Part shown: in pieces, positions 1 through 64,000 of the stretch
Layout of the letters: the number at the start of each line of letters is the position of its first letter
Position numbering within the stretch: the stretch's first letter is position 1
Assembly (NCBI GenBank): GCA_964478015.1
Contig: CAYZGM010000001.1
Location: forward strand, 2,981 to 66,980
Source of the DNA: an uncultured Planctomycetia bacterium
GTDB taxonomy: Bacteria > Omnitrophota > Gorgyraeia > 2-02-FULL-51-18
Direction of reading: 5' to 3'
Length of the DNA stretch: 64,000 nucleotides
The notes under the pieces: generated by a model
The model's database searches: none
Seen by the model: the letters and a program-made list of their open reading frames with translations, nothing else
What the model was told of the DNA's origin: nothing
Program-made: the position numbers and the translations under genes

Positions 1-47
1 ACCCTATGCAAGGGTGGATTCATAAGTTATTTAATATCAATATGTTA

Positions 48-578
48 TCAGAACTTTCTTCTCCGGCCACGAATGTCCTTGGCCCCGTCCACACGAATTT
101 CTATTTCCAATAACCCCGCCGCATTTGTCTTGCCAGACACCCGGGTATCTCTTCCAACAAAAACGGCGGCTAATTCTCTCTGCTGGTCATCCAAAAAAAC
201 AACGGGCTCCGGATTGTCGTCAGAAATAGCATTGGCCACCTCCCTACGCCAAAACTCCTCAGAAACGGTTTCCTCCTCCCTCCCCGCGGGGTCATCGAGA
301 GCAATCAGGTGGTCCCCATCCTTTCGTCTTGGATAGGAAAAAAGACCTCCGTCGGCATTGAATACGATACCGTCCGAAAACCGGCCGTGCATCGAGTCCC
401 TATGGGAACGTTTCAATATTTCAACTGTGTAGCCATGGCCCAGGAAATGCGTTTTTGGTTCACCGATGAAGTCGCGAGCCTCCTTTGCTTTAAGAATCTG
501 CAAGGCGTGCGCCTGCGAAGATTCTGTGCAAAAAAAGACAAAAATTCCAAAAAAAACAATCCAGGGATTCGGTTTCAT
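48..578 (-). CDS. Hypothetical secreted protein (N-terminal signal peptide); start lies 5 nt downstream of the stop of the M23 peptidase gene
   Basis: ORF-track protein begins MKPNPWIVFFGIFVFFCTESSQAHA (hydrophobic signal-like N-terminus); no recognisable catalytic motif; tight spacing to upstream gene. Confidence 0.45.
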   Translation of the reverse strand: MKPNPWIVFFGIFVFFCTESSQAHALQILKAKEARDFIGEPKTHFLGHGYTVEILKRSHRDSMHGRFSDGIVFNADGGLFSYPRRKDGDHLIALDDPAGREEETVSEEFWRREVANAISDDNPEPVVFLDDQQRELAAVFVGRDTRVSGKTNAAGLLEIEIRVDGAKDIRGRRRKF

Positions 579-582
579 GGCA

Positions 583-1221
583 TCACCTCACGATGATCGA
601 TGGGTCTAATTGGTCCGGCAAAGGATTGACCGGCTGTCCATTTTTACGTATCTCAAAATGCAGATGGGGAGACATCTTGGGGTTATTCGCATTGCCTGTT
701 TTGCCCGAGAGTCCAATCACTTGCCCGGCGGCTACCCAGTCCCCCACCTGTGTTTGGATCCGAGATAAGTGTGCGTAACAAGTGCTAGCCTCATCGGGAT
801 GCAGGATGACCACATACCAGCCATAGCCCTTGTCCTCCCCGGCATAAACGACCCTCCCGCTTTTGGCCGCAAAAACTGGATTCCCGACGCGGGTTAAAAG
901 ATCAATGCCTTGATGAGTGCGCCCCCGGTTTCTTGAGACGCCGAACGCGCCTTTTCCAAAAGAGTCGTTTCGTAGCAAAGCGCGGTCGGAAAATGTAACG
1001 ACCGGAAAAAGAAAATAAGGCTCATGGGCTCGAACCGCTTCGCGTTCAAAATAAAGGACCCAGGAGAGGGACGAGAAACACGCACAACCTGAAAGGAAAA
1101 ACAGAGCAGGCCCCAAAAATCTCGTGTGCCGCTTAAAAATGCAGGACCGCCCGAACCATGGCCACCAGCAATATGCCGGCGACCATACCGATAAATGTGT
1201 ATTTGGATGGCTCAAAATCAA
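583..1221 (-). CDS. Peptidase M23 (LytM-type metallo-endopeptidase), membrane-anchored
   Basis: HQGIDLL ... YAGEDKGYGWYVVILHPDEASTCYAHL ... GLSGKTGNANNPKMSPHLHFEIR, i.e. the HxxxD and HxH zinc motifs of M23; a hydrophobic segment precedes the domain; start codon uncertain. Confidence 0.8.
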   Translation of the reverse strand: MILSHPNTHLSVWSPAYCWWPWFGRSCIFKRHTRFLGPALFFLSGCACFSSLSWVLYFEREAVRAHEPYFLFPVVTFSDRALLRNDSFGKGAFGVSRNRGRTHQGIDLLTRVGNPVFAAKSGRVVYAGEDKGYGWYVVILHPDEASTCYAHLSRIQTQVGDWVAAGQVIGLSGKTGNANNPKMSPHLHFEIRKNGQPVNPLPDQLDPSIIVR

Positions 1222-1283
1222 ATCCGGGAAACATGGGGGTATTGTAATACGGGATTCCCTGCCATGGCAACAATTGAAATTTG

Positions 1284-1330
1284 CTCAAAAAAGGACCCCG
1301 CCCCCCTAAACAAGTTTGGAGGGGCGGGGA
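1284..1330 (-). terminator. Rho-independent terminator (GC stem CCCCGCCCC/GGGGCGGGG followed by a T-run on the minus strand)
   Basis: Plus strand 1294-1329 is gaccccgcccccc...ggaggggcgggg, preceded by aaaaaagga (a T-run on the minus strand) immediately downstream of the small ORF stop at 1347. Confidence 0.5.
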
Positions 1331-1346
1331 GTTTAGACGGCCGGTC

Positions 1347-1487
1347 TTATTTCAGGCTGATCATTTTGGCCCCAAAAAGGACGGCCAGAATAACGATCAG
1401 CGGTAGATGCGCGCTTAGCTGGGTTGCAAAAAATAGGCCTAGCACAACACCGTAGAGAAGACCGCTCAAAAGATCATGTTTAATCAT
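1347..1487 (-). CDS. Small hydrophobic protein (46 aa, two predicted TM helices), unlisted in the ORF track
   Basis: Manual translation gives MIKHDLLSGLLYGVVLGLFFATQLSAHLPLIVILAVLFGAKMISLK; SD-like GGGGGTGA lies 5 nt upstream of the ATG; a terminator follows. Confidence 0.4.
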   Translation of the reverse strand: MIKHDLLSGLLYGVVLGLFFATQLSAHLPLIVILAVLFGAKMISLK

Positions 1488-1612
1488 CTGAATCACCCCC
1501 GTTCAGGAGTCATTCCTTTATTCAATGCTCAATAATCATTCCCCCCTTCCTAGTACTTCTAGTATGGATGAGGACAGGAGCCAATGTTAGGGCTTGTTAA
1601 AATATGATAAGA

Positions 1613-2524
1613 TTAGTTAAAAATAGACCTAGATAAGACCCACTGAGAAATTTTGAGGAAGATCGCTTCGCGGGTTGTTTCGTTCAGGAGCTCATGATAC
1701 AGTCCCTCGTAGATCTCGAGCTCTTTATTCTGAGAGCGTAATTTTTCAAAGAAACGTACGGTGGCCTCCCGGGACACCACCCGGTCGTCCCCCGCCTGAA
1801 GAACCAATGCCGGGATATGAATACGCGAGGCCGTCGTATCCGCACAACGGATCATACGAACGAGTTCTGAATAAAGTCTTGCGCTAATCTGGTGATGAAT
1901 CAGGCGGTCAGAGCCGTACTTTTTTTTAATCTCCGCGTCGTGTGTTAAAAATGCGGGATCTACGCGGTTATTCTGGGTGAGATCCGAAAAAAGGCAAGAT
2001 CCGCCGCAGGCCAAAAAATGTCTCCAACGCGGAATCTTCAAACTGATCCCGAAGTTTGGGGAACTTAAGACCAGCCCCCTGGCCTCAATTTCCGGGCGCT
2101 CAGCCAGGAAAGACGAAACCACCAACCCCCCGTAACTGTGTCCCATAAAAAATAGACCGGAAACACCCGCTTTCTCTTTGGCTAGACGATAAACAACGGC
2201 CAGATCAGAAAAATAATCAGAAAACTTTCGGAGGCAGCCGCGCTTGCCGCCGCTTTGCCCGAAACCCCTTAGATCGGGGAGATAGGAGGCAATTCCCGCT
2301 GAGGCAAGGTGTTCAGCGAATGCCGTGTAGCGTCCGCCATGTTCCCCCATCCCGTGAACGACGATCATGGCTGTTTTTGTCGCCGAGGATGGCGTTAACG
2401 CTCGAAAAAAAATAGGGGTCTCGTCATGCGAGACGAAGCGGTGCTCAGACCAAAGGTCCAACGAAGCATTACCTTTCGGCGGCATAAAAAGACTGTAGAA
2501 GGTCTTTGTACCGATTCTGAACAA
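1613..2524 (-). CDS. Alpha/beta hydrolase, lysophospholipase / monoacylglycerol lipase family
   Basis: VVHGMGEHGGRY (HG oxyanion region), GHSYGG nucleophile elbow (GxSxG), C-terminal acid/His region; overlaps the acyl-CoA synthetase 3' end, so the true start is probably the internal MPPKG. Confidence 0.8.
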   Translation of the reverse strand: MFRIGTKTFYSLFMPPKGNASLDLWSEHRFVSHDETPIFFRALTPSSATKTAMIVVHGMGEHGGRYTAFAEHLASAGIASYLPDLRGFGQSGGKRGCLRKFSDYFSDLAVVYRLAKEKAGVSGLFFMGHSYGGLVVSSFLAERPEIEARGLVLSSPNFGISLKIPRWRHFLACGGSCLFSDLTQNNRVDPAFLTHDAEIKKKYGSDRLIHHQISARLYSELVRMIRCADTTASRIHIPALVLQAGDDRVVSREATVRFFEKLRSQNKELEIYEGLYHELLNETTREAIFLKISQWVLSRSIFN

Positions 2525-4337
2525 CCTCCCTTTTGACTTTCAGGGTCGGTGTTAGCTCGCCGGAGGCCTGACTAAAATCTTTATCCAGAAGGGCAAAAAA
2601 TTTGATGCGTTCGTAGGGCGCAAAATCTTTCATGAGTTCTTGCACGCGTCCATCCATGAATTGAAAAATCTTTGGATTGTGTAGCAGATCCTGGTAATCT
2701 CGGTGCTCAATTTTTTGCTCAAGGGCCCATTCCGCGAGAGGGGCCTCCTTAGGAACAATCAGCGCGGTGATGCATTTTTTCCCCTCGCCAAAAAGGACGC
2801 AGCGCAAAATGTAGGGGTCCTTTTCAAGGAGAACTTCGATCGGTCTGGGGGTTATTTTTTTACCGCCGGAGGTGACGATAAGCTCCTTTTTTCTTCCCGT
2901 GATAAACAAAAATCCCTCGGAGTCAAGGTGGCCCAGATCCCCGGTATAAAACCAGCCGTCTTTGAGCGCCTGCGCGGTCTCGACCGGCTTTCGAAAGTAG
3001 CCTTTCATGACGCAGGCGCTTCGTGTGATGATCTCGCCATCCTCGGAAATCTTTACTTCCACCGTCCGAAGCGGAATACCCACGGAGCCAAAACGGTGCC
3101 GATCGTGACGATTCACCGTGATGACCGGAGCTGTCTCCGTCAATCCGTATCCCTCGTAGATCATGACGCCGAGGTCACAAAAAAACTCACCAATCTCCTT
3201 TGACAACGGGGCTCCGCCTGACACGCAAAAACGCAGACGCCCTCCGAGCCCCTTTTTAAACTTATGGTAAACCAAGATTTCGGCCAGGGGCGTCGAAAGC
3301 TTGGCCATCCAGCCTGTTTTTTCTCCCACCCTTTTTCTACGTCCCAGTTCGCGAGCGTAAGCGAACAGTCCTTGCCGGAACGGACTTGCCGAGCGCACCT
3401 TGTCCATGACCCGTGTTTGGATTTTCTCAAAGAACCGAGGGACTCCCAAAATAAAGGTTGGTCGTATCTCAGAAATATTCTGCGGGACGGTATCCAAATT
3501 TTCTGCATAGGCGATCGTCGCGCCCAGACGGACCATCAGGTAATGTCCGGCCATTCGTTCGAACACATGGCAAAGCGGCAGGAAAGATAAGTGTACGTCG
3601 GCGGAGCTCATTTTCAGGGTTTCTTCCGACAGAACAACATTTTGGATGAAATTCGAGTGTGTCAGCATCACTCCTTTTGGGGTCCCGGTCGTTCCGGAAG
3701 TGTAAATGATGCTGGCCAGCTCAGACGACCCGACATTTTTCCGGATCCGGTCCAAATCCTCATGCGTTGGCGTGTTCCAAAGATCCGAGGTTCCAAAGAT
3801 AGGGATCTCAATCTCCCTGCGATCTAGGAGCACGGAGCTTTCAAAAGCGATCATTCCTCGCAGGGACGGTACTTGTCTTTGAATGGAGCTTACTTTCTGG
3901 AACAGAGCTTTATTGGAAAGCGCAAGCCACTCACAGGCGGAATCCACAAGAATGTATTGGATTTCGGAGGCGCTGAGCGTGGTGTAGATCGGAACCGTGG
4001 AAGCGCCGATCGAAAGGGCCGCAAAGTCTGTGATGAGCCATTCAGGCCGGTTTTCCGAGAGGATCCCGATCCGATCGCCAGTTTTTACACCCTGCTTTAA
4101 AAAAAAAGAAGCCAGGGCATTCACGCGGCGCTGGACCTGATCCCAGCCCAGGCCTTGATATTTTTGATTCTCCTTGTGGAATAGGGTTTTTTTTGTCGGG
4201 GTTCGAAAGGATGTTTCTTGCAGCAAAAGCGCCAAATTCTGCGGTGGTGTATTCAAGAGGCCTTTGGTGGGGTCAATTGTCCGTAAATTTCGGTTGGCGT
4301 TTTTCAATGAATGCCCGAATACCCTCCCGCATGTCAT
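2469..4337 (-). CDS. Long-chain fatty acid--CoA ligase (AMP-binding superfamily)
   Basis: YTSGTTGTPKGVMLTH AMP-binding motif, GYGLTET, TGDLG, C-terminal GELTPTLKVKR; the ORF-track start at 4478 overlaps the crotonase gene, so the internal Met at 4337 is more plausible. Confidence 0.85.
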   Translation of the reverse strand: MTCGRVFGHSLKNANRNLRTIDPTKGLLNTPPQNLALLLQETSFRTPTKKTLFHKENQKYQGLGWDQVQRRVNALASFFLKQGVKTGDRIGILSENRPEWLITDFAALSIGASTVPIYTTLSASEIQYILVDSACEWLALSNKALFQKVSSIQRQVPSLRGMIAFESSVLLDRREIEIPIFGTSDLWNTPTHEDLDRIRKNVGSSELASIIYTSGTTGTPKGVMLTHSNFIQNVVLSEETLKMSSADVHLSFLPLCHVFERMAGHYLMVRLGATIAYAENLDTVPQNISEIRPTFILGVPRFFEKIQTRVMDKVRSASPFRQGLFAYARELGRRKRVGEKTGWMAKLSTPLAEILVYHKFKKGLGGRLRFCVSGGAPLSKEIGEFFCDLGVMIYEGYGLTETAPVITVNRHDRHRFGSVGIPLRTVEVKISEDGEIITRSACVMKGYFRKPVETAQALKDGWFYTGDLGHLDSEGFLFITGRKKELIVTSGGKKITPRPIEVLLEKDPYILRCVLFGEGKKCITALIVPKEAPLAEWALEQKIEHRDYQDLLHNPKIFQFMDGRVQELMKDFAPYERIKFFALLDKDFSQASGELTPTLKVKREVVQNRYKDLLQSFYAAER

Positions 4338-5058
4338 GGGTGGGTATGAGGGTTCGGAATTCAGCTTCCTCGATAGACATCCCCTCTTCGAGATTTTTAT
4401 CCAGCCCCTGGCGCATTGCGCGCATCGCCGCCCGAATGGCGGGGAGACCGTGACGCGAAATTTTTTTTCCCATTTCACGGGCCGCTTTGATCAGCGATCC
4501 ATCTGAGACGACCCGGTTGACTAGCCCAATGCGAAGGGCTTCTTGCGGTGTAATCAAGTCCCCCGTCAAGATAAGTTCCGCTGCGCGGCTTGGACCCACC
4601 ACGCGGGGCAAACGCTGACTCCCCCCAAATCCGGGAATAATGCCGAGCGTGATCTCGGGTTGGGCAAAACGCGTGCGGTCAGAGGCGATGCGCAGGTGGC
4701 AGGCCAGAACAAGTTCCTGCCCTCCTCCGACGCAGGCACCGTGAATCGCGGCAATCACTGGTTTTTCAGAATTTTCGATCTTATTGAAAACTTTTTGCCC
4801 CTTTTGAATCACTTTTGCAATTTCTTCCGGCGTGGTGAGGGAGGCCATTTCTTTCAGGTCTACGCCCGCTATAAAAACATTCGGGATGGCGCTGACGATG
4901 ACAATGACTTTTGTTTTTGGTTCCGCGTTCAGCTCATCCGTTGCCTGCTCTAGTTCCCCCAAGAGCTGAGTGCCCAGCGCATTCACGGGGGGCCTGTTGA
5001 TGCTTAAAAAGGAAACCCCGTCTTCCGTGGAGATGCTTAAAAATTGAAATTGGGTCAT
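4273..5058 (-). CDS. Enoyl-CoA hydratase/isomerase (crotonase family)
   Basis: ISINRPPVNALG, AAIHGACVGGGQELVLACHLRIAS, PEITLGIIPGFGGSQRLPR crotonase fold motifs. Confidence 0.9.
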   Translation of the reverse strand: MTQFQFLSISTEDGVSFLSINRPPVNALGTQLLGELEQATDELNAEPKTKVIVIVSAIPNVFIAGVDLKEMASLTTPEEIAKVIQKGQKVFNKIENSEKPVIAAIHGACVGGGQELVLACHLRIASDRTRFAQPEITLGIIPGFGGSQRLPRVVGPSRAAELILTGDLITPQEALRIGLVNRVVSDGSLIKAAREMGKKISRHGLPAIRAAMRAMRQGLDKNLEEGMSIEEAEFRTLIPTHDMREGIRAFIEKRQPKFTDN

Positions 5059-5084
5059 TGGTCCTCCTTGGTCTTAAGAACGCC

Positions 5085-6308
5085 TTACGCGTATTCTAGA
5101 AATCCCCGCTTTGTTTTTTTTCCCAGAAACCCCGCCAGCACCATTCGTCGAATCACGGGAGCTGGCCAAAACCGGTCGCCATAGAGCTTGTGCAGCGATT
5201 CCAGCTCCTGAAGCACAGCATCGATCCCAAGTTCGTCTGCGTATTGGAGCAAGCCGCCTTTGGCTTGAGGAAAACCGATTCCCGCAAGAACAGCTACATC
5301 GATGTCTGCGGGTGAGGCCACTTTTTCCTGAAGACATAAGGCCGCTTCATTGATCATAGCCATGAGAAGGCGATTGGCTGAAAAAGGTGCTTTTTTGGTG
5401 CCGGGCGCCGATGCTTTCTTCTGAATGCCGGCGAGAAGATGTTCCACCGTTCGGTCGTTTTCTTCCCCTCCATAATTGTAGAAGCCCGCACCGTTTTTAA
5501 CGCCAAAACGATTTTTTTGGTAAACCTCCTCCCAAAGTTGGGCAGGAGCCATACGGGGTCCGTACTCCGCAAGCAGAATTCCCACGACATCATGGCAAAT
5601 GTCGAGCCCGATCGTGTCGACCAGAATGAATGGCCCCATCGGAAAGCCAAACTCGACCATCACTCGGTCTATTTCTTTCAAAGACGTACCCTCTTGAGCG
5701 CAGAACGCCGCTTCGTTCAGATAGGGCATGAGAAGACGATTGACCAAAAAACCCGCGCACTCATTGACGCGCACAGGAATTTTTCTTAGGCCCTCGCAAA
5801 ACGCAATGGAATCTGCCACGGTTTCGTCGGAGGTGGCCAGGCCCGGAATGACCTCGATGAGTTTCATCACATGCGCTGGGAAAAAAAAGTGGATGCCAAC
5901 AACTTTTTCGGGGCGTTTGGTCACGGCACCCAAAGCACTGATGGATAGCGCCGATGTGTTGCTCGCCAACAAAGCATGCTCGGGTAGAATGGCGTCTAAT
6001 TCCTGGAATATTTTTTTCTTGATGTGAATTTTCTCAGGAACAGCTTCGATGACGATATCGACGTCCTTGAGAGACGTAAGATCTGTCGTCACGCTGACGA
6101 GAGACATTTTCGACTCCATCTCAGACGGAGACATTTTTCCTTTGTCTACGCGGGCTTGGTAGATCTTTCGAATGTTTGCGAGCGCCTGCTGCGCCAGCTT
6201 GTCATCCACTTCACGCAACACGACGGGCAAGCCAGAATAGCTGATCACCTGCGCGATCCCGGAGCCCATGGCCCCGCCGCCAACCACCGCCGCCTTATAA
6301 ATAGTCAT
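5085..6308 (-). CDS. 3-hydroxyacyl-CoA dehydrogenase (NAD-binding, with a duplicated C-terminal domain)
   Basis: MTIYKAAVVGGGAMGSGIAQV Rossmann motif; 3HCDH N and C domains; start placed at the internal ATG 3 nt after the thiolase stop. Confidence 0.9.
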   Translation of the reverse strand: MTIYKAAVVGGGAMGSGIAQVISYSGLPVVLREVDDKLAQQALANIRKIYQARVDKGKMSPSEMESKMSLVSVTTDLTSLKDVDIVIEAVPEKIHIKKKIFQELDAILPEHALLASNTSALSISALGAVTKRPEKVVGIHFFFPAHVMKLIEVIPGLATSDETVADSIAFCEGLRKIPVRVNECAGFLVNRLLMPYLNEAAFCAQEGTSLKEIDRVMVEFGFPMGPFILVDTIGLDICHDVVGILLAEYGPRMAPAQLWEEVYQKNRFGVKNGAGFYNYGGEENDRTVEHLLAGIQKKASAPGTKKAPFSANRLLMAMINEAALCLQEKVASPADIDVAVLAGIGFPQAKGGLLQYADELGIDAVLQELESLHKLYGDRFWPAPVIRRMVLAGFLGKKTKRGFLEYA

Positions 6309-7504
6309 TTTCTCTCCAAGACGACCGCCGCACCTTGACCGCCGCCGATGCACAGTGAGGCGACGCCGTAACAGAGGCTCTTTCGTTTCATCTCGTGCAA
6401 CAGGGTCAGGATGATTCTGGTCCCGGTGGTTCCGACGGGATGTCCGAGGGCGATGGCACCGCCATTGACGTTCATGAGGTTACGATCAAGACCCAGTACT
6501 TTTTCACAGGCGATCACCTGCGCGGCGAAAGCCTCGTTCAATTCTATCAATTGGATGTCTTTGAGCGTCAGGCCCGCTTTTTTAAGCGCCAGAGGGATTG
6601 CCACTGTCGGGCCAATGCCCATCCGTTGCGGTTCCACGCCGCCAAACGCGTAAGCGCGGACGGTCCCCAACACCTGCTTGTATCCTAATTCATCTGCTTT
6701 TTTTCGCGTCATGATAAGAAGAGCTGCTGCGCCATCGGAGATTCCACAGGCGTTTCCCGGCGTCACCGTTCCGTTCTCCTTGAACGTGGTCGGATAGAGC
6801 GCGAGCATTTGCTCGTTGAGCGCCGGATTTGGACCCTCGTCCTGCATCACCGTTTCGGGCGGCAAGGGTTTCCCCATGGTTCTTTTTTGGACCAGGACGG
6901 GGGCGATTTCTTCCTTGAACTTTCCCTCGCGTGTGGCGCGAAAAGCGCGCTGATGGCTCAGCACCGCATACTGGTCTTGCTCAGACCGGGTGATCTTGAA
7001 TTCTTCCACGAGATTCTCGGCGGTGCGTCCCATCAATTGACCGCAGATAGGGTCCGTGAGCCCCTCCCACAGAGCATCGATCATTTCGGTGCTGCGCATG
7101 CGTTTTCCAAACCGTAGATCACGGCTAACATAGGGTTGGGTTGACATGGACTCTGTCCCGCCCACGATTTGGACATTCGCATCCCCAGAGAGAATATTTT
7201 GGCAGCCGCTCACCACCGCCTGAATGCCAGAAGCGCAGTTTCTTGCCACCGTGTACCCAGGAACTGTTTTGGGAATGTCGGCCATCAACGAGATGACGCG
7301 CGCAATATTCGGCGCATCGCTGGCCTGTCCCACGCAGCCGAAGATGACCTCGTCCACCGAGGCCGGCGTGATTTTTGTTTTTTCCAGGAGAGCCCGCACA
7401 ACAACCTCGCCGAGTTTTTGCGCGGATAGATCGCGAAAAGCTCCGCCAAACACGCCCTGCGGCGTACGCACACCATCTACGATCACGATCTCTGTTTCAG
7501 GCAT
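6305..7504 (-). CDS. Acetyl-CoA acetyltransferase / 3-ketoacyl-CoA thiolase
   Basis: VARNCASGIQAV active-site Cys region, NVNGGAIALGHPVGTTG and CIGGGQGAA C-terminal thiolase motifs. Confidence 0.9.
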   Translation of the reverse strand: MPETEIVIVDGVRTPQGVFGGAFRDLSAQKLGEVVVRALLEKTKITPASVDEVIFGCVGQASDAPNIARVISLMADIPKTVPGYTVARNCASGIQAVVSGCQNILSGDANVQIVGGTESMSTQPYVSRDLRFGKRMRSTEMIDALWEGLTDPICGQLMGRTAENLVEEFKITRSEQDQYAVLSHQRAFRATREGKFKEEIAPVLVQKRTMGKPLPPETVMQDEGPNPALNEQMLALYPTTFKENGTVTPGNACGISDGAAALLIMTRKKADELGYKQVLGTVRAYAFGGVEPQRMGIGPTVAIPLALKKAGLTLKDIQLIELNEAFAAQVIACEKVLGLDRNLMNVNGGAIALGHPVGTTGTRIILTLLHEMKRKSLCYGVASLCIGGGQGAAVVLERK

Positions 7505-7527
7505 GGGCCCCTCGTTTTGTATTTTTA

Positions 7528-9615
7528 TCAGACATTCTGCTGCGATACAAGCGCTTTTATCTTCGGAAGAAGCCGCAGGGTCTCTTCTTCTCCCCGATGA
7601 ATGAAAGGGGCCGGTTTATAGAAGTTGACCCAGCTCGAGTTCGGAAGAACCGGCCTCACAAGAACGTCTGCGCCCTCCCCCTCAATGTCAGCAATTTCCG
7701 CTTCCATCGATTGGATCGTGTTCATCAAAATATCGAATAAGTTGGGCGAAAAAAACCGGGCCATGGATTGCTTGAACCAAAAAAGACCTTGGGCTGCGAA
7801 GCCTTTCTCCATTGCTTCGGACCGGGCTTTTTCTACGGCCTCATTCTTGATCAGTCTTTTTTCCATCATGTCCTTGCTCGTGGGAAAGACGTTTACGGCG
7901 ATCACCTTGTTGGCTCCGGCCTGATGGAGCGCACGAATGGGCAAAGGGTTTAAAATACCGCCGTCGACGATGACATTCCCATCCATCATGATCGGTTTGA
8001 TGATGGCCGGGATCGCGATCGAGGCCCTGACAGCGTCTGCCACGGAACCCGATTCGAACAGGAAGCTTTGCCGTGTGGTGAGATTGGCCGCTGTTACTTT
8101 TAGAGAGATGCGGCATTGATCGAAGCTTTTATTGCCAAGATACTTGCGAAAATGGCGGATTACCTGTTGCCCGTGAAGCAGACCCCTGTAGGGGAAGAGG
8201 TTGATGTCAATAAGATTGCTCATCAGAAGCCTCAAATTAATCTGCATGGCGGCTTTCTCGATCTCCATGGGATTGAGCCCCACCGCATAGAGCGAGCCGA
8301 TCAAAGCGCCTATGCTGGAACCGGCGATGATATCCACGGGTATTTTTTCGCGCTCCAGTACTTTTAAGACGCCAATATGCGCCAGGCCAAAGGCCGCACC
8401 GCTGCCCAGCGCTAACCCGACAAGATTCCCGCTCAGGTATCGTGCCATGTGGCGTATGCGGCGCGAGTATTCCGCGTCAGGGTTTTCGGTGACAATGGGC
8501 CACCCAGCCCCCTGGTCCTGACTGGCCGGTGCGATCGGCACGGAAAAACATCGCTTTTTCCCAAACATTTCTTGTCTTAGCGCAGCCGTTGTGTGAGCGC
8601 CGAAAGCGACCTCATGGATCACGATGACGATCTTGTCCTCGGGGAATGACAACGATTTTTCGATGTCACGCAAGGCATCCCGAGATTCCGCAAGGCTATT
8701 GAGATGACTATCTGTGACGAGAAATAAAAAATCGGACTGCGATACGGCTTTCATGGACGCCTCATCGGGCTCCGGGCTCAGATCCATGACGATGAAGCGG
8801 AAATCGATCGACAGATGATTCAAAAGCGAAATCAACGTCGCGTGGGCATCCGTGTCTTTCGGGTCGTAGGATAAACAAAGAAAATCAAAACCGGCGCGAT
8901 GCTTCAAAAGACGGCTTTTCAATTCTTCGGCGGAAAAAGATTCGATGTTCTGGAAATTTCTGAGCGGAATCTTTTCAATGCGTTCACCGAGCGACGGGCC
9001 CTCTGATCCCGAGGAGGACAGATCCAGCAGAACCGTCTTTTGGCGGGTCTGCTCCAGAAGGCTGGCCGCCAAATTCATGGAGAAAAAACCTCTCTGGGTT
9101 TTTGGCAAACTTCCATAGATCGAGAGAATATCGCTTTTAAAAAGCGAGCGGGAACGAGTTTCGGTTATCTTGAGGCGAGAACTCAGGCGCCGGCTAAGTT
9201 CAAGCGAAATCGTGGCATTACGTTCGATGGATTTTTTAAAACCATCCTTTTTTATTTCGAGTACCAGGGAATCCGAGAGAGCGTGGATTGTAGCGGAATG
9301 CGGTTGCTCCGTAAGAAGGGACATTTCGCCAAAATAATCACCGCGCCGAAGGTACGCCAGGACCTTTTTCTTGTCGAGTACCGTGACGAATGCCTCGAAG
9401 CGGCCCGAAACAATGACGTAAAAACTCTCCGCCTCCCCGCCCTCCCGGTAAACAGTTTCATCTTTTTTGTACTCGACCAGGCGCATCAGCTGGCTGATGG
9501 ATCTTAGCTCCCAAGGACTTAATCCTGCAAAGAGCGGGCATTGGCCCAACAGCACAACCTTGTCAATTTTCTGGAAACGATTGCCTGCGTCCTGACCGAG
9601 CGGCGCCGAGTCCAT
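7528..9615 (-). CDS. Cyclic-nucleotide-binding-domain-containing patatin-like phospholipase (NTE-like architecture)
   Basis: N-terminal CAP_ED domain (GDYFGEMSLL ... HSATIHA); C-terminal patatin domain with GSGAAFG oxyanion loop, GSSIG nucleophile motif and VIVDGG catalytic Asp; start overlaps the PilZ stop (TAATG). Confidence 0.85.
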   Translation of the reverse strand: MDSAPLGQDAGNRFQKIDKVVLLGQCPLFAGLSPWELRSISQLMRLVEYKKDETVYREGGEAESFYVIVSGRFEAFVTVLDKKKVLAYLRRGDYFGEMSLLTEQPHSATIHALSDSLVLEIKKDGFKKSIERNATISLELSRRLSSRLKITETRSRSLFKSDILSIYGSLPKTQRGFFSMNLAASLLEQTRQKTVLLDLSSSGSEGPSLGERIEKIPLRNFQNIESFSAEELKSRLLKHRAGFDFLCLSYDPKDTDAHATLISLLNHLSIDFRFIVMDLSPEPDEASMKAVSQSDFLFLVTDSHLNSLAESRDALRDIEKSLSFPEDKIVIVIHEVAFGAHTTAALRQEMFGKKRCFSVPIAPASQDQGAGWPIVTENPDAEYSRRIRHMARYLSGNLVGLALGSGAAFGLAHIGVLKVLEREKIPVDIIAGSSIGALIGSLYAVGLNPMEIEKAAMQINLRLLMSNLIDINLFPYRGLLHGQQVIRHFRKYLGNKSFDQCRISLKVTAANLTTRQSFLFESGSVADAVRASIAIPAIIKPIMMDGNVIVDGGILNPLPIRALHQAGANKVIAVNVFPTSKDMMEKRLIKNEAVEKARSEAMEKGFAAQGLFWFKQSMARFFSPNLFDILMNTIQSMEAEIADIEGEGADVLVRPVLPNSSWVNFYKPAPFIHRGEEETLRLLPKIKALVSQQNV

Positions 9616-9986
9616 TAAACCTTACGAGTCAGCCGGCTTTCAATGAATCTGACCAGGATTTCGCGGTCCTGATCCGATATTTTGGAAAAATAAAGGGCGA
9701 GAAAGTAATCGTCGGACGAGGGGTCTTTTTCGCGTCGCACCACCACTGCTTTCATGCGCAGGGTTTTGCCGTGCTTCGCATTCTTGTCCACTGGCGGGAG
9801 CATCAGCGCAAGCGCCACCTGCGTCATCAGAGGAATATTTTTATCCACCAGACACAATGCCCCATGTTCGCTGATGTTGACTGTCCGCGCCCGGGCCTCA
9901 TAATTCTGGTGGCCTATCTTAAAGGGCAGCTCCTCGTCAACTCGGACCGAGCGCCGCCGATCTAAGATCGGTTTTGGGGTTCTCAT
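9615..9986 (-). CDS. PilZ domain protein (c-di-GMP receptor)
   Basis: RRRSVR (RxxxR) and NISEHGA (D/NxSxxG) motifs in correct spacing; start taken at internal MRTPKPIL, overlapping the upstream gene stop by 4 nt. Confidence 0.7.
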   Translation of the reverse strand: MRTPKPILDRRRSVRVDEELPFKIGHQNYEARARTVNISEHGALCLVDKNIPLMTQVALALMLPPVDKNAKHGKTLRMKAVVVRREKDPSSDDYFLALYFSKISDQDREILVRFIESRLTRKV

Positions 9987-10267
9987 TCCGCTGTGGCAGC
10001 GGGCGCGGACTGGGCTTGGGCCGCTTTCGCCGCCGCCTCTTCCTGGGCTTTCTTGGTCTTCGCGGCTTCCTGCGTGACATATAGCTGAAAGCACTGTTTG
10101 TTAGCGAAATATTTTCCATCACGATAGTACCAGTCCTTACGGCGAATACGCTTGTTGGACTGCGCGCAGTTGGTGGGACGCGATTTTTTCTTTTTGAGTT
10201 TTTTTAAAGGCGTCTCAGCAGATTCTGTCTTGGCTGCAGCGGACTTTGTTTCTTCTACCATGATCAT
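9983..10267 (-). CDS. Small basic Lys/Ala-rich protein of unknown function (about 94 aa)
   Basis: MIMVEETKSAAAKTESAETPLKKLKKKKSRPTNCAQSNKRIRRKDWYYRDGKYFANKQCF... with a GGAG SD 5-8 nt upstream of the ATG at 10267; embedded between two PilZ genes. Confidence 0.4.
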   Translation of the reverse strand: MIMVEETKSAAAKTESAETPLKKLKKKKSRPTNCAQSNKRIRRKDWYYRDGKYFANKQCFQLYVTQEAAKTKKAQEEAAAKAAQAQSAPAATAE

Positions 10268-10373
10268 TGCTCCATTTTTTTTGATTTGATTTTCTTCCTG
10301 ACCTATCTTAAACGCTGGGCGCTTAAAATCAAGACTAATCTTGGGGGTGATCCCGGGGGTCAAACGATCGGAC

Positions 10374-10754
10374 CTAGGCTTGAGCTTGTTTCTTGTTCGT
10401 CCTCAACCATTCACGGTAAACATACTCGAGAACACGCGTTCGATCGTGCAGGCTGATTTTTGTAAGACGTATTCCCGCCTCGAGCCCGTCAGCCCAAGCG
10501 ACTTTTCCTGTGGCAAAGACGGGTAGGTTGTCTCCCGGAACATTCATGCAGACTTCGATGGGAGTTCCGGAAGCGACGGTTTCTTTGAAGCCAACACGCA
10601 TCCCCTCCCGGCTCAAGTCTTTCGCCAGCGTTTTCCCAAATATGGGATTCAGCGTCAGCGTACGAAATTCCAAATCGAGCGGCGCATTGAAGCGCATGAA
10701 TTTACGTCTTTCAGTGGCGGTGAGGTTGGGTCGTGATCCCGAATCGTCAGTCAT
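10374..10754 (-). CDS. PilZ domain protein (c-di-GMP receptor), second copy
   Basis: RRKFMR (RxxxR) and DLSREGM (DxSxxG) motifs; start overlaps the HTH gene stop by 8 nt. Confidence 0.7.
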   Translation of the reverse strand: MTDDSGSRPNLTATERRKFMRFNAPLDLEFRTLTLNPIFGKTLAKDLSREGMRVGFKETVASGTPIEVCMNVPGDNLPVFATGKVAWADGLEAGIRLTKISLHDRTRVLEYVYREWLRTNKKQAQA

Positions 10755-10947
10755 TTTTAAAGTAACGGATTAGGTCGCTTTTTAGGAAGCGGTAATTGTC
10801 CCCCACCTTGCGGCCCGGGATTTTTTTAGATTTGACGAGTTTGTACAGCGTTTGCCGACTAATGCTAAGAAACTGGCAGGCGTTTTCCGTTGTCAACGCC
10901 TTATCAACGCTCTCGAGCTCGGCTTCCTGTAAATTATTTTTATTCAT
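10747..10947 (-). CDS. Excisionase-family helix-turn-helix DNA-binding protein (MerR-like HTH_17)
   Basis: LTTENACQFLSISRQTLYKLVKSKKIPGRKVGDNYRF is a typical excisionase/HTH_17 signature; GGGAGAG SD 7 nt upstream of the ATG at 10947; a putative promoter places the TSS downstream of the longer ORF-track start. Confidence 0.6.
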   Translation of the reverse strand: MNKNNLQEAELESVDKALTTENACQFLSISRQTLYKLVKSKKIPGRKVGDNYRFLKSDLIRYFKND

Positions 10948-10997
10948 CGCATCTCTCCCTGCCTTGGAGGTAAGAGCCTCAATCAAAACGGACATTT

Positions 10998-11026
10998 ATT
11001 AAAACAATTCAGTCTGTTTATGTCAA
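10998..11026 (-). promoter_or_regulatory. Putative sigma70 promoter of the HTH-PilZ-patatin operon (-35 TTGACA, 17 bp spacer, -10 TTTAAT)
   Basis: Minus-strand reading: TTGACA (11026-11021), 17 nt, TTTAAT (11003-10998). Confidence 0.35.
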
Positions 11027-11073
11027 GTAAATAATAAGTAAGTTAAAACTGGTTAAACCCTAGGTGGGTCCTG

Positions 11074-11104
11074 GGAATAAAAAAGCCGGGCTTTCGTGCC
11101 CGGC
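11074..11104 (-). terminator. Rho-independent terminator downstream of the TIGR04073-like gene
   Basis: Perfect 7 bp stem GCCGGGC/GCCCGGC (11085-11104) with a 6 nt loop, followed on the minus strand by a T-run (plus strand aataaaaaa at 11076-11084). Confidence 0.5.
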
Positions 11105-11129
11105 TCTCACAAAAAAACCAGCGGATTAC

Positions 11130-11453
11130 TTAAAACACGTATTCCGGCTCTAGGATGGGACGGTAATTCTCAGGCAGCGGGAATGGGAAAGTCGCGATTT
11201 CATAGATACCGGCACCCGTTCTAACCACGGTCATTCCGGCGCCCTTTGCCAAGCCCAGCGTCATTCCGGTGAATGCATTGTCTTCGACGCTCATATTGTA
11301 AATATTCTTGGGAAGCTCCACCCAACCCGTCAAGGTGTTTGCCACTCCGCGACCCAATTTTGTGAAAGCATCCTGAGCAAAGCAAACAGTTGTTGTCATC
11401 AGGATGAGCATTGCCACGTGCGCTGCCACCCCCTGCCAAAATTTCTTTGTCAT
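11130..11453 (-). CDS. Exosortase-system-associated small secreted protein (TIGR04073-like)
   Basis: About 107 aa with a signal peptide (AAHVAMLILMTTTVCFAQDA) then KLGRGVANTLTGWVELPKNIY and a Gly-rich C-terminal half; this matches my recollection of the TIGR04073 family, which I could not confirm without a search. Confidence 0.55.
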   Translation of the reverse strand: MTKKFWQGVAAHVAMLILMTTTVCFAQDAFTKLGRGVANTLTGWVELPKNIYNMSVEDNAFTGMTLGLAKGAGMTVVRTGAGIYEIATFPFPLPENYRPILEPEYVF

Positions 11454-11479
11454 GCCGACGCCTCCTTAGACCATAAAAT

Positions 11480-11508
11480 CATCGCGCTTAGTATACCTAA
11501 CACAAAGG
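11480..11508 (-). promoter_or_regulatory. Near-consensus sigma70 promoter for the TIGR04073-like gene (-35 TTGACA, 17 bp, -10 TATACT) with an AGGAGG RBS downstream
   Basis: Minus-strand reading: TTGACA (11508-11503), 17 nt spacer, TATACT (11485-11480), then AGGAGG 7 nt before the ATG at 11453. Confidence 0.45.
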
Positions 11509-11590
11509 GTTATGTCAAATTTAATTTGCAAAAATGCATAAAAAATCTTTGTGTTCCCCTGATAACATTGTTAGAATCCTGGGGATAGCT

Positions 11591-12406
11591 ATGTATGAGT
11601 CATTCTACGCGCTAAGGCAGAAGCCTTTTTCGGTCACGAGCAACCCGTCGTTCCTTTTTTTAAGTGAACGCCACAGGGAGGCCTTGGCTCATCTGACCTA
11701 CGGGATCAGGGAGCGCGTGGGCTTCATCGAGATCACCGGCGAGGTTGGGACTGGAAAAACGACGATTTGCCGTACGCTTTTGAATCAGCTAGACGAGAAG
11801 ACAAAGACCGCGTTTATCTTCAACTCCAATTTATCGGAGCTTCAGCTGATGCAGACGATCATTGAGGATTTCGGCATTAAAACGGCTCAGAGAAGTAAGA
11901 GCGCCCTTTTTTTTGAGCTCAATCGTTTTCTGATTGAGCAGCTGGCTCTAGAAAACAACGTTGTCCTCATCATTGATGAGGCCCAAAACCTAAGCCTGAA
12001 GCTGTTGGAGCAGGTACGCATGCTGTCGAATCTTGAATCGGAAAATGAGAAGTTGCTCCAAATCGTGCTGGTGGGTCAGCCGGAACTGCGCGACAAGCTG
12101 AACTCGCCATCCCTGCGGCAGTTGCGCCAGAGGATTGCGGTGCGTTACCATATTGAGGCTTTGAGCAAGGAGGAAGTGCCTCTCTACATTGGCCATCGCC
12201 TGGGGTTGGCGGGCGCGAACGGCGCTTCGCCCATCTTTGACGCCGAGGCAATCGAGGAGATCTACCGGTATTCCAAGGGGATTCCAAGACTAATCAACAT
12301 GGTTTGCAACAAAGCGCTTTTAACCGGGTTTGTCCGGGAGGAGCGCCTTATTTCAGAGGAGATCATCAAACGGTCGATCCGCGAACTGGAAGGAAACTTC
12401 ACATGA
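11591..12406 (+). CDS. ExeA/GspA-like AAA ATPase (PEP-CTERM-locus type secretion ATPase, TIGR03015-like)
   Basis: TGEVGTGKTTICRTLL Walker A, VVLIIDEAQNL Walker B, ExeA-like N-terminus YALRQKPF; start chosen at MYESF with a GGGGA SD 6 nt upstream. Confidence 0.8.
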   Translation: MYESFYALRQKPFSVTSNPSFLFLSERHREALAHLTYGIRERVGFIEITGEVGTGKTTICRTLLNQLDEKTKTAFIFNSNLSELQLMQTIIEDFGIKTAQRSKSALFFELNRFLIEQLALENNVVLIIDEAQNLSLKLLEQVRMLSNLESENEKLLQIVLVGQPELRDKLNSPSLRQLRQRIAVRYHIEALSKEEVPLYIGHRLGLAGANGASPIFDAEAIEEIYRYSKGIPRLINMVCNKALLTGFVREERLISEEIIKRSIRELEGNFT

Positions 12407-12972
12407 GCATTATCAATGAGGCATTGAAAAAAGCTGGTCAACCGATTATCCACCAAGCGGACGAAAAGAAGTCCGGGGCGTCCTTGCGTCCGCAGATCGA
12501 GCGTCAGCAACAGAGACCGCGCTCCCATTGGGGGCCATTTTTCATCGTGGGCGTGGTGGCGCTGATCACGGGCCCAATCTTGGTGCCCCTGTTTCACGGA
12601 GCGTCACAAAAAAATAGAACCGGGGACACGGCGCAATCGGCGCGATTGGCGTCGATGGGCGAGGCAGTTTCTGGGAGTTTTTCGCTGGGTCAGGAGAATT
12701 CAAGCGCCTTGGCGCAATTTGCCATTGAAGAAACGCCAACCCCGCCGTCTCCACCCCCCGCGTGGGCTGGTTTCGGTTCAAAAAAAAGTTCCGCCTCCAA
12801 ATTTGATTTGAGCGGCATCGTTTACTCGGAAAGCGATTCCTATTGCCTGCTCAACGGAAAGGTTTTGAAAGTCGGCGAGAAAATCGGCGGCGCAACTTTA
12901 GTGCAGATCTTGCCGAACCAAGTTACGCTGGATTACCTTGGGGAGAAGATCATGATCTCCGCCTCTTCCTGA
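12403..12972 (+). CDS. GspB/ExeB-like membrane protein (N-terminal cytoplasmic tail, one TM, Pro-rich linker, C-terminal T2SS-B-like domain)
   Basis: TM segment WGPFFIVGVVALITGPILVPLF; C-terminal LSGIVYSESDSYCLLNGKVLKVGEKIGGATLVQILPNQVTLDYLGEKI resembles the GspB C-domain; ATGA overlap with the ATPase gene. Confidence 0.6.
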   Translation: MSIINEALKKAGQPIIHQADEKKSGASLRPQIERQQQRPRSHWGPFFIVGVVALITGPILVPLFHGASQKNRTGDTAQSARLASMGEAVSGSFSLGQENSSALAQFAIEETPTPPSPPPAWAGFGSKKSSASKFDLSGIVYSESDSYCLLNGKVLKVGEKIGGATLVQILPNQVTLDYLGEKIMISASS

Positions 12973-12985
12973 GAGGGTTTGGGAC

Positions 12986-14107
12986 TCAGCCTTTTCTTTT
13001 TTCGAGCGCTCCTAAAATTACCGCAGCCGGAACATCCGACACGACTACAACTTTCCCCGTTCTTACGGGAAGGACAAAGCGGTTCTTTTTTTGAATAGAT
13101 TTTTTATCATAGTGGATAGACTTGAGAATGTTTTCGGTTGAAAGGCCCTTGAAGTAAAGCGGCAGGTTAAACTTCATCAAGACTTTTTCCAGCCTCTGCG
13201 TGAGACCGGCATCTTTGAGCACCCCTAGCTCCCGCGAGATATCGCAGGCCACCAGCATCCCTATGCCCACCGCTTCCCCGTGCGTGTAGGCTCTTGAATA
13301 TGCCGACACGGTTTCGATCGCATGTCCGGCCGTGTGGCCAAAATTAAGAATGATTCGGGTCCCCGTTTTGTCCAATTCATCGGCTTCGACCACGTCAGAT
13401 TTGATTTTGGCGCAGCGCTCGATCACATTTTCAAGGCGGGTTTCATCTTTGCGGAGAGCCTCAAGTCCCAAGGATTCCAGAAGTTCAAAAAGTGTCGCGT
13501 CCTTGATCACCCCATACTTGATGATCTCCGCAAAACCATCGCTCCAGACCCGGTCCGGCAGGCTTGAGAGCATGGTGATGTCACTTAGCACGAGGGACGG
13601 CTGGTAAATGCTTCCGAGGAGATTTTTCCCCTCCGGCAGGTCCACACCCGTTTTTCCGCCGATGGCGGAGTCCACCTGTGCGGTGAGGGTCGTTGGAACC
13701 TGAACGTAGGGAATTCCGCGACGGTACGTCGCCGCTGCGAAACCGGTCAGATCCCCAACAACTCCTCCGCCAAGAGCCAGCAAAGCCAAGGGCCTGCCCT
13801 TTCCATCCCTGGCTGCTAGGAATTTGATAAGGCGTGACCAAACCGCCTGGGTTTTGGTGGCCTCAGAGCTTTTTGCTTGGGGCATTAAGAACAGAGCTTG
13901 GTCAAGAGCTTCTCTGGAAAGAGCGCTGTGGATGGCCTGCCCGTAGTACACCCAAATGGGCTTTTGCGACACGACGACGAGCGTGTGGTTTGAAAAACCG
14001 GCTTGTTTGAGGTGGGCGCCCAATCGTGTCAACAGCCTGGGCCCAATGAGTATTTTGTAGGCTCTGTCTTTCAGGCGGACGCGGACAGATCTCATCCGAT
14101 AGGACAC
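12986..14107 (-). CDS. aroB: 3-dehydroquinate synthase
   Basis: GGGVVGDLTGFAAATYRRGIPYVQVPTTLTAQVDSAIGGKTGV nucleotide/metal-binding motifs of AroB. Confidence 0.9.
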   Translation of the reverse strand: MSYRMRSVRVRLKDRAYKILIGPRLLTRLGAHLKQAGFSNHTLVVVSQKPIWVYYGQAIHSALSREALDQALFLMPQAKSSEATKTQAVWSRLIKFLAARDGKGRPLALLALGGGVVGDLTGFAAATYRRGIPYVQVPTTLTAQVDSAIGGKTGVDLPEGKNLLGSIYQPSLVLSDITMLSSLPDRVWSDGFAEIIKYGVIKDATLFELLESLGLEALRKDETRLENVIERCAKIKSDVVEADELDKTGTRIILNFGHTAGHAIETVSAYSRAYTHGEAVGIGMLVACDISRELGVLKDAGLTQRLEKVLMKFNLPLYFKGLSTENILKSIHYDKKSIQKKNRFVLPVRTGKVVVVSDVPAAVILGALEKRKG

Positions 14108-14418
14108 CCTGCAGAAATTTCTTTATCCAGGGTGAGCAAAGTCAATTTGTCGCCATCCTTAGCCGCCAAAAGCATCCCCTGGGATTCCACGCCGCGAATA
14201 ATGCTGGGAACAAGATTCGTAACAACAACCACCATTTTTCCGAGCAATTCCTCTCGGGAGTAGAACTTCTTGATGCCTGCAACCACGGTCTTTTTTTCTG
14301 CACCCAGATCTATGTCAACTCGCCACAGGCGGTCCGCTCCGGGGATCTCCTGGGCATCCAGGATCTTGGCCGCTCGAAGCTGAGTCTTCTTGAAATCTTC
14401 GAGGGTCAGATCGCTCAT
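14092..14418 (-). CDS. tRNA-binding domain protein (CsaA / Trbp111 / MetRS C-domain-like)
   Basis: LRAAKILDAQEIPGADRLWRVDIDLGAEKKTVVAGI ... VVVVTNLVPSIIRGVESQGMLLAA OB-fold tRNA-binding domain signature. Confidence 0.8.
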   Translation of the reverse strand: MSDLTLEDFKKTQLRAAKILDAQEIPGADRLWRVDIDLGAEKKTVVAGIKKFYSREELLGKMVVVVTNLVPSIIRGVESQGMLLAAKDGDKLTLLTLDKEISAGCPIG

Positions 14419-14723
14419 TTCTTATCAGATTTTCCGGCTGCGCCTTTTCCGCCGGGAGCTGCTGAGCCCTTGGCGGCAACGGGAGCTGCCGTTGTCGCGT
14501 CCGCTTTTGCCGGAGCTCCCGCACCCGCTGCCCCCGCTTCAGCCACCGCTTTTTCCTTCTTAACCTTGATACGCTGCATCTTTACCTTTGGGATGCCAAG
14601 AACCGAAATGCTCTCGCCCCACAGACTTTTATCTTTCAAAACTTTCAAACGCTCATAGCGTTTAAGCACCGAACGATGCTTCTTGCCTTTTCCTCCCGCG
14701 CGCAAACTCGAATGTATCGACAT
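14415..14723 (-). CDS. Small basic protein with an Ala/Gly/Lys-rich low-complexity tail (histone-H1-like composition); coding status uncertain
   Basis: MSIHSSLRAGGKGKKHRSVLKRYERLKVLKDKS ... AEAGAAGAGAPAKADATTAAPVAAKGSAAPGGKGAAGKSDKK; no family motif recognised. Confidence 0.3.
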   Translation of the reverse strand: MSIHSSLRAGGKGKKHRSVLKRYERLKVLKDKSLWGESISVLGIPKVKMQRIKVKKEKAVAEAGAAGAGAPAKADATTAAPVAAKGSAAPGGKGAAGKSDKK

Positions 14724-14767
14724 TCCTCGCCCTCCTCGATTTCGTTGAAGCCGGGTATTCTACCATA

Positions 14768-15361
14768 TTACCGTCGGCGCAGAAAACAATCCTTGTATTT
14801 GCTCGAAAAGCGCGCCTGATCCTTTTTCGCCTCCTCCTTAGAGGCGTATTGTCCGGCGCATACCTGAAAATACTCACCGCTGGGAATGATCGAACTGGTA
14901 AAACCCATTTGTTGGAGGGCCGCCATCTCTGCCTCTGCGAGCGATTTCTTGCGGTGGGTCACCAGCTGGATCGTATAAGGTTTTGCGGACGCTTCCACGG
15001 CTGCCGGTCCCGGGTTTTGGGCCCGTTCCGGTGCCATGGAAATGGTCGGGGAAACTGCCGGTGTTGTCTGCGATCTCTTCTGGTGGGTTTCGATCGTTGG
15101 GGCGGCTGGGCTCGCTTGGATGGTCCGGGATGAGGTTAGGGCAGACCGCACAATAGATTTGCCGCGCAGGACACCCAAGAAAAATACTCCGCAAAGAAGC
15201 AGAATCACGAGAATGCCGCCCATCAACAACTGCTCTGTGTTGGTGCTCAGCAGAATCGGTTTTTGCGACCGCGGCAGGCCCGGAAAACGCTCCGCTTTTT
15301 TTGGCTCTTGCGAAAACTGCTCAAAAAGTTCTTGCTGGGTCTCTTTCGACTTTGGATCCAT
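14768..15361 (-). CDS. SPOR domain protein (peptidoglycan-binding, cell-division associated), single TM
   Basis: TM segment LLMGGILVILLLCGVFFLGVL; C-terminal YTIQLVTHRKKSLAEAEMAALQQMGFTSSIIPSGEYFQVCAGQYASKEEAKK fits the SPOR fold pattern. Confidence 0.7.
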   Translation of the reverse strand: MDPKSKETQQELFEQFSQEPKKAERFPGLPRSQKPILLSTNTEQLLMGGILVILLLCGVFFLGVLRGKSIVRSALTSSRTIQASPAAPTIETHQKRSQTTPAVSPTISMAPERAQNPGPAAVEASAKPYTIQLVTHRKKSLAEAEMAALQQMGFTSSIIPSGEYFQVCAGQYASKEEAKKDQARFSSKYKDCFLRRR

Positions 15362-15413
15362 CTACCATTCTTTCTACGTGTTAAATTAAAAGTGAGGATT
15401 CCGTAGTATACAA

Positions 15414-16001
15414 TTACTGCCAGCTCGCTTCAAGCATTCGGCCGGAAGCTCCGTACAACACCCAGCGCCCTCCGCTGGAAGATATCTTTGCAACGCGAGT
15501 GCCGTCGCCAAATTTTGGAAAACGCCTGTCGACCAATTTTGAGAATGGCTCTAGCGAATTTTCCGGAACGCATAGCCGCAAGAAAATCTTTTGGATTTTT
15601 CCGTTTTTCAAAGAAAATCCCGCGCGCAGCGCCGCCTCTCCGATCCTGCCATCAAGCAACCGCACGCTCCACCCTCCCCGCTTCGGGAGCCACACCCAGC
15701 GAGAATCCTGCAACTCCAAGCGCTCCGTTCCGTTGAAATTTTTAAATATTTGGTTCAAAGAAAAAAGCTGTGTCTTAGACATCTTCCCGAGGGTTATTTT
15801 TTTTATTGAGAATTCGGCGCCAAAAAGAAAGAATTTCGTGTGAATTCCCTGAATTTGAATGGGGTGGCCTGCCATGCGCGCGCATTGGATCGATAACCCT
15901 CGATCTACCAAGGGGTTAGGGAATAAGATCAGGGCGAGTAAAAATGCAGACGCACCGGCAAGGATCGTCATCACAGGTCGGAGGAGCCGACGTTTATGCA
16001 C
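15414..16001 (-). CDS. Hypothetical membrane-anchored protein; start overlaps the stop of the GAF/HD-GYP gene
   Basis: N-terminal hydrophobic anchor VMTILAGASAFLLALILF; no recognisable domain; 8 nt overlap with the upstream gene suggests co-translation. Confidence 0.4.
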   Translation of the reverse strand: MHKRRLLRPVMTILAGASAFLLALILFPNPLVDRGLSIQCARMAGHPIQIQGIHTKFFLFGAEFSIKKITLGKMSKTQLFSLNQIFKNFNGTERLELQDSRWVWLPKRGGWSVRLLDGRIGEAALRAGFSLKNGKIQKIFLRLCVPENSLEPFSKLVDRRFPKFGDGTRVAKISSSGGRWVLYGASGRMLEASWQ

Positions 16002-17172
16002 GCGGCGTTCGCCTCAGTCTCTTATAAAGGCTTTCTTTTTTAACGATGCGAATAAAGGCGTCCACGACTTTCGGATCAAACTGGGATCCACTGTTTCTTT
16101 CAAGCTCCGTCAAAGCCTGAGCCTGCGTCAATTGGCCGCGATAAGGCCGGCCTATGATGATCGCCTCGAAAGCATTCATCACAGACAGAATGCGCGCCCC
16201 GATCGGAATTGCATCGCCGGCCAGCCCCTCCGGATAACCTGTGCCGTCGTATTTTTCGCGGGAGTAGAGAATGATTGGGGCGACGGTTTTCAAGTTTTCA
16301 AATTTTAAGACGATCTTGGCGCCGTGAGCCGGATGATCGCGAAGGGCCCAAAACTCCTCCCGCGTCAGTTTGGAGGGTTTTCTCAGAATTTCCTCTGGGA
16401 TGCCAATCTTGGTGGTTTCTTTCAAAAGAGCCGCATAATGAAGCGCTTGTTTTTGCTCATCGGACAATCCCAGTAAGTCCGCGGTTCTTAGCGCCATATG
16501 GGCGAACATCTCTGGGGACATGACCGATTGGTTGGGCGACCTGCTCCCGAGGATGCTGGCCAGGGACTGGATGGTGCTGAGCGTAACGCGACGCTGCTCC
16601 TCATAGAGCTGGGCGTTCTTGATGGCAATCACCGCTTCTTCCGCGAGGGTGGTCAGGATCTCCAGATCAAAGTGATTAAACGCGTTTCTATCTTTTTTTC
16701 CCGAGACCGTGACGACACCGATAACATCCTCGTCAATGAGCGGGATACAAAGGGTTTTTTTTCTCAGCTGGATTTCCGCGGACTTGGCGACCCGCCCCTC
16801 CATCTTCTTTCCTAGGGAGATCGCTCTCTCTGCGGGCCCCTTTTTTGGATATCCCACAAGCGCCTTGCAGACAAGGTGGCCCTTTTTTTTGTTGCTTTTA
16901 TCAAGCAGGTAGATCGAACACCGGTTTACGCGTAAGACCTGCGCCGTCAAATAAGCAAGCCGGGATACCAGCTCATCGAGGTTTAGGGTTGAATTGATGA
17001 TGCGGTGCACCGTGTGGACGGTCGAAAGCGCGATGGCTCGCGGTCGAATGGTGGCGGAGAGGCGGTTCAACTCCTCGGATTTCCAAAAGTTTTCCAGGCA
17101 GGAATGCAATGCGTACGCAAGCGGCGCTAACGAGGCTTTTGCCGCGTCCGGGGTCGCCTTGGCAATAACCAA
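15994..17172 (-). CDS. GAF domain / degenerate HD-GYP domain protein; the ORF probably extends about 110 codons further upstream (to about 17505) with no canonical start codon
   Basis: GAF-like LCIPLIDEDVIGVVTVS; HD-GYP scaffold with GYP motif YDGTGYPEGL, but the HD dyad is replaced (AALLKETTKIG in place of LLHDIGK) and HHE is replaced by YSRE. Confidence 0.75.
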   Translation of the reverse strand: MVIAKATPDAAKASLAPLAYALHSCLENFWKSEELNRLSATIRPRAIALSTVHTVHRIINSTLNLDELVSRLAYLTAQVLRVNRCSIYLLDKSNKKKGHLVCKALVGYPKKGPAERAISLGKKMEGRVAKSAEIQLRKKTLCIPLIDEDVIGVVTVSGKKDRNAFNHFDLEILTTLAEEAVIAIKNAQLYEEQRRVTLSTIQSLASILGSRSPNQSVMSPEMFAHMALRTADLLGLSDEQKQALHYAALLKETTKIGIPEEILRKPSKLTREEFWALRDHPAHGAKIVLKFENLKTVAPIILYSREKYDGTGYPEGLAGDAIPIGARILSVMNAFEAIIIGRPYRGQLTQAQALTELERNSGSQFDPKVVDAFIRIVKKESLYKRLRRTPRA

Positions 17173-17516
17173 ATAGCCGAGAAAGCGACCTCCAAGATTA
17201 ATCGGTAGACAAAGGAGCGCCTCTTTGTGAGAAAGTTCATGGCAAAGAGCGTGTTCAGACTTGGTGACCCTGCGTTTTAGCGCGGGTGCCGCCTTGCGAA
17301 GCTCTTGTGAAAAGTGATGCGTGTGTCCATCCTGCCAGATAGCGGCGGAAACTTTTGAAGTTTGAAGCCATTGCCGTGCATTCAGTTTGAGTCTCGGCAG
17401 AAGCCACCAGACCGTTCCCGGCAGGCAAAGGCGGAACGCCTCTCTTAGCTTTTTGAGCGCAGGGTCTTTCTGAAGATTATCGAACAGCTCTTTTTCGCCA
17501 GCGATGGTCTGCCTCC

Positions 17517-18695
17517 TTAACCTCTTTCGAATGCTTCAAAAAAACGACGGTACTCGTCCTGAGCGTACCGGTCGGTCATTCCCGCCAGATAATCGCAAAT
17601 GACCCGATGGGGACCCTCGGTTTTGAGCCGCCGCTGACTCCCGGGCGGCAATTGCTCGGGGCGAGACAAATACACCTCAAAGAGCTCGCGCAGAAAGCGG
17701 CGGGCCTTATCGCTCATCCTCACGACCCGGTAATGCCTGTAAAGGCGTGTTTTCAAAAAATCCCTCAACTCTTCGCGTTTCTTGAGGAGTTCCGGACTAA
17801 ACCCGATGAGAAAATGGTCTATTTGCATGGCTTGCGCCGCATTGCGAAGACTGTGCATTTTAATTTTTTTTACCGAATGACGAATTAAGTCCGTCACCTC
17901 TAGGTTGATCAGCCCCCGGATGATCTGATATTTCCTGACGTCTGGATTCTTGATGGATTTGCCGCCAACCTTCGTGCTTACAGCCCTCCACAGAGCCAGC
18001 TTGGCCAGCTCTTCCTCCTTAATAAGACCAGAGGTAAGCCCATCGTCAATGTCATGATTATCATAAGCGATTTCGTCCGCGACATCCACTGTCTGGGATT
18101 CCAGGGACGGCGATAAAAAACTATGAAACTTCCCCATGCCAGACTGTTCGGCTTTCTTAACGAGCTCGGGATGCTTAAAAAGCCCCACTCGGGTTTCATA
18201 AGATAAGTTGAGCCCGCGAAAGGCCGGATAGCGTTCTTCCAAATAATCCACGATGCGTAAGCTTTGGAGGTTGTGATCGAATCCGCCATGATTTACCATA
18301 AGCTCGCGCAGCTCATCTTCCCCGGCGTGCCCAAAGGGGGTATGGCCCAGGTCATGCGCAAGCGTGATGGTTTCGACAAGATCCGAGTTGAGACGCAAGA
18401 CTTTAGCGATGACCCGCGCCACCTGACTGGTTTCCAGCGAATGTGTTAATCGCGTACGGTAATAATCTCCCTCATGGTTCACGAATACCTGTGTTTTGTA
18501 TTCCATTCTCCGAAATGCGGTGCTGTGGATGATGCGGTCCCGGTCGCGTTGAAACGCGGTGCGGTAAGGGTGCTCTTTCTCTCTGTGAACGCGGCCGCGG
18601 CTATCACAGCTTTTGGTGGCATAAGGCGCCAGAGATCTTTTTTCTTCTTTTTCTAAAGTGATGCGACGAACTCCTTGGTTCAAGTTGGTTGTCAT
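17517..18695 (-). CDS. dGTP triphosphohydrolase-like HD-domain protein (Dgt family)
   Basis: RTRLTHSLETSQVARVIA ... ITLAHDLGHTPFGHAGE ... DVADEIAYDNHDIDDG are classic Dgt motifs; the start (MTTNLN) lies 2 nt after the stop of the upstream ATPase gene. Confidence 0.9.
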   Translation of the reverse strand: MTTNLNQGVRRITLEKEEKRSLAPYATKSCDSRGRVHREKEHPYRTAFQRDRDRIIHSTAFRRMEYKTQVFVNHEGDYYRTRLTHSLETSQVARVIAKVLRLNSDLVETITLAHDLGHTPFGHAGEDELRELMVNHGGFDHNLQSLRIVDYLEERYPAFRGLNLSYETRVGLFKHPELVKKAEQSGMGKFHSFLSPSLESQTVDVADEIAYDNHDIDDGLTSGLIKEEELAKLALWRAVSTKVGGKSIKNPDVRKYQIIRGLINLEVTDLIRHSVKKIKMHSLRNAAQAMQIDHFLIGFSPELLKKREELRDFLKTRLYRHYRVVRMSDKARRFLRELFEVYLSRPEQLPPGSQRRLKTEGPHRVICDYLAGMTDRYAQDEYRRFFEAFERG

Positions 18696-18696
18696 T

Positions 18697-20388
18697 TTAC
18701 GCGGATGCGGCCTGAACGGCCGCCGGCACTCCAAGGCGGATGGGTTTTGCGGTTTGAATAATGGGTGATTTGCCGTAGAGGTCCATCAATAGGTTGATGC
18801 GCGAAAGCCCGAGAGTCAGGATTCTTTTTTCTTTGGCAAGGAGTTTGGCATTATCCTCCATCCCATTCAGCGCCAGCAGCACTTTTGTGTGGCTGCTCTT
18901 TTTATCGGAAAAGCCTTGAACCAATTCCAAAACTTCCCGCTCAGTCGCTTTGTCTTCGACAATTTTGCAGACCCAGCAGCGCCCGTTCCCCTTGGCGACA
19001 ATATCCCGGGAGTTTGAATTTGTTTGAGGCCCGGCGGCCGGCCGCAAAAACTCCGAAAAATGAGGAAGTTTACGTTTTTTTTCTCCCAACTCCACGATAT
19101 CGTTCTGAAACTCGCTAAAAAGAGCCAAAATCCGCCTCGAGACATCCACCCCAGATGACGCCTCCTCTTCCTCCAGAACTTCTGTCATGCGACGCAGAAA
19201 ACCCTCGCTTTTTGCGGTAGTCCCTAGGAGGGACAGTTCCTTTTTTTGGTAAACTTCCTTTAGCCAGAACCTGAATGTTTTGTTGTGGAATCGGTAAAAA
19301 ACCCCGTTTTTTACGATTAGCTCATGTTCGATCAGCTCCTGCAGTTGGACCGAGGTCTCACGCTGGTTACGATTGATGCTGGAGGCAATGTCCTTAATCC
19401 GGTTCTTCCCATTGGCGATCTGGGTCAGAATGAGCACGTGGCTTCCTCTGGAAACGGCCTGGGTCCACGGGGAGATCAGTTTGGAGAAATATTGGTTTAA
19501 GACCCCCTGAGACTCGTAAAAAAGTTTGAGGAGTGTTTCACAAACACTTTGTTGGCTGACTTGCGTTTCGTTCTTAGAAAGAGCCAATTCGCGTAATCGA
19601 GAAACGGTGTTCTCCAGTAAAAAAGGATGCCCGTCCGTCAAGGACACGAAAAATTTTTGCAGGGTCATAGGAACTTCGACAGGCGCCATCTTTTGAGTGA
19701 TGAATTGGAAAGCGGTTTCAAAATCAAAAGCCTCCAGATACACGCGCTCAAAATGACCGAATAACAACGTCAACTTTTCAGCCAAAATCTTCCGACTTTG
19801 AGAAAAAGAAGAGCTGGAAAGAATGTACAGAGTGTCTTTTTGAACCATGATGCGTTTGCCAAAATCCGAAAATGCATTCTTGATTCCGAATTCGCCAAGC
19901 CGGTGAAATTCATCCAGGATCACAATGGTGTTCTTGCCCGTCTCCTGTTTAAGGACATGGGTCAACTCAAACAGTTTCACGTAGGCTTCCTCCGCGTGCC
20001 GCTGCTTCAGCAAGACTGCTATTTCTCCGATGCGGGAAACGGTCTTTGGGATAAAAGCGCTCGCCTTTTCCGCAAGGGAAATCAGCGTGTCCGCCGGGTC
20101 CGCTTCCCCGCGCTGAGTCAAATACTGGTAAAGCAGGGATCGAATGAATTGATCGACGAAATAGTCCAGGGCTTGAAACTTGATTTCAACGTAGATGGGA
20201 AGAATTTCCTCGTCACGAAAAACGTGCATGAAGTGACGCAGGACTGATGATTTTCCGAGTTGCTGATGTCCGATGATCGCGACATTCTGGCGGTAACCAG
20301 ACTTGAGCCCATTCGCGCGCTTGATCAGAAGATCAATTACTTCTTGTCGGCCAAAGAAATTATCGCCGACAACGGGATCGCTGAACAT
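18697..20388 (-). CDS. PF01637-type (archaeal-ATPase-like) P-loop NTPase with a DUF234-like winged-helix region and a C-terminal domain carrying a candidate PD-(D/E)xK motif
   Basis: FFGRQEVIDLL ... VAIIGHQQLGKSSVL Walker A; IVILDEFHRL Walker B; wHTH-like IKDIASSINRNQRETSVQLQELIEHELIVKNGVFYRF; C-terminal RDIVAKGNGRCWVCKIVEDK (D...EDK). Confidence 0.75.
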   Translation of the reverse strand: MFSDPVVGDNFFGRQEVIDLLIKRANGLKSGYRQNVAIIGHQQLGKSSVLRHFMHVFRDEEILPIYVEIKFQALDYFVDQFIRSLLYQYLTQRGEADPADTLISLAEKASAFIPKTVSRIGEIAVLLKQRHAEEAYVKLFELTHVLKQETGKNTIVILDEFHRLGEFGIKNAFSDFGKRIMVQKDTLYILSSSSFSQSRKILAEKLTLLFGHFERVYLEAFDFETAFQFITQKMAPVEVPMTLQKFFVSLTDGHPFLLENTVSRLRELALSKNETQVSQQSVCETLLKLFYESQGVLNQYFSKLISPWTQAVSRGSHVLILTQIANGKNRIKDIASSINRNQRETSVQLQELIEHELIVKNGVFYRFHNKTFRFWLKEVYQKKELSLLGTTAKSEGFLRRMTEVLEEEEASSGVDVSRRILALFSEFQNDIVELGEKKRKLPHFSEFLRPAAGPQTNSNSRDIVAKGNGRCWVCKIVEDKATEREVLELVQGFSDKKSSHTKVLLALNGMEDNAKLLAKEKRILTLGLSRINLLMDLYGKSPIIQTAKPIRLGVPAAVQAASA

Positions 20389-20634
20389 TCCTCGCCTCTT
20401 CTTAAAAAAAAACTTTGACTGTTAAATTTTTGGCGGCTAAAAACCCACCGCGATCCAAAAACACCGAAGCCACTTTCCTTGCAGCTCATAGTACCTCGGC
20501 CGCCCCAACCGAGTCAAAAAAAACATATCATAAAACGATTTGCGGCCAAAGAAACTCTTGACAACTTTACCGACGAATTACCAGCAGCCTTGTGTGTATT
20601 CCCAAGCAGACCACAACACGAAAAGACCTTTTAA

Positions 20635-20708
20635 TGGAGCGGGTGATGGGAATCGAACCCACATCTAAAGCTTGGGAAGCTTTCATTCTACCACTGAACT
20701 ACACCCGC
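20635..20708 (-). tRNA. tRNA-Gly (anticodon CCC), CCA encoded
   Basis: Reverse complement GCGGGTGTAGTTCAGTGGTAGAATGAAAGCTTCCCAAGCTTTAGATGTGGGTTCGATTCCCATCACCCGCTCCA folds as a cloverleaf; the anticodon loop TTCCCAA gives CCC. Confidence 0.85.
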
Positions 20709-20713
20709 GAATT

Positions 20714-21622
20714 TTAAAACCGCGTTAATTTTCTGAAATGCCTGTAACGGCTCTCGATCTGACTGCGTTTTAGGCTCACCAGACGATCCAGGCTGAAGCT
20801 TTCCACATTATACGAGGCCAACACACTTCCGTAAATGGCAGCGCGGCGCACAAACGTTTCATTCAACCGACCGGAGCCCGCCAAGAATCCGATAAAGGCT
20901 CCGGCAAATGTGTCACCCGCACCCGTCGGGTCAAAAACCCTTTCCAGGGGATAGGCGGGAACCGTAAAGATACTTTTCTTTGAAAAACAGGCGACCCCAT
21001 GCTCCCCTTTCTTGATCACCACAAGTTTCGGGCCTCGATCCAAGATCCAGCGCGCGGCGCCGATGAGATTGTATTCGCCGGAAAGTTCGCGAGCTTCTCC
21101 GTCATTGCAGAGAAAAATATCCATTTTCTTGAGAAGCGTCATCAACGAATTTTTTTTATGTTCGATCCAGTAGTTCATGGTGTCGCAGGCGCAAAGAACC
21201 GGTTTTTTCATCTGCTTCAGAACGGAGCGCTGGATGTCCGGATCGATATTGGCTAGAAAAAGGACGCGTTTGGACCGATTTTCATCCGAAAGATCCGGGC
21301 GAAAATCCGTGAATACGTTGAGTTCCGTCTTCAGTGTCCTCGGGTTGTTGAGGTCGTAGCTGTAAGAGCCTTTCCAACGGAAAGTCCGTCCGGCAACAGT
21401 GTGAAGGTCGCGCGTATCGACGCCGAGCTTTTTAAGAAGTGTCAGATATTTTTTTGGGAAGTCCTCCCCCACCACCGCGACCACAGAAACCGGTGAAAAA
21501 AAACGGGCGCTGGCGCTGAAATACGTGACCGAGCCCCCAAGCGCATCGCGTGCCCTTCCGAAAGGGGTGCTGACCGTGTCCAGAGCCACTGAACCCAATG
21601 CCAAGATGCCCTTATTTGTCAT
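20714..21622 (-). CDS. PfkB-family carbohydrate kinase (ribokinase-like), specificity unknown
   Basis: DPTGAGDTFAGAFIGFLA is the PfkB C-terminal signature; N-terminal GSVALD; it lacks the conserved RfaE domain-I N-terminus. Confidence 0.85.
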   Translation of the reverse strand: MTNKGILALGSVALDTVSTPFGRARDALGGSVTYFSASARFFSPVSVVAVVGEDFPKKYLTLLKKLGVDTRDLHTVAGRTFRWKGSYSYDLNNPRTLKTELNVFTDFRPDLSDENRSKRVLFLANIDPDIQRSVLKQMKKPVLCACDTMNYWIEHKKNSLMTLLKKMDIFLCNDGEARELSGEYNLIGAARWILDRGPKLVVIKKGEHGVACFSKKSIFTVPAYPLERVFDPTGAGDTFAGAFIGFLAGSGRLNETFVRRAAIYGSVLASYNVESFSLDRLVSLKRSQIESRYRHFRKLTRF

Positions 21623-22271
21623 GTGCGTTAATCCTGTTTTCCATTTTTCGAATAAGCGTTTGAGCCGCCTCCCCGGGATTGTCCGAGCCCATCAAGGACC
21701 GGACAACCGCAACGCATTTGGCACCGGCCTTTAAAACCTCGTAGATATTATTTTCGTCGATCCCGCCGATAGCGACAAAAGGGATCTTAATATTTTTTGA
21801 AGCGAAGCGAACAAGCTCAAGTCCAACCGCCGCCCGTCCCGGCTTCGTGGGTGTCGCATAAACAGGACCGACGCCGATATAATCAAATCCCTCGCGCTCG
21901 GCCGCCAAGGCCTGCTCGGCGCTGTGCGTGGAACGCCCAATAAGGGCATTCTCTCCCAGCAATTGACGAGCCTGCACCAGAGTCCCATCGTCTTGGCCCA
22001 AGTGGACGCCGTCCGCCCCGCATTCCCTGGCCAGCTGCAAGCGATCGTTGACGATGAGCGGCACTCCCATGTGATGGGTCAGGGACCGCAGGACTTTGGC
22101 TTCGGCCAAAAACTCTTTGTCCGAGGCCGTTTTATTGCGAAGCTGGAGCACGTCGGCGCCGCCGCGAATCGCCGCTTCGGCGAGAGCCGCGAGATCTCGG
22201 CCTTTCAGGCGATCCGGACAGGTGATTGCGTAAAGCCTCCAATTGAGGGACTGCCTTTTTTTCAAGCGCAT
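21612..22271 (-). CDS. thiE: Thiamine-phosphate synthase
   Basis: LYAITCPD ... [11 protein letters not shown] ... IGRSTHSAEQA ... YIGVGPVYATPTK ... AIGGI are ThiE motifs. Confidence 0.9.
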   Translation of the reverse strand: MRLKKRQSLNWRLYAITCPDRLKGRDLAALAEAAIRGGADVLQLRNKTASDKEFLAEAKVLRSLTHHMGVPLIVNDRLQLARECGADGVHLGQDDGTLVQARQLLGENALIGRSTHSAEQALAAEREGFDYIGVGPVYATPTKPGRAAVGLELVRFASKNIKIPFVAIGGIDENNIYEVLKAGAKCVAVVRSLMGSDNPGEAAQTLIRKMENRINAHDK

Positions 22272-22653
22272 AGAAGCGGAACCTTATTTCTTTTATCCGA
22301 CGTGATGCGGGCCGATCCGCAAGCTTTGAAAATTCTTCCAGGGCTCTCAGAGATTCCTTCACGCGTTGAGCATTGGCCGTAAAAATATCCGCCAAATCAG
22401 CCCTATCCTCCTCCAACGAAGAGGAGCTTCTTCCCACGTCCTTTCGCGTGTCGCGCGATCTCAAGAGGGTTTGCGGACTGACCGCGTAATTCCTCAAAAT
22501 ATCGCTCAGCGCATGACGGGACCGCTTTAGCGAGTCCTGCAGCAAGGCGGAACCCGCTCCGAACCGAAGCACTTCCTCCAGCACGCGCAGCCCTTCCCGC
22601 GCGCGGTTAAAATTGGCATCCAAGATTCTATAGAGCTTTCTTGGCTCGGTCAA
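22132..22653 (-). CDS. Hypothetical protein whose 3' region overlaps the thiE start in another frame (true C-terminus uncertain)
   Basis: N-terminal 125 aa look protein-like ([25 protein letters not shown] ...); the last 45 aa are Arg-rich, typical of an out-of-frame read across thiE. Confidence 0.4.
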
Positions 22654-23156
22654 AGGTTCTGAATCTTTCCAAGCAGCCCCGACGTGGAAAATCCCCGGAC
22701 GTAAGGGATAAGTCGCACATGGCCGCCGTGAGCCTCGACGAGCGAAGCACCCACCACGTCCTTTTTTTTCCAGTCCCCGCCTTTGACGAGAACATCGGGG
22801 CGGATGGCCCGAATGACCTCGAGAGGCGACTCCTGGGAAAAAATAACGACGTGATCGACGCAGGAAAGCGCCGAAAGAACCTCGGCGCGGTCTTTTTCGC
22901 GATTGAGAGGCCGGCCGGCCCCTTTCAATCGGCGCACAGAGGCGTCCGAATTAAGCCCGACGACCAGAACGTCCCCGAGCTTTTTTGCTTTTTGCAAATA
23001 GGACGTGTGGCCCCTGTGCAAAATGTCAAAGCAGCCGTTTGTGAAAACAATGCGTTTGCCGGCCGCGCGAGACGCCCTGAGTTTCCTGAGCAGACCGTTT
23101 AACGCCAAGAGCTTTGTGCTCATTTGGCCGATAACGCCTCGTCGACACATTCGCAC
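22650..23156 (-). CDS. hldC: D-glycero-beta-D-manno-heptose-1-phosphate adenylyltransferase (RfaE domain II / HldC, cytidylyltransferase-like)
   Basis: [19 protein letters not shown] HxGH nucleotidyltransferase motif; RfaE-II-like length and context with gmhA. Confidence 0.85.
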
Positions 23157-23689
23157 AGGATGTGTCCGATCATGATGTGGGATTCCTGGATCCGCGAAGT
23201 TTTTTTTGAGGGAATCACGAGGGCAAGATCCACCGACGTTTTCAATTCACCGCCGGTGCCGCCCGTAAGGCCGATCGTGTAAATACCCATTATTTTGGCG
23301 CGTTTGACCGCAGCCAACACGTTCTTGGAGTTACCGCTGGTGGAAAGGGCAATCGCCACATCGTTTCTTTTCCCCAAGGCCTCTATCTGGCGCTCAAAAA
23401 CGCGATCAAATCCATAGTCATTGCCCACCGCGGTCAGGATCGACGTGTCTGTGGTCAGCGAGATCGCTGCCAGCGCCCGACGTTCTTTTTCATAGCGTCC
23501 AACAAATTCAGCGGCCAGGTGCTGACTGTCGCTGGCGGAACCGCCATTCCCAAAAAAAAGGATCTTGTTTCCAGATTTCAAACAATCCACAAGTTTGGCG
23601 GCAGCTTTTTCAATCTCCGGCACCAATGTCCGGAGGATCTCCTGTTTGACCAAAAGAGCGTCTTGGATGTGTTGGGAAATATTCGTCAT
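23120..23689 (-). CDS. gmhA: Phosphoheptose isomerase (SIS domain)
   Basis: [23 protein letters not shown] and [12 protein letters not shown] are SIS/GmhA motifs. Confidence 0.9.
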
Positions 23690-23698
23690 GGGTCTACG

Positions 23699-24721
23699 TC
23701 AACCGAAAAATGTCCGCGCCATGTCATAGTATTCGGCTTCGACTGTTTTTAGCTTTTTCACGGCGTCCTCAATGGGAATCGCAATGATCTCGGTGCCTTT
23801 GAGCGCAACCATCTTGCCAAAGGAGCCCTGTTTTATCAACTGCACCGCTTTTTCTCCGAAGCGCGTTCCAAGCACACGGTCATAGGCGCTTGCCGTGCCT
23901 CCCCGCTGAACATGCCCAAGGACGGTGGTTCGCGTCTCAAGCTTTGTTTCCTCCTCGATCCGTTTGGCCAGGAGCTCTCCTATGCCTCCGAGGCGGACAT
24001 GCCCGAACTGATCCAATTTTTTTTCGATCAGGATTTCATTCCCCTCAAATTTTGCGCCCTCCGCGACAACGATGATGCTGAAATATTTGCCCCGGTCGAT
24101 CCTTCTTTGGATCACCTCACAGACTTCCTTCATTTTGATCGGGACTTCAGGGATCAAGATCAGGTCTGCGCCTCCCGCAATGCCGGAGTGAAGCGCGATC
24201 CATCCTGCATGGCGTCCCATGACTTCGACCACCATGATGCGGCGGTGGCTCTCCGCCGTGCTATGGAGCCGGTCGATGGCTTCCATGGCGATGTTGACCG
24301 CTGTGTCAAAACCAAAAGTCACGTCGGTCCCCGACAGATCATTGTCGATCGTTTTGGGAACACCCACCACATTGAAGCCGTCCTTAAAAAATTTATTGGC
24401 CACCCCCAACGTGTCTTCGCCCCCGATCGCGATCAGGGCATCGAGCCCCATTTTTTTAAAGTTGGTCTTTAGCTTTTCTGCGGCAGAGGCTTCCTTGTAG
24501 GGGTTCGTCCGGCTGGTTCCGAGGATCGTGCCCCCGCGATGGATAATCCCGGACACCGCGGCCGCATCCAGAGGCATGGTTTCCGAATCTACCAATCCTT
24601 TCCAACCATTCTTGATGCCAAGCACCTGGTGCCCTTGCTTGATCGCCGTTTTCACGGCGGCGCGGATCACCGGATTAAGCCCAGGGCAGTCTCCCCCGCC
24701 GGTTAAAATACCTAGCTTCAT
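23699..24721 (-). CDS. pfk: 6-phosphofructokinase, probably pyrophosphate-dependent
   Basis: MKLGILTGGGDCPGLN; GGEDT in place of GGDGS, and PKTIDND, i.e. Asp at the position-104 equivalent and Lys at the position-124 equivalent, the published PPi-PFK signature. Confidence 0.9.
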   Translation of the reverse strand: MKLGILTGGGDCPGLNPVIRAAVKTAIKQGHQVLGIKNGWKGLVDSETMPLDAAAVSGIIHRGGTILGTSRTNPYKEASAAEKLKTNFKKMGLDALIAIGGEDTLGVANKFFKDGFNVVGVPKTIDNDLSGTDVTFGFDTAVNIAMEAIDRLHSTAESHRRIMVVEVMGRHAGWIALHSGIAGGADLILIPEVPIKMKEVCEVIQRRIDRGKYFSIIVVAEGAKFEGNEILIEKKLDQFGHVRLGGIGELLAKRIEEETKLETRTTVLGHVQRGGTASAYDRVLGTRFGEKAVQLIKQGSFGKMVALKGTEIIAIPIEDAVKKLKTVEAEYYDMARTFFG

Positions 24722-24742
24722 GCCAGCCTCCTTCTTCTCAAC

Positions 24743-26149
24743 TTACGGCACCGCAACTTCGTTTGATTTTTTGGACTTCTCATCTTCCGATCTTTTATTC
24801 GGCCAATCATCCAATAGCCTCGGGACAAAGTCCGTATAAACCTGACCCCGGCGGAAAAGAGGATTCTTTAAAATCTCTCGGTGAATGGGGATCGTGGACT
24901 TGATGGGTTCGATGATGAACTCTTCAAGCGCCCGTTGCATGATGCTGATGGCTTCCGGACGGTTCCGGCCGTAGGCCATGAGCTTTCCGATCATCGAATC
25001 ATAATAGGGCAGCACTTTGTATCCGGCGTGGGCATGACTGTCGATGCGGATCCCAGGGCCGCCCGGCGCATTGTAGCGCTCGATCAGCCCGGGGGACGGC
25101 GAAAAATCATTCTCCGGGTCTTCGGCATTGATCCGGCATTCGATCGCATGGCCGCGCATCGGAACCTTGTCCTGTCTTTTGATGGAGAGTTTCTCTCCGG
25201 CCGCGATTCGGATTTGCTCCTTGACGATGTCAATGCCCGTCACGAGCTCTGTGATCCCGTGCTCAACCTGCACTCGCGTGTTCATTTCAATGAAATAAAA
25301 CCGTCCGTCCGTATCCAATAAAAATTCGATCGTGCCGGCGTTGGTGTAGTTGACGGCCCGGGCAGCCTTGATGGCCATGTCGCCCATTTTTTTCCGGAGT
25401 TTCCAATCCAGAACAGGCGAGGGACATTCCTCCAGAAGTTTCTGATGGCGTCTTTGGATCGTGCAGTCACGCTCGTACAAGTGGATCATGTGCCCATGGG
25501 TGTCGGCCAGGATCTGAAATTCAATGTGTCTGGGCTTTTCGAGATATTTCTCGATGTAAACGGCGGAGTTGCCAAATGCTTTTTCGGCTTCATGCTGCGC
25601 GGTCATCAGCGCGCTGACAAGCCTTACCTCGTTGTGACAGACACGCATGCCGCGTCCCCCGCCGCCCGCGGTGGCTTTGATGATGACCGGATACTTGATC
25701 TTCTTGGCAATCTTGAGCGCCTCGTCTTTGTCTTTCACGGCTTCCGAGGTTCCCGGAATAATAGGAACACCCGCCTTTCGCACGGTTTCGCGTGCGGCCA
25801 TTTTATCTCCCATGGCCCGGATCGCTTCCGGCTGCGGCCCGATGAATTTAATCTGACAAGACCCGCAGATTTCCGCAAAATGGGCATTTTCGGAGAGAAA
25901 ACCATAACCCGGATGGATCGCGTCGACGTCCGTAATTTCGGCCGCGCTGATAATGGCCGGAATATTCATATAACTTTGGCCGGCAGAGGCTCCGCCGATA
26001 CAGACGGCATCATCTGCCAGATACACATGCGGTGAATCTGCGTCCGGCTGGGAGTAAACGGCAACCGTTTGCACGCCCATTTCCTTACAGGCGCGTATGA
26101 TGCGAAGGGCTATTTCTCCCCGGTTGGCAACTAGGATTTTTGAGAACAT
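24743..26149 (-). CDS. accC: Acetyl-CoA carboxylase, biotin carboxylase subunit
   Basis: [28 protein letters not shown]-grasp motifs, [14 protein letters not shown]. Confidence 0.95.
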
Positions 26150-26170
26150 GTTTAGCGAAAGCCCGGTAAG

Positions 26171-26623
26171 TTACTCGATCACAAAAAGGGGCTGGCCAAA
26201 TTCAACAGGATCCCCGTTGTGAACCAGAATCTCGGAGATTTTTCCGCGAACCTCTGATTTGATCTCATTCATAAGTTTCATGGCTTCGATGACGCAAATC
26301 ACCTGTCCGACTTCGACTTGATCTCCGATCTGGACAAATGGCGCGGCATCGGGTGCGGGCGAGGAATAGAAAGTGCCGACCATCGGGGATTTGATTGTCT
26401 GGCGCTGTGCAGTCGGAGTGGCTGCCTCGCGTGGCGCGGTCTCGGAGACCCGCGCTTGGGCTGCCTGTGCGCGAACGGGCGACTCACCGGACATACTGGA
26501 CTCAATCACGCCTCCGGACCCTTTCCTTAGGCGTATTTTCAAACCGTCCTTTTCCATCTCAAATTCCATAAGTCCATGCTCGTTCATCAGCTGGATCATC
26601 TCTTTAATCTCTTTTAAATTCAC
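26171..26623 (-). CDS. accB: Biotin carboxyl carrier protein of acetyl-CoA carboxylase
   Basis: EAMKLMNEI biotinyl-lysine motif, Pro/Ala-rich linker. Confidence 0.9.
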   Translation of the reverse strand: MNLKEIKEMIQLMNEHGLMEFEMEKDGLKIRLRKGSGGVIESSMSGESPVRAQAAQARVSETAPREAATPTAQRQTIKSPMVGTFYSSPAPDAAPFVQIGDQVEVGQVICVIEAMKLMNEIKSEVRGKISEILVHNGDPVEFGQPLFVIE

Positions 26624-26681
26624 CCTGCCCTCCCTCTGCGAAGACCGCGGTCATTTGAAAAATTTTGTCACCGGTTGCATT

Positions 26682-27239
26682 TTAAGCCCGTTCGAGATAT
26701 TGGCCGGTGCGCGTGTCCACCCGGATTTTATCGCCGGGATTCACGAAAAGCGGCACCTTGATCGTCGCGCCCGTTTCCACGGTGGCTGGTTTTGTTCCGC
26801 TTTTGGCCGTGTCACCCCGAACCCCCGGTTCCGTTTGCGTCACCTCGAGGGTTACCGATGCCGGGAGTTCCACCAAAATGAGTTCCTCGTCGTTGTACCG
26901 TCCAATGACCTCCATGTTTTCTTTCAGGTAGTTGACCTGCTCACCCAAAAGAGTTTTGGAGATCATCACCTCGTTGTAGGACTGGTTGTCCATAAAGTTA
27001 TACTTATCGCCATCGCTGTAGAGATATTGGATCGGACGATCCTCGAGATAGATCTCCTCAAAGCGTTCGCCCGAACGGAAAGGTTGATCCAGAACGCTGC
27101 CTGTTTTGATATTTTTAAGACGCGTCCGGACAATCGCCTGACGCTGTTGCATACGAACCAACTGAAAATCGATGATCTCGTACATCCCGTGCTCGTATCG
27201 AATAACCATGCCGTTCTTAAAATCACTTGTCGAGATCAC
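26682..27239 (-). CDS. efp: Elongation factor P
   Basis: [49 protein letters not shown] is a canonical EF-P N-terminus. Confidence 0.95.
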   Translation of the reverse strand: MISTSDFKNGMVIRYEHGMYEIIDFQLVRMQQRQAIVRTRLKNIKTGSVLDQPFRSGERFEEIYLEDRPIQYLYSDGDKYNFMDNQSYNEVMISKTLLGEQVNYLKENMEVIGRYNDEELILVELPASVTLEVTQTEPGVRGDTAKSGTKPATVETGATIKVPLFVNPGDKIRVDTRTGQYLERA

Positions 27240-28281
27240 GAGTCAACACCTCATTCCCTTTTTTGGTTATCAAAACCATGTCTTCGATTCGAACGCCGAA
27301 TTTACCCGGCAAATAGATCCCTGGTTCGACGGTGATCACCATGCCCGGCTTAAGCACCGTGTCGCTGCGAGAGGAAACGCTGGGGGACTCGTGTACCTCC
27401 AGCCCAACGCCATGGCCGGTGCTATGCCCGAACTGCCTACCGTACCCCTGTTTCTCAATGTGATCGCGGCAGGCTTTGTCGACTTCGCTGCATGGGACTC
27501 CCGGCCTGGCCCTGTGAATGCCGGCGCGCTGCGCCTTCCAAACGATTTCAAAAATTTTCTTGTAAAGGGGCGCCATTTTACCCAAAAAAATAGGACGGGT
27601 CAAATCGGAGTGATAACCCTCAAAGACAACTCCCATGTCCACCAGCACCGACTCATTATTTTTGAGACGAGTTCCATTGGATTGGCAGTGCGGCATTGAG
27701 GCGCGCGCGCCGGCGGCGATGATGATGTCAAAGGCGGGCTTTTCAGAACCCAGGGATTTAGTGTAATGCTCCAAACGCCCCTGCAGATCCCGCTCTTTCA
27801 TCCCCGGTTGCGCAATGCGGCGAACATAGCGCAGCCCTTTGACCGCAATATCGGCGGATCGGCGGATCGATAGAATCTCCCCATCATCCTTGATCACCCG
27901 GAGCGCCTCGACCAGATTTTCCGTGGGCACGAGGTTGTCCTTGCCAACTCGCTTGGCCAAGGCGGCATAAAAAGAATAGGTGACGACGCGGGCCTCAAAA
28001 CCCAGACGCCGGACTTTCCACGCTTTTACCTGATCGGCCACTATTTCGGCGACATTTTTTTTGTCACGCAGAACAATTTTGAATCCGACGGCCTCCTCTT
28101 GGGCCTGTTGAACATAACGGGAATCCGTGATGAAAATCTGTCCTTTTGGCGATACCAGAATCCAGGACTCGGTTGCCTTAAAACCGCTAAGATAGGTCAC
28201 GTTAGGCCATGAACTTATAAGCAGGGCGTCAATGCCTGCTTTTTTGAATGAACCGAGGAGTTTCACGAGACGGGGTTTCAT
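27223..28281 (-). CDS. pepP: Xaa-Pro aminopeptidase (M24B)
   Basis: [13 protein letters not shown] and the VLTRDLDK M24 metal-binding motifs, creatinase N-domain. Confidence 0.9.
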
Positions 28282-28724
28282 CGTTTTTTCTTTGCCGAGG
28301 CCAGGTGGATGGCAGCAAAAAAGCCCAGTTCATAGCTTTTGGCCCCAAAACCGGAGATCTGTCCCGCGGCCACCGGCGCAATAAGCGACTGATGGCGGAA
28401 CGTTTCCCGCGAGTAAATATTCGATAGGTGCACCTCCACGACCGGGACCTTGACCGCCGAAACCGCATCGCGGATTGCGACGCTCGTATGAGTGTAAGCC
28501 GCTGGATTCATGACGATGGCATCAAACACGTCCTCGGACTCCTGAATCTTGGTTACAATTTCACCCTCATGATTGGATTGAAATATTTCAAGCGTCGCTT
28601 TCTGCGATTTGGCAAGTCTTTGCAGATTTCGGTCGACAGTTTTAATCGAGAGCTTGCCGTATACGTCCGGTTCACGTTTTCCGAGCAGGTTGAGGTTGGG
28701 TCCATGAATGATAAGGATTTTCAA
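28278..28724 (-). CDS. aroQ: 3-dehydroquinate dehydratase, type II
   Basis: [23 protein letters not shown] and the HLSNIYSRE type II DHQase signature. Confidence 0.9.
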
Positions 28725-29695
28725 GCCGCCGACTCCTCTTGTATCGCCGCTTCCTTAAACCGAATGTGGTAGTCGTGGCGCACAAAATAGATGATTCCCC
28801 CGATCACGCTCAAGAGGATCAAGAGGCCAAGCCATAAAATACCCAACGCCGCCGCATACTCTCTTCCGGTGTAGGGTGTCAGAAAATATATGAAAGCCCC
28901 CTCGCGTATGCCAAGCCCGTTGAGCGATGGAAGCATGCTCACCAGCTGGACCACCGGCACCAAAAGAAAAAAATAGGTCGCTGAGGTTTTAACGCCAAGT
29001 GCCACTGCCATCAAATAGAGGACGTAAATGCCCGCGCTTTGCCCGACGACCGATAAGGCCATTGCAAAAAAAACGGTCCATCTGTGGTTCTTGAAATCAT
29101 GAAGGCCCTCATAGATCTCTCGAATTTTCCGGCCCAAGCCGAACCGATCCAGAAAAACCTGGAGGAATAGAAAGTTGCGTGCGGCACTGCGGCTAAAGAT
29201 TAAACAAAAGAAAACACAGGCCAATCCAAGAAGCGTGTACACCACCGCAGGCACCATGGGATTCCCGATCTGCTTCCTGAAAAAAATAAGTGTTAGGCTC
29301 GGAATGATAATGAACGTGAACAAACCGAAGATGCGATCCATGAGAACGCCCGTCACCGATTTGACAGCATTCTTCGTGATGCGGGCGGCACACATCGCTT
29401 TTACAATATCTCCCCCGACGGATGTCGGCAAAAAATTGTTGAAGAAATAACCGACGAAAGTAAGTTGGCAGCCCTCGCTTAGGGGTATCCAAAGCTCTTT
29501 TGCCGCGAAGATCAGCTTGAGGCGGATCCCCATCACGAGCACCGTTGAGAGCATGAACAGGACCGAAATCGCTATCAAGCCATGGTCCGCTTTTTTCAGC
29601 ACTCCCGCGATTACGGGGATATCCTCGCGAACCAGAGTGTACAAAAGACCCAAAAAAAGGGCGCTGATGGTCCCGCGGAAAAGGATTTTTTTCAT
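28721..29695 (-). CDS. LPG_synthase_TM / UPF0104-family polytopic membrane protein (flippase-like)
   Basis: Multiple TM helices from [22 protein letters not shown] onward; the upstream ORF-track extension (MPTGGRGRAR...) is Gly/Arg-rich junk and is preceded by a consensus promoter, so the start is placed at MKKILF. Confidence 0.65.
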
Positions 29696-29704
29696 GAAGC
29701 GCTC

Positions 29705-29733
29705 ATTATAGACAAACCCTCCCCCAAATGCAA
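29705..29733 (-). promoter_or_regulatory. Putative sigma70 promoter (TTGCAT, 17 bp, TATAAT) ending 9 nt upstream of the ATG at 29695, implying a near-leaderless transcript
   Basis: Minus-strand reading: TTGCAT (29733-29728), 17 nt spacer, TATAAT (29710-29705), then gagcgcttcATG. Confidence 0.4.
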
Positions 29734-29938
29734 GGAATTGAGCCCGGATTAGGGCCGCCAAACGGGCCCGACCCCTTCCGCCAGTCGGCAATCCCCACTT
29801 ACGGCATGCTCCAACTCGGTCTCACGTTTTCTGCGAAAAACCCATGCCCAATGGCCAGCCCCAAGCCACGCGGCCGACATTAGGGCCTGCTTACCCTTAG
29901 GCTGCGAGCAGCGTTGGCCAGTCATGGCTCGGGATGGT

Positions 29939-30925
29939 CTAGAGGGTGTTTCGTAGGCGTTGGGCGGCGGCTTCCGGGGGAGTGGGATTGATGTAAAAAC
30001 CGGTTCCCAGTTCAAAACCGGCTACCTGGGTCAGATGAGGGATAATCTCCATATGCCAATGAAAACTGTCCGACGATTTTGTTTGTAGCGGCAGGGTGTG
30101 GATCATAAAATTGTAGGAGGGGTCACCCAGGGAATGCTTAATCTTGCTTAAAACTGCTTTGAGCGCGGTTGCCATCGATCGGAGGGAAGCCTCCGGCATG
30201 CTGTCAAAACTCGCCTCATGACTTTTGGGCAATAACCATGTCTCAAACGGAAAACGTGAGGCAAAAGGCGCCAGGGCCATAAAATGCTCATTCGAATAGA
30301 CGGTCAGTATTTTTTCGGCGCTTTCCTGGCGAAGCATGTCGCAGAAGAGGCAGCGCTCCGTGTGCTCCTCGTGCAATTGGGCGTTCTTGAGCTCCCCCTG
30401 AACGCGCGAGGGCACGATCGGCAAGGCGATAAGCTGAGAATGCGGGTGCTCGATGCTCGCTCCTGCCTCCGAGCCATAATTTTTAAAGAGCAGAATATAT
30501 TTGAATCGTGGATCTTTTCTTAGATCACGACAGCGGTCCAGGTAAGCGCGAAGAATGCACTCCACCTCCTCTTCGGATAGATCGGCAATCTCTCGGTGGT
30601 GGTCCGGATTCTCGATGATCACCTCGTGTGCACCGAAACCTCCCAAACGGTCATAGAGACCGGAAGCGCTTCTTTCGGGATTTTCCTCGATGCTGAGCGC
30701 TGGAAACCTGTTGGGAATGACCCGTACTTGCCAATCGGGGCCGCTTGTCGTCCCCTTTTTGGAATACACGGCGATTGCAGGAGGCGTCGTCGCTTCACTA
30801 CCGGGACAAAAGGGGCAGGCTTTGCTGGATTTCAGGTACTTCTGGGGGCTGAACTCGAGTTTTGGGTGCTCCTGATCGACGATAACCCATCGGCCCGTGA
30901 CAGGATCTTTTCTAAGTTGTGGCAT
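29939..30925 (-). CDS. Galactose-1-phosphate uridylyltransferase family (HIT superfamily) protein
   Basis: MPQLRKDPVTGRWVIV, CPFCPG zinc motif, HPHSQ nucleotide-binding His motif. Confidence 0.85.
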   Translation of the reverse strand: MPQLRKDPVTGRWVIVDQEHPKLEFSPQKYLKSSKACPFCPGSEATTPPAIAVYSKKGTTSGPDWQVRVIPNRFPALSIEENPERSASGLYDRLGGFGAHEVIIENPDHHREIADLSEEEVECILRAYLDRCRDLRKDPRFKYILLFKNYGSEAGASIEHPHSQLIALPIVPSRVQGELKNAQLHEEHTERCLFCDMLRQESAEKILTVYSNEHFMALAPFASRFPFETWLLPKSHEASFDSMPEASLRSMATALKAVLSKIKHSLGDPSYNFMIHTLPLQTKSSDSFHWHMEIIPHLTQVAGFELGTGFYINPTPPEAAAQRLRNTL

Positions 30926-30927
30926 GC

Positions 30928-31965
30928 TCAGTCATCCCCCGGCGTATCGCGTAGAAGCGCGGCCGCCTCTTCCGGGGGCGTTGGGTTGATGTGGATTCCT
31001 GTGCCCCATTCAAATCCTGCATCCTGCGTCAATCGAGGCATGATTTGCCAGTACCAATGGGTGTCTTCCTCCAACGTTTTCCAATAAATGGCGCTTTTTT
31101 TATGACGAAAAGGTGCGGTGTGAAGGACCAGGTTATGCGGCGGGTCGTTGAGTAAATTGCGTAATCTTACCAGGCATTGCCTGAGCACCCATGCCAGGTC
31201 GGCAAAAGCGTCTACCTGCGTCTTGGCGAAATCAGCCGAGTGCTTCTTTGGAAGAATCCACATTTCGAATGGATAGCGGGAAGCGAACGGACAATAGGCA
31301 AAAAAAGAATTGTTCTCGACCACGACCCGCGCGCCGTTAACCCTCTCCTGTTTTAGCACGTCGCAGACCACGCAACGCTCTCGGCGCTCGTAATAGTTCC
31401 TGGCAAGCGACAGCTCTTCTTTCACTCGCTTGGGAATGATGGGCATGGCCAAAAGTTGGGAACGTGAATGGCGGATGACGTCCGTTGCGGAACCGGAAAC
31501 TAGCCCGTGATTTTTGAAAAGAAGCGCGTACTCAAAACGCGGGTCATCGCCGAGTTCACGCAATCTCTCTGCGTATACCGCCAAAACCTTTTCGATTGCC
31601 TGCAGAGAGAATTCATCCAGATCGTGCTGGTGGCGCGGCGTTTCCACGATTACTTCGTGCTGCCCCACCGCGTCGCGGGTATCGTAAATGCCGACGCCCT
31701 CCGAATCGTACCCATCGGCCAGGTTCGAGAGAATGGGCACCTTGCTCAAAATAGATCGAACATCCCAGCCGGGTCCGTTTGGCGGGCTACCGGGCTTGCG
31801 CAAGGCGAAGACCTCGGAGGTTGTCATCGCCTCTTTGCCCTCGCAAAACGGACATTCGCGCTGATCCATTGCTTTTTTTGGACGGTATTCCATTGGCCGC
31901 CATCCGCGCTCGGAGGAAATGATGGTCCAGTAGCCAGCCAGGGGATCGCGCCGCAACTCAGACAT
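30928..31965 (-). CDS. Second GalT-family nucleotidyltransferase paralog (tandem copy)
   Basis: MSELRRDPLAGYWTII, CPFCEG, HSRSQ variant of the HxHxQ motif; directly adjacent to the first copy with a 2 nt gap. Confidence 0.85.
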   Translation of the reverse strand: MSELRRDPLAGYWTIISSERGWRPMEYRPKKAMDQRECPFCEGKEAMTTSEVFALRKPGSPPNGPGWDVRSILSKVPILSNLADGYDSEGVGIYDTRDAVGQHEVIVETPRHQHDLDEFSLQAIEKVLAVYAERLRELGDDPRFEYALLFKNHGLVSGSATDVIRHSRSQLLAMPIIPKRVKEELSLARNYYERRERCVVCDVLKQERVNGARVVVENNSFFAYCPFASRYPFEMWILPKKHSADFAKTQVDAFADLAWVLRQCLVRLRNLLNDPPHNLVLHTAPFRHKKSAIYWKTLEEDTHWYWQIMPRLTQDAGFEWGTGIHINPTPPEEAAALLRDTPGDD

Positions 31966-33271
31966 GATTTTCTCCGGGACGTAAATACGTCAAAAGATCC
32001 GAGGGCCGGATGGTTCCCACAATCTTGTTGTTCTTGTCCTGAATCACAAGGATCTCGCATTTGGATTCCTTGAACTTCCGGATCGCGTCGCTGATGGTGG
32101 CATCCTTGCCGATCACCGCAAAATCTTTTTTTACAAAATCCGCCACCGATTTGTCCAATTCTTTCAAACTTAGATTGGGGATAGCGAATTTTTCTAAGTT
32201 CCGCACATTCAAAAGACGCCGGTTGATGTATTCGTAGAACTGCGTTGAAAGAATACGCTTAAAACTTACGGGTAAAGGCAGGATGGGCTTGCCCTCGATA
32301 AAATCCAGGTGATTCCGCAGGGCGCAGCTCTGTGAGCGCGGATCGATGGACAAAAGATAGCGTAGGGAGCTATCCGGGATCAGGTGCTCCTCGGCTTCGG
32401 GAATCGCGGAAAGCGAAATAAGCTCATGCACGTCCTCGAGGCTGATTTGGAGCGAATTGAATCCACGCGCGATTTGGAATGAGAGGTTGCCGTCTTGGTC
32501 GCTGAATACCGGCGCGTATTTTTCGAGGGTGTCGATCGCGTCTGCCAAAAAAACCCCCAGAGCGACGTCGGGATTGTATAGCACGCCGCCCATGATAAAA
32601 GCCGCGTCATCGGATTGGCCAGGGCCGATCCGGTGGCGGATATAAAAGTATTTTTGAGTTTTGGGATCCACGGCCCCCTCGGTGCCCACGATAAGTCCGC
32701 GCCGCGAGTAGTCATCTATTTCGGCCTCATGCGCTTCTTCGGCCAGTTTCTCGCCGTCCAGGTTCATCGCGAGCATGGTTTTGACGTCGATGACATAGCA
32801 CCGGCCTCCCCCGATCTTGATCTGATATTTTTTTTCGGCCTCTTTGCGGAAATCCGGATTATCCCGTAGTCCGCCCAGGTAAAGGCCGCGAACCACATCG
32901 CGCGCATTGACCTTGCGGTCGCGGAATAACGCCAATCCCAGGATGGGGTCCCCGTCTTCGCTGAGTAGTCTATCGCGCTTTTCGCCGTTCATCGTGGATG
33001 ACGCAAATTCGACAATGTCGTCGATGAGCGCCTGACGCTTGGCTTTCACCTCGTCCGCATCCCGCCCCAAGGCGCGCACCACATCATCGATCGTGGTGTT
33101 CACAAACACACGATTTTCGAAAGCGCCAGCCCCGTTGTGAGCGCGACCCTCCAGGGATTGCATGAAAAGGAGGTCCTCTATTTCAGGAGTGGTCTCAAGG
33201 TGCTCGTAGGATTTTAAAAGTTCATAGTCGGCCTGAATGAGCTCTTTTGGCGCGACGGAGTGCAAATACAT
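31958..33271 (-). CDS. CBS-domain protein with a large uncharacterised N-terminal domain
   Basis: C-terminal CBS-like region ILVIQDKNNKIVGTIRPSDLLTYL; about 330 N-terminal residues without a recognisable motif; start overlaps the GalT paralog by 8 nt. Confidence 0.6.
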   Translation of the reverse strand: MYLHSVAPKELIQADYELLKSYEHLETTPEIEDLLFMQSLEGRAHNGAGAFENRVFVNTTIDDVVRALGRDADEVKAKRQALIDDIVEFASSTMNGEKRDRLLSEDGDPILGLALFRDRKVNARDVVRGLYLGGLRDNPDFRKEAEKKYQIKIGGGRCYVIDVKTMLAMNLDGEKLAEEAHEAEIDDYSRRGLIVGTEGAVDPKTQKYFYIRHRIGPGQSDDAAFIMGGVLYNPDVALGVFLADAIDTLEKYAPVFSDQDGNLSFQIARGFNSLQISLEDVHELISLSAIPEAEEHLIPDSSLRYLLSIDPRSQSCALRNHLDFIEGKPILPLPVSFKRILSTQFYEYINRRLLNVRNLEKFAIPNLSLKELDKSVADFVKKDFAVIGKDATISDAIRKFKESKCEILVIQDKNNKIVGTIRPSDLLTYLRPGENHV

Positions 33272-33298
33272 AAGCGCGATTATATCAGCTGTGATCGA

Positions 33299-34228
33299 TT
33301 ATTCAAGGAGTTCTCCTGCTTTCAGGGGAGTTCCTTTCAGGAATTCGGAAGCTCTGAGAGTTTTTCGACCCTCCAGCTGCAACTCTTCCAGGACAAGGCA
33401 GCCATCGGAGGTGGCAACCGCGATGCCCGCGGGCGATACCCGCTGGATCTGGCCATGCTTGCAGGGACTTGTCGAGATTTCAGGGCGGCTCACTTTTACC
33501 ACGAGTCGTTTTCCCTTACAGAGCGTGTAAGAACCAGGCCAGGCCAAGTAGGCCCTTACCTGACGATCAAGCTGTTGAGCGCTCAGGTCCCAACGGAGTC
33601 TCCCGTCTTCTTTTTTGATCTTGGCGCAATAGGTGGCCCGGTTCGGATCTTGAGCGATCCAATCCGCTTTCCGCGCTTCGATCGGTCCCAAAGATTCCAT
33701 CAAGGCATGCGATGCCAAGGCCGAAAGCTTGGGTTCTAGCGTCACGATGGTTTCTTTGTCTTGGAGGCTTATTTTTTTTGTGAGACATACTTCTCCGGCA
33801 TCCAACTCTTCGACCATCCGCATGACGCTAACACCTGTTTCCGAATCTCCGCCCAGAACGGCCGATTGCATGGGAGATGCTCCCCGGTATTTGGGAAGCA
33901 GCGAGCCATGAACATTGATCGCACCCAAAACCGGAAGCTCCAAATAATTTTTCCTTAAAATTTTACCAAACGCGATCACGATAAAAAGGTCCGGTTTTAT
34001 TTCTTTGAGTTGGGCGAAACATTCAGATTCCTTGGAAGAAGCCATTTCAATCACGCGGATGTGATTTTGAATGGCCCACAATTTAACGGCGGAGGGCTTG
34101 GGCGCCAAATGCCGCCCGCTGGGTTTTTCGGGTGATGTGACGACAGCCGCCAAGCGGTGGTCTGATGCCAGAAGCGCGTCGAGTGAGGGGAGGCCGAAAG
34201 CGCCCGCCCCGAAGAAAACGAGGGTCAA
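33299..34228 (-). CDS. fmt: Methionyl-tRNA formyltransferase (probable TTG start overlapping the def stop)
   Basis: LTLVFFGAGAFGLPSLDAL N-terminus, formyltransferase core; the ORF-track N-terminal extension has no Met; a TTG at 34228 overlaps the def TGA as TTGA. Confidence 0.85.
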   Translation of the reverse strand: MTLVFFGAGAFGLPSLDALLASDHRLAAVVTSPEKPSGRHLAPKPSAVKLWAIQNHIRVIEMASSKESECFAQLKEIKPDLFIVIAFGKILRKNYLELPVLGAINVHGSLLPKYRGASPMQSAVLGGDSETGVSVMRMVEELDAGEVCLTKKISLQDKETIVTLEPKLSALASHALMESLGPIEARKADWIAQDPNRATYCAKIKKEDGRLRWDLSAQQLDRQVRAYLAWPGSYTLCKGKRLVVKVSRPEISTSPCKHGQIQRVSPAGIAVATSDGCLVLEELQLEGRKTLRASEFLKGTPLKAGELLE

Positions 34229-34734
34229 TCGCTGCTCTTGGCCGAAACTCGGCGCGCCAGCCGAGTTTTGATACGGCAGCCTTTCAAAAATCCTAAGCGG
34301 TCGATGAACAGAATCCCGTTCAAATGATCGATCTCGTGTTGAAAGATCCTCGAAAGGAGCCCCTCGCCTTTCACCTCGACTTCTCTGCCATCGAGAGACA
34401 GGGCTTTCATCCAAACGCGCTTGGCACGTTTCACGGGTTCATAAAATTCGGGCACGCTAAGACAGCCCTCAAACTCTTTGATGACACCCTCCGAACGCAC
34501 GATGCGGGGATTAAGGAAAACAAGCTCCTGTCCCGGAATCTGGTCGGCGCTGGCCACAAAAATCCGCTTGGCAATCCCGACCTGGTTCGCCGCCAGGCCA
34601 ACGCCGTTTTCGGCATGCATGGTCTGGATCATGTCGCGAACAAGGCGCCGCTCCGCCTCGGTGATTGTTTTGACCTCATTGGTTTTGGCCGCCAGTACCG
34701 GGTGAGGGTACTTGATTACCGGTAAAATAGGCAT
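34225..34734 (-). CDS. def: Peptide deformylase
   Basis: GVGLAANQVGI, EGCLSVP, HEIDHLNG are the three PDF motifs. Confidence 0.95.
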   Translation of the reverse strand: MPILPVIKYPHPVLAAKTNEVKTITEAERRLVRDMIQTMHAENGVGLAANQVGIAKRIFVASADQIPGQELVFLNPRIVRSEGVIKEFEGCLSVPEFYEPVKRAKRVWMKALSLDGREVEVKGEGLLSRIFQHEIDHLNGILFIDRLGFLKGCRIKTRLARRVSAKSSD

Positions 34735-34758
34735 GACGCCGTCATTTTAGCATGTCTT

Positions 34759-36768
34759 TTAACAAGGGTCCACATCGACCGCGATGCTACCCCGGATTTT
34801 TTTGTGGGATTCTAGGATTGGTTTGAAGAATAGATGGATGCAGGGCACATCGGGCCCTTTTAGAAAAAGATTCCAATAAAATTGCCCATGCTCTTTGGAA
34901 TTAATGCATGGCGCCGGTCCCAGAACGCGGATGGGTCCGTCTTCGGACCGGGCGCGGATCTCCTTGGAGAGTTCGAGGATCGTACGCACCACGTCCCGCT
35001 CCGCGGCCCCTTTCACCAAGACGCGCACCAAATGCGTGAAAGGCGGCATCGAAAGCTCGCGGCGCAACACGATCTCTTTATCGTAAAACTCAAGAAAATC
35101 ATGGTCCTTTGCGCTCTGGATCGAATAATGATGCGGCACAAAAGTCTGTATCACCACTTTTCCCGGCACGTCCCCCCGGCCGGCACGTCCCGCGACCTGG
35201 GTTAACAGGTCGAACGTACGCTCGCTGGAGCGAAAATCAGGGATATGCAGAGCCGTGTCGGCGGAGATAACGCCGATTAAAGAGACGTTTGGAAAATCAT
35301 GACCCTTGGCGATCATTTGAGTCCCGATGAGAATGTCGATCTCTTTTTTTTTGAAAGATTTTAAAATTGTCTCGTGCGCATCTTTTTTGGCCATCGAATC
35401 CGTGTCCATGCGTCCCAGGCGCGCTTCAGGAAAAAGGCGTCTGGCCTCCTGCTCCACTTTTTGAGTTCCGATTCCGAAATAGTGCAAATAATTTTTCTGG
35501 CAGCCCGGGCACAATCTCTGCGGCATGCTTTGGTGATGGCAGACGTGACACAAAAGCACGGTCTTATCAAAATGATAGGCGAGGCTGATGCGGCAGTTGG
35601 GGCAGGTCATCACGTAGCCGCAGGAGGCACAGTGCAGATAGGTGGAAAAACCGCGGCGGTTCAAAAGCAGCATCACCTGTTCTTTTTTGAACAGCGCGTC
35701 CCGGATGGCCTGCTCAAGGACCGTTGAATAAATGCGCTCTTTTTTACCTTCGCGCTGACGGCGCATGTCGACAATCTCGACGGCGGGGAGAGGCCTATTT
35801 TCGATGCGCTGAGGGAGCGAGAGGCACTTTATCCGGCCGATCTCGGAGCCGTGGTAGGCTTCCAGAGATGGAGTGGCGCTCCCCAACACAAGAACGGCTT
35901 TTTCCAGTTCCGCGCGTTTTTTTGCCACCTCCCGAGCATGGTAGCGAGGAGTTTCATCTTGCTTGTAGGACCCCTCATGTTCTTCGTCAATGACGATGAG
36001 GCCCAAATTTTGAACGGGGCTGAAAAGCGCCGACCGCGCGCCAACAACGACTTTCGCCTCCCCGCTCCGGATTCGATGCCATTCCTCCACGCGCCGGCCC
36101 TGGCTTAAACGGCTGTGAATGACGGCCACGCAATCGCCAAAGCGGGAGTAAAAACGATTCACCGTCTGGGGAGTCAACGAGATCTCTGGAACCAGGACAA
36201 TGCTGGAGCGGCCCTGCTTCAGAAGTCCGCGAATGAGTTGGATGTAAACTTCTGTTTTTCCGCTGCCGGTTACTCCGTGAAGAAGAAAGACGGCTGACTG
36301 TGCAGCATTTAGTTTTTCTAGGATCGCATCGTATGCCGTTTGCTGTGCGGGAGTGAATGAAAGATCCAGCGGGTTCTCGACTTCGGAGCCTGCATGAGTC
36401 TTTGGGGAGCGGCTCTTCATGAAATGCCGCCCTTTTCTAAACGGTGAGGGCAGCGCGGTATCCACGGCTTGGCCCTGGGAGCAAAGGTAGTATTCGGACA
36501 TCCATCGCGTAAGTTCGAGCATATTCTTATCAAGAACGGGCCTCTCATCGACCACGGAGTCTATGGCTTTCACGGATTCGACGATTTTGAGCTGGGACAA
36601 GCCGACCACCGTGCCAACCATAACCCGATTCCGCATCTTCACGAAGACGCGTACCCCCGGGCGAACCTTTGAAACAAGATGTTCCGGGACCGAATATTGG
36701 AATGACCCCGCGGAGGGCACGGCCAACGCGACATCGGCGTAAACAGATTGATCCGTGATTGTGGTCAT
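34759..36768 (-). CDS. priA: Primosomal protein N' (replication restart helicase)
   Basis: LLHGVTGSGKTEVY Walker A, DEEHE DExH box, zinc-finger CASCGYVMTCPNCRISLAYH...CHVCHH; start at MTTITDQ overlapping the UDG stop as ATGA. Confidence 0.9.
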   Translation of the reverse strand: MTTITDQSVYADVALAVPSAGSFQYSVPEHLVSKVRPGVRVFVKMRNRVMVGTVVGLSQLKIVESVKAIDSVVDERPVLDKNMLELTRWMSEYYLCSQGQAVDTALPSPFRKGRHFMKSRSPKTHAGSEVENPLDLSFTPAQQTAYDAILEKLNAAQSAVFLLHGVTGSGKTEVYIQLIRGLLKQGRSSIVLVPEISLTPQTVNRFYSRFGDCVAVIHSRLSQGRRVEEWHRIRSGEAKVVVGARSALFSPVQNLGLIVIDEEHEGSYKQDETPRYHAREVAKKRAELEKAVLVLGSATPSLEAYHGSEIGRIKCLSLPQRIENRPLPAVEIVDMRRQREGKKERIYSTVLEQAIRDALFKKEQVMLLLNRRGFSTYLHCASCGYVMTCPNCRISLAYHFDKTVLLCHVCHHQSMPQRLCPGCQKNYLHYFGIGTQKVEQEARRLFPEARLGRMDTDSMAKKDAHETILKSFKKKEIDILIGTQMIAKGHDFPNVSLIGVISADTALHIPDFRSSERTFDLLTQVAGRAGRGDVPGKVVIQTFVPHHYSIQSAKDHDFLEFYDKEIVLRRELSMPPFTHLVRVLVKGAAERDVVRTILELSKEIRARSEDGPIRVLGPAPCINSKEHGQFYWNLFLKGPDVPCIHLFFKPILESHKKIRGSIAVDVDPC

Positions 36769-37424
36769 TCCGCCGGCGCTCCCAATTCTTTCATGATCTT
36801 TTGCATGTCGTCCCAAACAAGTTTTTTGTCACCGGGATTTCTCAGCAGATATGCCGGATGAAACGTTGGCATGAGCTTGATGCCGTGGTTCCAGTCAAAA
36901 AATCGCCCGCGAATACGGCTAATAGGCTCCTCTGTTTTAAGCAAGGTCTGGGCCGCAAACTTACCCAAGGCGCAAATGATTCTTGGGCGGATGATTTCAA
37001 TCTGCTTGGCCAGGATAGGGCCGCATGAGGCAATCTCGGTTGGAAGCGGGTTCCGGTTTTCCGGAGGGCGACACTTCAGGCAATTCGCAATGTAAACTTC
37101 CTCGCGACTAAGTTTCATGGCCTCAATGATCTTTGTGAGCAGCTGTCCCGCCGCCCCCACGAATGGCAATGCCTGTTTATCCTCCTCAAATCCGGGCGCT
37201 TCCCCGACGAACATCAGCCGGGCCAGGGGATTTCCAGCTCCAAACACGACATGGGTCCGGTGCTGACTGAGCGGGCATTGCTGACAATTTAGGTATTGGG
37301 AGTTCAGCGATGCGAGGGCGTTCGTTTTTTTGGTCAAGTCTCCAACCTTAGGGAGCTGCGTCAAACCAAAGGCGATTTCGGTTTCAAGGTATTGGCGAGC
37401 TTGGCGATGAACGGAGAAATCCAT
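36765..37424 (-). CDS. Uracil-DNA glycosylase, family 4 (4Fe-4S type)
   Basis: CQQCPL, FVGEAPGFEED (GEAPG family-4 motif), CRPPENR. Confidence 0.85.
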   Translation of the reverse strand: MDFSVHRQARQYLETEIAFGLTQLPKVGDLTKKTNALASLNSQYLNCQQCPLSQHRTHVVFGAGNPLARLMFVGEAPGFEEDKQALPFVGAAGQLLTKIIEAMKLSREEVYIANCLKCRPPENRNPLPTEIASCGPILAKQIEIIRPRIICALGKFAAQTLLKTEEPISRIRGRFFDWNHGIKLMPTFHPAYLLRNPGDKKLVWDDMQKIMKELGAPAE

Positions 37425-38537
37425 TTAATTCAATGCAAGGCGGAGGATTTTTTCGGCAGAATTCAGACAACGAATCTTTTCTATCGCCTCGGAGGCTTCG
37501 CGGTAAAGCCGGGTGTCTTTCCGAAAGGCGGTGACCTGCTCCACGACCTCGTTCAGAGATCGGGCCCTTTTAGCCGCGCCGCAGGCCACGACCTGGTCCA
37601 CATTACGTGTTTCCTGCCCGGGCACGGCGCCAAAGAGCACCATGGGTTTCCCAACACAGAGGCTTTCGGTGATCGTGAGGCCGCCGCCTTTGCCCACAAT
37701 AAGGTCGGAGGCAGCCATCAGCTCGTGGATATTGTCAACAAAGCCGTAGAAATGCAGCCAAGGTCTGCCCGCGTATTTGCCGCGGAGCTGGTTTAAAAGA
37801 GTGCCATTTGTTCCGCAAACCACCAGTTGCTGCATCGGCGGTTCCAAAATAGAGAGGCGATCCACCAGCGCGCCCGCAATTCCCACCCCCGCGCCCCCGC
37901 TTGTCACAAGCACCGTGAAAGCCGACGGGTCGAGCCCAAGGCTTCGAGAGGCTTGATCGCGCGTCAACCCGCTTGAAAATTTCGGTTCGATCGGGATGCC
38001 GGTTATGCTGATTTTTTCCTCCGGAACCCCGCGTCGGACCATCGCTTCCTTTGTCAGCTGTGTCGCCACCGCGTAGGAATCAGTTTGGCCGGTGATCCAG
38101 AAAGAATGCGGCATGTAGTCGGTGACCACGGTGATAAGCCGGCATTTCACCCGGCCTGTTTTTTTTAGGTTGCTCACGACCTCGGTCGCCAAAAAATGCG
38201 TGGCGATGACTACGTCCGGCGCTTCAGACTCGACGAATGTTTCCAAGTTTTTCGCAAAAAATTGATTGTTCACACGCCTCAGCGGCCGGATAAAAAAATA
38301 GGCCCAACCCCAATCCGTGACGGCATATAAAAACCCCCATAGCCACGGGATTTGGCGGATCATGAAAAAATAGACCGCCCGGTAGCCGTCGCCGAAACAA
38401 CCGGAAGTCATCTTTAACATGTCGACAAGGCCGACCTCGGAGACACCGGCTTTGTGACACTCGGCCTCCATGGCCTTGGCCGCTTTTTCGTGGCCGTGTC
38501 CCGCACTGGCATAGAGGATCAGGATTTTAGAAGCCAT
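37425..38537 (-). CDS. Monoglycosyl-diacylglycerol synthase-family glycosyltransferase (GT28, MGDG_synth N-domain)
   Basis: MASKILILYASAGHGHEKAAKAM N-terminus, GT-B C-domain GGGLTITESLCVGKPMVL. Confidence 0.8.
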   Translation of the reverse strand: MASKILILYASAGHGHEKAAKAMEAECHKAGVSEVGLVDMLKMTSGCFGDGYRAVYFFMIRQIPWLWGFLYAVTDWGWAYFFIRPLRRVNNQFFAKNLETFVESEAPDVVIATHFLATEVVSNLKKTGRVKCRLITVVTDYMPHSFWITGQTDSYAVATQLTKEAMVRRGVPEEKISITGIPIEPKFSSGLTRDQASRSLGLDPSAFTVLVTSGGAGVGIAGALVDRLSILEPPMQQLVVCGTNGTLLNQLRGKYAGRPWLHFYGFVDNIHELMAASDLIVGKGGGLTITESLCVGKPMVLFGAVPGQETRNVDQVVACGAAKRARSLNEVVEQVTAFRKDTRLYREASEAIEKIRCLNSAEKILRLALN

Positions 38538-39061
38538 TCAGCCGCCTCCTTGAGATCTTTTTTGATGACATCGGGCTTTATCCTCAGGGCAGCAACATCC
38601 TTTTTTTTTAGACGCCCCGAAAGAACAAGAACGGTGCGGCAGCCAAAATTTTTTCCCGCCAGAATATCCTCCTCCGAGTCCCCGATAAAATAGAGTTTCG
38701 AACGGTCGGGACGCCGACCCCGCATCGCTTTTTTAAGCAGGGCGGTTTTAGGTTTCTTGCATTCGCAGCAGTCCGTCGTTTGATGGGTGCAATAATAAAC
38801 TTTTCGGATTCGGCCGCCAACGCGGCGAATCCTTTGAAGCATTTGCCGGGTCATTTGGTTCAGAGTTTTTTTTGTAAGAAGCCCGCGAGAAACGCAGCCC
38901 TGGTTCGAAATCACGACAAGCTCATAACCGGCCCGGGTCAGTTTTTTTATGGCCCCCAGAGCCCGGGGAAAGATTTTGAAATCGGCGAGGCTTGTCACGT
39001 ATCGCCCTTTTCCGGGAAATCGATTGATAACCCCGTCCCGGTCAAGAAATGCGAAGCGCAT
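38519..39061 (-). CDS. gmhB: D-glycero-D-manno-heptose 1,7-bisphosphate phosphatase (HAD IIIA)
   Basis: FLDRDGVIN DxD motif, VVISNQ, C-terminal GDSEEDILAG; the long ORF-track N-extension is rejected and the start set at MRFAFLDRDG. Confidence 0.85.
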   Translation of the reverse strand: MRFAFLDRDGVINRFPGKGRYVTSLADFKIFPRALGAIKKLTRAGYELVVISNQGCVSRGLLTKKTLNQMTRQMLQRIRRVGGRIRKVYYCTHQTTDCCECKKPKTALLKKAMRGRRPDRSKLYFIGDSEEDILAGKNFGCRTVLVLSGRLKKKDVAALRIKPDVIKKDLKEAAEWLLKS

Positions 39062-40073
39062 GGGACTCCAGAACTTCTTTTGCGTTTCGGGCCAACAGGT
39101 CCATGTCGAGCTCTTGCATGCACTGTTCATCAATGGGGCAATCCCGCTTATAACACGGCGAGCAAACGATGGTTGAGACAATTTTACGGCCGCGGCCGTA
39201 CAGTTCAATTTCGGCCGCACAGGTGGACGCAAAATACGCGACGACCGGAACTTTCCCGGCAATCGCCACATGCATCGCGGTGGTATCTCCGGTGATCACC
39301 AGATCGCAGGCATTCACGATCCCCGAAAAAATCTCAATGGGGTGGCTCCCCGTATCGACAACGGGAACGGCGGAGTTTTTGGCAATCCACCGGTTTCTCT
39401 CGACCTCATCTTCGCCGCCCAGCAAAAATACAACGGCTCCAAGATCCTCATGCAATTTTTTGGCCAGACTTACGAGGTGTTCCCTTGGGAGTTTTTTTCC
39501 GGCAAACCGGTTGCCGCTGCCCGTGTTGATGCCAATCACCCTTGTTTTTTTACTTCCGGGATCAAAACCCCTTTCCCGGAGAGCGCCTTCCGCTTTAGCC
39601 AGACTGGCGGTGTCCGGAAAAAAACTATACTCCTCCTTTTGGAACCGGAGGCCGACCTGCTCAAAACTGATTTCCTGGTAGGTTTTTTTGTTTATCCGGA
39701 ATTTCAAATCATCGTCTACGCCGAGCCGGTAAGCATATTCGCTGAGCGCATTCACGGGGCAGACTTTCCCGTCGCGCGTTCTGCCGAAGCCCATTTTTAA
39801 CGAGGCTTTTGTATTCTCGAGCGCCTCCAGGGCTTCGGGCTCCTTGTCCAGGTTGATCACAACATCGTAGCGTAATTTATTCCAATCCTGGTTCCCGGGC
39901 GCGAGAGACTCCAGGCGGTTGATTCGCGGGTTGCGTTCCAGCACGGCGCGATTCCGCGGATCCACCAGCCATGTGATGTGGCACTGGGGGTGCGTCTTTC
40001 GCAAGCCCTCCAAAAGCGGCGTGGTTCGCAAGACATCTCCCAGGGCGCCCAGTTTTACGAGGAGGATTTTCAT
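39042..40073 (-). CDS. ADP-heptose:LPS heptosyltransferase (GT9)
   Basis: MKILLVKLGALGDVLRTTPLLEGLRKTHP is a GT9 N-terminal signature; C-terminal GDTTAMHVAIAGKVP. Confidence 0.85.
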   Translation of the reverse strand: MKILLVKLGALGDVLRTTPLLEGLRKTHPQCHITWLVDPRNRAVLERNPRINRLESLAPGNQDWNKLRYDVVINLDKEPEALEALENTKASLKMGFGRTRDGKVCPVNALSEYAYRLGVDDDLKFRINKKTYQEISFEQVGLRFQKEEYSFFPDTASLAKAEGALRERGFDPGSKKTRVIGINTGSGNRFAGKKLPREHLVSLAKKLHEDLGAVVFLLGGEDEVERNRWIAKNSAVPVVDTGSHPIEIFSGIVNACDLVITGDTTAMHVAIAGKVPVVAYFASTCAAEIELYGRGRKIVSTIVCSPCYKRDCPIDEQCMQELDMDLLARNAKEVLESHALRIS

Positions 40074-40912
40074 TTTGCGGTCCCCTGCTTGGCATCCACG
40101 ACCTCCCAGTACTTAGCCCAATTGATGAAATGCACCCAGGCAAAAAGCACCGAAAATATAAAACCATGCATGCCGTCCAAAAAACCTTTTTTCCGGATAT
40201 AAAATTTTACAAATCGCTTGAGCGGCTTTGTTTTTAGTTCGAACAGGAGTTGATTGGGCGGCAAAAAACCGCATTCCTCGTATTTTGCCCTGGCTTCTCG
40301 CGAAGAATAACCGTTATGGCGGCAGACAAATTGGCTCAGGGATGCGAATGGCCTGTGCTCCACGGGCGCTTCCAGCCGGCCGATGGGACCGTCCACGAGA
40401 AGGGATTCGTGGATCACCCCGTCGTACCTGGCAAGTTTTCGCCGAAAAAGATGCAGGCTGTAATGGTACCAGCCGCCATGCTTCATCCATTTTCCAAGAA
40501 AAAAATTCTTCTTTCTGAATTCAAAGGCCGCAAACGATGTGCCGCGTTCGAGTATTTTTAACACGGCATCCCGGAAAGCGGGCGTCGACTTTTCGTCGGG
40601 ATCAACGTGAAAGCACCAGTCCGAGGCGGCTTTTTCAATTCCCAAATTCCGTTCCGTGCAAAACCGGTAGCCGTCCCACCGGTTTTGAAAGACTTTGTCG
40701 GTGTACCTCCGACAAATTTCAACGGTGCGATCCGAGCTGAACCCGTCAATCACGACGATTTCATCGACCCACGGCGCAACGCTCTGAAGTGTGCCCTCGA
40801 TGAGATCTTCGCAGTTCTTCGTCATGATCACCGCGGAGATGCTTTCGCGGGATTTTTTAGACGGTTCTGGATTTGGCGCCTGAATCTCTTTTGAGTTCCC
40901 AGTACTTTGCAT
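40070..40912 (-). CDS. Glycosyltransferase family 2 (LPS core, KdtX/WaaE-like)
   Basis: AVIMTKNCEDLIEGTLQSVAPWVDEIVVIDGFSSDRT, GT2 DxD region. Confidence 0.8.
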   Translation of the reverse strand: MQSTGNSKEIQAPNPEPSKKSRESISAVIMTKNCEDLIEGTLQSVAPWVDEIVVIDGFSSDRTVEICRRYTDKVFQNRWDGYRFCTERNLGIEKAASDWCFHVDPDEKSTPAFRDAVLKILERGTSFAAFEFRKKNFFLGKWMKHGGWYHYSLHLFRRKLARYDGVIHESLLVDGPIGRLEAPVEHRPFASLSQFVCRHNGYSSREARAKYEECGFLPPNQLLFELKTKPLKRFVKFYIRKKGFLDGMHGFIFSVLFAWVHFINWAKYWEVVDAKQGTAK

Positions 40913-41639
40913 AGGTTAGAAATTGGTACATGCCTGAGTTGACGGCCAAAAAAAGGCCGATGACGCCGTCCTTGTGCCCCTGCTTTGAGACGTAGGCTTT
41001 CCAAAACCGGTCAACCATCTTACGCAGAATTGAAAAAACGCCAACCTTGCGGTTCTCCCGAAACCATTTTTTGGCTTCCAGGTCCGTTTGCCTGTCGAGC
41101 TTCGCGATCGCATCCGTAAAATCACGGTAGGTGTAATGCAGAATATCGTTCTTCAGCATGCCTCGCGGATCTTGCATGTAGGCCTGGGGATGCACCTCCG
41201 CCAGTTCGTCGTACCGAAAAGCATCCTTGCGGAAAAGCCGGAGCTGCGCCGAGGGGTACATGCCTCCGTAGCGCACCCACACCCGACCCATAAAATTGCG
41301 TCTGGGGATCGCGTACCCATTGCAGGACGGGTTGTTCTTCAGAGTTTCGATAATTTCTTGCTTCAGTTCAGGCGTGACGCGCTCATCCGCATCGAGACTC
41401 AAGATCCAGCTATTTTTTGCCATCTGGTAAGCAACGTTTCGGTGTTTGCCCTCCACGTCCATTTTTCGAACATGCACGGAAGCACCCAGCGAGCGCGCGA
41501 GCGCCACAGTGTTATCGGTCGACTCATCGTCCAGCACAATGACTTCATCCGCCCAATCCACGCTTTTTAAGCAATCGGAAATGCGCGAAGCCTCGTTTTT
41601 GGTGATCACCACCACGGAAAGCGCGATTTTTTGATCCAT
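40857..41639 (-). CDS. Glycosyltransferase family 2
   Basis: LSVVVITKNEASRISDCLKSVDWADEVIVLDDESTDNT. Confidence 0.8.
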   Translation of the reverse strand: MDQKIALSVVVITKNEASRISDCLKSVDWADEVIVLDDESTDNTVALARSLGASVHVRKMDVEGKHRNVAYQMAKNSWILSLDADERVTPELKQEIIETLKNNPSCNGYAIPRRNFMGRVWVRYGGMYPSAQLRLFRKDAFRYDELAEVHPQAYMQDPRGMLKNDILHYTYRDFTDAIAKLDRQTDLEAKKWFRENRKVGVFSILRKMVDRFWKAYVSKQGHKDGVIGLFLAVNSGMYQFLTYAKYWELKRDSGAKSRTV

Positions 41640-41650
41640 AACGCTTTATC

Positions 41651-42745
41651 TTATGAGATTTTAGCGATGGCAGCCAGAACTTTCTGCACACTTAACTGTT
41701 CCAGGCACCGGCGCTCATGCGGGCACGGGGGAAAATGGAACCGAGAGTAGCACGGCCTGCAGGCCACGGGCTCGCATACGACCTCCACATCCGCGTAGGC
41801 ACCATACGGGCCGTATACTTTTTCGTCCACCGGCCCGAAGATGGGGACCGTCTTCACCCCCAGCGCATGCGCCATATGGATCAAGCCACCGTCGTTGCCC
41901 AGCAGAAACTGCACGCGTTTTAAGAGCGCCGCCACCACTCCCAGGGATTGTCCGCACACCATTTTGTTTGGAACCGCGAGGTTCCTGCGAACAATTTCAA
42001 GGAGCTCTCTTTCGCTTTCGTCCCCGATTAAAAGAACGGCCGCTTTTGATTCAACGCACCAGGTGTTTGCCGCCTCGGCAAATTTCTCCGGATTCCACTG
42101 TTTATAAATTGCGTTTACTCCCCAGCTCTTTCCCCCGCCCGGAGCCATGGCCATGAACGAGCCGGCGTCTTCGAGGGCCTCATGCTGAAAAAAAAGAGAG
42201 GCTCTTTTCTCCAGCTCCGGAGAAATGCTTAGCAGTGGTCCGGTCCCGGCGGCCGGAGGCCGGATCCCGAGAGACTGCAGAATCTCCAGCTGAGATTCCG
42301 CGACGGACTTTTTTTCGTAGCCCTCGAACGGTGTTTTTTCGTTCAAAAAAAATCCCCGGCCACGGTAATCAAAGCCTATCCGGCGATGGATTCCGGCGCA
42401 AAAGCCTAAAAAACTGAATTCACGACCCAGGGAGTAGTCGACCATCACGTCATACTTCTTTTCGGCGATGGATCGGATGAGCCGGCGGTATTCCCGCAAG
42501 AAGAGAACAGGGTTGCTTGTGCGTATCTTGCGAAACCGATCGCGGTCAAGTTCATGGACGGTCGTCACGCCGGGGTACAGGGTAATTAATTCTTTCACAC
42601 GCTCATTGCAGAGAAGCCCTATCTCGACCCGGGGAAGACTCTTTCTCGCCGCTTCCACGGCAGCCAGAGAAAAAAGGACATCCCCTATCCCAAAAGGATT
42701 CGCAAATAGGATCCTCTTTGCTCCGATGGTCATAGAACCCCGCAC
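41651..42745 (-). CDS. Heptosyltransferase-family glycosyltransferase (GT9)
   Basis: KRILFANPFGIGDVLFSLAAVEAARK; C-terminal GNDGGLIHMAHALGVKTVPIFGP. Confidence 0.8.
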   Translation of the reverse strand: MRGSMTIGAKRILFANPFGIGDVLFSLAAVEAARKSLPRVEIGLLCNERVKELITLYPGVTTVHELDRDRFRKIRTSNPVLFLREYRRLIRSIAEKKYDVMVDYSLGREFSFLGFCAGIHRRIGFDYRGRGFFLNEKTPFEGYEKKSVAESQLEILQSLGIRPPAAGTGPLLSISPELEKRASLFFQHEALEDAGSFMAMAPGGGKSWGVNAIYKQWNPEKFAEAANTWCVESKAAVLLIGDESERELLEIVRRNLAVPNKMVCGQSLGVVAALLKRVQFLLGNDGGLIHMAHALGVKTVPIFGPVDEKVYGPYGAYADVEVVCEPVACRPCYSRFHFPPCPHERRCLEQLSVQKVLAAIAKIS

Positions 42746-43710
42746 AGCGCGGCATAAACCTCATCCGCGGTGATGTCCTGAATATTCTTGTGAATGGCGA
42801 TGCTGCCCGGGCTGCGCGGTCCCCACCGAAGAGGATCGGATCCTCGGATATTTTTTGCAAACAGGGCTACGACGGGTTTTCCTTGTATCCAAGCCACATG
42901 CACGGGACCGCTGTCACAGGAGACAAGTGTTTTGACGCGGCTCAGCCCAAGGAATGCCGCAAGCTCTTTTAAACTTAAAACGCCTGTCCAGTCCGTGACA
43001 GGCTCTTCGCATCGACGGACGACCTCTCGTGAAATCGCCGTCTCTTCGGAACCGCCTATTAAAACGGGGGCGTAGCGGCCTCCCCGCGCCAGTCTTTGGC
43101 AAATCTCCAAAAACTTTTCGCCATCCCAACGCTTTGCGGGGTTGCTGGTCCCGGGGTGAATGGCCACAACCATTTTATCCTTGGGTATTTCCTTGGCCAG
43201 GCGCGAGTCTATCCGCCGGACCGTTTCCTCATCCGCGAGCGGCCCCCAAGAGCCGTCCCACTTTTTTGATGAAACAAGACCGGCCAGACGAAGGTTGGAG
43301 TCGATCTCATGCTGCAGCTGGGCCGCCTTGTTATCCGGCAAAGAACGGTTCAGCAAAAAACCCCATTTTCGTCGCCACCCTACGCGGAGCCGGATCCCGG
43401 CGCTGAAAAGCATCCAGTGAAAAAACTTATGCGGGTTGGATGCGATCGCCAGGTCAAACTTTGCGCTCCGGATCTGACGCAGAAGCCCCCGCCGATAGGC
43501 GGCGCTTCTCTCCAGCTCGGCTCCATCAATCTCCAAGACCTCATCGATGTCCGGGTGGCCTTTTAAAATTCCGGCCACGGAGCGGTCAACCATCCATGTT
43601 AGCCAGCATTTTGGGTAGGTTTGTCTCAAGAGGTGGACGGCGGGCAAATTCATCAACACATCACCCAAACGATCCGTTCGGATGAAAAGGATCCTGCGAA
43701 TTTTTATCAT
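42730..43710 (-). CDS. ADP-heptose:LPS heptosyltransferase (GT9)
   Basis: MIKIRRILFIRTDRLGDVLMNLPAVHLLRQTYP; C-terminal SCDSGPVHVAWIQGKPVVALF. Confidence 0.85.
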   Translation of the reverse strand: MIKIRRILFIRTDRLGDVLMNLPAVHLLRQTYPKCWLTWMVDRSVAGILKGHPDIDEVLEIDGAELERSAAYRRGLLRQIRSAKFDLAIASNPHKFFHWMLFSAGIRLRVGWRRKWGFLLNRSLPDNKAAQLQHEIDSNLRLAGLVSSKKWDGSWGPLADEETVRRIDSRLAKEIPKDKMVVAIHPGTSNPAKRWDGEKFLEICQRLARGGRYAPVLIGGSEETAISREVVRRCEEPVTDWTGVLSLKELAAFLGLSRVKTLVSCDSGPVHVAWIQGKPVVALFAKNIRGSDPLRWGPRSPGSIAIHKNIQDITADEVYAALCGVL

Positions 43711-43749
43711 CGACCGGCTCCGGGCCGCCGCCGTAGACCATCGGTCCGG

Positions 43750-45159
43750 TCAATAGGCATTGCGTCGGGCAAAAAAAGTCATGAAAAGAATCTTGATATC
43801 CAACAGCAGAGACCAGTTCTCGATGTAGTAAAGATCGTACTTGGTCCTTTCTTCGATGGACGTATTTCCGCGCAAGCCATTGACCTGCGCCCATCCGGAC
43901 ATGCCGGAACGTATGGAATGGCGCGCCATGTACCGAGGGATATCCTCCTTGAATTGACTCGCAAAAAATGGGCGCTCGGGTCTGGGTCCCACCAGGCTCA
44001 TGTCCCCTTTCAAGACATTCCACAGTTGCGGTAATTCATCGAGGTTGTTCCTCCTCAAAAAACCGCCAATCTCGGTGCGGCGGTCATCGTTTTCACGGGC
44101 CCATACAGGGCCGGTCTTGGCTTCGGCGTCCACGCGCATCGTCCTAAACTTGTACAGCATAAAATGACGGCCATCCTGTCCTACGCGCTCCTGCTTGAAA
44201 AAAACAGGACCTGGGGAACTGCGGCGTATACCGTACGCAATCGGAATGAACACCGGCAAAAAAAGCAGGAGCCCGCCTGCCGAAAAAAGAATGTCCATGA
44301 ATCGTTTCAAGACCCGATTTTCCCACTCCGCCAAAGGGGAATCCATAAAAGACAGTATCGAGATGCCGCCGAGGTAGGAAATATTCATTTTGGATGCGAT
44401 CAGACCAAAAATGTCCGCGATCCAGCGGAAAGCCACCATTTCTTTTTCACATTCATACAGGATCTTGAGGACCGCATCTCCCTGGATTGCGGGGTCCGAC
44501 AGGATGACCTCGTGCACCTGGTGCTCCTTTTTGAGCAGCTCAGGGAGATCACCCACCCTCCCAAGAACGGGGACCCCGCAGACCTGCTCCCCAGTCGTTT
44601 TCCGATCATCTAAAATACCGGCCACTTTCGTCGCCAGACGGAGATTTTTTCGGTAGACCTGGATCAATTTTTCAGCGTTTGCGTCAGACCCGATGAGGAG
44701 AACATTCCGGAAGCTTCCGCGTGAGCGGTCCAGACCCATCAAAAGAAGCCCCAGGAGAAAGCGAGCCAGGGATATTCCGGGCCCCAAGACGAGACCCGAC
44801 ATCACCAGGAATGTGCGGGAAAAACTGAATTGTCTTACAAAAAATGTGATGGCCATCAAGACAAGCGTTCCCGCCAGAACCGATTTCATGACACGCCATG
44901 TTTCGTCCGCGAATGTAAGACGGGCGATGGGCCGATAGAGCCCGTAAAAACGTAAAAAAAAGATCATGATGATGACGATAAGATGGAAAGCCTTGAAGTA
45001 AACGGCGTGGTCTTCTCGCGCCAAAAGAGTCTGGAATAGTCCGCTTTGGAAACGGAACCAAAAGAGCGTCCAAAGCAAAAAATAGACTACCCCGGCGTCC
45101 AGCATAAGCTGGATCCAGGGGAGAAATGTTTCTCGCTGTCTTCGTCTGGGCTGAATCAT
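43750..45159 (-). CDS. Initiating polyprenyl-phosphate hexose-1-phosphate transferase (bacterial sugar transferase, WbaP/EpsB-like)
   Basis: N-terminal TM helices; C-terminal Bac_transf domain FKQERVG...MLYKFRTM...[21 protein letters not shown]. Confidence 0.85.
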
Positions 45160-45165
45160 GCGATG

Positions 45166-46272
45166 TTAGGTTGCCCCCATCCGTTTTCTTTGAAGCATGC
45201 TCCTCATTTCCATTATAAAACGTTCATCTGAAAACCGGAGCGCGTTTTTTCTGGGCGATTCAGGGTTCCACGATGCGGATTCAAACCGCCGCACCGCTTC
45301 CATGAGGCTCTCCACGTTTAAGTCGGAGAAAAAAAGACCCGTTTCTCCCGCCAAAACCGTTTCCAAAGTGCCGCCCTTTCCGTAGCCGATCACGCATCCC
45401 CCGCAGGCCTGCATTTCTACCGGAACAATGCCGAAGTCTTCCTCGCCCGGAAAGAGGAGCCCTCGGCAGCGCCGGTAATGGTCGCGAAGCACCTCGTCGG
45501 CCTGCCAACCCAAAAACCGGGTTCCCTCCCCCGCCATTTTTTCCAAAGAACGCCTCTGAGGGCCGTCTCCGATAATGACCAGGGTTTTTTTCATTTTTTT
45601 CGCAGCCAGCACGGCCAAGTCTATTTTTTTGTATGGGACAAGCGCCGAAACAACGAGATAAAATTCTTCCCGGGCCAAACGATGATCCGGCGTGTAATAA
45701 CCGGTATTTACCGGCGGGTAGATAACGTCCGAATCGCGTCCGTAGCACGATTGGATTCTCTTGCGAATGTGCTGGGATATCGCCACGAAATGATCAACGC
45801 CCGCGGCCGAGGCGTGATCCCATTTTCTAAGTCGCTTCAAGAAGAGGCGGATCAGTGTCTTAGAAAAAAAGTTCATTTGCCCAAAGTAGTCATCAAAGAA
45901 TCCCCAGGCATACCGCATGGGTGTAAAGCAATAGCAAATATGGGTTGAATTTTTTCGTTTGCGAATCCCCTTGGAGACGCAATGACTGAAAGACAGAACC
46001 ACATCGCACGGAACCGCGCGAAGCGACCCTATTGCCGCGGGGAAAAGCGGCAGATAATGCCGGTACGCTCCCAGGATCCCCGGCGCTTTCTGAAGCCAGG
46101 AGGTGCGAATCGGGTGGCTCAGAATATTCTTGGATAGCTTTTTTTTATCGCAAAACAGAGTATAGATAGGGCTTTCCGGGTAGGCCTCGCAAAGAACTTC
46201 CAGGCACTTTTCCCCGCCGCGCATTCCGTTTAGCCAATCATGAGCGAAAACCATTCGGATGGATTCAGTCAT
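45166..46272 (-). CDS. Glycosyltransferase family 4 (GT-B)
   Basis: FPGEEDFGIVPVEMQACGGCVIG (EX7E-type motif). Confidence 0.8.
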   Translation of the reverse strand: MTESIRMVFAHDWLNGMRGGEKCLEVLCEAYPESPIYTLFCDKKKLSKNILSHPIRTSWLQKAPGILGAYRHYLPLFPAAIGSLRAVPCDVVLSFSHCVSKGIRKRKNSTHICYCFTPMRYAWGFFDDYFGQMNFFSKTLIRLFLKRLRKWDHASAAGVDHFVAISQHIRKRIQSCYGRDSDVIYPPVNTGYYTPDHRLAREEFYLVVSALVPYKKIDLAVLAAKKMKKTLVIIGDGPQRRSLEKMAGEGTRFLGWQADEVLRDHYRRCRGLLFPGEEDFGIVPVEMQACGGCVIGYGKGGTLETVLAGETGLFFSDLNVESLMEAVRRFESASWNPESPRKNALRFSDERFIMEMRSMLQRKRMGAT

Positions 46273-47375
46273 GGGCTCAGCACTTTTTCATAAAGGTTCA
46301 GGGTTTCTTGCGCGGCCTTTTCCCAGGAGAAATGGCTGGCTCTCTCCAACCCCTTGGAAGAAAGTTTTTGACGCAAGCGGCTATCTTGAAGCGTCTGGGT
46401 TAAAAGTTCTTCCAAATGATCCGCTCGCTCCGGATCAAACAGAAGCGCCGCGTCGCCGGCGACCTCCGGAAGACTGGACCTATCCGAGCAGAGCACCGGC
46501 GTTCCGCAGGACATGGCCTCAAGCACCGGCAAGCCAAAACCCTCCCATAGGGACGGCAATACGAGAGCCTCCGCCAAGTGGTACAACTCAAAAAGCGAGG
46601 TATCCCCCAAGTTCTCCAAACATCTCACGCGAGGCATGCTCTGAAGACGCCTCAAAAGTTTTTTTTCTTTGGGGTCTTTTTTTCCGGCTAGCACGAGCTC
46701 GTATTTCGCCCCGGATTTTTTTTGAATCCCTTCGAAGGCATCCAAGAGGACGGGTAAATTTTTATGCGCCTTGAAACTCCCGACGAAAAGAACAAACGGC
46801 GAAAAGAGCCCAAACCTCTCTCTGGCGGCTCTCAAGACCAGGGGGTTCGCGTGTTGGCGAAAGTTGGCTGAGGCAGATTCATGGATCACCGTAACTTTCC
46901 CCTCAAGTTTAGGAAAGGACTTGAGAAGATCTTTCCTGGTGAAATCAGAAACGGCGATGACGGCGTCCGCATTGGCCTGGATTCCGCGAAAAAGCGCCTG
47001 CGCATAGAGCTTTCCCGCAAAAAATCCGCTAAAACGCGCCTCTTTTAAATAAATAAGATCATGCACCGTGACAATCAATTTTGAAGAACAAAATAACGGT
47101 GCGTTGAAATGCGGCACATGCAAAAGATTCACGGTTTTTGAAAAATCAAAAAGTTCTTTCTGCTCTCTCGGGCTGTAAATGCTGGCCGAGGACTCTTTGA
47201 ACCCGGCGTTCGGGAAAAAATGTCTGATTTGGGCCCTGTCCCGGCCGGCGCCCAAGAATGAGTATCGATGGTCGTCGCCCAACGCGGACAGCGCCCCGAT
47301 CAATTCTCTCAGGTAACGTCCAATGCCGGAATGGTTCCACATCCGGACATCGATTCCAATGAGAGACCTATCCAT
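46269..47375 (-). CDS. Glycosyltransferase family 4 (GT-B)
   Basis: PSLWEGFGLPVLEAMSCGTPVLCSDRSSLPEVAGDAALLFDP. Confidence 0.85.
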   Translation of the reverse strand: MDRSLIGIDVRMWNHSGIGRYLRELIGALSALGDDHRYSFLGAGRDRAQIRHFFPNAGFKESSASIYSPREQKELFDFSKTVNLLHVPHFNAPLFCSSKLIVTVHDLIYLKEARFSGFFAGKLYAQALFRGIQANADAVIAVSDFTRKDLLKSFPKLEGKVTVIHESASANFRQHANPLVLRAARERFGLFSPFVLFVGSFKAHKNLPVLLDAFEGIQKKSGAKYELVLAGKKDPKEKKLLRRLQSMPRVRCLENLGDTSLFELYHLAEALVLPSLWEGFGLPVLEAMSCGTPVLCSDRSSLPEVAGDAALLFDPERADHLEELLTQTLQDSRLRQKLSSKGLERASHFSWEKAAQETLNLYEKVLSP

Positions 47376-47378
47376 GGA

Positions 47379-48527
47379 TTAACAACGCGCCCTTAGCCAG
47401 GACCCCACGTCCTCCGCCCCGATCCCCGACATGCAGGGGTGCCCCTCTACGGGGCATTGGGTTCGATGGCAGGGAGAGCATGGCACCGCATGGCGCAAAA
47501 AATGCGCGCTTTCAGCCAAAGATTTCCACTGGTCAAAAGAATTGGTGCCGCTAAACAAGAAGAGCGTGGGAATGGCCTGAGAGGCCGCCACATGGGCCGG
47601 GCCTGAGTCGGGGCCGACGTAGGCTCTCAGGGACCTCATCAAATAAAAAAGTTCCCGCAGACTTGTTTTTCCCACAAGATTTAGACAATTCTTCCCGGGC
47701 AACTTGGATAAAATTTTCTCGAGATATTTTGCGCCATCGGTGTCGTCTCCCAAAAGCACAATTTTAAGGTTGGGTGCCCCGGCGGCGAGGGCCGCGAGAA
47801 GCTTTTCTAGGTTCTGCAGCGGCCATTTTTTTGCCGACGTTCCCGCGTCCACTTGAATGGCAACCCATTTATCTTCAAGAAAACATTTCTCTTTTAAACT
47901 CTGTCGATAGCCGGCTTCTTCCTCGTGGGTCCAATAGAGTTTTGTCTTCAGCGGTGCGGGCTGGATCCCCAAAGAATGGAGCAGGTCGAGCGCGTGACGT
48001 GACTCATGCGCATTCCAAGCGTACGGGACTCGATGCGTCAAAAAAAAGCCTCCTCCCGTAATCCCGTACCCAAGCCTGATTTTTGCCCTGATTCTCCACA
48101 AAAGGAAATTTTCCCGTATATCGCCCCTGGGCGCCAGCGCCAGATCGAACCGCTCGGCACGGAGCGATCTCAGGAGGTCTGAAAATTTTGGCTCCGAGGG
48201 GCTCTTCGCGCCGGAACGCTTATACCAGCCGGGGCTAAAGATCCAAACACGGTTTACGTAGGGGTTGTTTCTCAGGAGCGTCTCGCCGGCGGCATTGGTG
48301 AGAAAGTGGATCTCGGCGCCCGAAAAGTTTTCCTTTAGAACTTGGGGAAGTGCTGCGGCTTGTAGAACATCCCCGAGATGATCCAGCCTCACGATCAATA
48401 TTTTTTTTGGACTGATCTTCCGCAGGGGGACACCATGCCTGCCCGGCGATGAAACAAGAACATTTCCTATTCCATCCAGAATGCTCGCCAGCAGCGCATA
48501 CCCTTTTTTCCGAAACACGTATCTCAC
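47379..48527 (-). CDS. Heptosyltransferase-family glycosyltransferase (GT9), fourth copy
   Basis: KKILIVRLDHLGDVLQAAALPQVLKENF; C-terminal GPDSGPAHVAASQAIPTLFLFSG. Confidence 0.75.
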   Translation of the reverse strand: MRYVFRKKGYALLASILDGIGNVLVSSPGRHGVPLRKISPKKILIVRLDHLGDVLQAAALPQVLKENFSGAEIHFLTNAAGETLLRNNPYVNRVWIFSPGWYKRSGAKSPSEPKFSDLLRSLRAERFDLALAPRGDIRENFLLWRIRAKIRLGYGITGGGFFLTHRVPYAWNAHESRHALDLLHSLGIQPAPLKTKLYWTHEEEAGYRQSLKEKCFLEDKWVAIQVDAGTSAKKWPLQNLEKLLAALAAGAPNLKIVLLGDDTDGAKYLEKILSKLPGKNCLNLVGKTSLRELFYLMRSLRAYVGPDSGPAHVAASQAIPTLFLFSGTNSFDQWKSLAESAHFLRHAVPCSPCHRTQCPVEGHPCMSGIGAEDVGSWLRARC

Positions 48528-49291
48528 TGAACGCCCCTATCGATGGCTTTTTTGGCAAAAATACGCAAAGAACCGGCTATTTCTTTCACCACGGGAATTC
48601 GTTCCAAAATTCCACCGATTGCCTCTGCGGATGGTGCCAAGGCACCGGGGATCCATGGGTGCAAAAAATCAAAGGGCTCGATGCAAATATCAGCGAAACC
48701 GTGATTTTTCAAAAAACGGTTGAGAGGCCATTTAAAAAAGGCCGTTTCGTCAGGCGTGTCCCCCATGAGGCGCTTCACGAAAGGGATATTTTTTTGGATC
48801 ATGATTTGGGGGTTCAGCATGTTAGGCTCACAGAATGCGATGACGCCCCCCCTTGCCAAAACGCGGCTAATTTCGGCGAAAGATGCCTCCATGTCCAGGT
48901 GGTGAAGAACCCTGATGCCTACGACCGCGTCAAAGACCCCGTCCTTGTAGGGCAAGGATTCGATATCGCATAGGCGAAAGTCGATTTTTTTTTCTTTTGT
49001 CTGACCAGCGGCGGGTAGAAAACGTTCGCGCGCTTTGGCTAAAAGTTCCGGCGAGATATCAATGGCGTGAAGATCGATCCCATGGCGCAGAAAGATCTCC
49101 GAAAAAAAACCCGTTCCGCAACCCACTTCCAGCACCCGCAGGCCCGGACGAAAACCGGCGGCCTTTGCCACCCAGTCCGCCCGTCTGACGGATCCGCGAT
49201 AACCCGAAGAAGTCGCCGAATTCCAATAAAACTCCGGGTGATGGAGAATTTTGCGGGCGTGCTCAAGTTCCAGGGCCTTGTTTTGACCCAT
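48524..49291 (-). CDS. Class I SAM-dependent methyltransferase
   Basis: LRVLEVGCGTGFFSE motif I, DAVVGIRVLHH motif II region. Confidence 0.8.
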   Translation of the reverse strand: MGQNKALELEHARKILHHPEFYWNSATSSGYRGSVRRADWVAKAAGFRPGLRVLEVGCGTGFFSEIFLRHGIDLHAIDISPELLAKARERFLPAAGQTKEKKIDFRLCDIESLPYKDGVFDAVVGIRVLHHLDMEASFAEISRVLARGGVIAFCEPNMLNPQIMIQKNIPFVKRLMGDTPDETAFFKWPLNRFLKNHGFADICIEPFDFLHPWIPGALAPSAEAIGGILERIPVVKEIAGSLRIFAKKAIDRGVQ

Positions 49292-49294
49292 GGG

Positions 49295-50800
49295 TCAATC
49301 GGTGTCTGTGCCGAAGTTGAACGCGTGGGTCCTTAGGAGGCGAAGCCCCGACCGGACGTAATTTACAAAAACATGGAAAGACCGGATGTCCCGGAGAGTG
49401 TTGAAAATATAGGTGGGACGAAGATAAAATCCCAGCAGGGCTTTTTTACGCAGGCTTATTAACTGCGCCGTGCTGAGCGTCAGGGTCCGGACAATGGGGC
49501 GCGCATAATCGCCCTTGGATAAATCTTGATCACTGAACAGGCCCATCTCCTTGGCGATCCGGTAGTACTCCGTTCCGGGCAGCGGGTACGCAATATTAAA
49601 ATCCAAGAAGCTCGGGTTGATTTTCTTGGCAAAATCCACGGTTTGTTTCACCGTTTCAAGCGTCTCCCAGGGAAGACCGATCAGAAAAAGGCCATAGGTT
49701 TTGATGCCGTGTTTCTTGCATAGGGCAATGGCTTTCTCCGCATCTTCAAGCTTGGCGCGTTTTTTCATTTTATCCAGCATTTCCTGGTTGCCGCTTTCAA
49801 TGCCGAAGCCGATCACCCAACAGCCGGCGCGCTTCATCGCTTCGAGCCGCTTTTCGCTGATCGTATCCACGCGGCTATTGGAGCCCCAGCGAATATCTAA
49901 TTTTCTTTCGATGATCATTCCGCAAAGGTCCGTCACCCATTTCTCATCCCAGGTAAACGTATCCGCCCGAAAGAAGAAATTGCGAATATGGTGATTTTTG
50001 ACGCATTCTTCGATCTCATCGACAATGTTGGCGGGAGTCCGTACCTTGAGCTTGTAGCCGGACGCAATGGTCACCGCGCAATAAATGCATTGGTGGGGGC
50101 AACCGCGCCCGGTATTGATCATGGTGATCGGCTCACCTGTGTCCGGCGCGACGTACAGATCGTTGTTTAAGAGGTGGCGGGCGGGAAATGGCAGCTGGTC
50201 CAGATTATCGACTTCGATGTAAGGCCTGTCGGCGTTACGCTTCAAGACTCCCTCCGAGCGGTAGGCCAGGCCCAGGATCGTGGAAAGGTCCTTTCTTTCC
50301 ACGATCTCTACGATCGCGTGTTCAGACTCTCCCCGGATGACAAGGTCCAGTTCCGGGAATTGCAGTAACACCTCATCATCTTTCGAAGTAAAGTGCGCCC
50401 CCTTTGCTACAGTGAGGATCTCAGGATCAATTTTTTTTGCGATACGGCAGGCCGCCAGATCCTGCTGGATCGTCGGGGTTGTCACGCTGACGAGTAGCAG
50501 GTCGGGCTTGAACCGGCGTAGATCTTTCTCAAGATCGTCCCACGGGGATTTTTTTGCCGCATAGTCCTCGATCCGGCAAGTGATTTCCAGTTTTTCCAGC
50601 ATGGCCGCCATGTAGGCCAGATCGAGCGGTGCACGGTTGGGCTGGGCAGTCATCCCCTCCACGGGGGCCTGGCACCGGTCGTCCCTCATGTAAACCCCGG
50701 TGGGAGGATAGATTAGGAATACTTTTTTGATCTTCTTATTTAACGAAGCTTCAGTCGACAAATCGATACTTGAGGAGGGTGAAAATGGCTTCAAACCCAT
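49295..50800 (-). CDS. B12-binding-domain radical SAM protein
   Basis: N-terminal B12-binding region; CPHQCIYCAV (CxxxCxxC) radical SAM cluster motif. Confidence 0.85.
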   Translation of the reverse strand: MGLKPFSPSSSIDLSTEASLNKKIKKVFLIYPPTGVYMRDDRCQAPVEGMTAQPNRAPLDLAYMAAMLEKLEITCRIEDYAAKKSPWDDLEKDLRRFKPDLLLVSVTTPTIQQDLAACRIAKKIDPEILTVAKGAHFTSKDDEVLLQFPELDLVIRGESEHAIVEIVERKDLSTILGLAYRSEGVLKRNADRPYIEVDNLDQLPFPARHLLNNDLYVAPDTGEPITMINTGRGCPHQCIYCAVTIASGYKLKVRTPANIVDEIEECVKNHHIRNFFFRADTFTWDEKWVTDLCGMIIERKLDIRWGSNSRVDTISEKRLEAMKRAGCWVIGFGIESGNQEMLDKMKKRAKLEDAEKAIALCKKHGIKTYGLFLIGLPWETLETVKQTVDFAKKINPSFLDFNIAYPLPGTEYYRIAKEMGLFSDQDLSKGDYARPIVRTLTLSTAQLISLRKKALLGFYLRPTYIFNTLRDIRSFHVFVNYVRSGLRLLRTHAFNFGTDTD

Positions 50801-51491
50801 GTCTCCAATTCAGTTTTTTACCCTCCTTGCGGGACCGAGGGTGGTAGTTGATCGGCACTTCAAAAATACGATACCCGGCTTTCCTTGCCTTGGCTGTAAA
50901 CTCCGGGCAGAATTCAAAACCCCGGCATCTGAGCTTAACCTTACCTAACACCTCACGCCGGAAAGCCTTGTAGCAGGTCGCTTCGTCCGATATGTTAGCA
51001 GAGTATAAAATATTTGCCAAGAAGTTTAGGGTTTGAATGCCTAAAAAATGGTGCAGATAGCGTATCTCGTAATGGGCGCCCAGAAAACGGTTGCAGAACC
51101 AATGCCAAACGAATAAATACTTGTTGACCCCCCAAAACCTCGTGCCATACACCACGGAGACTTCCGGATCTCTGAACTTACGCATGATTTGCAGGTAATC
51201 CTTGGGGTCGTACTCCAGATCGGCATCCTGAATAATGATCACGTCGCCACCGGCTTTTTTGAGGCCGGTAAGAATCGCCGCACCTTTACCCAGATTTTTG
51301 GAATGCCGCTCTGACCGAATATCCGGATAACTCTTAAGGATGCGTTCTTCAATGATCTTGGAGGTGCCGTCGGTCGATGCGTCATCGATGAGAATAATTT
51401 CCTTTTCCAGGGGAGTTGCGATGACACGTCTTACAAGTTCCTCGATCTGGGTCGCCTCGTTGTAAACGGGGATAATGACGGAAAGTTTCAC
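50751..51491 (-). CDS. Glycosyltransferase family 2 (dolichyl-phosphate-sugar-transferase-like); probable GTG start overlapping the wecB stop as GTGA
   Basis: KLSVIIPVYNEATQIEELVRRV...LIDDASTDGT; the ORF-track start at 51596 overlaps wecB by about 109 nt, so the GTG at 51491 is preferred. Confidence 0.8.
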   Translation of the reverse strand: MKLSVIIPVYNEATQIEELVRRVIATPLEKEIILIDDASTDGTSKIIEERILKSYPDIRSERHSKNLGKGAAILTGLKKAGGDVIIIQDADLEYDPKDYLQIMRKFRDPEVSVVYGTRFWGVNKYLFVWHWFCNRFLGAHYEIRYLHHFLGIQTLNFLANILYSANISDEATCYKAFRREVLGKVKLRCRGFEFCPEFTAKARKAGYRIFEVPINYHPRSRKEGKKLNWRHGFEAIFTLLKYRFVD

Positions 51492-52606
51492 GATAAACGG
51501 TGAGTTTCCACGATTTGAAGGATTCTTTCGGATGCGTGGCCGTCCCCGAAAGGATTTTTCCAGCTGCGTTTGAGGCGGATCATACGACGTGAGCACTTTA
51601 AAATATTTTCGGGTCGATAACCCGCGATCGCATTGGCCCCCACCTCGACCGTCTCGGGCCGTTCGGTGGACGTTCGAAGCGTCACGCAGGGCACACGCAA
51701 AATACAGCTTTCCTCCTGAACTCCGCCGGAATCCGACAGAATTAAGCGGGCCGCCGCTTCCAAACGCAAAAAGTCTAAAAAACCGACCGGCGCGTGCGCC
51801 CCAACACCCTTGGGCAGCGAAAGACCGAAGTGATGGAGCATTTTCACCGTGCGGGGATGGGCCGGAAAAACGATGGGCATTTTAAAATGAGCGGATACTT
51901 TCTCAAGGCCCCTGAGAATGGAGGCCAGCCGCTTTTTATCATCCACATTCTCTTGGCGATGTAGCGTGAGCAGAATAAAATCGTCTTTCTCTCCTAAGCC
52001 GTACGGCAGCTTCCGCGATTTTTTTTTGGCAATGCTTAAGTTTTGCAGAACTGCGTCCACGATCGTGTTCCCCGTCATAAAAATCTTTTTGTCCGGTATC
52101 CCCTCTCGCCTGAGGATCTTTCTGGCGCCTAGCGTTGGAGCGAACAAATAATCCGACACATGGTCGGTCATGATGCGGTTCACTTCCTCGGGCATCTCGC
52201 GGTCGTAGCTTCTGAGACCCGCCTCCACATGTCCAAGTTTCATCCCGGAGATCTTGGACGCGATCAGGGCCCCCGCGAGCACCGTGTTCGTATCCCCTTG
52301 CACGAGCACCGTGTGCGGCATTTCCTTGAGAAAAATTTTCTCAAGATCCGGGAGCATCCGGCCCACGTGGTGGCCGTGACCGGTGGATGGCGTCTGGTGC
52401 ACGGACAACTGATATTTTGGTTCCGGAAGTTCAAGTTCCTTAAAAAATACTCGATCCATCTCGTAGGAGTAATGTTGCCCGGTATGTAAAAGGACATAGG
52501 GTTGGCTGGATTTTTCAAGCAGGCGGATCAAAGCGCTGAGCTTGATGATTTCGGGACGCGTCCCCAGAATAACCGCGACGGGACGTGGGTTACTTCTTGA
52601 TTTCAT
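51488..52606 (-). CDS. wecB: UDP-N-acetylglucosamine 2-epimerase (WecB/NeuC family)
   Basis: RPVAVILGTRPEIIKLSALIRLL, HVEAGLRS, GNTIVDA, DSGGVQEE. Confidence 0.9.
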   Translation of the reverse strand: MKSRSNPRPVAVILGTRPEIIKLSALIRLLEKSSQPYVLLHTGQHYSYEMDRVFFKELELPEPKYQLSVHQTPSTGHGHHVGRMLPDLEKIFLKEMPHTVLVQGDTNTVLAGALIASKISGMKLGHVEAGLRSYDREMPEEVNRIMTDHVSDYLFAPTLGARKILRREGIPDKKIFMTGNTIVDAVLQNLSIAKKKSRKLPYGLGEKDDFILLTLHRQENVDDKKRLASILRGLEKVSAHFKMPIVFPAHPRTVKMLHHFGLSLPKGVGAHAPVGFLDFLRLEAAARLILSDSGGVQEESCILRVPCVTLRTSTERPETVEVGANAIAGYRPENILKCSRRMIRLKRSWKNPFGDGHASERILQIVETHRLS

Positions 52607-53663
52607 CTTTAAATATTCCAAGCATTCGTCTTGCATAATTAGTCATGGAAAAATCCCCCGCCCTCTGCAAGGCAGCCTGAGAAAGAGCGCGCCTAAGCTT
52701 CGCGTCCTCGGAATAGCGTCTCAGCGCCTCCGAAATTTGGTCGACATTTTCAGGGTCCACCATCAGCGCGGTATCCCCGGCCACCTCCGGCAGCGAACTC
52801 CGGTTGGAGCAGACGCCGCTTAAACCGCAACTCATGGCCTCCAAAACAGGCAGCCCAAAACCCTCATAAAGTGAGGTTATAGCATACCCCAGCGCGGCGT
52901 TGTAGAGATAAATTAGCTCATCCAACGCGACATAACCTAAAAAGACAACATCCTCCCGCAACCCCCGGTCTCGAACAAAGCTTTTGATCTGCTTGTCGGC
53001 AGTCGCGGGCTTTCCTACAATGACAAGAGCGAAAGAGTGGAGTTTTTTTTGCTTAAGTCTGTCATAGGCCTCCAGCAGACGCAGGTGGTTTTTCCGAGGC
53101 TCCAGAGTCCCAACGCTAATAAAAAATGGGCGTTGGATGCCGTGTTTGTCTAAGATGTTTTGCGCCGCGGCCGGGTTTGTTGTTCTTCTGAAGACAGGGT
53201 TTACCGCCAGAGGCACCACGCTTACACGTTCGGGTCCGATATTCAAGAACCGGGAGAGATCCCCCCGCGTGTGTTCGGAGCTTGCGATGATGCATTTCGC
53301 CCGACGCACCGCCCCTGGGAGCCAGCGTGACCAATAAAAACCGGAAACAACCCCCTGGTTTCCCGGATATGCCATGCCGATCAGATCGTGAACGGTCACC
53401 ACCGATGGAACGGAGCTCCACATGGGCGGGGCAAAACCCGGGCTGTAGAGAAGGTCCACCCTGTCATGCCGAGCCTTCAAGGGAAGAGTCGCAGATTCCC
53501 AATAAATTCGTCTTGGCGTATTCAGCTCTCTCCCGGAAGCGGTGTAGAGAAGAAACTCCGTTTCAGGCGATTCTTTTTTCATGGCCTGGATTAAATTTTG
53601 GGCGGCCATGCCGATTCCGGTCTTGCCCTGAACCACCGAGGCGTAATCGACCCCTATTTTCAT
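52590..53663 (-). CDS. Glycosyltransferase family 4 (GT-B)
   Basis: TSLYEGFGLPVLEAMSCGLSGVCSNRSSLPEVAGDTALMVDP. Confidence 0.8.
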   Translation of the reverse strand: MKIGVDYASVVQGKTGIGMAAQNLIQAMKKESPETEFLLYTASGRELNTPRRIYWESATLPLKARHDRVDLLYSPGFAPPMWSSVPSVVTVHDLIGMAYPGNQGVVSGFYWSRWLPGAVRRAKCIIASSEHTRGDLSRFLNIGPERVSVVPLAVNPVFRRTTNPAAAQNILDKHGIQRPFFISVGTLEPRKNHLRLLEAYDRLKQKKLHSFALVIVGKPATADKQIKSFVRDRGLREDVVFLGYVALDELIYLYNAALGYAITSLYEGFGLPVLEAMSCGLSGVCSNRSSLPEVAGDTALMVDPENVDQISEALRRYSEDAKLRRALSQAALQRAGDFSMTNYARRMLGIFKDEIKK

Positions 53664-54307
53664 CGGGACAGGATCCCCATAAGCATCAACGGCCGCTTGA
53701 TCAAAAAATTTCTCTTCACACGTTTCATGAAATAGGGTTTCATGCGCAACGAACCGCTGGCGGCAAAAATTTTACGCCAATCATTTTCTTTGAGCAGGCG
53801 TTCATTGCCAAAGTCCTTATGCCTGTAATAATAGCCGGGCACGCTGAAAATAAACACCGGCGCGACGCGCAGAGCCTCGGCAGACGCGGCCCGAATTTCT
53901 TCATCCGTCATGTGTTCAAGAACGCCTTGAGAAAAGACGGCATCAAAAGAATTCTTTGGATATCGCAGTCTGAATATATCCTGGTTTTCAAACAGAACGC
54001 TCGCTTTCCAATTTTTTGCGGTCTCGCGGGCCTTTTCAAGCACTTCTTCATCCCGGTCGCAGGCGTTCACATTCACGCCCGCCATCGAGAAAAAAACAGA
54101 CATGATGCCCGACCCGCAGCCGGCTTCAAGAAGCCTCGCGGGTTTGAGGTCCAAGACCCCCTTTAAAAAATCTCTATGAATGGCCGTGTGCTCGGCAAAA
54201 TATTCTTTTCCGCCGGCCCCCTCATAAAAATCACCCCACCTTTTCGTCTCTTTATTCACCGGCAAGCACCCCTTTTTCCCAACGCTTTGCCCAGCGCACG
54301 AATTCAT
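53660..54307 (-). CDS. Class I SAM-dependent methyltransferase
   Basis: LLEAGCGSGIMSVFFSMAGVNVNACDRDEEVL motif I, DAVFSQGVLEHM. Confidence 0.75.
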   Translation of the reverse strand: MNSCAGQSVGKKGCLPVNKETKRWGDFYEGAGGKEYFAEHTAIHRDFLKGVLDLKPARLLEAGCGSGIMSVFFSMAGVNVNACDRDEEVLEKARETAKNWKASVLFENQDIFRLRYPKNSFDAVFSQGVLEHMTDEEIRAASAEALRVAPVFIFSVPGYYYRHKDFGNERLLKENDWRKIFAASGSLRMKPYFMKRVKRNFLIKRPLMLMGILSR

Positions 54308-54992
54308 GGTAGGAGGATAGCACTGAATAGATGAAACCCTCCATTCCGTCTCGGAATCCCTGCTTCAAAAAATAGATGTCCAGAAAGCGATAAATCGGTC
54401 TTCCGAGCACATGCGCCATTCCAATCGTTTTCTCCTCTGACGGCTGGGCAATGGCCGTATACAATTGCAGTTTTTTCCAATAATCCTCCAACGTTTGAAA
54501 AGAAATGTGCCGTAAGGGCTCTCGCAGCAACCCTGTTTTTCCGTCCACCCTCAATTCTTCATGAACCGGGTTCTTAAAAACACCCCGCCCTCTCCGGAAT
54601 AGGCGAACAGGCTTATCATTTTGAAGGCCGCTGTACCGGAATTCCTTGTTGAAGAGCCGCGTATGACGCAATACTCGGTAGGCAACATCGGCGGTCTCAG
54701 AGGAAATCGTCCTTTGAATTTCACTCGCAAGCGCGACGCTCACCCGCTCATCCGCATCCACGGATAAAATCCACTCCCCCTTGGCCAGCGAAAGAGCAAA
54801 ATTTTTCTGGGATGAAAAATCATCGAATTTTCTGAGCAGCACGTTTGGCGTGAATCGCCTTGCGATTTCGCAGGTCCTGTCCGCGCTGTGGCTATCGACT
54901 AGAATTATTTCATCGGCAAACTTCAGGGCCGTCAGACAATCGGCGATATTATTTTCCTCATTCAGGGTGATAACAATAGCCGACAGCCTCAT
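54252..54992 (-). CDS. Glycosyltransferase family 2
   Basis: MRLSAIVITLNEENNIADCLTALKFADEIILVDSHSADRT. Confidence 0.8.
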   Translation of the reverse strand: MRLSAIVITLNEENNIADCLTALKFADEIILVDSHSADRTCEIARRFTPNVLLRKFDDFSSQKNFALSLAKGEWILSVDADERVSVALASEIQRTISSETADVAYRVLRHTRLFNKEFRYSGLQNDKPVRLFRRGRGVFKNPVHEELRVDGKTGLLREPLRHISFQTLEDYWKKLQLYTAIAQPSEEKTIGMAHVLGRPIYRFLDIYFLKQGFRDGMEGFIYSVLSSYHEFVRWAKRWEKGVLAGE

Positions 54993-55939
54993 CAGAGGCT
55001 CTCCGATATCTTAAATATTTCTCGGTCGGAGCGGCGATGCTCCTCGCCACGCAATTGATCTCGCCTTTTTAAGGCGGCCCCCAGCCTTCCCAAAGCCCAA
55101 AGAGTTCCCCACAAGAATTCTGGTCTTGCCTGGAACAAAAAATAGATCGGCCGGACGAGAATCCACAAAAAATAACTTGCCCAAATGCGCTCATCCGTAA
55201 TATTTTTCCAAATAAACAGATGATTATTCCGATGATTGATTGCGGCCAGCCGGCGACGCCCAAAGTGCTTTTTAAACGTGGCCTGGCCCTTATGATACAC
55301 GCGGCTTTGGGGGACATAGTAGCAGGCCCGGCCCGTCTTCCAGGCGCGGAAACAAATATCGGCGTCTTCCACCGTTCCGGGCAGATACAAGTCATCAAAA
55401 CCGCCCAATGCCAAAAAAATTTTTCGATGATATGCGCCGAAACCCGCCTGCATCGTAAATCCCGGCGCTCCCACTTTCGCTTCATATCCCTGGAAGCGAG
55501 TTTCGGCACGCAAGATCCCATTTTTAAAATCCATTTTAGATAAACTGCCCTCGTACTGCTTCCCGTCAAACGTCCACGCCTGCGGAGCCGCCAAAAAAGC
55601 ATCACGATGATTCCGGAACGCATCGATGAGCGGGTCTATGAAATCCGACTCCACTTTGAGGTCGTTGTTCAGCAAAATCACGATGTCCGCTGCGCTTTCC
55701 CGGGCAGCATCATTGAAAGAGCACAGGACGCGGTTCTTGGATAAACGGATCCTGATGGATGGGAATTCCTTTTTTAGCATCTCGACGCTTCCATCGCGGC
55801 TGTCATTGTCAATCACTGTAAGAGCGCAAGGGGTTAAGCTTTTTTCTACGGCCTCAACAATGGACGGAAGACACTCTCTCAGCAAATCTGTTCCCTTGTA
55901 GTTCAGCACAAATACTTCGGCTTTCAGCGGCTCATTCAT
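54992..55939 (-). CDS. Glycosyltransferase family 2
   Basis: VFVLNYKGTDLLRECLPSIV...VIDNDSRDGS; the ORF-track start at 56086 overlaps the upstream membrane-protein gene by 155 nt, so the start is moved to MNEPLK. Confidence 0.75.
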   Translation of the reverse strand: MNEPLKAEVFVLNYKGTDLLRECLPSIVEAVEKSLTPCALTVIDNDSRDGSVEMLKKEFPSIRIRLSKNRVLCSFNDAARESAADIVILLNNDLKVESDFIDPLIDAFRNHRDAFLAAPQAWTFDGKQYEGSLSKMDFKNGILRAETRFQGYEAKVGAPGFTMQAGFGAYHRKIFLALGGFDDLYLPGTVEDADICFRAWKTGRACYYVPQSRVYHKGQATFKKHFGRRRLAAINHRNNHLFIWKNITDERIWASYFLWILVRPIYFLFQARPEFLWGTLWALGRLGAALKRRDQLRGEEHRRSDREIFKISESL

Positions 55940-57776
55940 GGGGCAGCTCATACAAATAAATTCGTGAATTGTCTTTGCCATGGGCAAAATTTTCTTCGTG
56001 CAATAGTTTGGCTTGGCGCTGCGAGAGCGCGCTCTGGAGAACACTCGTCGCCCCCTCGGAAGTTTGCGTCGCCCTAAGAAGCGCATGGGTAAATCCTCGC
56101 GCTCTTATCTCATCGATTAATTTCTCGGCGCTAAGCAATGCAAGTTGCGGTTCAAGCCCCAAGAGAATATCCAATCGCGCGGAACGCCTGTCCAGGTAGT
56201 ACTGAGACGGCTCGTTCTCCAAAAGAATGGCGGCGCTTGGGTCCAAATGTTCATTGATCCAGGCCTGCATGGCATAAGAGCGCTCGGTTTTTTCCAGGTA
56301 TTTCGCCTTGGATGGATACGCAAGGTATCGTGATAATTTTCCGTTATAGTAAAAAATAAATAGGGCTTGCGTGAAAATGGCCGCGATCATCAGTGCTTTT
56401 AATGCCTTCCACGACTTGTCTCGATAACCAAATAGCTCTTCGGCTGCCAGGCCGCACAAAAGAACCAGCACAGGAACCAGTGGAAAAAGGAATCGGAAAT
56501 GCTGGACAAGATAGAACCAAAAAAGGAATTGGGAAATAATAAGAAAAAGAAGCCTTGCCTTGTCCTCTTTTTTCATGCGAACGGCTACGAGGATAGGCGT
56601 CAGCATCAGGACAAGGATCCCGACCTGGCTGTCTCCGCCGCCAAAACGCTCCGGATCCAAAAAGAAAAGAAAGGGCGCTCGAAAAAGCGCCGCCACTCCT
56701 CGGCCGATTCCGGTCTGGTCGCGTATATCACTTACCCACGCATGCCCGGTGAACCATGCGTTAAAGTAAGGAAAGATCGGATTCCCCGTGGCCAGGTAAG
56801 AACGCAAATACCACCCTGCGCACGGCAGGAGCGCCACGCAAGAGAAAATAAGCAAAACCCTGAACCCGCGCACCCCCTTTTCACGAAATGTTTTCCGGGC
56901 GAGCATCAGAAATAAAGCCGCCACGAATGGCGCGGCCAACAGCTTTACGGCCAAAGCGACGCCCGAAAAAAGCGCCGTTGCCATAAGAAACAATTCTTTC
57001 GATTCGTGAAAATAGCGCCACATGGCAAAAAAAGATAAGAAAAGAAAAAAACTCAGCGCGATGTCCGTGTAAGCATAGGGAGCTTGCGCCATGAATCCGG
57101 TCGTGGTTAACAAGAGCAGTGCCGCGGCGAGGCCTCTGGCGCGCGGCTCAAATAAGCGGCATGCGGAGGTCAACATTCCCGCGGTCCCCAAGAGAAAACC
57201 AAGGTTGTAAAGCTTGGAGAAAATTTCGCTCCGAAAAAGAAGCCCTTGTAAATACAGCATTTGGATCAACAACGGTTGGAAGGCGTTCACGCTGTAGGGG
57301 ATCGGATAAATCGCGCCCTTTTGGATGAACGCTTTTGGGCAGTAGAAATGATAGGCCAGCGCGTCCCTGCCCGGCTGCCCGGACGCGATTGCTAACAAGG
57401 TGACGAGAAGTGAAAGTGAGGCCACCCATGTTAAAAAAACCTCGAAGCCGCCGCGGAACGTAAAAAGTACTTTTAGATATCTTCCAAATGACGCAAGCCA
57501 CTCAAAAAACGATCGTAGGGTCGCAATCCACACCCCGATCACAACGATGGATAGCGCCCCGACTGACCAGAACCGAAGACCCGATAAAAGACCCAACAGC
57601 CAAATTGCGGAGGCAAAGAGCGCTGTCCCGAGACCCAGCGAAAAACACCCCTCTTCCATCTCATCCAGAAAAGGGTATCTCGCCAGCAAAAATAATAGAC
57701 GGCCGGTCTGCAGCAGCGCCGCCGCAAAAACCGCCCACAGTGGAAGCGTAAAAATTAGTTCAACGAAAGAACTCAT
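55932..57776 (-). CDS. Large polytopic membrane protein, GT-C-like (ArnT/PMT-like glycosyltransferase, or O-antigen polymerase/ligase-like)
   Basis: At least 12 hydrophobic helices over 614 aa, with a soluble C-terminal domain; no sharp family motif, so the call rests on architecture and context only. Confidence 0.45.
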   Translation of the reverse strand: MSSFVELIFTLPLWAVFAAALLQTGRLLFLLARYPFLDEMEEGCFSLGLGTALFASAIWLLGLLSGLRFWSVGALSIVVIGVWIATLRSFFEWLASFGRYLKVLFTFRGGFEVFLTWVASLSLLVTLLAIASGQPGRDALAYHFYCPKAFIQKGAIYPIPYSVNAFQPLLIQMLYLQGLLFRSEIFSKLYNLGFLLGTAGMLTSACRLFEPRARGLAAALLLLTTTGFMAQAPYAYTDIALSFFLFLSFFAMWRYFHESKELFLMATALFSGVALAVKLLAAPFVAALFLMLARKTFREKGVRGFRVLLIFSCVALLPCAGWYLRSYLATGNPIFPYFNAWFTGHAWVSDIRDQTGIGRGVAALFRAPFLFFLDPERFGGGDSQVGILVLMLTPILVAVRMKKEDKARLLFLIISQFLFWFYLVQHFRFLFPLVPVLVLLCGLAAEELFGYRDKSWKALKALMIAAIFTQALFIFYYNGKLSRYLAYPSKAKYLEKTERSYAMQAWINEHLDPSAAILLENEPSQYYLDRRSARLDILLGLEPQLALLSAEKLIDEIRARGFTHALLRATQTSEGATSVLQSALSQRQAKLLHEENFAHGKDNSRIYLYELPHE

Positions 57777-57866
57777 AGACTTTCGGAATCACGTAACTCT
57801 GCATGTAAAGGCAAAAAAATAACGCACCCCAAGCGATCGAAAACCACCTGAAGAATCCGCCGTTTT

Positions 57867-58916
57867 TCATGGAACCCTCTTTCCTGAACCAAGAAGATCA
57901 AGCATGGCATCCATTTCCCTGAGGCCGTCCAACTGAGTCGCCAGCATGAATCGCCACCGAGACCTTTTGCGATCGAGCATCTCGCCCACGACGTAAAGGA
58001 GCCTTTTCAGCACATCCATCTGGCCGTAAACTAGCAGCTCCTCAAAGGAATACCCCATCTTTCTTGCGCGAAGTATTTTTTTAAGCCGTAGGAGATGATT
58101 CCCAAATGCCGGGCCTTTTTTGCCGACCAACAGCTCGCGCGCACACTTAAAGACCGAGAAACCAAGGCTCAGCTCAAGCGTTGTCGTTCGGAAACTATCA
58201 AAATCCGCCAAGAGCGACAGGCGATTGTTTTGGAACAACACATTGAGCGGATGGATATCTACGTGGAAAACGGCGCGATGCAAATTTTTTTCATTCTTTT
58301 CATAAATCCGCCTTAGATGGGTGAATTTTTTTAGCACATACGCGATCTCCGCCTTATGGAGGCCTGTCCCGCTGGGAAAATTTCTCAGCTTCCTTATCAC
58401 ACGGGTGTCGGAGATCTCAAAAAAATTTCTTGACCCGACCCGGGAAGAAAATTTCTTTGGTGAGTTCCTAATACAGTACGCGGCAAGCCGTCGTTCATGC
58501 CCCAGGAGATTCGCCCATCGCCGTGAGGAGGCGCCAAGATACGAGCCCTTTTTAAAATGGGTCAGGCACCAGGCATGCCCCCCAAAAAGAAAGACGAGTT
58601 TCTTTTTTTTATTTGGGCAGAAGCGCGCGGCCGGAAATCCGCCTGCCGAAAGGCGCTGAACCCACGCGGCCTGAAGCTCAAGCGCAACGGCTTTGGATGC
58701 ATCCACCCGCTTCAGAACAAAGGCGCCGCGCCGGCACGAAATCTTCCAATTTTGGCTATTGACCCCAAAGGCGTTTACCGCGGAGATTCGTGTCGGCTCT
58801 AGTGCCGGGAACTGATGCCGAATGACTTCCCGGATGCGCTCTGTCTGCGATGAGCCGACGGGAAGTAAGCTCGGTCTCCGCACCGAAAACCTATTTTTTT
58901 TAAAAAGGGTTGACAT
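57867..58916 (-). CDS. Aminoglycoside-phosphotransferase/choline-kinase-fold kinase (probable sugar or LPS-core kinase)
   Basis: HVDIHPLNVLF (HxDxxxxN catalytic loop) and LADFDS (DFD-like metal-binding motif). Confidence 0.7.
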   Translation of the reverse strand: MSTLFKKNRFSVRRPSLLPVGSSQTERIREVIRHQFPALEPTRISAVNAFGVNSQNWKISCRRGAFVLKRVDASKAVALELQAAWVQRLSAGGFPAARFCPNKKKKLVFLFGGHAWCLTHFKKGSYLGASSRRWANLLGHERRLAAYCIRNSPKKFSSRVGSRNFFEISDTRVIRKLRNFPSGTGLHKAEIAYVLKKFTHLRRIYEKNEKNLHRAVFHVDIHPLNVLFQNNRLSLLADFDSFRTTTLELSLGFSVFKCARELLVGKKGPAFGNHLLRLKKILRARKMGYSFEELLVYGQMDVLKRLLYVVGEMLDRKRSRWRFMLATQLDGLREMDAMLDLLGSGKRVP

Positions 58917-58922
58917 TAAATA

Positions 58923-59702
58923 TTAGGGGCTCTTACGCACCATGCCTCCATCCACCGGGATCACGGTCCCGCTAATGAAAGAGGCGTCCTCCGATGCCAA
59001 AAATACGGCCAGGTGCGCGAACTCCTCCGGGCTGGCAATCCTCTGAAGCGGAATCGTCTTGGCGGCAATCTCCAGGATCTCTTTCTCCGTTTTTCCGGAA
59101 CTTTTGGCCTGATCTTTAAATAGAGACAGAAGTCGATCCGTGAGCACCGCCCCCGGACACACCGTATTCATCGTGATGCCATCCTTTCCCGCAAGATGCG
59201 CCGCGCATTTAATGGCATTGATAAGCATGGCCCGGTAACCGGCCGACAAGATCATCCCTACGGTTGGCTCCACGGCGATCGTCGAACTGACATTGATAAC
59301 CCGCCCCCACTTTTTCTTTCGCATTCCCGGCAAAAAAGCCTTTAAAAGCATCAAAGAGCTTTTAAACTGCTGCTGAAAGGCGCTCTCCCAGTCCTCCACC
59401 GAAATATCGTCGAACGTGCCGGCCTTTGGCCCTCCGGTGTTGAGAACAAGAACATCCGGAGCTCCGGGGCCATTATTGATGGATAAGATAAGGTCCTCGA
59501 CCGACTTGGATGAAGAATAATCGGAGGCGAACGCATAAACTTTTCGGCCCGTATATTTATTTTTTAAAGCCGCTTCCGTCATCCCCAGGCGCTCCCGGTC
59601 CCGGGCCGTGAGAATGACGTCCATGCCGCTTTTCAAGAGGCCCTCTGCGACGGCTTTCCCGATTCCGGCGCTCGAACCTCCGACCAATGCGAGTTTACTC
59701 AT
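58923..59702 (-). CDS. SDR-family oxidoreductase
   Basis: LALVGGSSAGIGKAVAEGL (TGxxxGIG-type Rossmann motif); catalytic Tyr region in YRAMLINAIK. Confidence 0.85.
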   Translation of the reverse strand: MSKLALVGGSSAGIGKAVAEGLLKSGMDVILTARDRERLGMTEAALKNKYTGRKVYAFASDYSSSKSVEDLILSINNGPGAPDVLVLNTGGPKAGTFDDISVEDWESAFQQQFKSSLMLLKAFLPGMRKKKWGRVINVSSTIAVEPTVGMILSAGYRAMLINAIKCAAHLAGKDGITMNTVCPGAVLTDRLLSLFKDQAKSSGKTEKEILEIAAKTIPLQRIASPEEFAHLAVFLASEDASFISGTVIPVDGGMVRKSP

Positions 59703-59719
59703 GACTGGACTCCTGTTCT

Positions 59720-60436
59720 TTACGTTTCCTGATATGTCTTCAGCCGATCTTTTAATGTTTGAGAAAATCCCGCCTGATCAGCGTTTTCTAAGAGTTCCTC
59801 CAAATAGGCGCCCAGCCCCCGGTCCTGGGCATGAGCAAATCCAAGAAGTTTTTCTCGAATCTCGTGAACGTACTCCCGCCGGACCGCTTCGTCAGGATTG
59901 AGACATAAAACAAAAAGATTATCCATTTTGTCCAAGAGCTTAATGAGCATAACCTCTTTTTCCCCCACCCCCAAACGGTTGTAATAGGCCTCCTTTTGCG
60001 CCGAAAAAGGGATGCTGCGATCCACTAACAAAATACGTATTGCGGATGAAACCCAGCCGCCAAAGGCCCTTTCAATTTCAGGCAGAGACACGGAGGTCAC
60101 TTCCGGCACGTTGTGCAGGACCGCCGTCACCAACGCATCCGCTCGCACCGAAGGATCGATGCGAAGCAAGAAATTTGCCACGCGAATCGGGTGACTGAGA
60201 TAGCTCGATCTCAAAGCGCTCTTTAAAAAATCAAGGGTCTTGGCATAATCCAGAGCCCTGTGGATCTCATTGTCAAAACGTTCAAATTTTTTTAGATCGT
60301 TCAAAAAAACTCGCTCCGTGTCTGTTGCGGATACACACAGACTTTCTATTTTCTTTAGTCTCTCCGTCTCGACCGATTCAAAGACCGTACGCCCCCTAAG
60401 AACCAGATCCATGAAGCGCCTTGTATTTTCTTTCAA
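59720..60436 (-). CDS. HD-domain protein (RelA/SpoT-hydrolase-like small HD), with Asp-to-Asn change in the HD dyad
   Basis: HPIRVANFLL ... AVLHNVPE ... KLLDKMDNL parallels the SpoT-type HD motifs, but reads HN instead of HD. Confidence 0.55.
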   Translation of the reverse strand: MKENTRRFMDLVLRGRTVFESVETERLKKIESLCVSATDTERVFLNDLKKFERFDNEIHRALDYAKTLDFLKSALRSSYLSHPIRVANFLLRIDPSVRADALVTAVLHNVPEVTSVSLPEIERAFGGWVSSAIRILLVDRSIPFSAQKEAYYNRLGVGEKEVMLIKLLDKMDNLFVLCLNPDEAVRREYVHEIREKLLGFAHAQDRGLGAYLEELLENADQAGFSQTLKDRLKTYQET

Positions 60437-61139
60437 GCGTAAGCCAATCCTCCGGGGTATCCACGTCTACGGCAAGAGAGTCGGGAACGGAGTAGCAATT
60501 CAATCCTTGTTTTACATTGAACCAATGCCCGCCGTGACGAACCAGCCTGGCGTAGTCCAAAAAATAGAACAAGCCCGCATCCACCTGAGCCTGCGGCAGT
60601 TTTTGCGAAAAGGTCAAAAGTTTTTTTGGAAATAAGGGTTTCCACCGGCCATGGGGGCTTTGAACAAGCGCGCGGTATGGGCTATGTGAAAATTTGGTCG
60701 TGGCCACAAGAACAGAGGCCATTTTTTTTAAAAATTCCCTGTGCGCTTTTTGGTAAGTGCCTGCGTCAACCAATGCTGCCGTGGCCAGCGCGAAGAGGAC
60801 GGTCGTGCCAGTCCCTTTCATTCCCAGGGCTCTCAAATATCGCGGGATGTCCTTTTTTAGAAGTTCCATCAACGTTGTGTGATCATCTGAAAACTTGGGG
60901 TCGCGTAGATCCAAAACCAACGCCCCGGCAGCCTCTGCGATTCGCTTGATCCCCGGGTCATCCGTCGAGACGGCGACCGTTTCCGCCACGCCTGATTTCT
61001 GAATCGCCTCGATGACGTGACAAATGACTGGCTTGCCGCCTAGACGCTTCACGTTTTTTCTGGGAACTCTTTTCGAGCCAGCTCTGGCCGGAATATAGGC
61101 AATCAAAGCCACCGTCACCCCCTCAATTCTTCTGCACAA
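60396..61139 (-). CDS. CMP-sugar (acylneuraminate/pseudaminate-type) cytidylyltransferase
   Basis: VALIAYIPARAGSKRVPRKNVKRLGGKPVICHVIEAI is the CTP_transf_3 signature. Confidence 0.8.
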   Translation of the reverse strand: MCRRIEGVTVALIAYIPARAGSKRVPRKNVKRLGGKPVICHVIEAIQKSGVAETVAVSTDDPGIKRIAEAAGALVLDLRDPKFSDDHTTLMELLKKDIPRYLRALGMKGTGTTVLFALATAALVDAGTYQKAHREFLKKMASVLVATTKFSHSPYRALVQSPHGRWKPLFPKKLLTFSQKLPQAQVDAGLFYFLDYARLVRHGGHWFNVKQGLNCYSVPDSLAVDVDTPEDWLTLERKYKALHGSGS

Positions 61140-63177
61140 CCGTAAACTGTGTGATATCTGCGTCGACCGCGGAATTAACTTTTTCGGCGCGCAGGACTTT
61201 CAGGCCCATCTCTTGATAAATCCGGGCATGGTCATAACCATACCTCGAAAAGTTGATGTCCGTATCTTCCTTGTGGACCACATATTTTTTGCTTACGCGG
61301 AGGATCTCGCGGCGCATTTTATCCGCTTTTTTAGGGGGATTGTGGAGAATAACGTTGGATGTGAATACCACATCAAAAGTACCGTCAGGAAACGGCAGGC
61401 TCTCGGCATCCCCTTGGATCAGCGTGATTCCCTCAAGACCAGAAAGATACTCCTTTGCTTTCTCCAGCTGAGTTCGGCTGAAGTCGATCCCGGTTAGCGG
61501 CGCAGCCGTGAACTCTCTCAAAGATTTAAGGACTTTGCCGTACCCGCAGCCCACCTCCAAAATCGACGCCCCCCCTAAACCGCCTATCTCTCTTGCCAAA
61601 AAACGGCTGGTCTCCCCGCGGTCCTTGCGGGACTCCTGCTCTTCAAAGTAACGTTTTCCTCCTCTGCGCTCCCAATAGCGGCGTATATTGCTGTATAGCA
61701 AAAGTCGCCCCAACGTTGGGTTCTGTTGAAAAATACCCACAAGAAGACGACTTGTTCCAAAACGCCGCTGCCCATAAAAAAGCAAGGGGGCGCTACCCAA
61801 CATTGCCGCAAGAGGGCGAAAAAATTGGGCATGGGATGAATTCTCTGGCAGCCATCGATCGAGCAGAAAAAGAAGAATCAGCGGATAAGAGGCACAGAAA
61901 ACAACTTTAAAAATTTCCGCAAAAACGGTCGCACGGCCAAACAATGTCCGAAGCGCCAGCGCGGCATAGACAACGTACAGGGTGAGATACGCCCCGAAAG
62001 TGACCCAGGCAACGGAAGTGATGCCGCCACCGCCGGCTATTACCGCGGCGTTGATGATCAGACATGCGACCCCCAGGAATCCCTGGACTGGAATCATCCA
62101 AAGATATTTTTTAAATGTGACCAGTGTATCGGACATGTTATTCAAAAGAATCATAAAAAGCGTTGCAAACAAACCAACCTTCATTGCCGAAATGCCGTCG
62201 ACATACTGAGGTAAAAAAGTACGGACAGCCCAGGGCCCAAGCATCCAGAGGAACGCCACCATGAGCGGCATGTAGACTGCCATGAACAGCGTTGGGTAGA
62301 CCGCGAGTTTTCTTAATCTAGCGGAATCGTTCGAGGCCCCATACGTTTCATTCAAATAAGGGAAAGTGATCACGCCGAGGTTATTGGGAAAAGCTGTAAC
62401 CAGACTGCTGGCCATAATCACGAGACTATAGATTCCAAGCGCTTTGAAACCGAGTAGCGCGCTGATCGATATTTTGTCCACACTGCTAAGAAAGGTAAAA
62501 AAAATATTCACCACAATCAAACCGACGCCCATTTTGAACAAAGATGAAAGCTCCCGCCAGTCCCAGTCGAGCCGGAAGCGAACATTTGAAAATCTTAATA
62601 CATAGATGAAGTTGAGGACAAAACTCAGGATCATGGATAGGTAATATCCGTATAGACCTAAGCCTGTGATCAACAGCACCGTGAGGACCGCGTTTGCGAG
62701 CGCCGAGTAAACATTAAACCGATTGATGAATAAAAACTGCTTCTCTGCCCTCAAAAGGCTGATGCAAAATGTGGATGCCCGTTGAAAAAAGCTCAAAAAA
62801 GACAATGCAAGCAGGCTGTAAAAAAACAGTTCCCCCATTTTTCCACGCAGCACAAATGCGGCCACTGCCATCGCCAGGCTCAGGAACAAGGCGATCACGA
62901 TCGTAAAAGTGAAGGAGACGTTTCGGATGCTCTCCGCGCGATCAAAGCGCTGTCTGCCTTTTTCAAATGGAATCTCACGGCCCGCCGCGTTGGCGAGACC
63001 AAGGTTTGAATATTTTGTGTAATTTAAAATGACCTGCAGGCTTACCCAAACACCCATTTGCTCCGGCCCAAGAACATTCCGGATGAAAATGGCAAGCCCG
63101 ATGGTGATAAGCTGCATAAAAAAATAGCCCGCCGAGTAAGACGCAAATTCACGCGTGAGTGTACGGCTGAAGCTCAT
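61123..63177 (-). CDS. Fusion protein: Wzx-like MOP/polysaccharide flippase (N-terminal, about 450 aa) plus class I SAM methyltransferase (C-terminal, about 200 aa)
   Basis: 12-14 TM helices typical of the polysaccharide-biosynthesis Wzx family, then ILEVGCGYGKVLKSL motif I and FDVVFTSNVILH motif II in the same uninterrupted ORF. Confidence 0.75.
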   Translation of the reverse strand: MSFSRTLTREFASYSAGYFFMQLITIGLAIFIRNVLGPEQMGVWVSLQVILNYTKYSNLGLANAAGREIPFEKGRQRFDRAESIRNVSFTFTIVIALFLSLAMAVAAFVLRGKMGELFFYSLLALSFLSFFQRASTFCISLLRAEKQFLFINRFNVYSALANAVLTVLLITGLGLYGYYLSMILSFVLNFIYVLRFSNVRFRLDWDWRELSSLFKMGVGLIVVNIFFTFLSSVDKISISALLGFKALGIYSLVIMASSLVTAFPNNLGVITFPYLNETYGASNDSARLRKLAVYPTLFMAVYMPLMVAFLWMLGPWAVRTFLPQYVDGISAMKVGLFATLFMILLNNMSDTLVTFKKYLWMIPVQGFLGVACLIINAAVIAGGGGITSVAWVTFGAYLTLYVVYAALALRTLFGRATVFAEIFKVVFCASYPLILLFLLDRWLPENSSHAQFFRPLAAMLGSAPLLFYGQRRFGTSRLLVGIFQQNPTLGRLLLYSNIRRYWERRGGKRYFEEQESRKDRGETSRFLAREIGGLGGASILEVGCGYGKVLKSLREFTAAPLTGIDFSRTQLEKAKEYLSGLEGITLIQGDAESLPFPDGTFDVVFTSNVILHNPPKKADKMRREILRVSKKYVVHKEDTDINFSRYGYDHARIYQEMGLKVLRAEKVNSAVDADITQFTVVQKN

Positions 63178-63743
63178 GCAGAAACCTCCACGCCGGATGT
63201 CCGCCCCTTTTGACTCATCAACTGCTCGACGGGCCGTTCATCCTGAAGAGGAATAATTGGCTGATAAACGCCTGGGTTCTTTCGGAAATCAAGCAAAAAT
63301 TGGTCTATCCTGTTGAATGCGTCTTCGAAACTTGAAAACTGTTGAAGAGATTTTCCAAATACCGCCGCACACTCACGGTCAATCAAACCCTCAATGAAGT
63401 CCGGATACAGAGCAAGAACCGGCAAACCGCTGGTGGCAACCTCGTAGAGCGCCGTCGTGGGCCTGTCTAAAATGACCGCATCTACGGTCATCAAACTTTC
63501 CCTGACTGACCGGTGATTATCCGTCATGTGGCTTGCTTTTTTTTCCCTTAAATACGGCAGCACCGACGTTTCGGCGTAACGATTCACCCGACCGGCCGAG
63601 TGCTTGTAGATAAAATTAAAATCTTTCTTTTGAGCGAAAAAATCGATCAATTTTTTTTGGTATTCAAAGTACCAGACAGCCGGGTAAGTCATGCAGTTAA
63701 AATATCTCTGATGAATTAAAAGTTTTGTCGGAATATACAACAC
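63174..63743 (-). CDS. C-terminal segment of a TagF/capsule-type transferase-like protein (GTG start); probably the 3' part of a frameshifted longer gene
   Basis: VLYIPTKLL... loosely resembles the TagF-family KxxLYAPTWR region; an upstream open frame continues to the window edge in a different frame. Confidence 0.35.
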   Translation of the reverse strand: MLYIPTKLLIHQRYFNCMTYPAVWYFEYQKKLIDFFAQKKDFNFIYKHSAGRVNRYAETSVLPYLREKKASHMTDNHRSVRESLMTVDAVILDRPTTALYEVATSGLPVLALYPDFIEGLIDRECAAVFGKSLQQFSSFEDAFNRIDQFLLDFRKNPGVYQPIIPLQDERPVEQLMSQKGRTSGVEVSA

Positions 63744-64000
63744 AGTCGGCGCATCTCTTTTCGGTGCCTGAGATTTGCGCTGCGCGTCTCTTGCTGTTTC
63801 TTTCAGAAAATGGGGGGCGGTAAGGAGACGACATGCGCTAACATAGGTCTCTTTCAGGCTGCGCTTAAATTTTTCACTCGAAAGCCCGTCCGTTGTTAAA
63901 TACCAATCAAATGCATCAATATCGGAGACTTGCCACGCAACGTCCCAAAATACGTCACTGCCGTGCTGGATTCCGACGGTTTCTATTCCTTTTCTCTTGG
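63705..64000 (-). pseudogene. Partial upstream reading frame (runs off the window) that is out of frame with the 63174..63743 ORF; candidate 5' half of a frameshifted TagF-like gene
   Basis: Manual translation of minus frame: ...VGIQHGSDVFWDVAWQVSDIDAFDWYLTTDGLSSEKFKRSLKETYVSACRLLTAPHFLKETARDAQ..., stops at about 63705. Confidence 0.3.

Follow-up and report, generated by a model that had tools for sequence, protein, structure and literature searches.

A conserved, Omnitrophota-specific gene unit and its plausible role in regulated lipolysis and fatty-acid use

In a 64-kb stretch of DNA (the window) from an uncultured groundwater Candidatus Omnitrophota bacterium, the gene for a sensor-bearing, patatin-type lipase adjoins genes for fatty-acid catabolism. 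Since this linkage recurs across the phylum, these genes probably constitute a real, regulated lipid-turnover module, and a conserved, Omnitrophota-specific operon for regulated lipolysis and fatty-acid use is a plausible description of it. I consider it somewhat better than an even bet that a single operon couples regulated glycerolipid deacylation to fatty-acid activation and partial beta-oxidation. The module is made of ordinary enzyme families, and is one breakdown step short.

Gene content

The core of the module is a run of six minus-strand genes, encoding a cNMP-binding/patatin protein, a thiolase, a 3-hydroxyacyl-CoA dehydrogenase, an enoyl-CoA hydratase, an acyl-CoA synthetase and a Hydrolase_4 serine hydrolase, with spacers of 26 nt at most, down to overlaps. 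An earlier note on this DNA had proposed the same six open reading frames, coordinates and families, which the strong scores reported below essentially bear out. All features of the unit and its borders described here are on the minus strand.

The lipase (residues 1–695, encoded at 7528–9615) is a three-domain acyl-hydrolase, matching Pfam cNMP_binding (E = 6e-24) and Patatin (E = 6.5e-32). Residues ∼20–150 form a cNMP-binding-like sensor, residues ∼160–395 a degenerate ParA/MinD-like domain, and residues ∼399–695 a patatin domain of the RssA/PlpD type (RssA model on residues 399–690, E = 5.7e-43). The middle domain is matched by AAA_31, BcsQ or CbiA in 7 of 12 relatives. Foldseek searches with an AF2 model (pLDDT 86, pTM 0.83) returned PlpD (TM 0.85), the ParA-family structure 3ea0 (TM 0.79) and CRP/PKA-R. 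The family is found in Omnitrophota, with more than 100 full-length relatives at 37–86% identity, and ∼100 representatives of 50%-identity clusters possess the full-length architecture. Residues S434 (GSSIG), D551 (DGG) and H106 are invariant, and nearly all of 81 relatives carry the oxyanion-region motif GSGAA[FL]G, where RssA has GSGAARG. In the sensor, the position of the phosphate-binding arginine is occupied by a histidine in 81 of 81 family members, and cAMP or cGMP should therefore not be assumed as the ligand.

The thiolase (acetyl-CoA C-acyltransferase, 399 aa; 6305–7504) matches Thiolase_N (E = 2e-81) and Thiolase_C (E = 1.2e-47), and scores 447 bits against TIGR01930, for a cutoff of 240. 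The 3-hydroxyacyl-CoA dehydrogenase (407 aa; 5085–6308) matches 3HCDH_N (E = 3.5e-62) and, in two stretches, the 3HCDH C-domain; it is the counterpart of the C-terminal two-thirds of FadB/FadJ, corresponding to FadJ positions 307–699 (E = 1.6e-107). The enoyl-CoA hydratase (261 aa; 4273–5058) has the crotonase fold (ECH_1, E = 1.3e-66), and its top NCBIfam match is the enoyl-CoA hydratase PRK07658 (E = 1.3e-79). This oxidation trio also scores well against models for BktB, 3-hydroxybutyryl-CoA dehydrogenase and short-chain enoyl-CoA hydratase. The AMP-forming acyl-CoA synthetase (2469–4337) is of the long (∼600 aa) ACSL/FadD11-like type (AMP-binding, E = 2e-78; AMP-binding_C_3), with matches to FadD11 (E = 7e-87) and to the long-chain-fatty-acid--CoA ligase PRK06187 (E = 1e-79) that both fall under their cutoffs.

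The last enzyme (Hydrolase_4, E = 5.5e-65; 290–303 aa; 1613–2524), with a GHSYGG nucleophile motif, had been described as lysophospholipase-like. However, the Lysophospholipase L2 model covers only its N-terminal half (E = 1.2e-19), and its 15 nearest solved relatives are, the weakest one excepted, monoacylglycerol lipases, with E = 2.4e-34 for the M. tuberculosis enzyme (6eic) and E ∼2e-25 for human MGLL. In sequence it therefore resembles monoacylglycerol lipases more closely than lysophospholipases.

The earlier note had also spoken of a complete beta-oxidation operon, but a tblastn search with a very-long-chain-type acyl-CoA dehydrogenase (ACAD) from a related locus found none in the 64-kb window; the first step of beta-oxidation is therefore missing here, and the pathway incomplete. 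No ACAD is encoded within 10 kb in the closest trio-bearing relatives (L005, L006, L011) either. Degradation in this bacterium would therefore rely on genes outside those seen. In the ORFs of the window covered by a general Pfam scan, no ETF subunits appeared. Also in the window are genes for biotin carboxylase and BCCP (AccB/AccC), from which it follows that the cell also makes fatty acids, as well as membrane-lipid genes, namely LPG_synthase_TM and an MGDG-synthase-like glycosyltransferase.

Extent of the proposed transcription unit

The patatin gene, which the earlier note had put first in the run, comes fifth in the unit, with predicted translational coupling to the HTH_17, PilZ, small ORF and PilZ genes upstream. 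The first of these encodes a 66-aa HTH_17/excisionase-family DNA-binding protein (10747–10947; Pfam HTH_17, E = 8.8e-15; TIGR01764 excise, E = 2.2e-12), with an ATG at 10947 and a GGGAGA ribosome-binding site, in an ORF that reaches 10995; it is kept upstream in L003–L010, L014 and L016. Its stop overlaps the start of the gene for PilZa (126 aa; 10374–10754; Pfam PilZ, E = 1.8e-11), a single-domain PilZ protein whose RKFMR (RxxxR) and DLSREG ([DN]xSxxG) motifs are conserved in homologues, making it a candidate c-di-GMP receptor. Next is orfX, called as a gene on ENA contig L002 (9983–10261), whose 92-aa Lys/Ala-rich product carries the conserved motif C..RKDWYYRDGKYFANKQCF and has no match in Pfam, NCBIfam or PADLOC. 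It lies between the PilZ genes in L003–L010 and L016 as well, 59–82% conserved, and overlaps by 4 nt the gene for PilZb (123 aa; 9615–9986; Pfam PilZ, E = 2.5e-12), also called on L002. PilZb is a second single-domain PilZ protein, with RRSVR and NISEHG motifs conserved in homologues, and its stop codon shares 1 nt with the patatin ATG. With their c-di-GMP motifs intact, and putatively co-transcribed with the lipase, the two PilZ proteins would provide an independent second-messenger link.

All junctions downstream are short or overlapping. From the patatin stop (7530–7528) to the thiolase ATG (7504) there are 23 nt, which carry a GAGGGG ribosome-binding site; in agreement with the earlier note, this junction contains no hairpin or terminator (fold z = +0.3), and no convincing, above-chance promoter in a promoter scan. 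The dehydrogenase ATG (6308) and the thiolase stop lie in a 4-nt overlap, and 26 nt separate the dehydrogenase from the hydratase. Whether the hydratase/synthetase and synthetase/Hydrolase_4 gene pairs overlap or abut depends on the start codons chosen: the synthetase start is uncertain, between ATG 4337 (a 65-nt overlap with the hydratase) and TTG 4256 (16 nt past the hydratase stop), and the Hydrolase_4 gene has an alternative start at ATG 2485.

The upstream limit of the unit is the intrinsic terminator of the preceding gene (11075–11108), a perfect 11-bp stem (GAGCCGGGC.../...GCCCGGCUU) followed by a U-run, with a dG of −20.7 kcal/mol and z = −3.07; none of 200 shuffles fold as well. It belongs to the gene for a TIGR04073 exosortase-associated small protein (11453–11130, TIGR04073 match). 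Following it is a promoter-like site, TTGACA-17 nt-TTTAAT (10998–11026), read from the sequence and matching 11 of 12 consensus positions, which by this match is a candidate start of the transcription unit; the automatic promoter scan missed it because it accepts only A as the second base of the -10 hexamer. At the other end, a terminator-like hairpin (1287–1329) with an 11-bp G/C stem followed by UCCUUUUUU is likely the 3′ end of the unit. Its dG is −26.1 kcal/mol, but z reaches only −1.6, the segment being rich in G+C. An M23 peptidase gene (1221–583) comes after this hairpin, with its own promoter-like site (1270–1241, TTGCCA-18-TACAAT). Between the last enzyme gene and the hairpin, a small ORF can be read (1347–1487; 46 aa, hydrophobic, MIKHDLLSGLLYGVVLGLFFATQLSAHLPLIVILAVLFGAKMISLK), which by its position is a possible member of the unit and for which the family search gave no match. 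The putative transcription unit thus likely spans ∼11026 to ∼1287 (∼9.7 kb), with a hairpin terminator on either side.

Conservation across Omnitrophota

I analyzed synteny in 33 loci, each representing a species and having 2.5 kb or more on either side of the lipase gene. Fatty-acid catabolism genes are present in 28 of these, and in 27 of the 33 one such gene lies on the strand of the lipase gene and no more than 200 nt from it; in L034 they are ∼0.8 kb from it and not adjacent, and five of the 33 loci show no linkage. The linkage spans lipase identities of 30–72% and at least five distinct arrangements. In the relevant sense, the compactness of the run therefore exceeds chance, as the adjacency is repeated in most related genomes. 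The functional chain from acyl-hydrolases through the synthetase to beta-oxidation enzymes, which the earlier note had proposed, thereby gains strong comparative evidence, and the synteny strongly supports functional coupling of the lipase with the fatty-acid genes.

The lipase-thiolase-dehydrogenase-hydratase-synthetase-Hydrolase_4 order is found in L005, L006, L011 and L032, and the same order lacking the thiolase in L021, L022, L027 and L029. A lipase-ETF-QO-like-synthetase-Hydrolase_4 order is seen in L017, L019 and L024, thiolase-FadB-...-ACAD-lipase in L056, L058 and L060, and an ACAD directly beside the lipase gene (ACAD-lipase) in L025, L040, L041 and L044. A 632-aa ACAD with an ACAD9/ACADV C-terminal domain lies within the cluster in L036, L037, L046 and L048, which supports long-chain degradation as a family-wide theme. 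In L007, a canonical FadA and a fused 737-aa FadB fill the slot of the three separate oxidation genes, a non-orthologous displacement that argues for selection on function. What stays with the lipase most steadily in close relatives is the synthetase and Hydrolase_4, rather than the oxidation trio: five of these relatives (L003, L008, L009, L010, L016) have a lipase-synthetase-Hydrolase_4 order without oxidation genes, including the closest species-level relative (L003, lipase 72% identical). Oxidation is therefore not an invariant fate of the acyl-CoA.

Proposed function and alternatives

In the favored model, the cytoplasmic three-domain lipase, its Ser-Asp dyad intact, would strip an acyl chain off a glycerolipid, either a phospholipid or a neutral lipid, and the monoacylglycerol-lipase-like Hydrolase_4 would take off the remaining chain of the mono-acyl product. 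The ACSL-type synthetase would turn the free fatty acids into acyl-CoA, and the hydratase, dehydrogenase and thiolase would carry out steps 2–4 of each beta-oxidation cycle, while the first step (acyl-CoA dehydrogenase and electron-transfer partners) would have to be encoded elsewhere in the genome. Control may operate at two levels, with the N-terminal cNMP-binding-like domain gating the patatin domain allosterically on binding of a small ligand, and the PilZ and HTH_17 proteins connecting the unit to c-di-GMP signaling. The gene identities, the intact catalytic motifs, the compact same-strand layout and the linkage across the phylum are observed; co-transcription, substrates, flux direction and every regulatory step are what I infer.

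The five close relatives devoid of oxidation genes, the lack of an ACAD in the window, and the presence there of AccB/AccC (the entry to synthesis) and of the membrane-lipid genes would also fit membrane-lipid remodeling or recycling, whereby the lipase, synthetase and Hydrolase_4 form the core, stripped chains are re-activated and reused by acyltransferases, and the trio is optional. Membrane composition could then change on signals, for example through such reuse. I regard this as unlikely, as no acyltransferase gene is seen in the unit, and oxidation enzymes, an ACAD or an ETF-QO-like gene adjoin the lipase in most loci, in several independent arrangements. Mobilization of stored neutral lipid is, in my view, quite unlikely. 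Here the patatin protein would be a tri-/diacylglycerol lipase and Hydrolase_4 a true monoacylglycerol lipase, in an ATGL-to-MGL-like cascade feeding beta-oxidation in starvation under small-ligand control. Patatin-domain enzymes do include triacylglycerol lipases such as PNPLA2/ATGL, and the solved relatives of Hydrolase_4, together with its partial Lysophospholipase L2 match, point the same way; but the patatin module is RssA/PlpD-like throughout, that is, of phospholipase or lysophospholipase types, and a partial survey of annotated window genes revealed no wax-ester synthase/DGAT or other storage-lipid gene.

The good scores of the trio against short-chain models, and again the missing ACAD, could suggest that it runs in the synthetic direction, building C4 units from acetyl-CoA for butyrate-type fermentation or polyhydroxyalkanoate metabolism, its adjacency to the lipase having no pathway meaning. 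This is very unlikely, given that the trio is flanked by the lipase and by the synthetase and acylglycerol lipase in many genomes, that FadA/FadB replace it in L007, that a very-long-chain-type ACAD accompanies it in other loci, and that the C-terminal domain of the dehydrogenase is double, as in FadB/FadJ. Most improbable, and disfavored, is an anti-phage effector of the CBASS CapV/CapE or Pycsar type, killing the cell by membrane degradation. The common principle would be activation of a patatin phospholipase by a nucleotide ligand; the sensor is akin to Pycsar effector cNMP-binding domains (PADLOC E = 7e-15), the patatin domain is weakly akin to CBASS phospholipase effectors, and Foldseek matches CapV/CapE (TM normalized to target 0.53–0.64). 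This similarity is at the level of domains only, in a different architecture; no partner cyclase or CD-NTase family was found among the operon genes (10947–1613) or the scanned window ORFs (583–38537), and across the phylum the lipase gene is inherited vertically amid metabolic genes, unlike mobile defense islands.

Comparison with known systems

The top sequence and fold matches of lipase residues 399–695 are RssA (YchK) of E. coli and PlpD of Pseudomonas aeruginosa (5fqu, E = 1.7e-30). The lipase scores 147 bits against RssA, under the equivalog cutoff of 272. Unlike PlpD, which is a type Vd passenger (secreted or outer-membrane), the Omnitrophota lipase lacks a signal peptide and has two extra N-terminal domains. 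The eukaryotic (lyso)phospholipases of the NTE/PNPLA6-PNPLA7 family and the bacterial “NTE family protein” likewise combine an N-terminal cNMP-binding-type region with a C-terminal RssA-like patatin domain and Ser-Asp dyad. In contrast to these, the Omnitrophota lipase has one sensor domain rather than three, no N-terminal membrane anchor, the degenerate ParA/MinD-like insert between sensor and catalytic domain, the invariant histidine described above, and a gene located inside a fatty-acid catabolism operon. Cyclic-nucleotide control of activity is putative in PNPLA7, as it is here; in PNPLA7, cNMP analogues shifted localization, not activity (PMC5704489), which by analogy would count against cNMP-type gating of lipase activity.

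The logic of the proposed pathway resembles that of the eukaryotic lipolysis cascade (ATGL, monoacylglycerol lipase, ACSL and beta-oxidation, under cAMP control), with a patatin-domain lipase, an MGL-family enzyme, an ACSL-type synthetase and a cyclic-nucleotide-type sensor. This is an analogy only, the two not being homologous, and regulation in Omnitrophota is proposed to act through a domain fused to the lipase, not a protein kinase. Compared to bacterial fad regulons and operons (FadD, FadE, FadB/FadJ, FadA/FadI; in Bacillus, lcfA-fadR-fadB-etfBA and fadN-fadA-fadE), the window has no FadE, no FadR-type regulator is seen at the unit, hydratase and dehydrogenase are separate proteins, and two acyl-hydrolases, two PilZ genes and the HTH_17 gene are added. 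The families for activation and for steps 2–4 are nonetheless the same, and the clusters of Omnitrophota relatives share with fad operons an ACAD and an ETF-QO-like gene.

Organization of the probable operon

The genes on the minus strand between 11026 and 1287 all face the same way and run without interruption, and the best reading is that this stretch is one presumably co-transcribed operon of ten or eleven genes. Pfam and NCBIfam assign the six open reading frames named in the earlier note to the same families as it had proposed. These are a 695-residue lipase combining cNMP_binding and Patatin domains (9615–7528), a thiolase (7504–6305; TIGR01930, 447 bits, above cutoff), a 3-hydroxyacyl-CoA dehydrogenase (6308–5085) matching the C-terminal two-thirds of FadJ/FadB, a crotonase-type enoyl-CoA hydratase (5058–4273), an AMP-forming acyl-CoA synthetase of ∼600 amino acids (starting at ATG 4337 or TTG 4256, and ending at 2469), and a Hydrolase_4 serine hydrolase (starting at TTG 2524 or ATG 2485, and ending at 1613).

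The junctions between these genes are tight. The spacer separating lipase and thiolase is 23 nt long, contains a GAGGGG ribosome-binding site and is unstructured (folding z = +0.3); as anticipated, neither a terminator nor a promoter was found at 7504–7528, by consensus scan or by folding. Across the region, the numbers of consensus promoters and terminators are those expected from shuffled sequence. The thiolase and dehydrogenase genes overlap by 4 nt, and a gap of 26 nt lies between dehydrogenase and hydratase. For the synthetase, ATG 4337 gives a 65-nt overlap with the hydratase gene and TTG 4256 a 16-nt gap, while both candidate starts of the hydrolase overlap the synthetase stop.

The patatin gene had been placed at the head of this run, but four genes precede it, all on the minus strand. 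The first encodes a 66-residue HTH_17/excisionase-type DNA-binding protein (10947–10747), and overlaps the start of a PilZ gene (PilZa, 126 residues, 10754–10374). It is followed by orfX (10261–9983), a conserved reading frame of 92 residues without a family, which overlaps by 4 nt a second PilZ gene (PilZb, 123 residues, 9986–9615), and the latter ends 1 base inside the lipase ATG. A promoter-like site, TTGACA-17-TTTAAT, can be read from the sequence before the HTH_17 gene, at 11026–10998, and directly ahead of this site a strong hairpin terminator at 11108–11075 (ΔG −20.7 kcal/mol, z = −3.07, no shuffle as stable) closes the preceding gene, of the TIGR04073 family. At the other end, a possible hydrophobic small reading frame (46 residues, 1347–1487, minus strand, without a family match) lies between the hydrolase gene and an 11-bp G/C hairpin with a U-run (1329–1287, ΔG −26.1, z only −1.6), beyond which comes an M23 peptidase gene with a promoter-like site of its own.

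Partner enzymes and the missing first step

The operon had been described as encoding a complete beta-oxidation set. The synthetase, hydratase, dehydrogenase and thiolase are indeed present, but an acyl-CoA dehydrogenase (ACAD), which catalyzes the first step, was not found: a tblastn search with the 632-residue ACAD of the related locus L037 returned nothing at E ≤ 1e-5 in the 64-kb window. In 13 related loci, the same query did detect an ACAD next to the lipase gene. The window set covers activation and steps 2–4 of the cycle without step 1, and is a fad-type set minus FadE. The synthetase, a long one of ACSL/FadD11-like type, scores under every equivalog cutoff, so that its chain length can only be presumed.

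The last enzyme matches the Hydrolase_4 profile over its full length (E = 5.5e-65), and possesses a GHSYGG nucleophile motif. It had been called a lysophospholipase-like hydrolase; the alpha/beta-hydrolase assignment stands, but the solved structures closest to it all belong to monoacylglycerol lipases, with full-length matches (M. tuberculosis MGL 6eic, E = 2.4e-34; human MGLL, ∼E = 2e-25), and E. coli lysophospholipase L2 matches its N-terminal half only. From these similarities, monoacylglycerol-lipase-like would be the better label.

Conservation of the linkage across relatives

The comparison covered 80 loci, taken from one genome per GTDB species, in which homologues of the window genes were located by tblastn. 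Linkage was counted in the 33 loci that contain a full-length lipase gene with at least 2.5 kb on each side. Fatty-acid catabolism genes are found in 28 of these, and on the same strand within 200 nt of the lipase gene in 27, so the linkage does recur in relatives, where the earlier note had suggested looking for it.

The arrangement itself varies considerably. The gene order of the window is repeated in L005, L006, L011 and L032, and without the thiolase in L021, L022, L027 and L029 (L015 is similar, but also lacks the hydrolase). Four loci (L003, at 72% identity, L008, L010 and L016) possess lipase, synthetase and hydrolase without oxidation genes, and L009 begins in the same manner before its contig ends inside the synthetase gene. 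In one clade, the three oxidation genes between lipase and synthetase are replaced by a single gene for a FAD-dependent, FixC/ETF-QO-like oxidoreductase with a ubiquinone-binding-like segment according to Pfam (L017, 12040–13347; L019, 12053–13360; L024, 2196–3503). Elsewhere, genes for a D-2-hydroxyacid dehydrogenase and a 632-residue ACAD of the ACAD9/very-long-chain type are inserted between hydratase and synthetase (L036, 15812–18803; L037, 5858–8846; L048, 15553–18467; L046, 11087–13664, which matches the other three as far as its contig end). In the most distant clade (L056, L058, L060) an ACAD gene lies directly 5' of the lipase gene, with FadA and a fused FadB farther upstream, and ACAD and lipase genes are also adjacent in L025, L040, L041 and L044. 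In L007 (12120–15520, 59% lipase identity), a FadA-type thiolase and a 737-residue fused FadB fill the slot of the three oxidation genes, which is a non-orthologous displacement within the operon.

The linkage outlasts both rearrangement and non-orthologous displacement, and this persistence is a strong argument for joint action of the lipase with fatty-acid catabolism. It is absent from five of the 33 well-flanked loci, whose neighbouring genes are uninformative; for example, those of L028 and L047 are unrelated, and encode an autotransporter-like protein, a glycosyltransferase and an aminotransferase. The matches outside Omnitrophota (L061–L082) mostly encompass the patatin domain only, with L063, L065, L068, L077 and L081 aligning along most of the protein, and no synteny with fad genes was found among them. 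One exception is L059 (6522–14385), a Candidatus Acidiferrales (Acidobacteriota) metagenome-assembled genome (MAG), where a short patatin-only gene lies 1.5 kb 5' of a thiolase-FadB-ACAD cluster; given this locus, the patatin-fad linkage may not be exclusive to Omnitrophota.

Domain architecture of the lipase

The lipase is found in identical form on two short Hainich groundwater contigs, and has more than 100 full-length relatives at 37–86% identity, almost entirely from Candidatus Omnitrophota MAGs and, where named, called "NTE family protein" or "patatin-like phospholipase family protein". An exhaustive HMMER search found ∼100 cluster representatives (at 50% identity) that share the full-length architecture. 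An AlphaFold2 model, generated from an alignment of 81 relatives, is confident, with a pLDDT of 86 and a pTM of 0.83, and shows three domains, for which Foldseek returned, respectively, CRP/PKA-R-type sensors, the ParA-family ATPase 3ea0 and the patatin PlpD, with CapV/CapE more distant. The sequence and the model both indicate a protein without signal peptide or membrane anchor, and with no long hydrophobic segment in residues 1–45; the lipase is therefore considered a cytoplasmic enzyme.

The patatin fold is identified by Pfam (PF01734, residues 401–563, E = 6.5e-32) and by Foldseek (PlpD, E = 2e-19, TM (target) 0.85), and an RssA model can be aligned with the domain from one end to the other. 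The nucleophile S434, in a GSSIG motif (G-x-S-x-G), is invariant in all 81 aligned relatives, as are D551 and G552 of the catalytic aspartate motif (D-G-[GA], here VDGG). The glycine-rich oxyanion-type motif LGSGAA[FL]G is conserved, without a basic residue at the usual G-G-x-[RK] position.

A single sensor domain, of the cNMP_binding family, is located N-terminal to the patatin domain, at residues 47–133. Its phosphate-binding cassette, FGEMSLLTEQPHSAT, aligns with those of PKG and PKA-R, and the Gly-Glu and [ST]-Ala pairs are kept: across 81 relatives G96 is invariant, and conservation is 93% or more at E97, S107 and A108. Judged from the alignment, the cassette appears otherwise textbook, the only exception being that the arginine contacting the cyclic phosphate in PKA, PKG and CRP (P-R-[ST]-A) is a histidine, His106, in 81 of 81 family members. 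Because of this substitution, the second-messenger gating of the lipase that the earlier note proposed can be put forward only as a hypothesis.

The middle domain adopts a ParA/MinD fold (TM (target) 0.79 to 3ea0). AAA_31, CBP_BcsQ or CbiA are matched in this region by seven of twelve relatives, the window protein not being among them. The deviant Walker A motif (K-G-G-x-G-K-[ST]) is absent, the window protein reading GSLPKTQRGF; in relatives x-G-R-T is the commonest form at this position, with the lysine changed to arginine or lost. The domain is probably a pseudo-ATPase that serves structure or regulation.

In its order of sensor and RssA-like patatin domain the lipase resembles NTE/PNPLA6-7; it presumably works alike, and is in part a member of that group. 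However, PNPLA7 is anchored by a transmembrane segment at its N-terminus and has three cNMP-binding domains in tandem (PMC5704489), whereas the lipase has one sensor domain, no membrane anchor, an inserted pseudo-ParA domain and the Arg-to-His change. It could serve as a compact bacterial model for cNMP-binding-type control of patatin enzymes, a question still pending for both PNPLA7 and PNPLA6, the latter a human disease gene. No description of this architecture, or of its fad linkage, was found in the open-access literature, although such absence is weak evidence.

PilZ proteins and c-di-GMP

The two motifs that define c-di-GMP-binding PilZ domains, RxxxR and [D/N]xSxxG, are present in PilZa (RKFMR, DLSREG) and PilZb (RRSVR, NISEHG), as they are in nearly all PilZ homologues 5' of the lipase gene, which makes both proteins candidate c-di-GMP receptors. 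An HTH_17-PilZ-(PilZ)-orfX-PilZ block precedes the lipase gene in relatives of at least 53% identity, plus L014 (40%), and in many more distant loci PilZ genes are located 0.3–2.5 kb upstream. The orfX product is Lys/Ala-rich, with a conserved motif, C..RKDWYYRDGKYFANKQCF, and has no match in Pfam, NCBIfam or PADLOC; in related Omnitrophota its gene is always found between PilZ genes 5' of the lipase gene, at 59–82% identity.

A GAF and HD_5 (HD-GYP-type) protein encoded at 15994–17172 on the minus strand is a possible c-di-GMP phosphodiesterase, since among NCBIfam models it is most similar to one for such an enzyme (NosR family, E = 2.7e-39, below cutoff), and genes for c-di-GMP turnover thus probably include one only 5 kb away from the operon with the PilZ genes. 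Together with the PilZ motifs and the conserved block, this protein makes a second-messenger connection plausible, for which c-di-GMP and PilZ are at least as likely a route as the fused sensor.

In L026, a stand-alone response-regulator receiver (9539–9964) is encoded directly 5' of the lipase gene, with no PilZ gene, and some distant relatives are similar. In this type of upstream region, genes for a Macro-domain protein and a SAM hydroxide adenosyltransferase precede the receiver-domain gene.

Possible functions of the operon

The explanation I favour, and consider slightly better than an even bet, is a regulated module for fatty-acid catabolism. It would deacylate glycerolipids, the fatty acids so released would be activated, and the activated fatty acids would enter beta-oxidation, with the enzyme of the first oxidation step supplied from elsewhere in the genome. 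One of its two main rivals, lipid remodelling or recycling, draws on the same absence of an ACAD from the window, and on lipase, synthetase and hydrolase being the most persistent core among close relatives. The other, mobilization of storage lipids, is suggested by the monoacylglycerol-lipase-like character of the partner enzyme. Two further readings are disfavoured, namely that the three oxidation enzymes work in the biosynthetic direction, and that the lipase is a defence effector. A CBASS or Pycsar system was considered for the latter and rejected, as the PADLOC matches are at the domain level only, and no gene in the operon encodes a cyclase.

A more elaborate proposal, which taken as a whole I regard as improbable, is that the operon encodes an Omnitrophota-specific lipolysis switch with two inputs. 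The sensor, with His for Arg, would bind a ligand other than cAMP or cGMP, such as another nucleotide or a lipid-derived metabolite, and a c-di-GMP signal would arrive through the translationally coupled PilZ proteins, which would dock on the pseudo-ParA domain; this domain is similar to BcsQ, the MinD-like protein of the cellulose synthase system that c-di-GMP controls. If so, these ultra-small bacteria would burn membrane or acquired lipid only in one lifestyle state, for instance free-living versus host-attached.

The enzyme families of the favoured catabolic module are all ordinary and its chemistry is unsurprising, and existing knowledge is not overturned. Omnitrophota are uncultured and mostly ultra-small, and it is debated what they use for energy and how far they depend on hosts (PMC10066038); lipid catabolism is not discussed in the one study of their physiology that was searched. 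A phylum-wide operon joining a sensor-fused lipase to fatty-acid metabolism offers a concrete hypothesis, open to testing, of where this phylum may obtain carbon and energy, or of a route of membrane remodelling.

Other genes near the operon

Biotin carboxylase (AccC) and biotin carboxyl carrier protein (AccB) are encoded at 24743–26623 on the minus strand, so that the first step of fatty-acid synthesis lies 15 kb from the degradation-type operon. The window also encodes an LPG_synthase_TM protein (28721–29791) and an MGDG-synthase-like glycosyltransferase (37425–38537).

Immediately upstream of the operon, the TIGR04073 gene (11130–11453, minus strand, E = 1.3e-29) encodes an exosortase-system-associated small secreted protein. 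In addition to its terminator it has its own strong promoter-like site, TTGACA-17-TATACT (11518–11490), and it is also located directly 5' of the HTH_17 gene in L003–L010 and L016. Divergent from it, at 11534–12972 on the plus strand, are genes for an ExeA-like AAA_22 ATPase and for a protein with a weak T2SSB (GspB-like) match at its C-terminus, which may form a secretion-system accessory pair.

Follow-up and report, generated by a model that had tools for sequence, protein, structure and literature searches.

A probable lipid-deacylation operon headed by PilZ and DNA-binding proteins in a Candidatus Omnitrophota genome

Why a patatin lipase should be encoded directly behind a helix-turn-helix (HTH) protein, two PilZ proteins and a small basic protein is the question raised by five minus-strand genes of a groundwater Candidatus Omnitrophota genome. 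The stretch of DNA that we analyzed, hereafter the window, is 64 kb long; the 21 ORFs between positions 48 and 17172 were profiled, and ORFs past 17 kb were inspected only visually. The five genes most likely supply the regulatory part and the first enzyme of a ten-gene operon of ~9.3 kb, which in our judgment probably serves the regulated deacylation of glycerolipids and the disposal of the released fatty acids.

Layout of the locus

An initial annotation had described the five genes as one unit ending at 7528. The ORF list and domain matches show these ORFs to be real and correctly placed, and the overlaps it noted are present in the sequence: 8 nt between the HTH and PilZ-A genes, 4 nt (ATGA) between the basic-protein and PilZ-B genes and 1 nt (TAATG) between the PilZ-B and patatin genes. 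The unit is conserved and tightly coupled as proposed, but its end was misplaced, since the transcription unit passes 7528 without a terminator into five more genes, for a thiolase, a 3-hydroxyacyl-CoA dehydrogenase (HADH), an enoyl-CoA hydratase (ECH), an acyl-CoA synthetase and a lysophospholipase-like hydrolase. The ten genes run from 10947 to 1613 on the minus strand, with the following features:

11085..11108, minus strand: intrinsic terminator of the upstream TIGR04073 gene and 5' boundary of the unit; stem, then UUUUUUAUU
11042..11056, minus strand: direct repeat TTAAC-N5-TTAAC with a period of 10 bp; its end is 15 nt upstream of the -35 hexamer
10998..11026, minus strand: sigma-70-type promoter with extended -10, read from the sequence
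10747..10947, minus strand: stand-alone HTH_17 protein, 66 aa, excisionase/MerR-like, BldC-like (Pfam HTH_17, 8.8e-15)
10374..10754, minus strand: PilZ-A, stand-alone, 126 aa (Pfam PilZ, 1.8e-11)
9983..10261, minus strand: small basic protein, 92 aa, pI 9.8, no Pfam or NCBIfam family
9615..9986, minus strand: PilZ-B, stand-alone, 123 aa (Pfam PilZ, 5.5e-12)
7528..9615, minus strand: three-domain lipase, 695 aa (Pfam cNMP_binding, 6e-24; Patatin, 6.5e-32)
6305..7504, minus strand: acetyl-CoA C-acyltransferase (thiolase; Thiolase_N, 2e-81; Thiolase_C, 1.2e-47)
5085..6308, minus strand: HADH, FadB/FadJ C-terminal type (3HCDH_N, 3.5e-62; 3HCDH, 2e-51)
4273..5058, minus strand: ECH, crotonase family (ECH_1, 1.3e-66; NCBIfam enoyl-CoA hydratase models)
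2469..4256, minus strand: long-chain fatty-acid--CoA ligase, FadD11-like (AMP-binding, 1.4e-78)
1613..2485, minus strand: alpha/beta hydrolase, lysophospholipase/monoacylglycerol-lipase-like, last gene (Hydrolase_4, 5.5e-65)

Over the whole operon, genes overlap by 8, 4, 1, about 2 and 17 nt (the last between the ligase and hydrolase genes) or are separated by gaps of 16-26 nt, with a single gap of ~110 nt. The thiolase gene starts 23 nt past the patatin stop behind a ribosome-binding site, GAGGGG; the HADH start overlaps the thiolase stop (ATGA), and the ligase probably starts at a TTG 16 nt past the ECH stop. No terminator above chance was found inside the unit, the only strong one lying upstream, where the annotated terminator is confirmed: an 11-bp GC-rich stem leads into a U-run at 11108-11085 (MFE -24.6 kcal/mol, z -3.79; 0/200 shuffles as good). 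Independent gene calling on public contigs of identical sequence gave the same genes, the sole difference being a basic-protein start at 10261 instead of 10267; the spacing to GGAG is better at 10261.

The lipase and its genomic neighbors

The lipase consists of a cyclic-nucleotide-binding (CNB)-like domain (residues ~20-150), a middle domain (~160-360) and an RssA/PlpD-like patatin domain (~400-690). The catalytic elements to which the initial annotation had pointed are intact: the oxyanion loop GSGAAxG, the GxSxG serine (GSSIG, S434) and the catalytic Asp (DGG, D551) do not vary among 21 aligned homologues. RssA is the best NCBIfam match (147 bits, below the cutoff of 272), and PlpD is the closest solved structure both by sequence and by fold (Foldseek TM 0.85; AF2 pLDDT 81). 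The cyclic-nucleotide sensing previously proposed is doubtful, because the Arg of the phosphate-binding cassette is replaced by His, as PHS(A/V), in all full-length sequences among 80 orthologues; from its sequence, the CNB-like domain probably lacks canonical cAMP/cGMP binding. The middle domain, missed at first, is a degenerate MinD/ParA-like pseudo-ATPase (degenerate Walker A; hhalign to MinD 90.7%; AAA_31/CbiA in orthologues). No signal peptide or transmembrane segment was found in the lipase, which would therefore act either on lipids of the cell itself or on imported ones.

Among the downstream enzymes, the thiolase scores 447 bits against TIGR01930 (cutoff 240) and the HADH matches the FadJ and FadB models at 1e-99 to 1e-107. 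The ligase matches FadD11 (5e-87) and long-chain ligase (7e-80) models, both below equivalog cutoffs, and the hydrolase matches lysophospholipase L2 weakly (70.6 bits, below the cutoff of 362). Beta-oxidation is incomplete locally, because no acyl-CoA dehydrogenase or ETF gene was recognized in the window, which past 17 kb was scanned by eye.

We compared 80 species-level Omnitrophota loci holding the lipase gene. The HTH, PilZ-A, basic-protein and PilZ-B genes all precede it in 15/15 loci from related species (those where the upstream flank reaches 2.8 kb or more and the lipase is at least 40% identical), and the five-gene order is conserved among these relatives. Downstream, a thiolase (THL), HADH or FACS gene lies within 400 nt in 41 of 67 loci, thiolase following the lipase gene in many, and where the flank reaches 7 kb or more, 33 of 43 loci have a ligase. 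At least one of the five lipid genes stands beside the lipase in 44/53 species loci. Elsewhere the genes immediately next to it encode GlpK (701 bits, above cutoff), GDPD (8.6e-51), an acyl-CoA dehydrogenase of FadE-like type and a FixC/ETF-QO-like oxidoreductase, which together supply most of the other steps in glycerophospholipid catabolism. In five close relatives the ligase gene directly follows the lipase gene, without the thiolase/HADH/ECH trio, and three of the five also have the hydrolase. The cassette adjoins the lipase in L015, L016 and L019, the last with only 82 nt of downstream sequence; no lipid genes follow the lipase in L015, L016 or L017, and L017 has no upstream flank. Distant lineages carry a basic-(HinT)-PilZ-B module no more than 3.5 kb from the lipase. 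Other neighbors include PEP-CTERM/exosortase-associated genes and an M23 peptidase.

The regulatory cassette

The sigma70-like promoter proposed earlier stands, with TTGACA at 11026-11021, a 17-nt spacer and TGnTTTAAT ending at 10998. Its consensus TTGACA-N14-TTTGnTnnAAT is kept in 16 species; a T at position 2 of the -10 hexamer caused a consensus scan to miss it. The TTAAC-N5-TTAAC repeat next to it is the sole exact match within the window. Of the 12 exact matches across loci, 10 come from other species and occupy this same position ahead of the HTH gene; another is on the public contig L081, which is identical to the window. Outside promoter and repeat, the intergenic region has diverged between species. 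We consider the repeat a candidate binding site for the HTH_17 protein, which scores 47 bits against TIGR01764 (cutoff 28.8) and whose 13 orthologues are 56-89% identical with an invariant recognition region, ISRQTLYKLV.

Both PilZ proteins carry the RxxxR and D/NxSxxG motifs reported by the initial annotation (RKFMR and DLSREG in PilZ-A, RRSVR and NISEHG in PilZ-B), and nearly all orthologues keep them. PilZ-B is translationally coupled to both neighboring genes, and 83/83 of its homologues are stand-alone proteins. In one relative, a Mrr_cat-PilZ fusion adjoins the module.

The small basic protein has 367 homologues, and a search of Pfam and NCBIfam found no family for it. It has 25 invariant residues with the core PTNCxQSNKRIRRKDWYYRxGKYFANKQ, flanked by K-rich and A/K/E-rich tails; distant members retain CxxC...CxxxC. 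By its sequence pattern it belongs to an orphan family resembling a decayed C2-C2 zinc finger, modeled by AF2 as a beta-hairpin and a long helix (pLDDT 62.6).

Candidate functions and known systems

The neighbors of the lipase across the phylum are lipid-catabolic genes, which favors a role in lipid deacylation with catabolism or turnover over toxin or defense activity. The process is most likely phospholipid or acylglycerol deacylation with fatty-acid catabolism or turnover, apparently under c-di-GMP control. Going by family membership, the cytoplasmic RssA/PlpD-type lipase would remove acyl chains from phospholipids, lysophospholipids or acylglycerols and the Hydrolase_4 enzyme would complete the lyso- and monoacyl species; the FadD-like ligase would then activate the fatty acids, and ECH, HADH and thiolase would shorten them. 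The BldC-like protein may bind the direct repeat beside the promoter. The stand-alone PilZ proteins may read c-di-GMP and relay it as a signal to the HTH and zinc-finger-like proteins, to the non-catalytic CNB-like and pseudo-MinD domains of the lipase, or to both. Because the trio is missing in five close relatives, recycling of fatty acids instead of their oxidation may be the core function; the trio could also operate in the biosynthetic direction. Beta-oxidation in anaerobic fermenters and acetogens needs an electron sink. The general prediction for Omnitrophota is an anaerobic life by fermentation or acetogenesis (PMC8542988, PMC10066038).

The operon could instead maintain membrane lipids or remodel the envelope, an NTE/RssA-like deacylase turning over the cell's own phospholipids, the ligase re-activating fatty acids for re-use and c-di-GMP linking this to surface and exopolysaccharide state. 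The cytoplasmic location of the lipase, the ligase kept directly behind it in the relatives lacking the trio (with the hydrolase in three), the PEP-CTERM/exosortase-associated and M23 peptidase genes nearby and a CNB-plus-patatin layout reminiscent of eukaryotic NTE all suit this reading. We nevertheless regard it as rather unlikely, given that in many species, as in the window, the trio stands between lipase and ligase and that FadE-like, FixC-like, GlpK and GDPD neighbors represent degradative steps. It is quite improbable that the HTH/PilZ/zinc-finger-like cassette forms a separate c-di-GMP-responsive nucleic-acid-binding module, acting as a nucleoid or global regulator or controlling the divergent PEP-CTERM/GspAB-like genes, and merely co-transcribed with a lipase that it does not specifically regulate. 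The core of the small protein, nearly invariant and far above the enzymes in conservation, fits a general nucleic-acid or ribosome partner. Linkage of the cassette to the divergent PEP-CTERM/GspA-like ATPase gene pair is equally strong, the GspA-like gene always adjoining it in the close clade, and the Mrr_cat-PilZ fusion also suits such a module. In distant lineages other genes intervene between the basic-HinT-PilZ module and the lipase, and in some the 8 kb upstream yielded no cassette gene. Against this, adjacency holds in all 15 related loci with a start/stop overlap into a lipase gene whose product is only 40-60% identical across lineages, and it survives changes of the downstream genes and of TIGR04073.

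The initial annotation had also raised a toxin or defense-like effector, a role that now appears unlikely; its explicit form, a nucleotide-activated anti-phage effector of CBASS CapV-like or Pycsar-like type that destroys the membrane upon infection, is very improbable. CBASS effectors are known to include patatin lipases, the CNB domain matches Pycsar effector models at the domain level (PADLOC PycTIR, 7e-15) and a CBASS lipase model matches weakly. That match reaches 20 bits against a cutoff of 200, with 147 for RssA, and CapV/CapE structures align at a TM of only 0.53-0.65, well below PlpD. The phosphate-binding Arg is missing, and no CD-NTase or PycC cyclase was found among the 21 ORFs profiled. 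The gene is phylum-wide in conserved metabolic neighborhoods, not variable islands; GC is 0.48-0.54 over this part of the window, with no clear island, and no integrase was seen nearby.

CBASS CapV/CapE and Pycsar share with the lipase a patatin or a CNB sensor domain, respectively, used there in nucleotide-controlled effectors; the Omnitrophota gene differs in having no cyclase among the ORFs profiled around it, in model scores far below cutoff, in its genomic context and in its phylum-wide conservation. RssA, PlpD and NTE share the patatin fold and Ser-Asp dyad; the loop GLALGSGAAxG presumably resembles the RssA oxyanion loop. NTE likewise has CNB-type domains N-terminal to its patatin domain; it deacylates phosphatidylcholine and lysophosphatidylcholine (PMC6995513). 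The Omnitrophota lipase differs in scoring below the RssA equivalog cutoff, in its single CNB-like domain with Arg replaced by His, in the pseudo-MinD/ParA insert, a layout not found in the literature searched, and in having neither the membrane anchor of NTE nor the autotransporter domain of PlpD. The fad operons (FadD, FadB/FadJ, FadA) also group ligase, hydratase, dehydrogenase and thiolase genes, whereas here hydratase and dehydrogenase are separate proteins, no FadE was recognized in the window, and the lipase and PilZ/HTH cassette stand at the head in place of a governing FadR-type regulator.

BldC is a MerR-like protein of 68 aa that binds head to tail on AATTxxxx(C) direct repeats (PMC5859096). 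The 66-aa protein described here resembles it in consisting of the HTH_17 domain only and in having a conserved A/T-rich direct repeat of about one helical turn at its own promoter, although the candidate site is TTAAC with a 10-bp period as opposed to 9 bp, and the protein had no match by sequence or profile to solved BldC/Xis chains. Borrelia PlzA is a PilZ protein with c-di-GMP-dependent DNA and RNA binding at the glycerol-catabolism operon glpFKD (PMC9915621); it shares the small PilZ with canonical RxxxR and D/NxSxxG and the link to glycerol or lipid catabolism genes, while here two or three single-domain PilZ proteins per operon accompany separate DNA-binding candidates. As the initial annotation had suspected, no description of this organization was found in the literature searched; the operon is an undescribed, phylum-restricted variant assembled from known parts.

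Gene calls, transcription signals and extent of the operon

The five minus-strand genes proposed by the initial annotation at 10947-7528 are borne out by the sequence and by Pfam, and the 8-nt, ATGA and TAATG overlaps that join them can be read straight from the sequence. Public gene calls on Hainich groundwater contigs whose sequence is identical to the window agree with these genes, except that the small basic protein starts at 10261 (92 aa), where the GGAG spacing is better. The five genes had been described as an operon. Their coupling stands, while the unit itself continues past the patatin gene into five lipid genes; a consensus scan shows no terminator that stands out within the run from the patatin gene to the Hydrolase_4 gene, and we therefore place the unit at about 10947 to 1613.

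Genes of the operon in order (E values are from Pfam)
10947-10747, minus: HTH_17 protein, first ORF (E 8.8e-15)
10754-10374, minus: PilZ-A, second ORF (E 1.8e-11)
10261-9983, minus: small basic protein, third ORF (no Pfam family at E up to 10)
9986-9615, minus: PilZ-B, fourth ORF (E 5.5e-12)
9615-7528, minus: lipase of 695 aa, fifth ORF (cNMP_binding E 6e-24, Patatin E 6.5e-32)
Start 23 nt past the patatin stop, minus: thiolase
After the thiolase with an ATGA overlap, minus: 3-hydroxyacyl-CoA dehydrogenase
After a 26-nt gap, minus: enoyl-CoA hydratase
TTG start 16 nt past the hydratase stop, minus: FadD11-like long-chain acyl-CoA ligase
Last gene of the unit, minus: Hydrolase_4 alpha/beta hydrolase (weak lysophospholipase-L2 match)

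The consensus scan for promoters and terminators found no more sites than in shuffled sequences and overlooked both signals previously proposed ahead of the cassette formed by the first four genes. Alignment and folding, used instead, support both: a convincing intrinsic hairpin follows the upstream gene (-24.6 kcal/mol, z -3.8, with a U-run), and the promoter (TTGACA, 17 nt, TGnTTTAAT) is kept in 16 species. The latter places the transcription start near 10991, which rules out reading the HTH gene as a longer one of 82 aa.

A direct repeat, TTAAC-N5-TTAAC, ends 15 nt upstream of the -35 hexamer and is the sole exact copy in the window. It recurs exactly, at the same position, in ten other species whose spacer has otherwise diverged. 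Across about 1 Mb of loci, 12 exact matches were seen where by our own estimate roughly two are expected by chance; 11 of the 12 lie at the HTH promoter site, one of them on a public contig identical to the window (L081). The HTH protein has 66 aa, comprises an HTH_17 domain only and is 56-89% identical within the clade. Its description as excisionase-type did not hold up: no integrase is found among the 21 ORFs profiled (window 48-17172) or recognized by eye beyond them, the window contains no compositional island, and the flanks are shared across species. We class it as an HTH of the regulator type and not as an excisionase. A plausible model for its action at the candidate repeat is BldC, a 68-aa MerR-like protein that lacks effector domains and assembles head to tail on A/T-rich direct repeats (PMC5859096). 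The likeness is drawn from domain family, size and the direct repeat, and from those only; searching the PDB with the HTH protein, by sequence and by profile, reached neither BldC nor Xis.

An array of four phased, A/T-rich copies of the half-site found in the promoter repeat (TTAAC, TTATC, TTAAC, CTAAC; 10-bp period) overlaps the stop of the last operon gene (1586-1620, minus). It resembles a downstream partner of that repeat, a reading we did not retain. Relatives carry TTAGC/TTAAGC-type repeats in the equivalent region instead, so that equivalence of the array is unproven, and the window-wide count of TTAAC-like matches (5, with 1.8 expected) is marginally above chance, being reached by 5 of 100 shuffles.

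Beyond the operon, a 46-aa hydrophobic small ORF (MIKHDLLSGLLYGVVLGLFFATQLSAHLPLIVILAVLFGAKMISLK; 1347-1487, minus) lies between the hydrolase and M23 peptidase genes, with a conserved purine-rich leader up to about 1560 ahead of it and a GC hairpin plus T-run near 1306 behind it. ORF and leader are kept in at least seven related species and match no Rfam family; the sole Rfam match in the window is a tRNA gene (20638-20708, minus). A long minus-strand run at about 37400-57800 resembles glycosyl-, heptosyl- and methyltransferases, judged from translations only, and looks like an LPS or exopolysaccharide cluster.

Distribution of the lipase and its cassette

Lipase homologues are all about 700 aa long, and those with a named source come from Candidatus Omnitrophota MAGs, except for one Candidatus Eisenbacteria MAG. 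A one-genome-per-species scan returned at least 492 relatives, of which the best 80 loci were compared; all 80 belong to Omnitrophota-type MAGs, some of them deposited as 'uncultured Planctomycetia'.

Among these best 80 of at least 492, the proposed five-gene order recurs throughout the close clade, whose lipases are at least 40% identical: the four cassette genes lie upstream of the lipase in 15/15 loci with at least 2.8 kb of flank, and PilZ-B lies within 600 nt of it in 16/16. For the distant clade (below 40%), the same best 80 of at least 492 give a full adjacent cassette in 0/41 loci, and a PilZ or small basic protein gene within 8 kb upstream in 14/36. On the downstream side, again within the best 80 of at least 492, a thiolase, hydroxyacyl-CoA dehydrogenase or acyl-CoA ligase gene comes no more than 400 nt after the lipase in 41 of 67 loci, and one or more of the five lipid genes stand beside it in 44 of 53. 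Three relatives (L015, L016, L019) retain the cassette adjoining the lipase; the genes downstream of the lipase are unrelated in L015, L016 and also L017, whose contig begins just before the lipase, and L019 offers 82 nt of downstream sequence only. The link between cassette and lipase is thus no by-product of a larger operon.

Relatives also carry extra cassette genes (L013, 6211-7608; equivalents in L004, L009, L010, L012, L062, L041, L056, L064 and L076). These encode a third PilZ protein, a member of the Minf_1886 family (TIGR04138, 107 bits where the cutoff is 60) and, between the small basic protein and PilZ-B, a HIT hydrolase of the HinT type. All three are absent from the entire window, and in the light of these fuller cassettes we read the one studied here as a reduced form. 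The triad of small protein, HinT and PilZ-B is found again in distant lineages.

Several further arrangements were observed. In a distant Omnitrophota genome, the gene immediately ahead of that for the small basic protein encodes a fusion of a restriction-endonuclease-like Mrr_cat domain to PilZ (L038, 4384-5430). In three loci from distant lineages (L020, L038, L064), the interval from PilZ-B to the lipase contains a gene for a SAM hydroxide adenosyltransferase (SAM_HAT; e.g. L064, 6464-7249), which in L064 is followed by a GDPD gene. MAG nzgw335 encodes two paralogous three-domain lipases (L058 and L080), each with a thiolase gene after it. Upstream of the cassette in the window lie three exosortase/secretion-associated genes:

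Within 11130-12972, minus: TIGR04073 small protein
Within 11130-12972, plus: XrtA/PEP-CTERM-system ATPase (TIGR03015, 328.7 bits against a cutoff of 324.5)
Within 11130-12972, plus: T2SSB-like protein

The ATPase gene pair is divergent from the cassette across the whole close clade, and in two distant loci (L020, L038) copies of TIGR04073 also come after the gene for the ligase.

Predicted receptors, a small basic protein and a three-domain lipase

By motif and barrel family, both PilZ proteins are predicted c-di-GMP receptors. The binding motifs ascribed to them are present (RKFMR and DLSREG in PilZ-A, RRSVR and NISEHG in PilZ-B) and kept in nearly all orthologues. A Rosetta-stone search for PilZ-B fusions found none, with 83 of 83 homologues stand-alone. 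Elsewhere in the window, a GAF plus HD_5 (HD-GYP-type) protein (15994-17172, minus) retains DGTGYP and has its HD dyad apparently replaced (LLKETTKIG); either a degenerate c-di-GMP phosphodiesterase or a receptor is possible.

The small basic protein belongs to an orphan family of 367 close homologues, with 127 clusters at 50% identity. Twenty-five of its residues (core PTNCxQSNKRIRRKDWYYRxGKYFANKQ) are invariant across lineages whose lipases share only about 60% identity. Distant family members display all four cysteines of a CxxC...CxxxC pattern, two of which are gone in the window clade: the window protein retains C32 and C57, the latter not invariant, and has S35 and A53 at the other ligand positions. 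The contigs available for the four-cysteine relatives were all shorter than 1 kb and told nothing of their gene neighborhoods. Zinc-finger matches are all sub-threshold (zf-FLZ 0.017, LIM 0.0019, zf-FCS 0.56, TRASH 0.85), hhalign against archaeal L24e gives 10.5%, and Foldseek of an AF2 model of low-to-moderate confidence matches nothing in the PDB at E<1. Kinship with TRASH or L24e is thus a resemblance only. We interpret the protein as probably a decayed C2-C2 zinc-finger-like protein, the four-cysteine pattern of its distant homologues being the sole surviving clue to its identity.

The lipase is well modeled by AF2 (pLDDT 81, pTM 0.77), and no signal peptide or transmembrane segment was found in it. 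Its C-terminal patatin domain (PF01734, 111.7 bits against a cutoff of 27.7) has the catalytic residues attributed to it, a Ser-Asp dyad in GSSIG (S434) and DGG (D551) that is invariant in 21 homologues. In the oxyanion loop, GSGAAFG, residues G404, S405, G406, A407, A408 and G410 are invariant in the same number, and Phe occupies the basic-residue position of the G-G-x-[RK]-G type. The best NCBIfam match is RssA (NF007623); since its 147.2 bits fall under the equivalog cutoff of 272, the lipase is classed as a relative of RssA and not as its orthologue.

The N-terminal domain matches the CNB profile (PF00027, 84.3 bits) and is paired by Foldseek with CRP and PKA-R domains. In CAP, PKA and HCN domains, the phosphate-binding Arg is critical for cAMP or cGMP binding. 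The corresponding cassette of the lipase reads FGEMSLLTEQPHSAT; it has PKA-type spacing, with His at the position of the Arg that contacts the cyclic phosphate in 75/75 full-length orthologues aligned (from the best 80 loci of at least 492), and the cassette Glu is likewise gone in many orthologues. The cyclic-nucleotide sensing suggested by the initial annotation is therefore doubtful, at least in its canonical form.

Between the two lies a domain of about residues 160-360 that has no Pfam match in the window lipase itself and matches AAA_31, CbiA and MipZ in orthologues. The family profile aligns with E. coli MinD (hhalign 90.7%, E 1.3e-6, 149 columns). Its deviant Walker A is lost, with GSLPKTQRG in the window lipase in place of GKGGVGKT, and the family has mostly G-R-T at this position and G-K-T in a few members only. 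We thus predict a pseudo-ATPase acting as a dimerization or docking module.

Proposed lipid turnover, a possible c-di-GMP link and known systems

The operon encodes four of the five members of the fad set (ligase, hydratase, dehydrogenase and thiolase); FadE was not recognized in the window, whose ORFs beyond 17 kb were judged by eye. In 11 loci among the best 80 of at least 492, a FadE-like gene cluster borders the lipase region, and its member in one of them (L039) was confirmed. Lipase neighbors in distant species include a glycerol kinase (701 bits, which exceeds its cutoff), a glycerophosphodiester phosphodiesterase (8.6e-51), an acyl-CoA dehydrogenase resembling FadE and a FixC/ETF-QO-like oxidoreductase. 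Pooled over species, the genes beside the lipase account for most steps that lead from phospholipid to acetyl-CoA and glycerol-3-phosphate, which is our main reason for reading the locus as one of lipid deacylation plus catabolism or turnover. The lipase would deacylate glycerolipids and the downstream enzymes would dispose of the products, while the HTH protein may act at the candidate TTAAC repeat and the PilZ proteins may relay c-di-GMP to DNA-binding proteins, to the non-catalytic lipase domains, or to both. In Borrelia, a PilZ protein is known to govern an operon for glycerol catabolism through nucleic-acid binding that depends on c-di-GMP (PMC9915621).

A bolder version, which we consider improbable, is a c-di-GMP-gated lipolysis switch in which PilZ adaptors, a BldC-like HTH and the decayed zinc-finger protein steer both operon transcription and lipase activity, the latter set by docking on the pseudo-MinD and CNB-like domains, and the lipase feeds a dedicated fatty-acid oxidation line. 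If true, bacteria would have their first example of a catabolic lipase system under second-messenger control, and ultra-small, host-dependent Omnitrophota a possible route for consuming host or prey membrane lipid.

Deacylation may also serve lipid remodeling or recycling instead of oxidation, as is consistent with a cytoplasmic lipase, with relatives that do without the beta-oxidation trio and with the lack of a recognized FadE in the window. The cassette, for its part, could have a general role in nucleic-acid binding and share no more than a transcript with the lipase. A toxin or defense-like effector, as originally entertained, is very unlikely: no CD-NTase or pyrimidine cyclase is present among the 21 ORFs profiled (window 48-17172), the CBASS_lipase model gives 20 bits where its cutoff is 200, and the lipase sits in a metabolic context conserved across the phylum, with no signs of a mobile element. 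A PADLOC scan of the five proteins returned domain-level matches only, and the locus was rejected as a defense system.

Omnitrophota are uncultured, mostly ultra-small bacteria thought to be host-dependent or predatory. The main genomic studies of the phylum that we searched make no mention of lipid catabolism or c-di-GMP signaling, and a literature search combining Omnitrophota, beta-oxidation and phospholipase returned unrelated papers only. A phylum-wide lipase beside most steps of glycerophospholipid breakdown offers a concrete, testable metabolic module in these bacteria. PilZ receptors directly ahead of it in one clade would connect c-di-GMP with the catabolism or turnover of lipids, a kind of output seldom tied to this messenger. 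Tractable oddities include the Arg-to-His CNB domain, the pseudo-MinD domain inside a lipase and a small protein with histone-like conservation; should the regulatory links fail, an ordinary lineage-specific lipid operon remains.

Among known systems, the closest solved chain to the patatin domain is PlpD (sequence 7e-48, fold TM 0.85), with CBASS CapV and CapE clearly farther away. The arrangement had initially not been recognized as a described system, and we found none like it in the literature searched. Each part is of a known kind, while the gene combination and its three-domain lipase make up an undescribed variant that is confined to one phylum.

Follow-up and report, generated by a model that had tools for sequence, protein, structure and literature searches.

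The window analyzed here, a 64-kb stretch of DNA, carries on its minus strand a gene for a degenerate HD-GYP protein (15994..17505, 503 aa plus stop), in which a GAF-like N-terminal domain, a long helix, a GAF domain, a second long helix, and the degenerate HD-GYP domain follow one another. The first-pass annotation had worked from an open reading frame that is in the right frame but is shorter than the gene: 5′ of the TTG given as its start (17172), the frame continues into sequence that can be aligned to the N-terminal ends of ∼500-aa homologues, and the public gene call (P0001, 392 aa) is a truncated version of an actual protein of ∼503 aa. No in-frame ATG, GTG, or TTG is present before 17172. 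A probable noncanonical start codon, ATC (17503..17505, minus strand), lies 6 nt past AAGGAGG, a Shine-Dalgarno-like element read from the sequence at 17512..17518 (minus strand). Two related loci (L016 and L007) have the identical ATC after a purine-rich run, and ATG is found at or near the position of the ATC in three others (P0008, P0085, and L009). The protein thus apparently initiates at a conserved ATC codon.

The upstream gene (17517..18734, minus strand) encodes a dGTP triphosphohydrolase of the housekeeping type (NCBIfam NF002326, 494.5 bits against a cutoff of 390), and its TAA stop codon (17519-17517), ∼11 nt before the ATC, overlaps the Shine-Dalgarno-like element. A dGTPase gene precedes the homologue in all seven independent loci with gene calls, in one case with an intervening T2SSE gene. 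Downstream, and overlapping the HD-GYP gene by 8 nt, is a gene for a 195-aa protein (15414..16001, minus strand) with an N-terminal hydrophobic stretch, a putative membrane anchor, for which a family search returned no family. Similar unannotated genes occupy this place in four loci (L001, L003, L005, and L019); L018 is without one, L017 has only a 94-aa gene at that spot, and in L016 no gene is called in a gap of ∼600 bp. The next gene (14768..15361, minus strand) encodes a SPOR-domain protein (Pfam SPOR, 2.7e-11) with weak similarity to FtsN (TIGR02223 ftsN), and in the loci compared, the SPOR gene is always one to two genes downstream of the HD-GYP gene. The cluster also includes the HIT, Metallophos, and ThyA nucleotide enzymes. 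Two genes for PilZ proteins, which are c-di-GMP effectors, lie 5-6 kb from the HD-GYP gene, and PilZ genes are likewise present in L001, L003, L017, and L018. A motif scan of the whole window found no GGDEF, EAL, or HD-GYP partner gene, and an Rfam scan of the window at gathering thresholds returned a tRNA-Gly only, and thus neither a riboswitch nor any further RNA element close to the HD-GYP gene. We also considered an anti-phage defense island and rejected it: PADLOC flags the dGTPase alone, this dGTPase passes the housekeeping NCBIfam model and not the antiphage one, and aroB, pfk, and thiamine genes surround the cluster in all relatives.

Residues 1-117 (17155..17505, minus strand) form an alpha/beta domain with a GAF-like or roadblock-like sandwich fold, the most variable region of the protein, in which Pfam finds no match. 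The sole GAF domain detected covers residues 175-297 (16615..16983, minus strand; Pfam GAF_3 2.6e-10, GAF 3.8e-10), and Foldseek also matches it to GAF structures. The proposal that GAF sensor domains, in the plural, are fused to the HD-GYP domain therefore stands for one Pfam GAF, while its N-terminal counterpart is GAF-like only. Set beside the tandem-GAF regulatory modules of the PDE2/5/6 and CyaB2 type, which have a pair of recognizable GAF domains, the protein shows one GAF by Pfam and a second candidate by fold. Between the two lies a long helix assigned from the AF2 secondary structure (residues 119-172; 16990..17151, minus strand), whose C-terminal half, PRAIALSTVHTVHRIINS, is nearly invariant and is kept even in orthologues of 37-45% identity. 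The AF2 model has a mean pLDDT of 82 and contains no predicted membrane segment. With the GAF domain directly N-terminal to the HD_5 match (residues 292-480), the protein has a GAF-HD-GYP architecture, that of the PmGH family, which appears in the census of Galperin and Chou.

The identity of the C-terminal domain as HD-GYP is far beyond chance. Pfam HD_5 matches residues 292-480 (16066..16632, minus strand) with E = 1.8e-39 and 135.6 bits against a cutoff of 27.2, and Pfam HD matches with E = 6.9e-8. A phmmer search against the PDB retrieves PmGH (4mcw, 8.8e-30), V-cGAP3 (7.4e-29), DvhD (9rbz, 2e-23), and PA4781 (1.6e-19), and Foldseek with the AF2 model places 4mcw at rank 1, with 9rbz (TMt 0.72-0.74) and 4r8z also matched. 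PmGH is the closest solved relative, and DvhD and PA4781 match in fold as well as in sequence. The GYP motif itself (G423-Y424-P425; 16231..16239, minus strand; in DGTGYP) lies in the alpha9-alpha10 loop and is conserved in 120/120 homologues, as expected from the earlier reading that scaffold and motif are both kept. The four motifs quoted in that reading (LKETTKIG, YSREKYDG, YDGTGYPEGL, and NAFEAI) are all in the translation of the minus-strand frame ending at 15994. The range given for them, 15994-16500, holds these motifs but misses the domain start, because the HD_5 match spans ∼16066-16632; the missing part includes the positions of PmGH E185, H189, and the catalytic D183, which are also lost.

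We mapped the metal-ligand positions from PmGH using HMMER, MAFFT, and pairwise methods, which gave four independent alignments that agree on where the substitutions fall. When compared with the eight metal ligands of PmGH, only H250 is unchanged; E185 has become Asn, H189 Ser/Met, H221 Lys, D222 Glu, H276 Ser, H277 Arg, and D305 Asn. We take the M-site, by HD-domain geometry, to comprise H189, H221, and D305, and the G-site to comprise H276 and H277. At the start of the domain, the loop and helix start that carry D183, E185, and H189 in PmGH correspond to SPNQSVMS (residues 323-330; 16516..16539, minus strand), with no acidic residue or His; D183 is replaced by S, K225 is retained, and each of the two candidate columns for H189 has a His in just 1/120 homologues. 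The HD dyad (H221-D222) is replaced by K362-E363 (16417..16422, minus strand; in LLKETTKIG), the first column being Lys in 118 and Arg in 2 of the 120 homologues and the second Asp in 87 and Glu in 33. H391, the equivalent of H250 and the sole metal-ligand His left (16333..16335, minus strand), is His in 118/120. The HHE triad (H276-H277-E278) has become S415-R416-E417 (16255..16263, minus strand; in ILYSREKYDG), with Ser in 114, Arg in 119, and Glu in all 120. In place of D305-x-x-D308 we find N444-A-F-E447 (16165..16176, minus strand; in MNAFEAI), where the first Asp, a ligand, has become Asn (N444, 16176-16174; 114/120) and the second, structural, has become Glu (E447, 16167-16165; 119/120). 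Only four His residues lie in the domain (residues 321-495), and of these only H356, which aligns with a nonligand Lys in PmGH, and H391 are conserved; the motifs had thus been aligned correctly, and HD or HHE ligands at shifted positions were looked for and are absent. AF2 confidence is lowest within the HD-GYP domain, with pLDDT of 59-71 at residues ∼310-330 and ∼360-430.

These replacements bear out the view of the domain as a degenerate HD-GYP, with ligands lost at aligned positions and the losses fixed in 120 homologues, although the joint loss of His and Asp ligands that had been claimed is not quite complete: most are gone, but H250 is kept as H391, and the change of D222 to Glu is conservative, with 87/120 homologues still having Asp. 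Of the features of active HD-GYP phosphodiesterases of the PmGH, RpfG, and TM0186 type, the HD dyad and the HHE before GYP are missing, as are H189, D305, and the catalytic D183; H250 and K225 are kept. In PmGH, a single Ala at H189, H221, D222, H250, H276, or H277 abolishes activity (PMC4159591), and of these six positions H189, H221, H276, and H277 are nonconservatively replaced here and D222 is Glu. We strongly infer from the aligned residues that the domain is catalytically inactive toward c-di-GMP; no hydrolysis is proposed because a bi- or trinuclear metal centre could no longer assemble.

The substituted pattern K[D/E]…SRE…GYP…N recurs in 114-120 of 120 close Omnitrophota homologues at each position, these being 120 clusters from many independent metagenomes. 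The HD-GYP domain is under purifying selection: against L016, pN is 0.075 and pS is 0.746, the ratio being given in qualitative terms only because synonymous sites are saturated. Positional orthologues farther away in sequence, which share the dGTPase-X-SPOR-AroB order, retain some or all of the ligands; P0127 still has the complete set of seven core ligands, P0139 has LD, and P0143 is without H189. Since ligands are retained in the same gene order, the metal site was dismantled inside one orthologous group.

The residues that contact the nucleotide have fared differently. The substrate contacts K235, Y285, R314, and K317 of PmGH are retained (K317 as Arg), and the GYP Tyr hydrogen-bonds a c-di-GMP phosphate in both PmGH and DvhD (PMC4159591, PMC13090378). 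The segment R453-P-Y455-R456 (16138..16149, minus strand) corresponds to the nucleotide contacts R314/Y316/K317 of PmGH and R650/Y652/R653 of DvhD, with R453 in 120/120, Y455 in 119/120, and R456 in 116/120 homologues. Of the nine residues of the canonical site that the DvhD paper (PMC13090378) names or mutates, six are kept, with Y621, R650, Y652, R653, L577, and M646 appearing as Y424, R453, Y455, R456, L380, and I449. The other three are not conserved (K582 to F/Y, E668 to S, and Y523 to N), and ligand specificity may therefore differ; E668 makes a base-specific hydrogen bond in DvhD (PMC13090378). The degenerate SQ/MN HD-GYP of DvhD binds c-di-GMP with a Kd of ∼99 nM, metal-free and without hydrolysis, shows no metal density in its structure, is inactive with all ions tested, and binds cGAMP at ∼0.5 uM but pGpG and c-di-AMP poorly (PMC13090378). 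Because the metal ligands are nearly all lost and the nucleotide-contact residues are kept, the Omnitrophota protein most likely senses c-di-GMP instead of degrading it, and by analogy with DvhD, we name c-di-GMP as the probable ligand with moderate confidence.

The explanation that we favor, with slightly better than even confidence, is a soluble sensor, probably dimeric, whose dead HD-GYP domain would bind c-di-GMP metal-free in the manner of DvhD. Its nucleotide pocket would be intact, and the ligand would be c-di-GMP or else a closely related cyclic dinucleotide containing guanine. Lys362 and Arg416 would occupy the positions of two former metal-ligand His residues, and may either contact the phosphodiester or brace the former metal site via salt bridges. 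The binding signal might then travel along the helical stalks and through the GAF modules, or reach a partner protein, and the output could perhaps be a process tied to the neighbors, the dGTPase upstream and the SPOR/FtsN-like division protein downstream; the roles of the Lys and Arg and the nature of the output are tentative suggestions. A more ambitious version, which we offer as a long shot, would be a regulator found throughout the Omnitrophota and fixed in its synteny, with cationic Lys (at H221) and Arg (at H277) functionally replacing the metal centre of an HD-superfamily domain. A c-di-GMP hydrolase would thereby have become a receptor that binds guanine nucleotides metal-free and links the status of the second messenger or of dNTPs (through the adjacent dGTPase) to cell division or the envelope (through the SPOR/FtsN-like neighbor), with the orthologues preserving enzyme-to-receptor intermediates.

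It is unlikely, in our estimate, that the dead domain binds no nucleotide and serves purely as a protein-protein module, its exposed, invariant GYP loop docking, e.g., a GGDEF protein while the GAF domains sense. Hardly any variation is seen in the loop ILYSREKYDGTGYPEGLKG, PA2572 retains a part in virulence regulation although its YN-GYP domain is inactive (PMC3411652), and in the discussion of PMC4159591 the GYP motif is needed for the RpfG-GGDEF complex and not for catalysis; however, pocket residues outside the GYP loop (R453, Y455, R456, L380, and K376) are equally invariant, which docking alone does not explain. The pocket could also take another guanine nucleotide (pGpG, 3′3′-cGAMP, (p)ppGpp, GTP, or dGTP), with the protein regulating, or coregulated with, the adjacent dGTPase. 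The 7/7 dGTPase neighborhood (one with the T2SSE insert) and the HIT, Metallophos, and ThyA genes fit such a role, as do the retention of the guanine-reading R453 and R456 without the base-specific E668 of DvhD and the binding of cGAMP (∼0.5 uM) by DvhD itself (PMC13090378). Yet gene order kept across one phylum may be historical, and a mononucleotide in an HD-GYP pocket has no precedent from PmGH or DvhD, so we find this distinctly unlikely.

Residual enzymatic activity, through a reduced mononuclear site or on another substrate, we consider very improbable. H391, E363 (or Asp), E417, and E447 are left and might in theory coordinate a single cation, and some HD-GYPs function with varied metals, according to references cited in PMC13090378. 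The M-site and G-site, however, are each short of at least two ligands at positions where a single Ala abolishes PmGH activity (PMC4159591); the catalytic D183 is gone too, and DvhD, comparably degraded, is inactive with every ion tested (PMC13090378). As for a pseudogene in decay, or an artifact of assembly or annotation, the public call does stop short at 392 aa and has no canonical start codon, but 503 codons run without interruption, synteny is kept, and fixation of the substitutions in 120 clusters together with pN far below pS rules out decay, leaving such an explanation practically no probability.

Inactive HD-GYP receptors are already known as a kind: inactive HD-GYPs have long been present in genome censuses, and DvhD (2024-2026) is the proven case, the only one for which a role as c-di-GMP receptor without metal has been demonstrated. 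If the favored reading is true, the protein described here would be a second, independent case, with another architecture and a Lys/Arg substitution chemistry, and phylum-wide in the uncultured, small-genome Omnitrophota. Positional orthologues with full or partial ligand sets would thereby offer a natural series for the change from hydrolase to receptor. The automatic labels "c-di-GMP phosphodiesterase" and "HD domain-containing phosphohydrolase" are probably wrong for this clade.

Among known systems, DvhD (Desulfovibrio vulgaris, PDB 9RBZ/9RC0) is similar in that the HD dyad and HH pair are replaced, the fold, the GYP Tyr, and R-x-Y-R are retained, and the domain follows a helical stalk that is dimeric; metal-free c-di-GMP binding without hydrolysis is proven for DvhD. 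DvhD has SQ and MN where this protein has K[D/E] and SR, and the context differs too: DvhD is a dCache-TM-PAS-HD-GYP membrane protein from a Lap-like adhesin operon with the DvhG protease, whereas the Omnitrophota protein, in which Pfam finds no PAS or dCache, is GAF-like-GAF-HD-GYP in a dGTPase/SPOR/AroB cluster. PA2572 (Pseudomonas aeruginosa, YN-GYP) resembles it by description, being noncanonical, regulatory, and without detectable phosphodiesterase activity (PMC3411652), but is a REC-HD-GYP response regulator with a YN substitution. PmGH (Persephonella marina, PDB 4MCW) shares the GAF-helix-HD-GYP layout and the contacts Y285, R314, K317, and K235, but it has all eight ligands, a tri-iron centre, and active c-di-GMP phosphodiesterase function, and is without the extra N-terminal domain. 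In V-cGAP3 (PDB 5Z7C), phmmer gives a second alignment of the query, to an N-terminal region (residues 153-251, E = 0.0015) that we take to be a degenerate HD-GYP domain with a regulatory role; V-cGAP3 also contains an active HD-GYP fused to it, whereas the protein described here has no HD-GYP besides the dead one. LapD and FimX, degenerate EAL receptors in which a hydrolase fold without its catalytic metal ligands has been kept as a receptor, follow the same logic as that proposed here in an unrelated fold.

The metal ligands of PmGH, an active GAF-HD-GYP phosphodiesterase from Persephonella marina (PDB 4MCW), are E185, H189, H221, D222, H250, H276, H277, and D305; its catalytic residues are D183 and K225, D308 plays a structural part, and the c-di-GMP contacts are Y285, R314, K317, and K235 (PMC4159591). 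A single Ala at H189, H221, D222, H250, H276, or H277 abolishes activity (PMC4159591). All of the alignments that we made agreed on how these residues map onto the HD-GYP protein of the window. Of the metal ligands, H250 is kept as H391, and the rest are replaced: E185 by N325, H189 by M329 or S330, H221 by K362, D222 by E363, H276 by S415, H277 by R416, and D305 by N444. Catalytic D183 becomes S323 and structural D308 becomes E447. Residues kept are K225 (K366), E278 of the HHE motif (E417), the GYP motif G284-Y285-P286, and the c-di-GMP contacts K235 (K376) and R314 (R453); K317 is R456. The first-pass annotation had claimed a degenerate HD-GYP domain at 15994-16500, possibly a c-di-GMP sensor. 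The four motif strings that it quoted are all present and, judged against the PmGH ligands, were rightly interpreted, and the loss of the ligand set in this alignment supports the degenerate-domain interpretation and confirms the observation of a ligand-poor HD-GYP. Its substitutions stand, but H391 remains as one ligand, and immediately upstream of the quoted range two more ligands are lost. The ligands are not present at shifted positions: the domain has four His residues, only H356 and H391 are conserved, and the PmGH residue aligned with H356 is a Lys outside the ligand set. Because four of the six Ala-sensitive ligands (H189, H221, H276, H277) are replaced nonconservatively, D222 is a Glu, and D183 is gone, we strongly infer that the domain is catalytically inactive.

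In a mechanical ORF list, the gene spans 15994-17172 (-), giving 392 aa from a TTG start. The frame is open upstream to about 17535 (-), with no in-frame ATG, GTG, or TTG across the extension beyond 17172, and the ~110 codons so added can be aligned to the start of homologues ~500 aa long. A candidate ATC start codon (17505-17503 (-)) lies 6 nt after AAGGAGG (17503-17518 (-), with the ATC), a putative ribosome-binding site that shares bases with the stop codon of the dGTPase gene upstream. An ATC after a purine-rich run is also found in two related contigs, L016 (~3021-3039) and L007 (~2285-2300), whose homologues are 77% identical over the full 503 aa and 67% identical, respectively; other relatives have an ATG at or beside the equivalent position. 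The gene appears to initiate at this non-canonical ATC, and given the N-terminal alignment and the recurrence of an ATC behind a purine-rich run, we take it as 15994-17505 (-), encoding 503 aa. Such a start would explain why the public call for the identical protein (P0001) is truncated to 392 aa.

By sequence and fold, the protein is an HD-GYP family member. Pfam places GAF at residues 175-297 (E about 1e-10) and HD_5/HD at 292-480 (E=1.8e-39), with no match for residues 1-170, and phmmer matches to PDB sequences include PmGH (4mcw, 8.8e-30), V-cGAP3, DvhD (9rbz/9rc0), PA4781, and Bd1817. An AF2 model from 63 homologues (mean pLDDT 82) predicts an alpha/beta domain (1-117), a helix (119-172), GAF (176-270), a second helix (278-320), and the helical HD-GYP domain; the Galperin and Chou census lists GAF-HD-GYP as an architecture. 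Conservation along the protein peaks at RLSATIRPRAIALSTVHTVHRIINSTLNLDEL (residues ~148-192, window ~16930-17064 (-)), which runs from the end of the long helix into GAF helix 1 and hardly varies even among positional orthologues that are 37-45% identical.

Among 5.8 billion proteins searched, 120 cluster representatives were listed, the named ones from Omnitrophota MAGs, with identities of 50-77% over the full 503 aa (62 aligned homologues) and 61-88% over the truncated 392-aa query. Among those listed, the H221 position is Lys in 118/120 and Arg in 2/120, the H277 position Arg in 119/120, and the H276 position Ser in 114/120; D305 is Asn in 114/120, D308 is Glu in 119/120, and H250 remains His in 118/120. 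GYP and R453 are kept in 120/120, Y455 in 119/120, and R456 in 116/120. Comparison with the L016 homologue (85% identity within the domain) gives pN=0.075 and pS=0.746 for the HD-GYP part, where synonymous sites are saturated; this part is constrained at least as much as GAF and far more than the N-terminal domain. The substitutions fixed in the 120 listed homologues, together with a pN far below pS, rule out decay of the domain.

When 1.84 billion 50%-identity representatives were searched exhaustively with HMMER, ~45 more proteins of ~500 aa had this architecture and ranked ahead of ordinary multi-GAF HD-GYPs, which carry the canonical D-Y-H-S…HD..K…K…H…HHE…GYP…D..D…R.YR. Contigs were identified for three of the ~500-aa proteins, and all three share the window gene order, ATPase – (HIT/Metallophos/ThyA) – dGTPase – X – (small or membrane protein) – SPOR – … – AroB. 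P0127 (L018 5001-6509) keeps all seven core ligands, P0139 (L017 6001-7494) has L-D at the dyad and keeps H189, HHE, and D305, and P0143 (L019 5001-6500) lacks H189. The same gene order with differing ligand states shows that the metal site was dismantled, by graded loss, within one positionally conserved orthologue, of which the large clade of the window protein is the most degenerate state. In the literature searched, no paper connects Omnitrophota with HD-GYP and none describes the K[D/E]/SR variant, though the pattern itself was not a search target. The concept of an inactive HD-GYP is already established; the Lys/Arg replacement, its phylum-wide fixation, and an orthologue series with intermediate ligand sets make this a good experimental system. 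The label 'uncultured Planctomycetia bacterium' is attached to several of contigs L009-L015, which carry clear orthologues, whereas the nearest named relatives are Omnitrophota; it is probably coarse or mistaken bin taxonomy. A small basic protein (14415-14723 (-)) matches TIGR04137 (Chlamydiae/Verrucomicrobia-type small basic protein), consistent with a PVC-group/Omnitrophota origin.

The protein has no output domain, so signalling would have to run through partners. The upstream gene encodes a dGTP triphosphohydrolase of the housekeeping type (NF002326, score above the cut-off). The gene directly downstream (15414-16001 (-)) encodes 195 aa with a hydrophobic stretch at the N-terminus, and its GTG start overlaps the end of the HD-GYP gene by 8 nt; the protein belongs to no assigned family, a weak DUF748 match (E=0.025) being its only hit, and a similarly sized gene follows in several relatives, not all. 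Next comes a SPOR protein weakly similar to FtsN, and dGTPase upstream with SPOR downstream is found in 7/7 independent related loci with gene calls. A link to division or the envelope, or to the dGTPase, is speculation. A 563-aa NTPase of AAA_16/ATPase_2 type that includes a winged-helix domain (18697-20388 (-)), overlapping the dGTPase gene by 38 nt on its upstream side, holds the same place in all related loci and has no PADLOC match; PADLOC gave no defence-system assignment beyond a dGTPase model. A tRNA-Gly(CCC) (20635-20708 (-)) lies between a PfkB-like gene and the ATPase, where related loci have an M23 peptidase gene that seems absent from the window.

Two small PilZ-domain genes (9618-10094 and 10377-10754, both (-)), 5-6 kb from the HD-GYP gene, adjoin an HTH_17 gene; PilZ genes also occur in four related loci, and the same PilZ cluster recurs in related loci. 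Since PilZ domains are dedicated c-di-GMP effector domains, the organisms probably use c-di-GMP. A 695-aa protein in which a patatin-like phospholipase is joined to a cyclic-nucleotide-binding domain (7531-9615 (-)) holds the same place in related loci L001 and L003.

The closest functional precedent is DvhD of Desulfovibrio vulgaris, whose HD-GYP domain has SQ and MN at the two motifs, lacks metal in its 1.8 A structure with c-di-GMP, binds c-di-GMP (Kd about 99 nM) and cGAMP (about 0.5 uM), and hydrolyzed with none of the ions tested (PMC13090378). Canonical-site residues kept from DvhD are Y621 (Y424), R650 (R453), Y652 (Y455), R653 (R456), L577 (L380), and M646 (I449), whereas K582, E668, and Y523 are changed to F385, S472, and N325; at the bridging site, P567 (P370) and K520 (R322) are kept but R569 is not. 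From this precedent and the kept residues, c-di-GMP or a close relative would bind metal-free at the canonical pocket. Invariant Lys362 and Arg416 might supply the phosphate contacts given by metals in PmGH or by K582 in DvhD; alternatively, salt bridges from them to E363, E417, and E447 might brace the metal site left empty. Compared with active HD-GYP phosphodiesterases, the protein lacks the catalytic motifs. Functionally its nearest counterpart would be DvhD, a metal-free HD-GYP receptor from which it differs in architecture, having none of the dCache, membrane segment, PAS, and Lap-like operon of DvhD.
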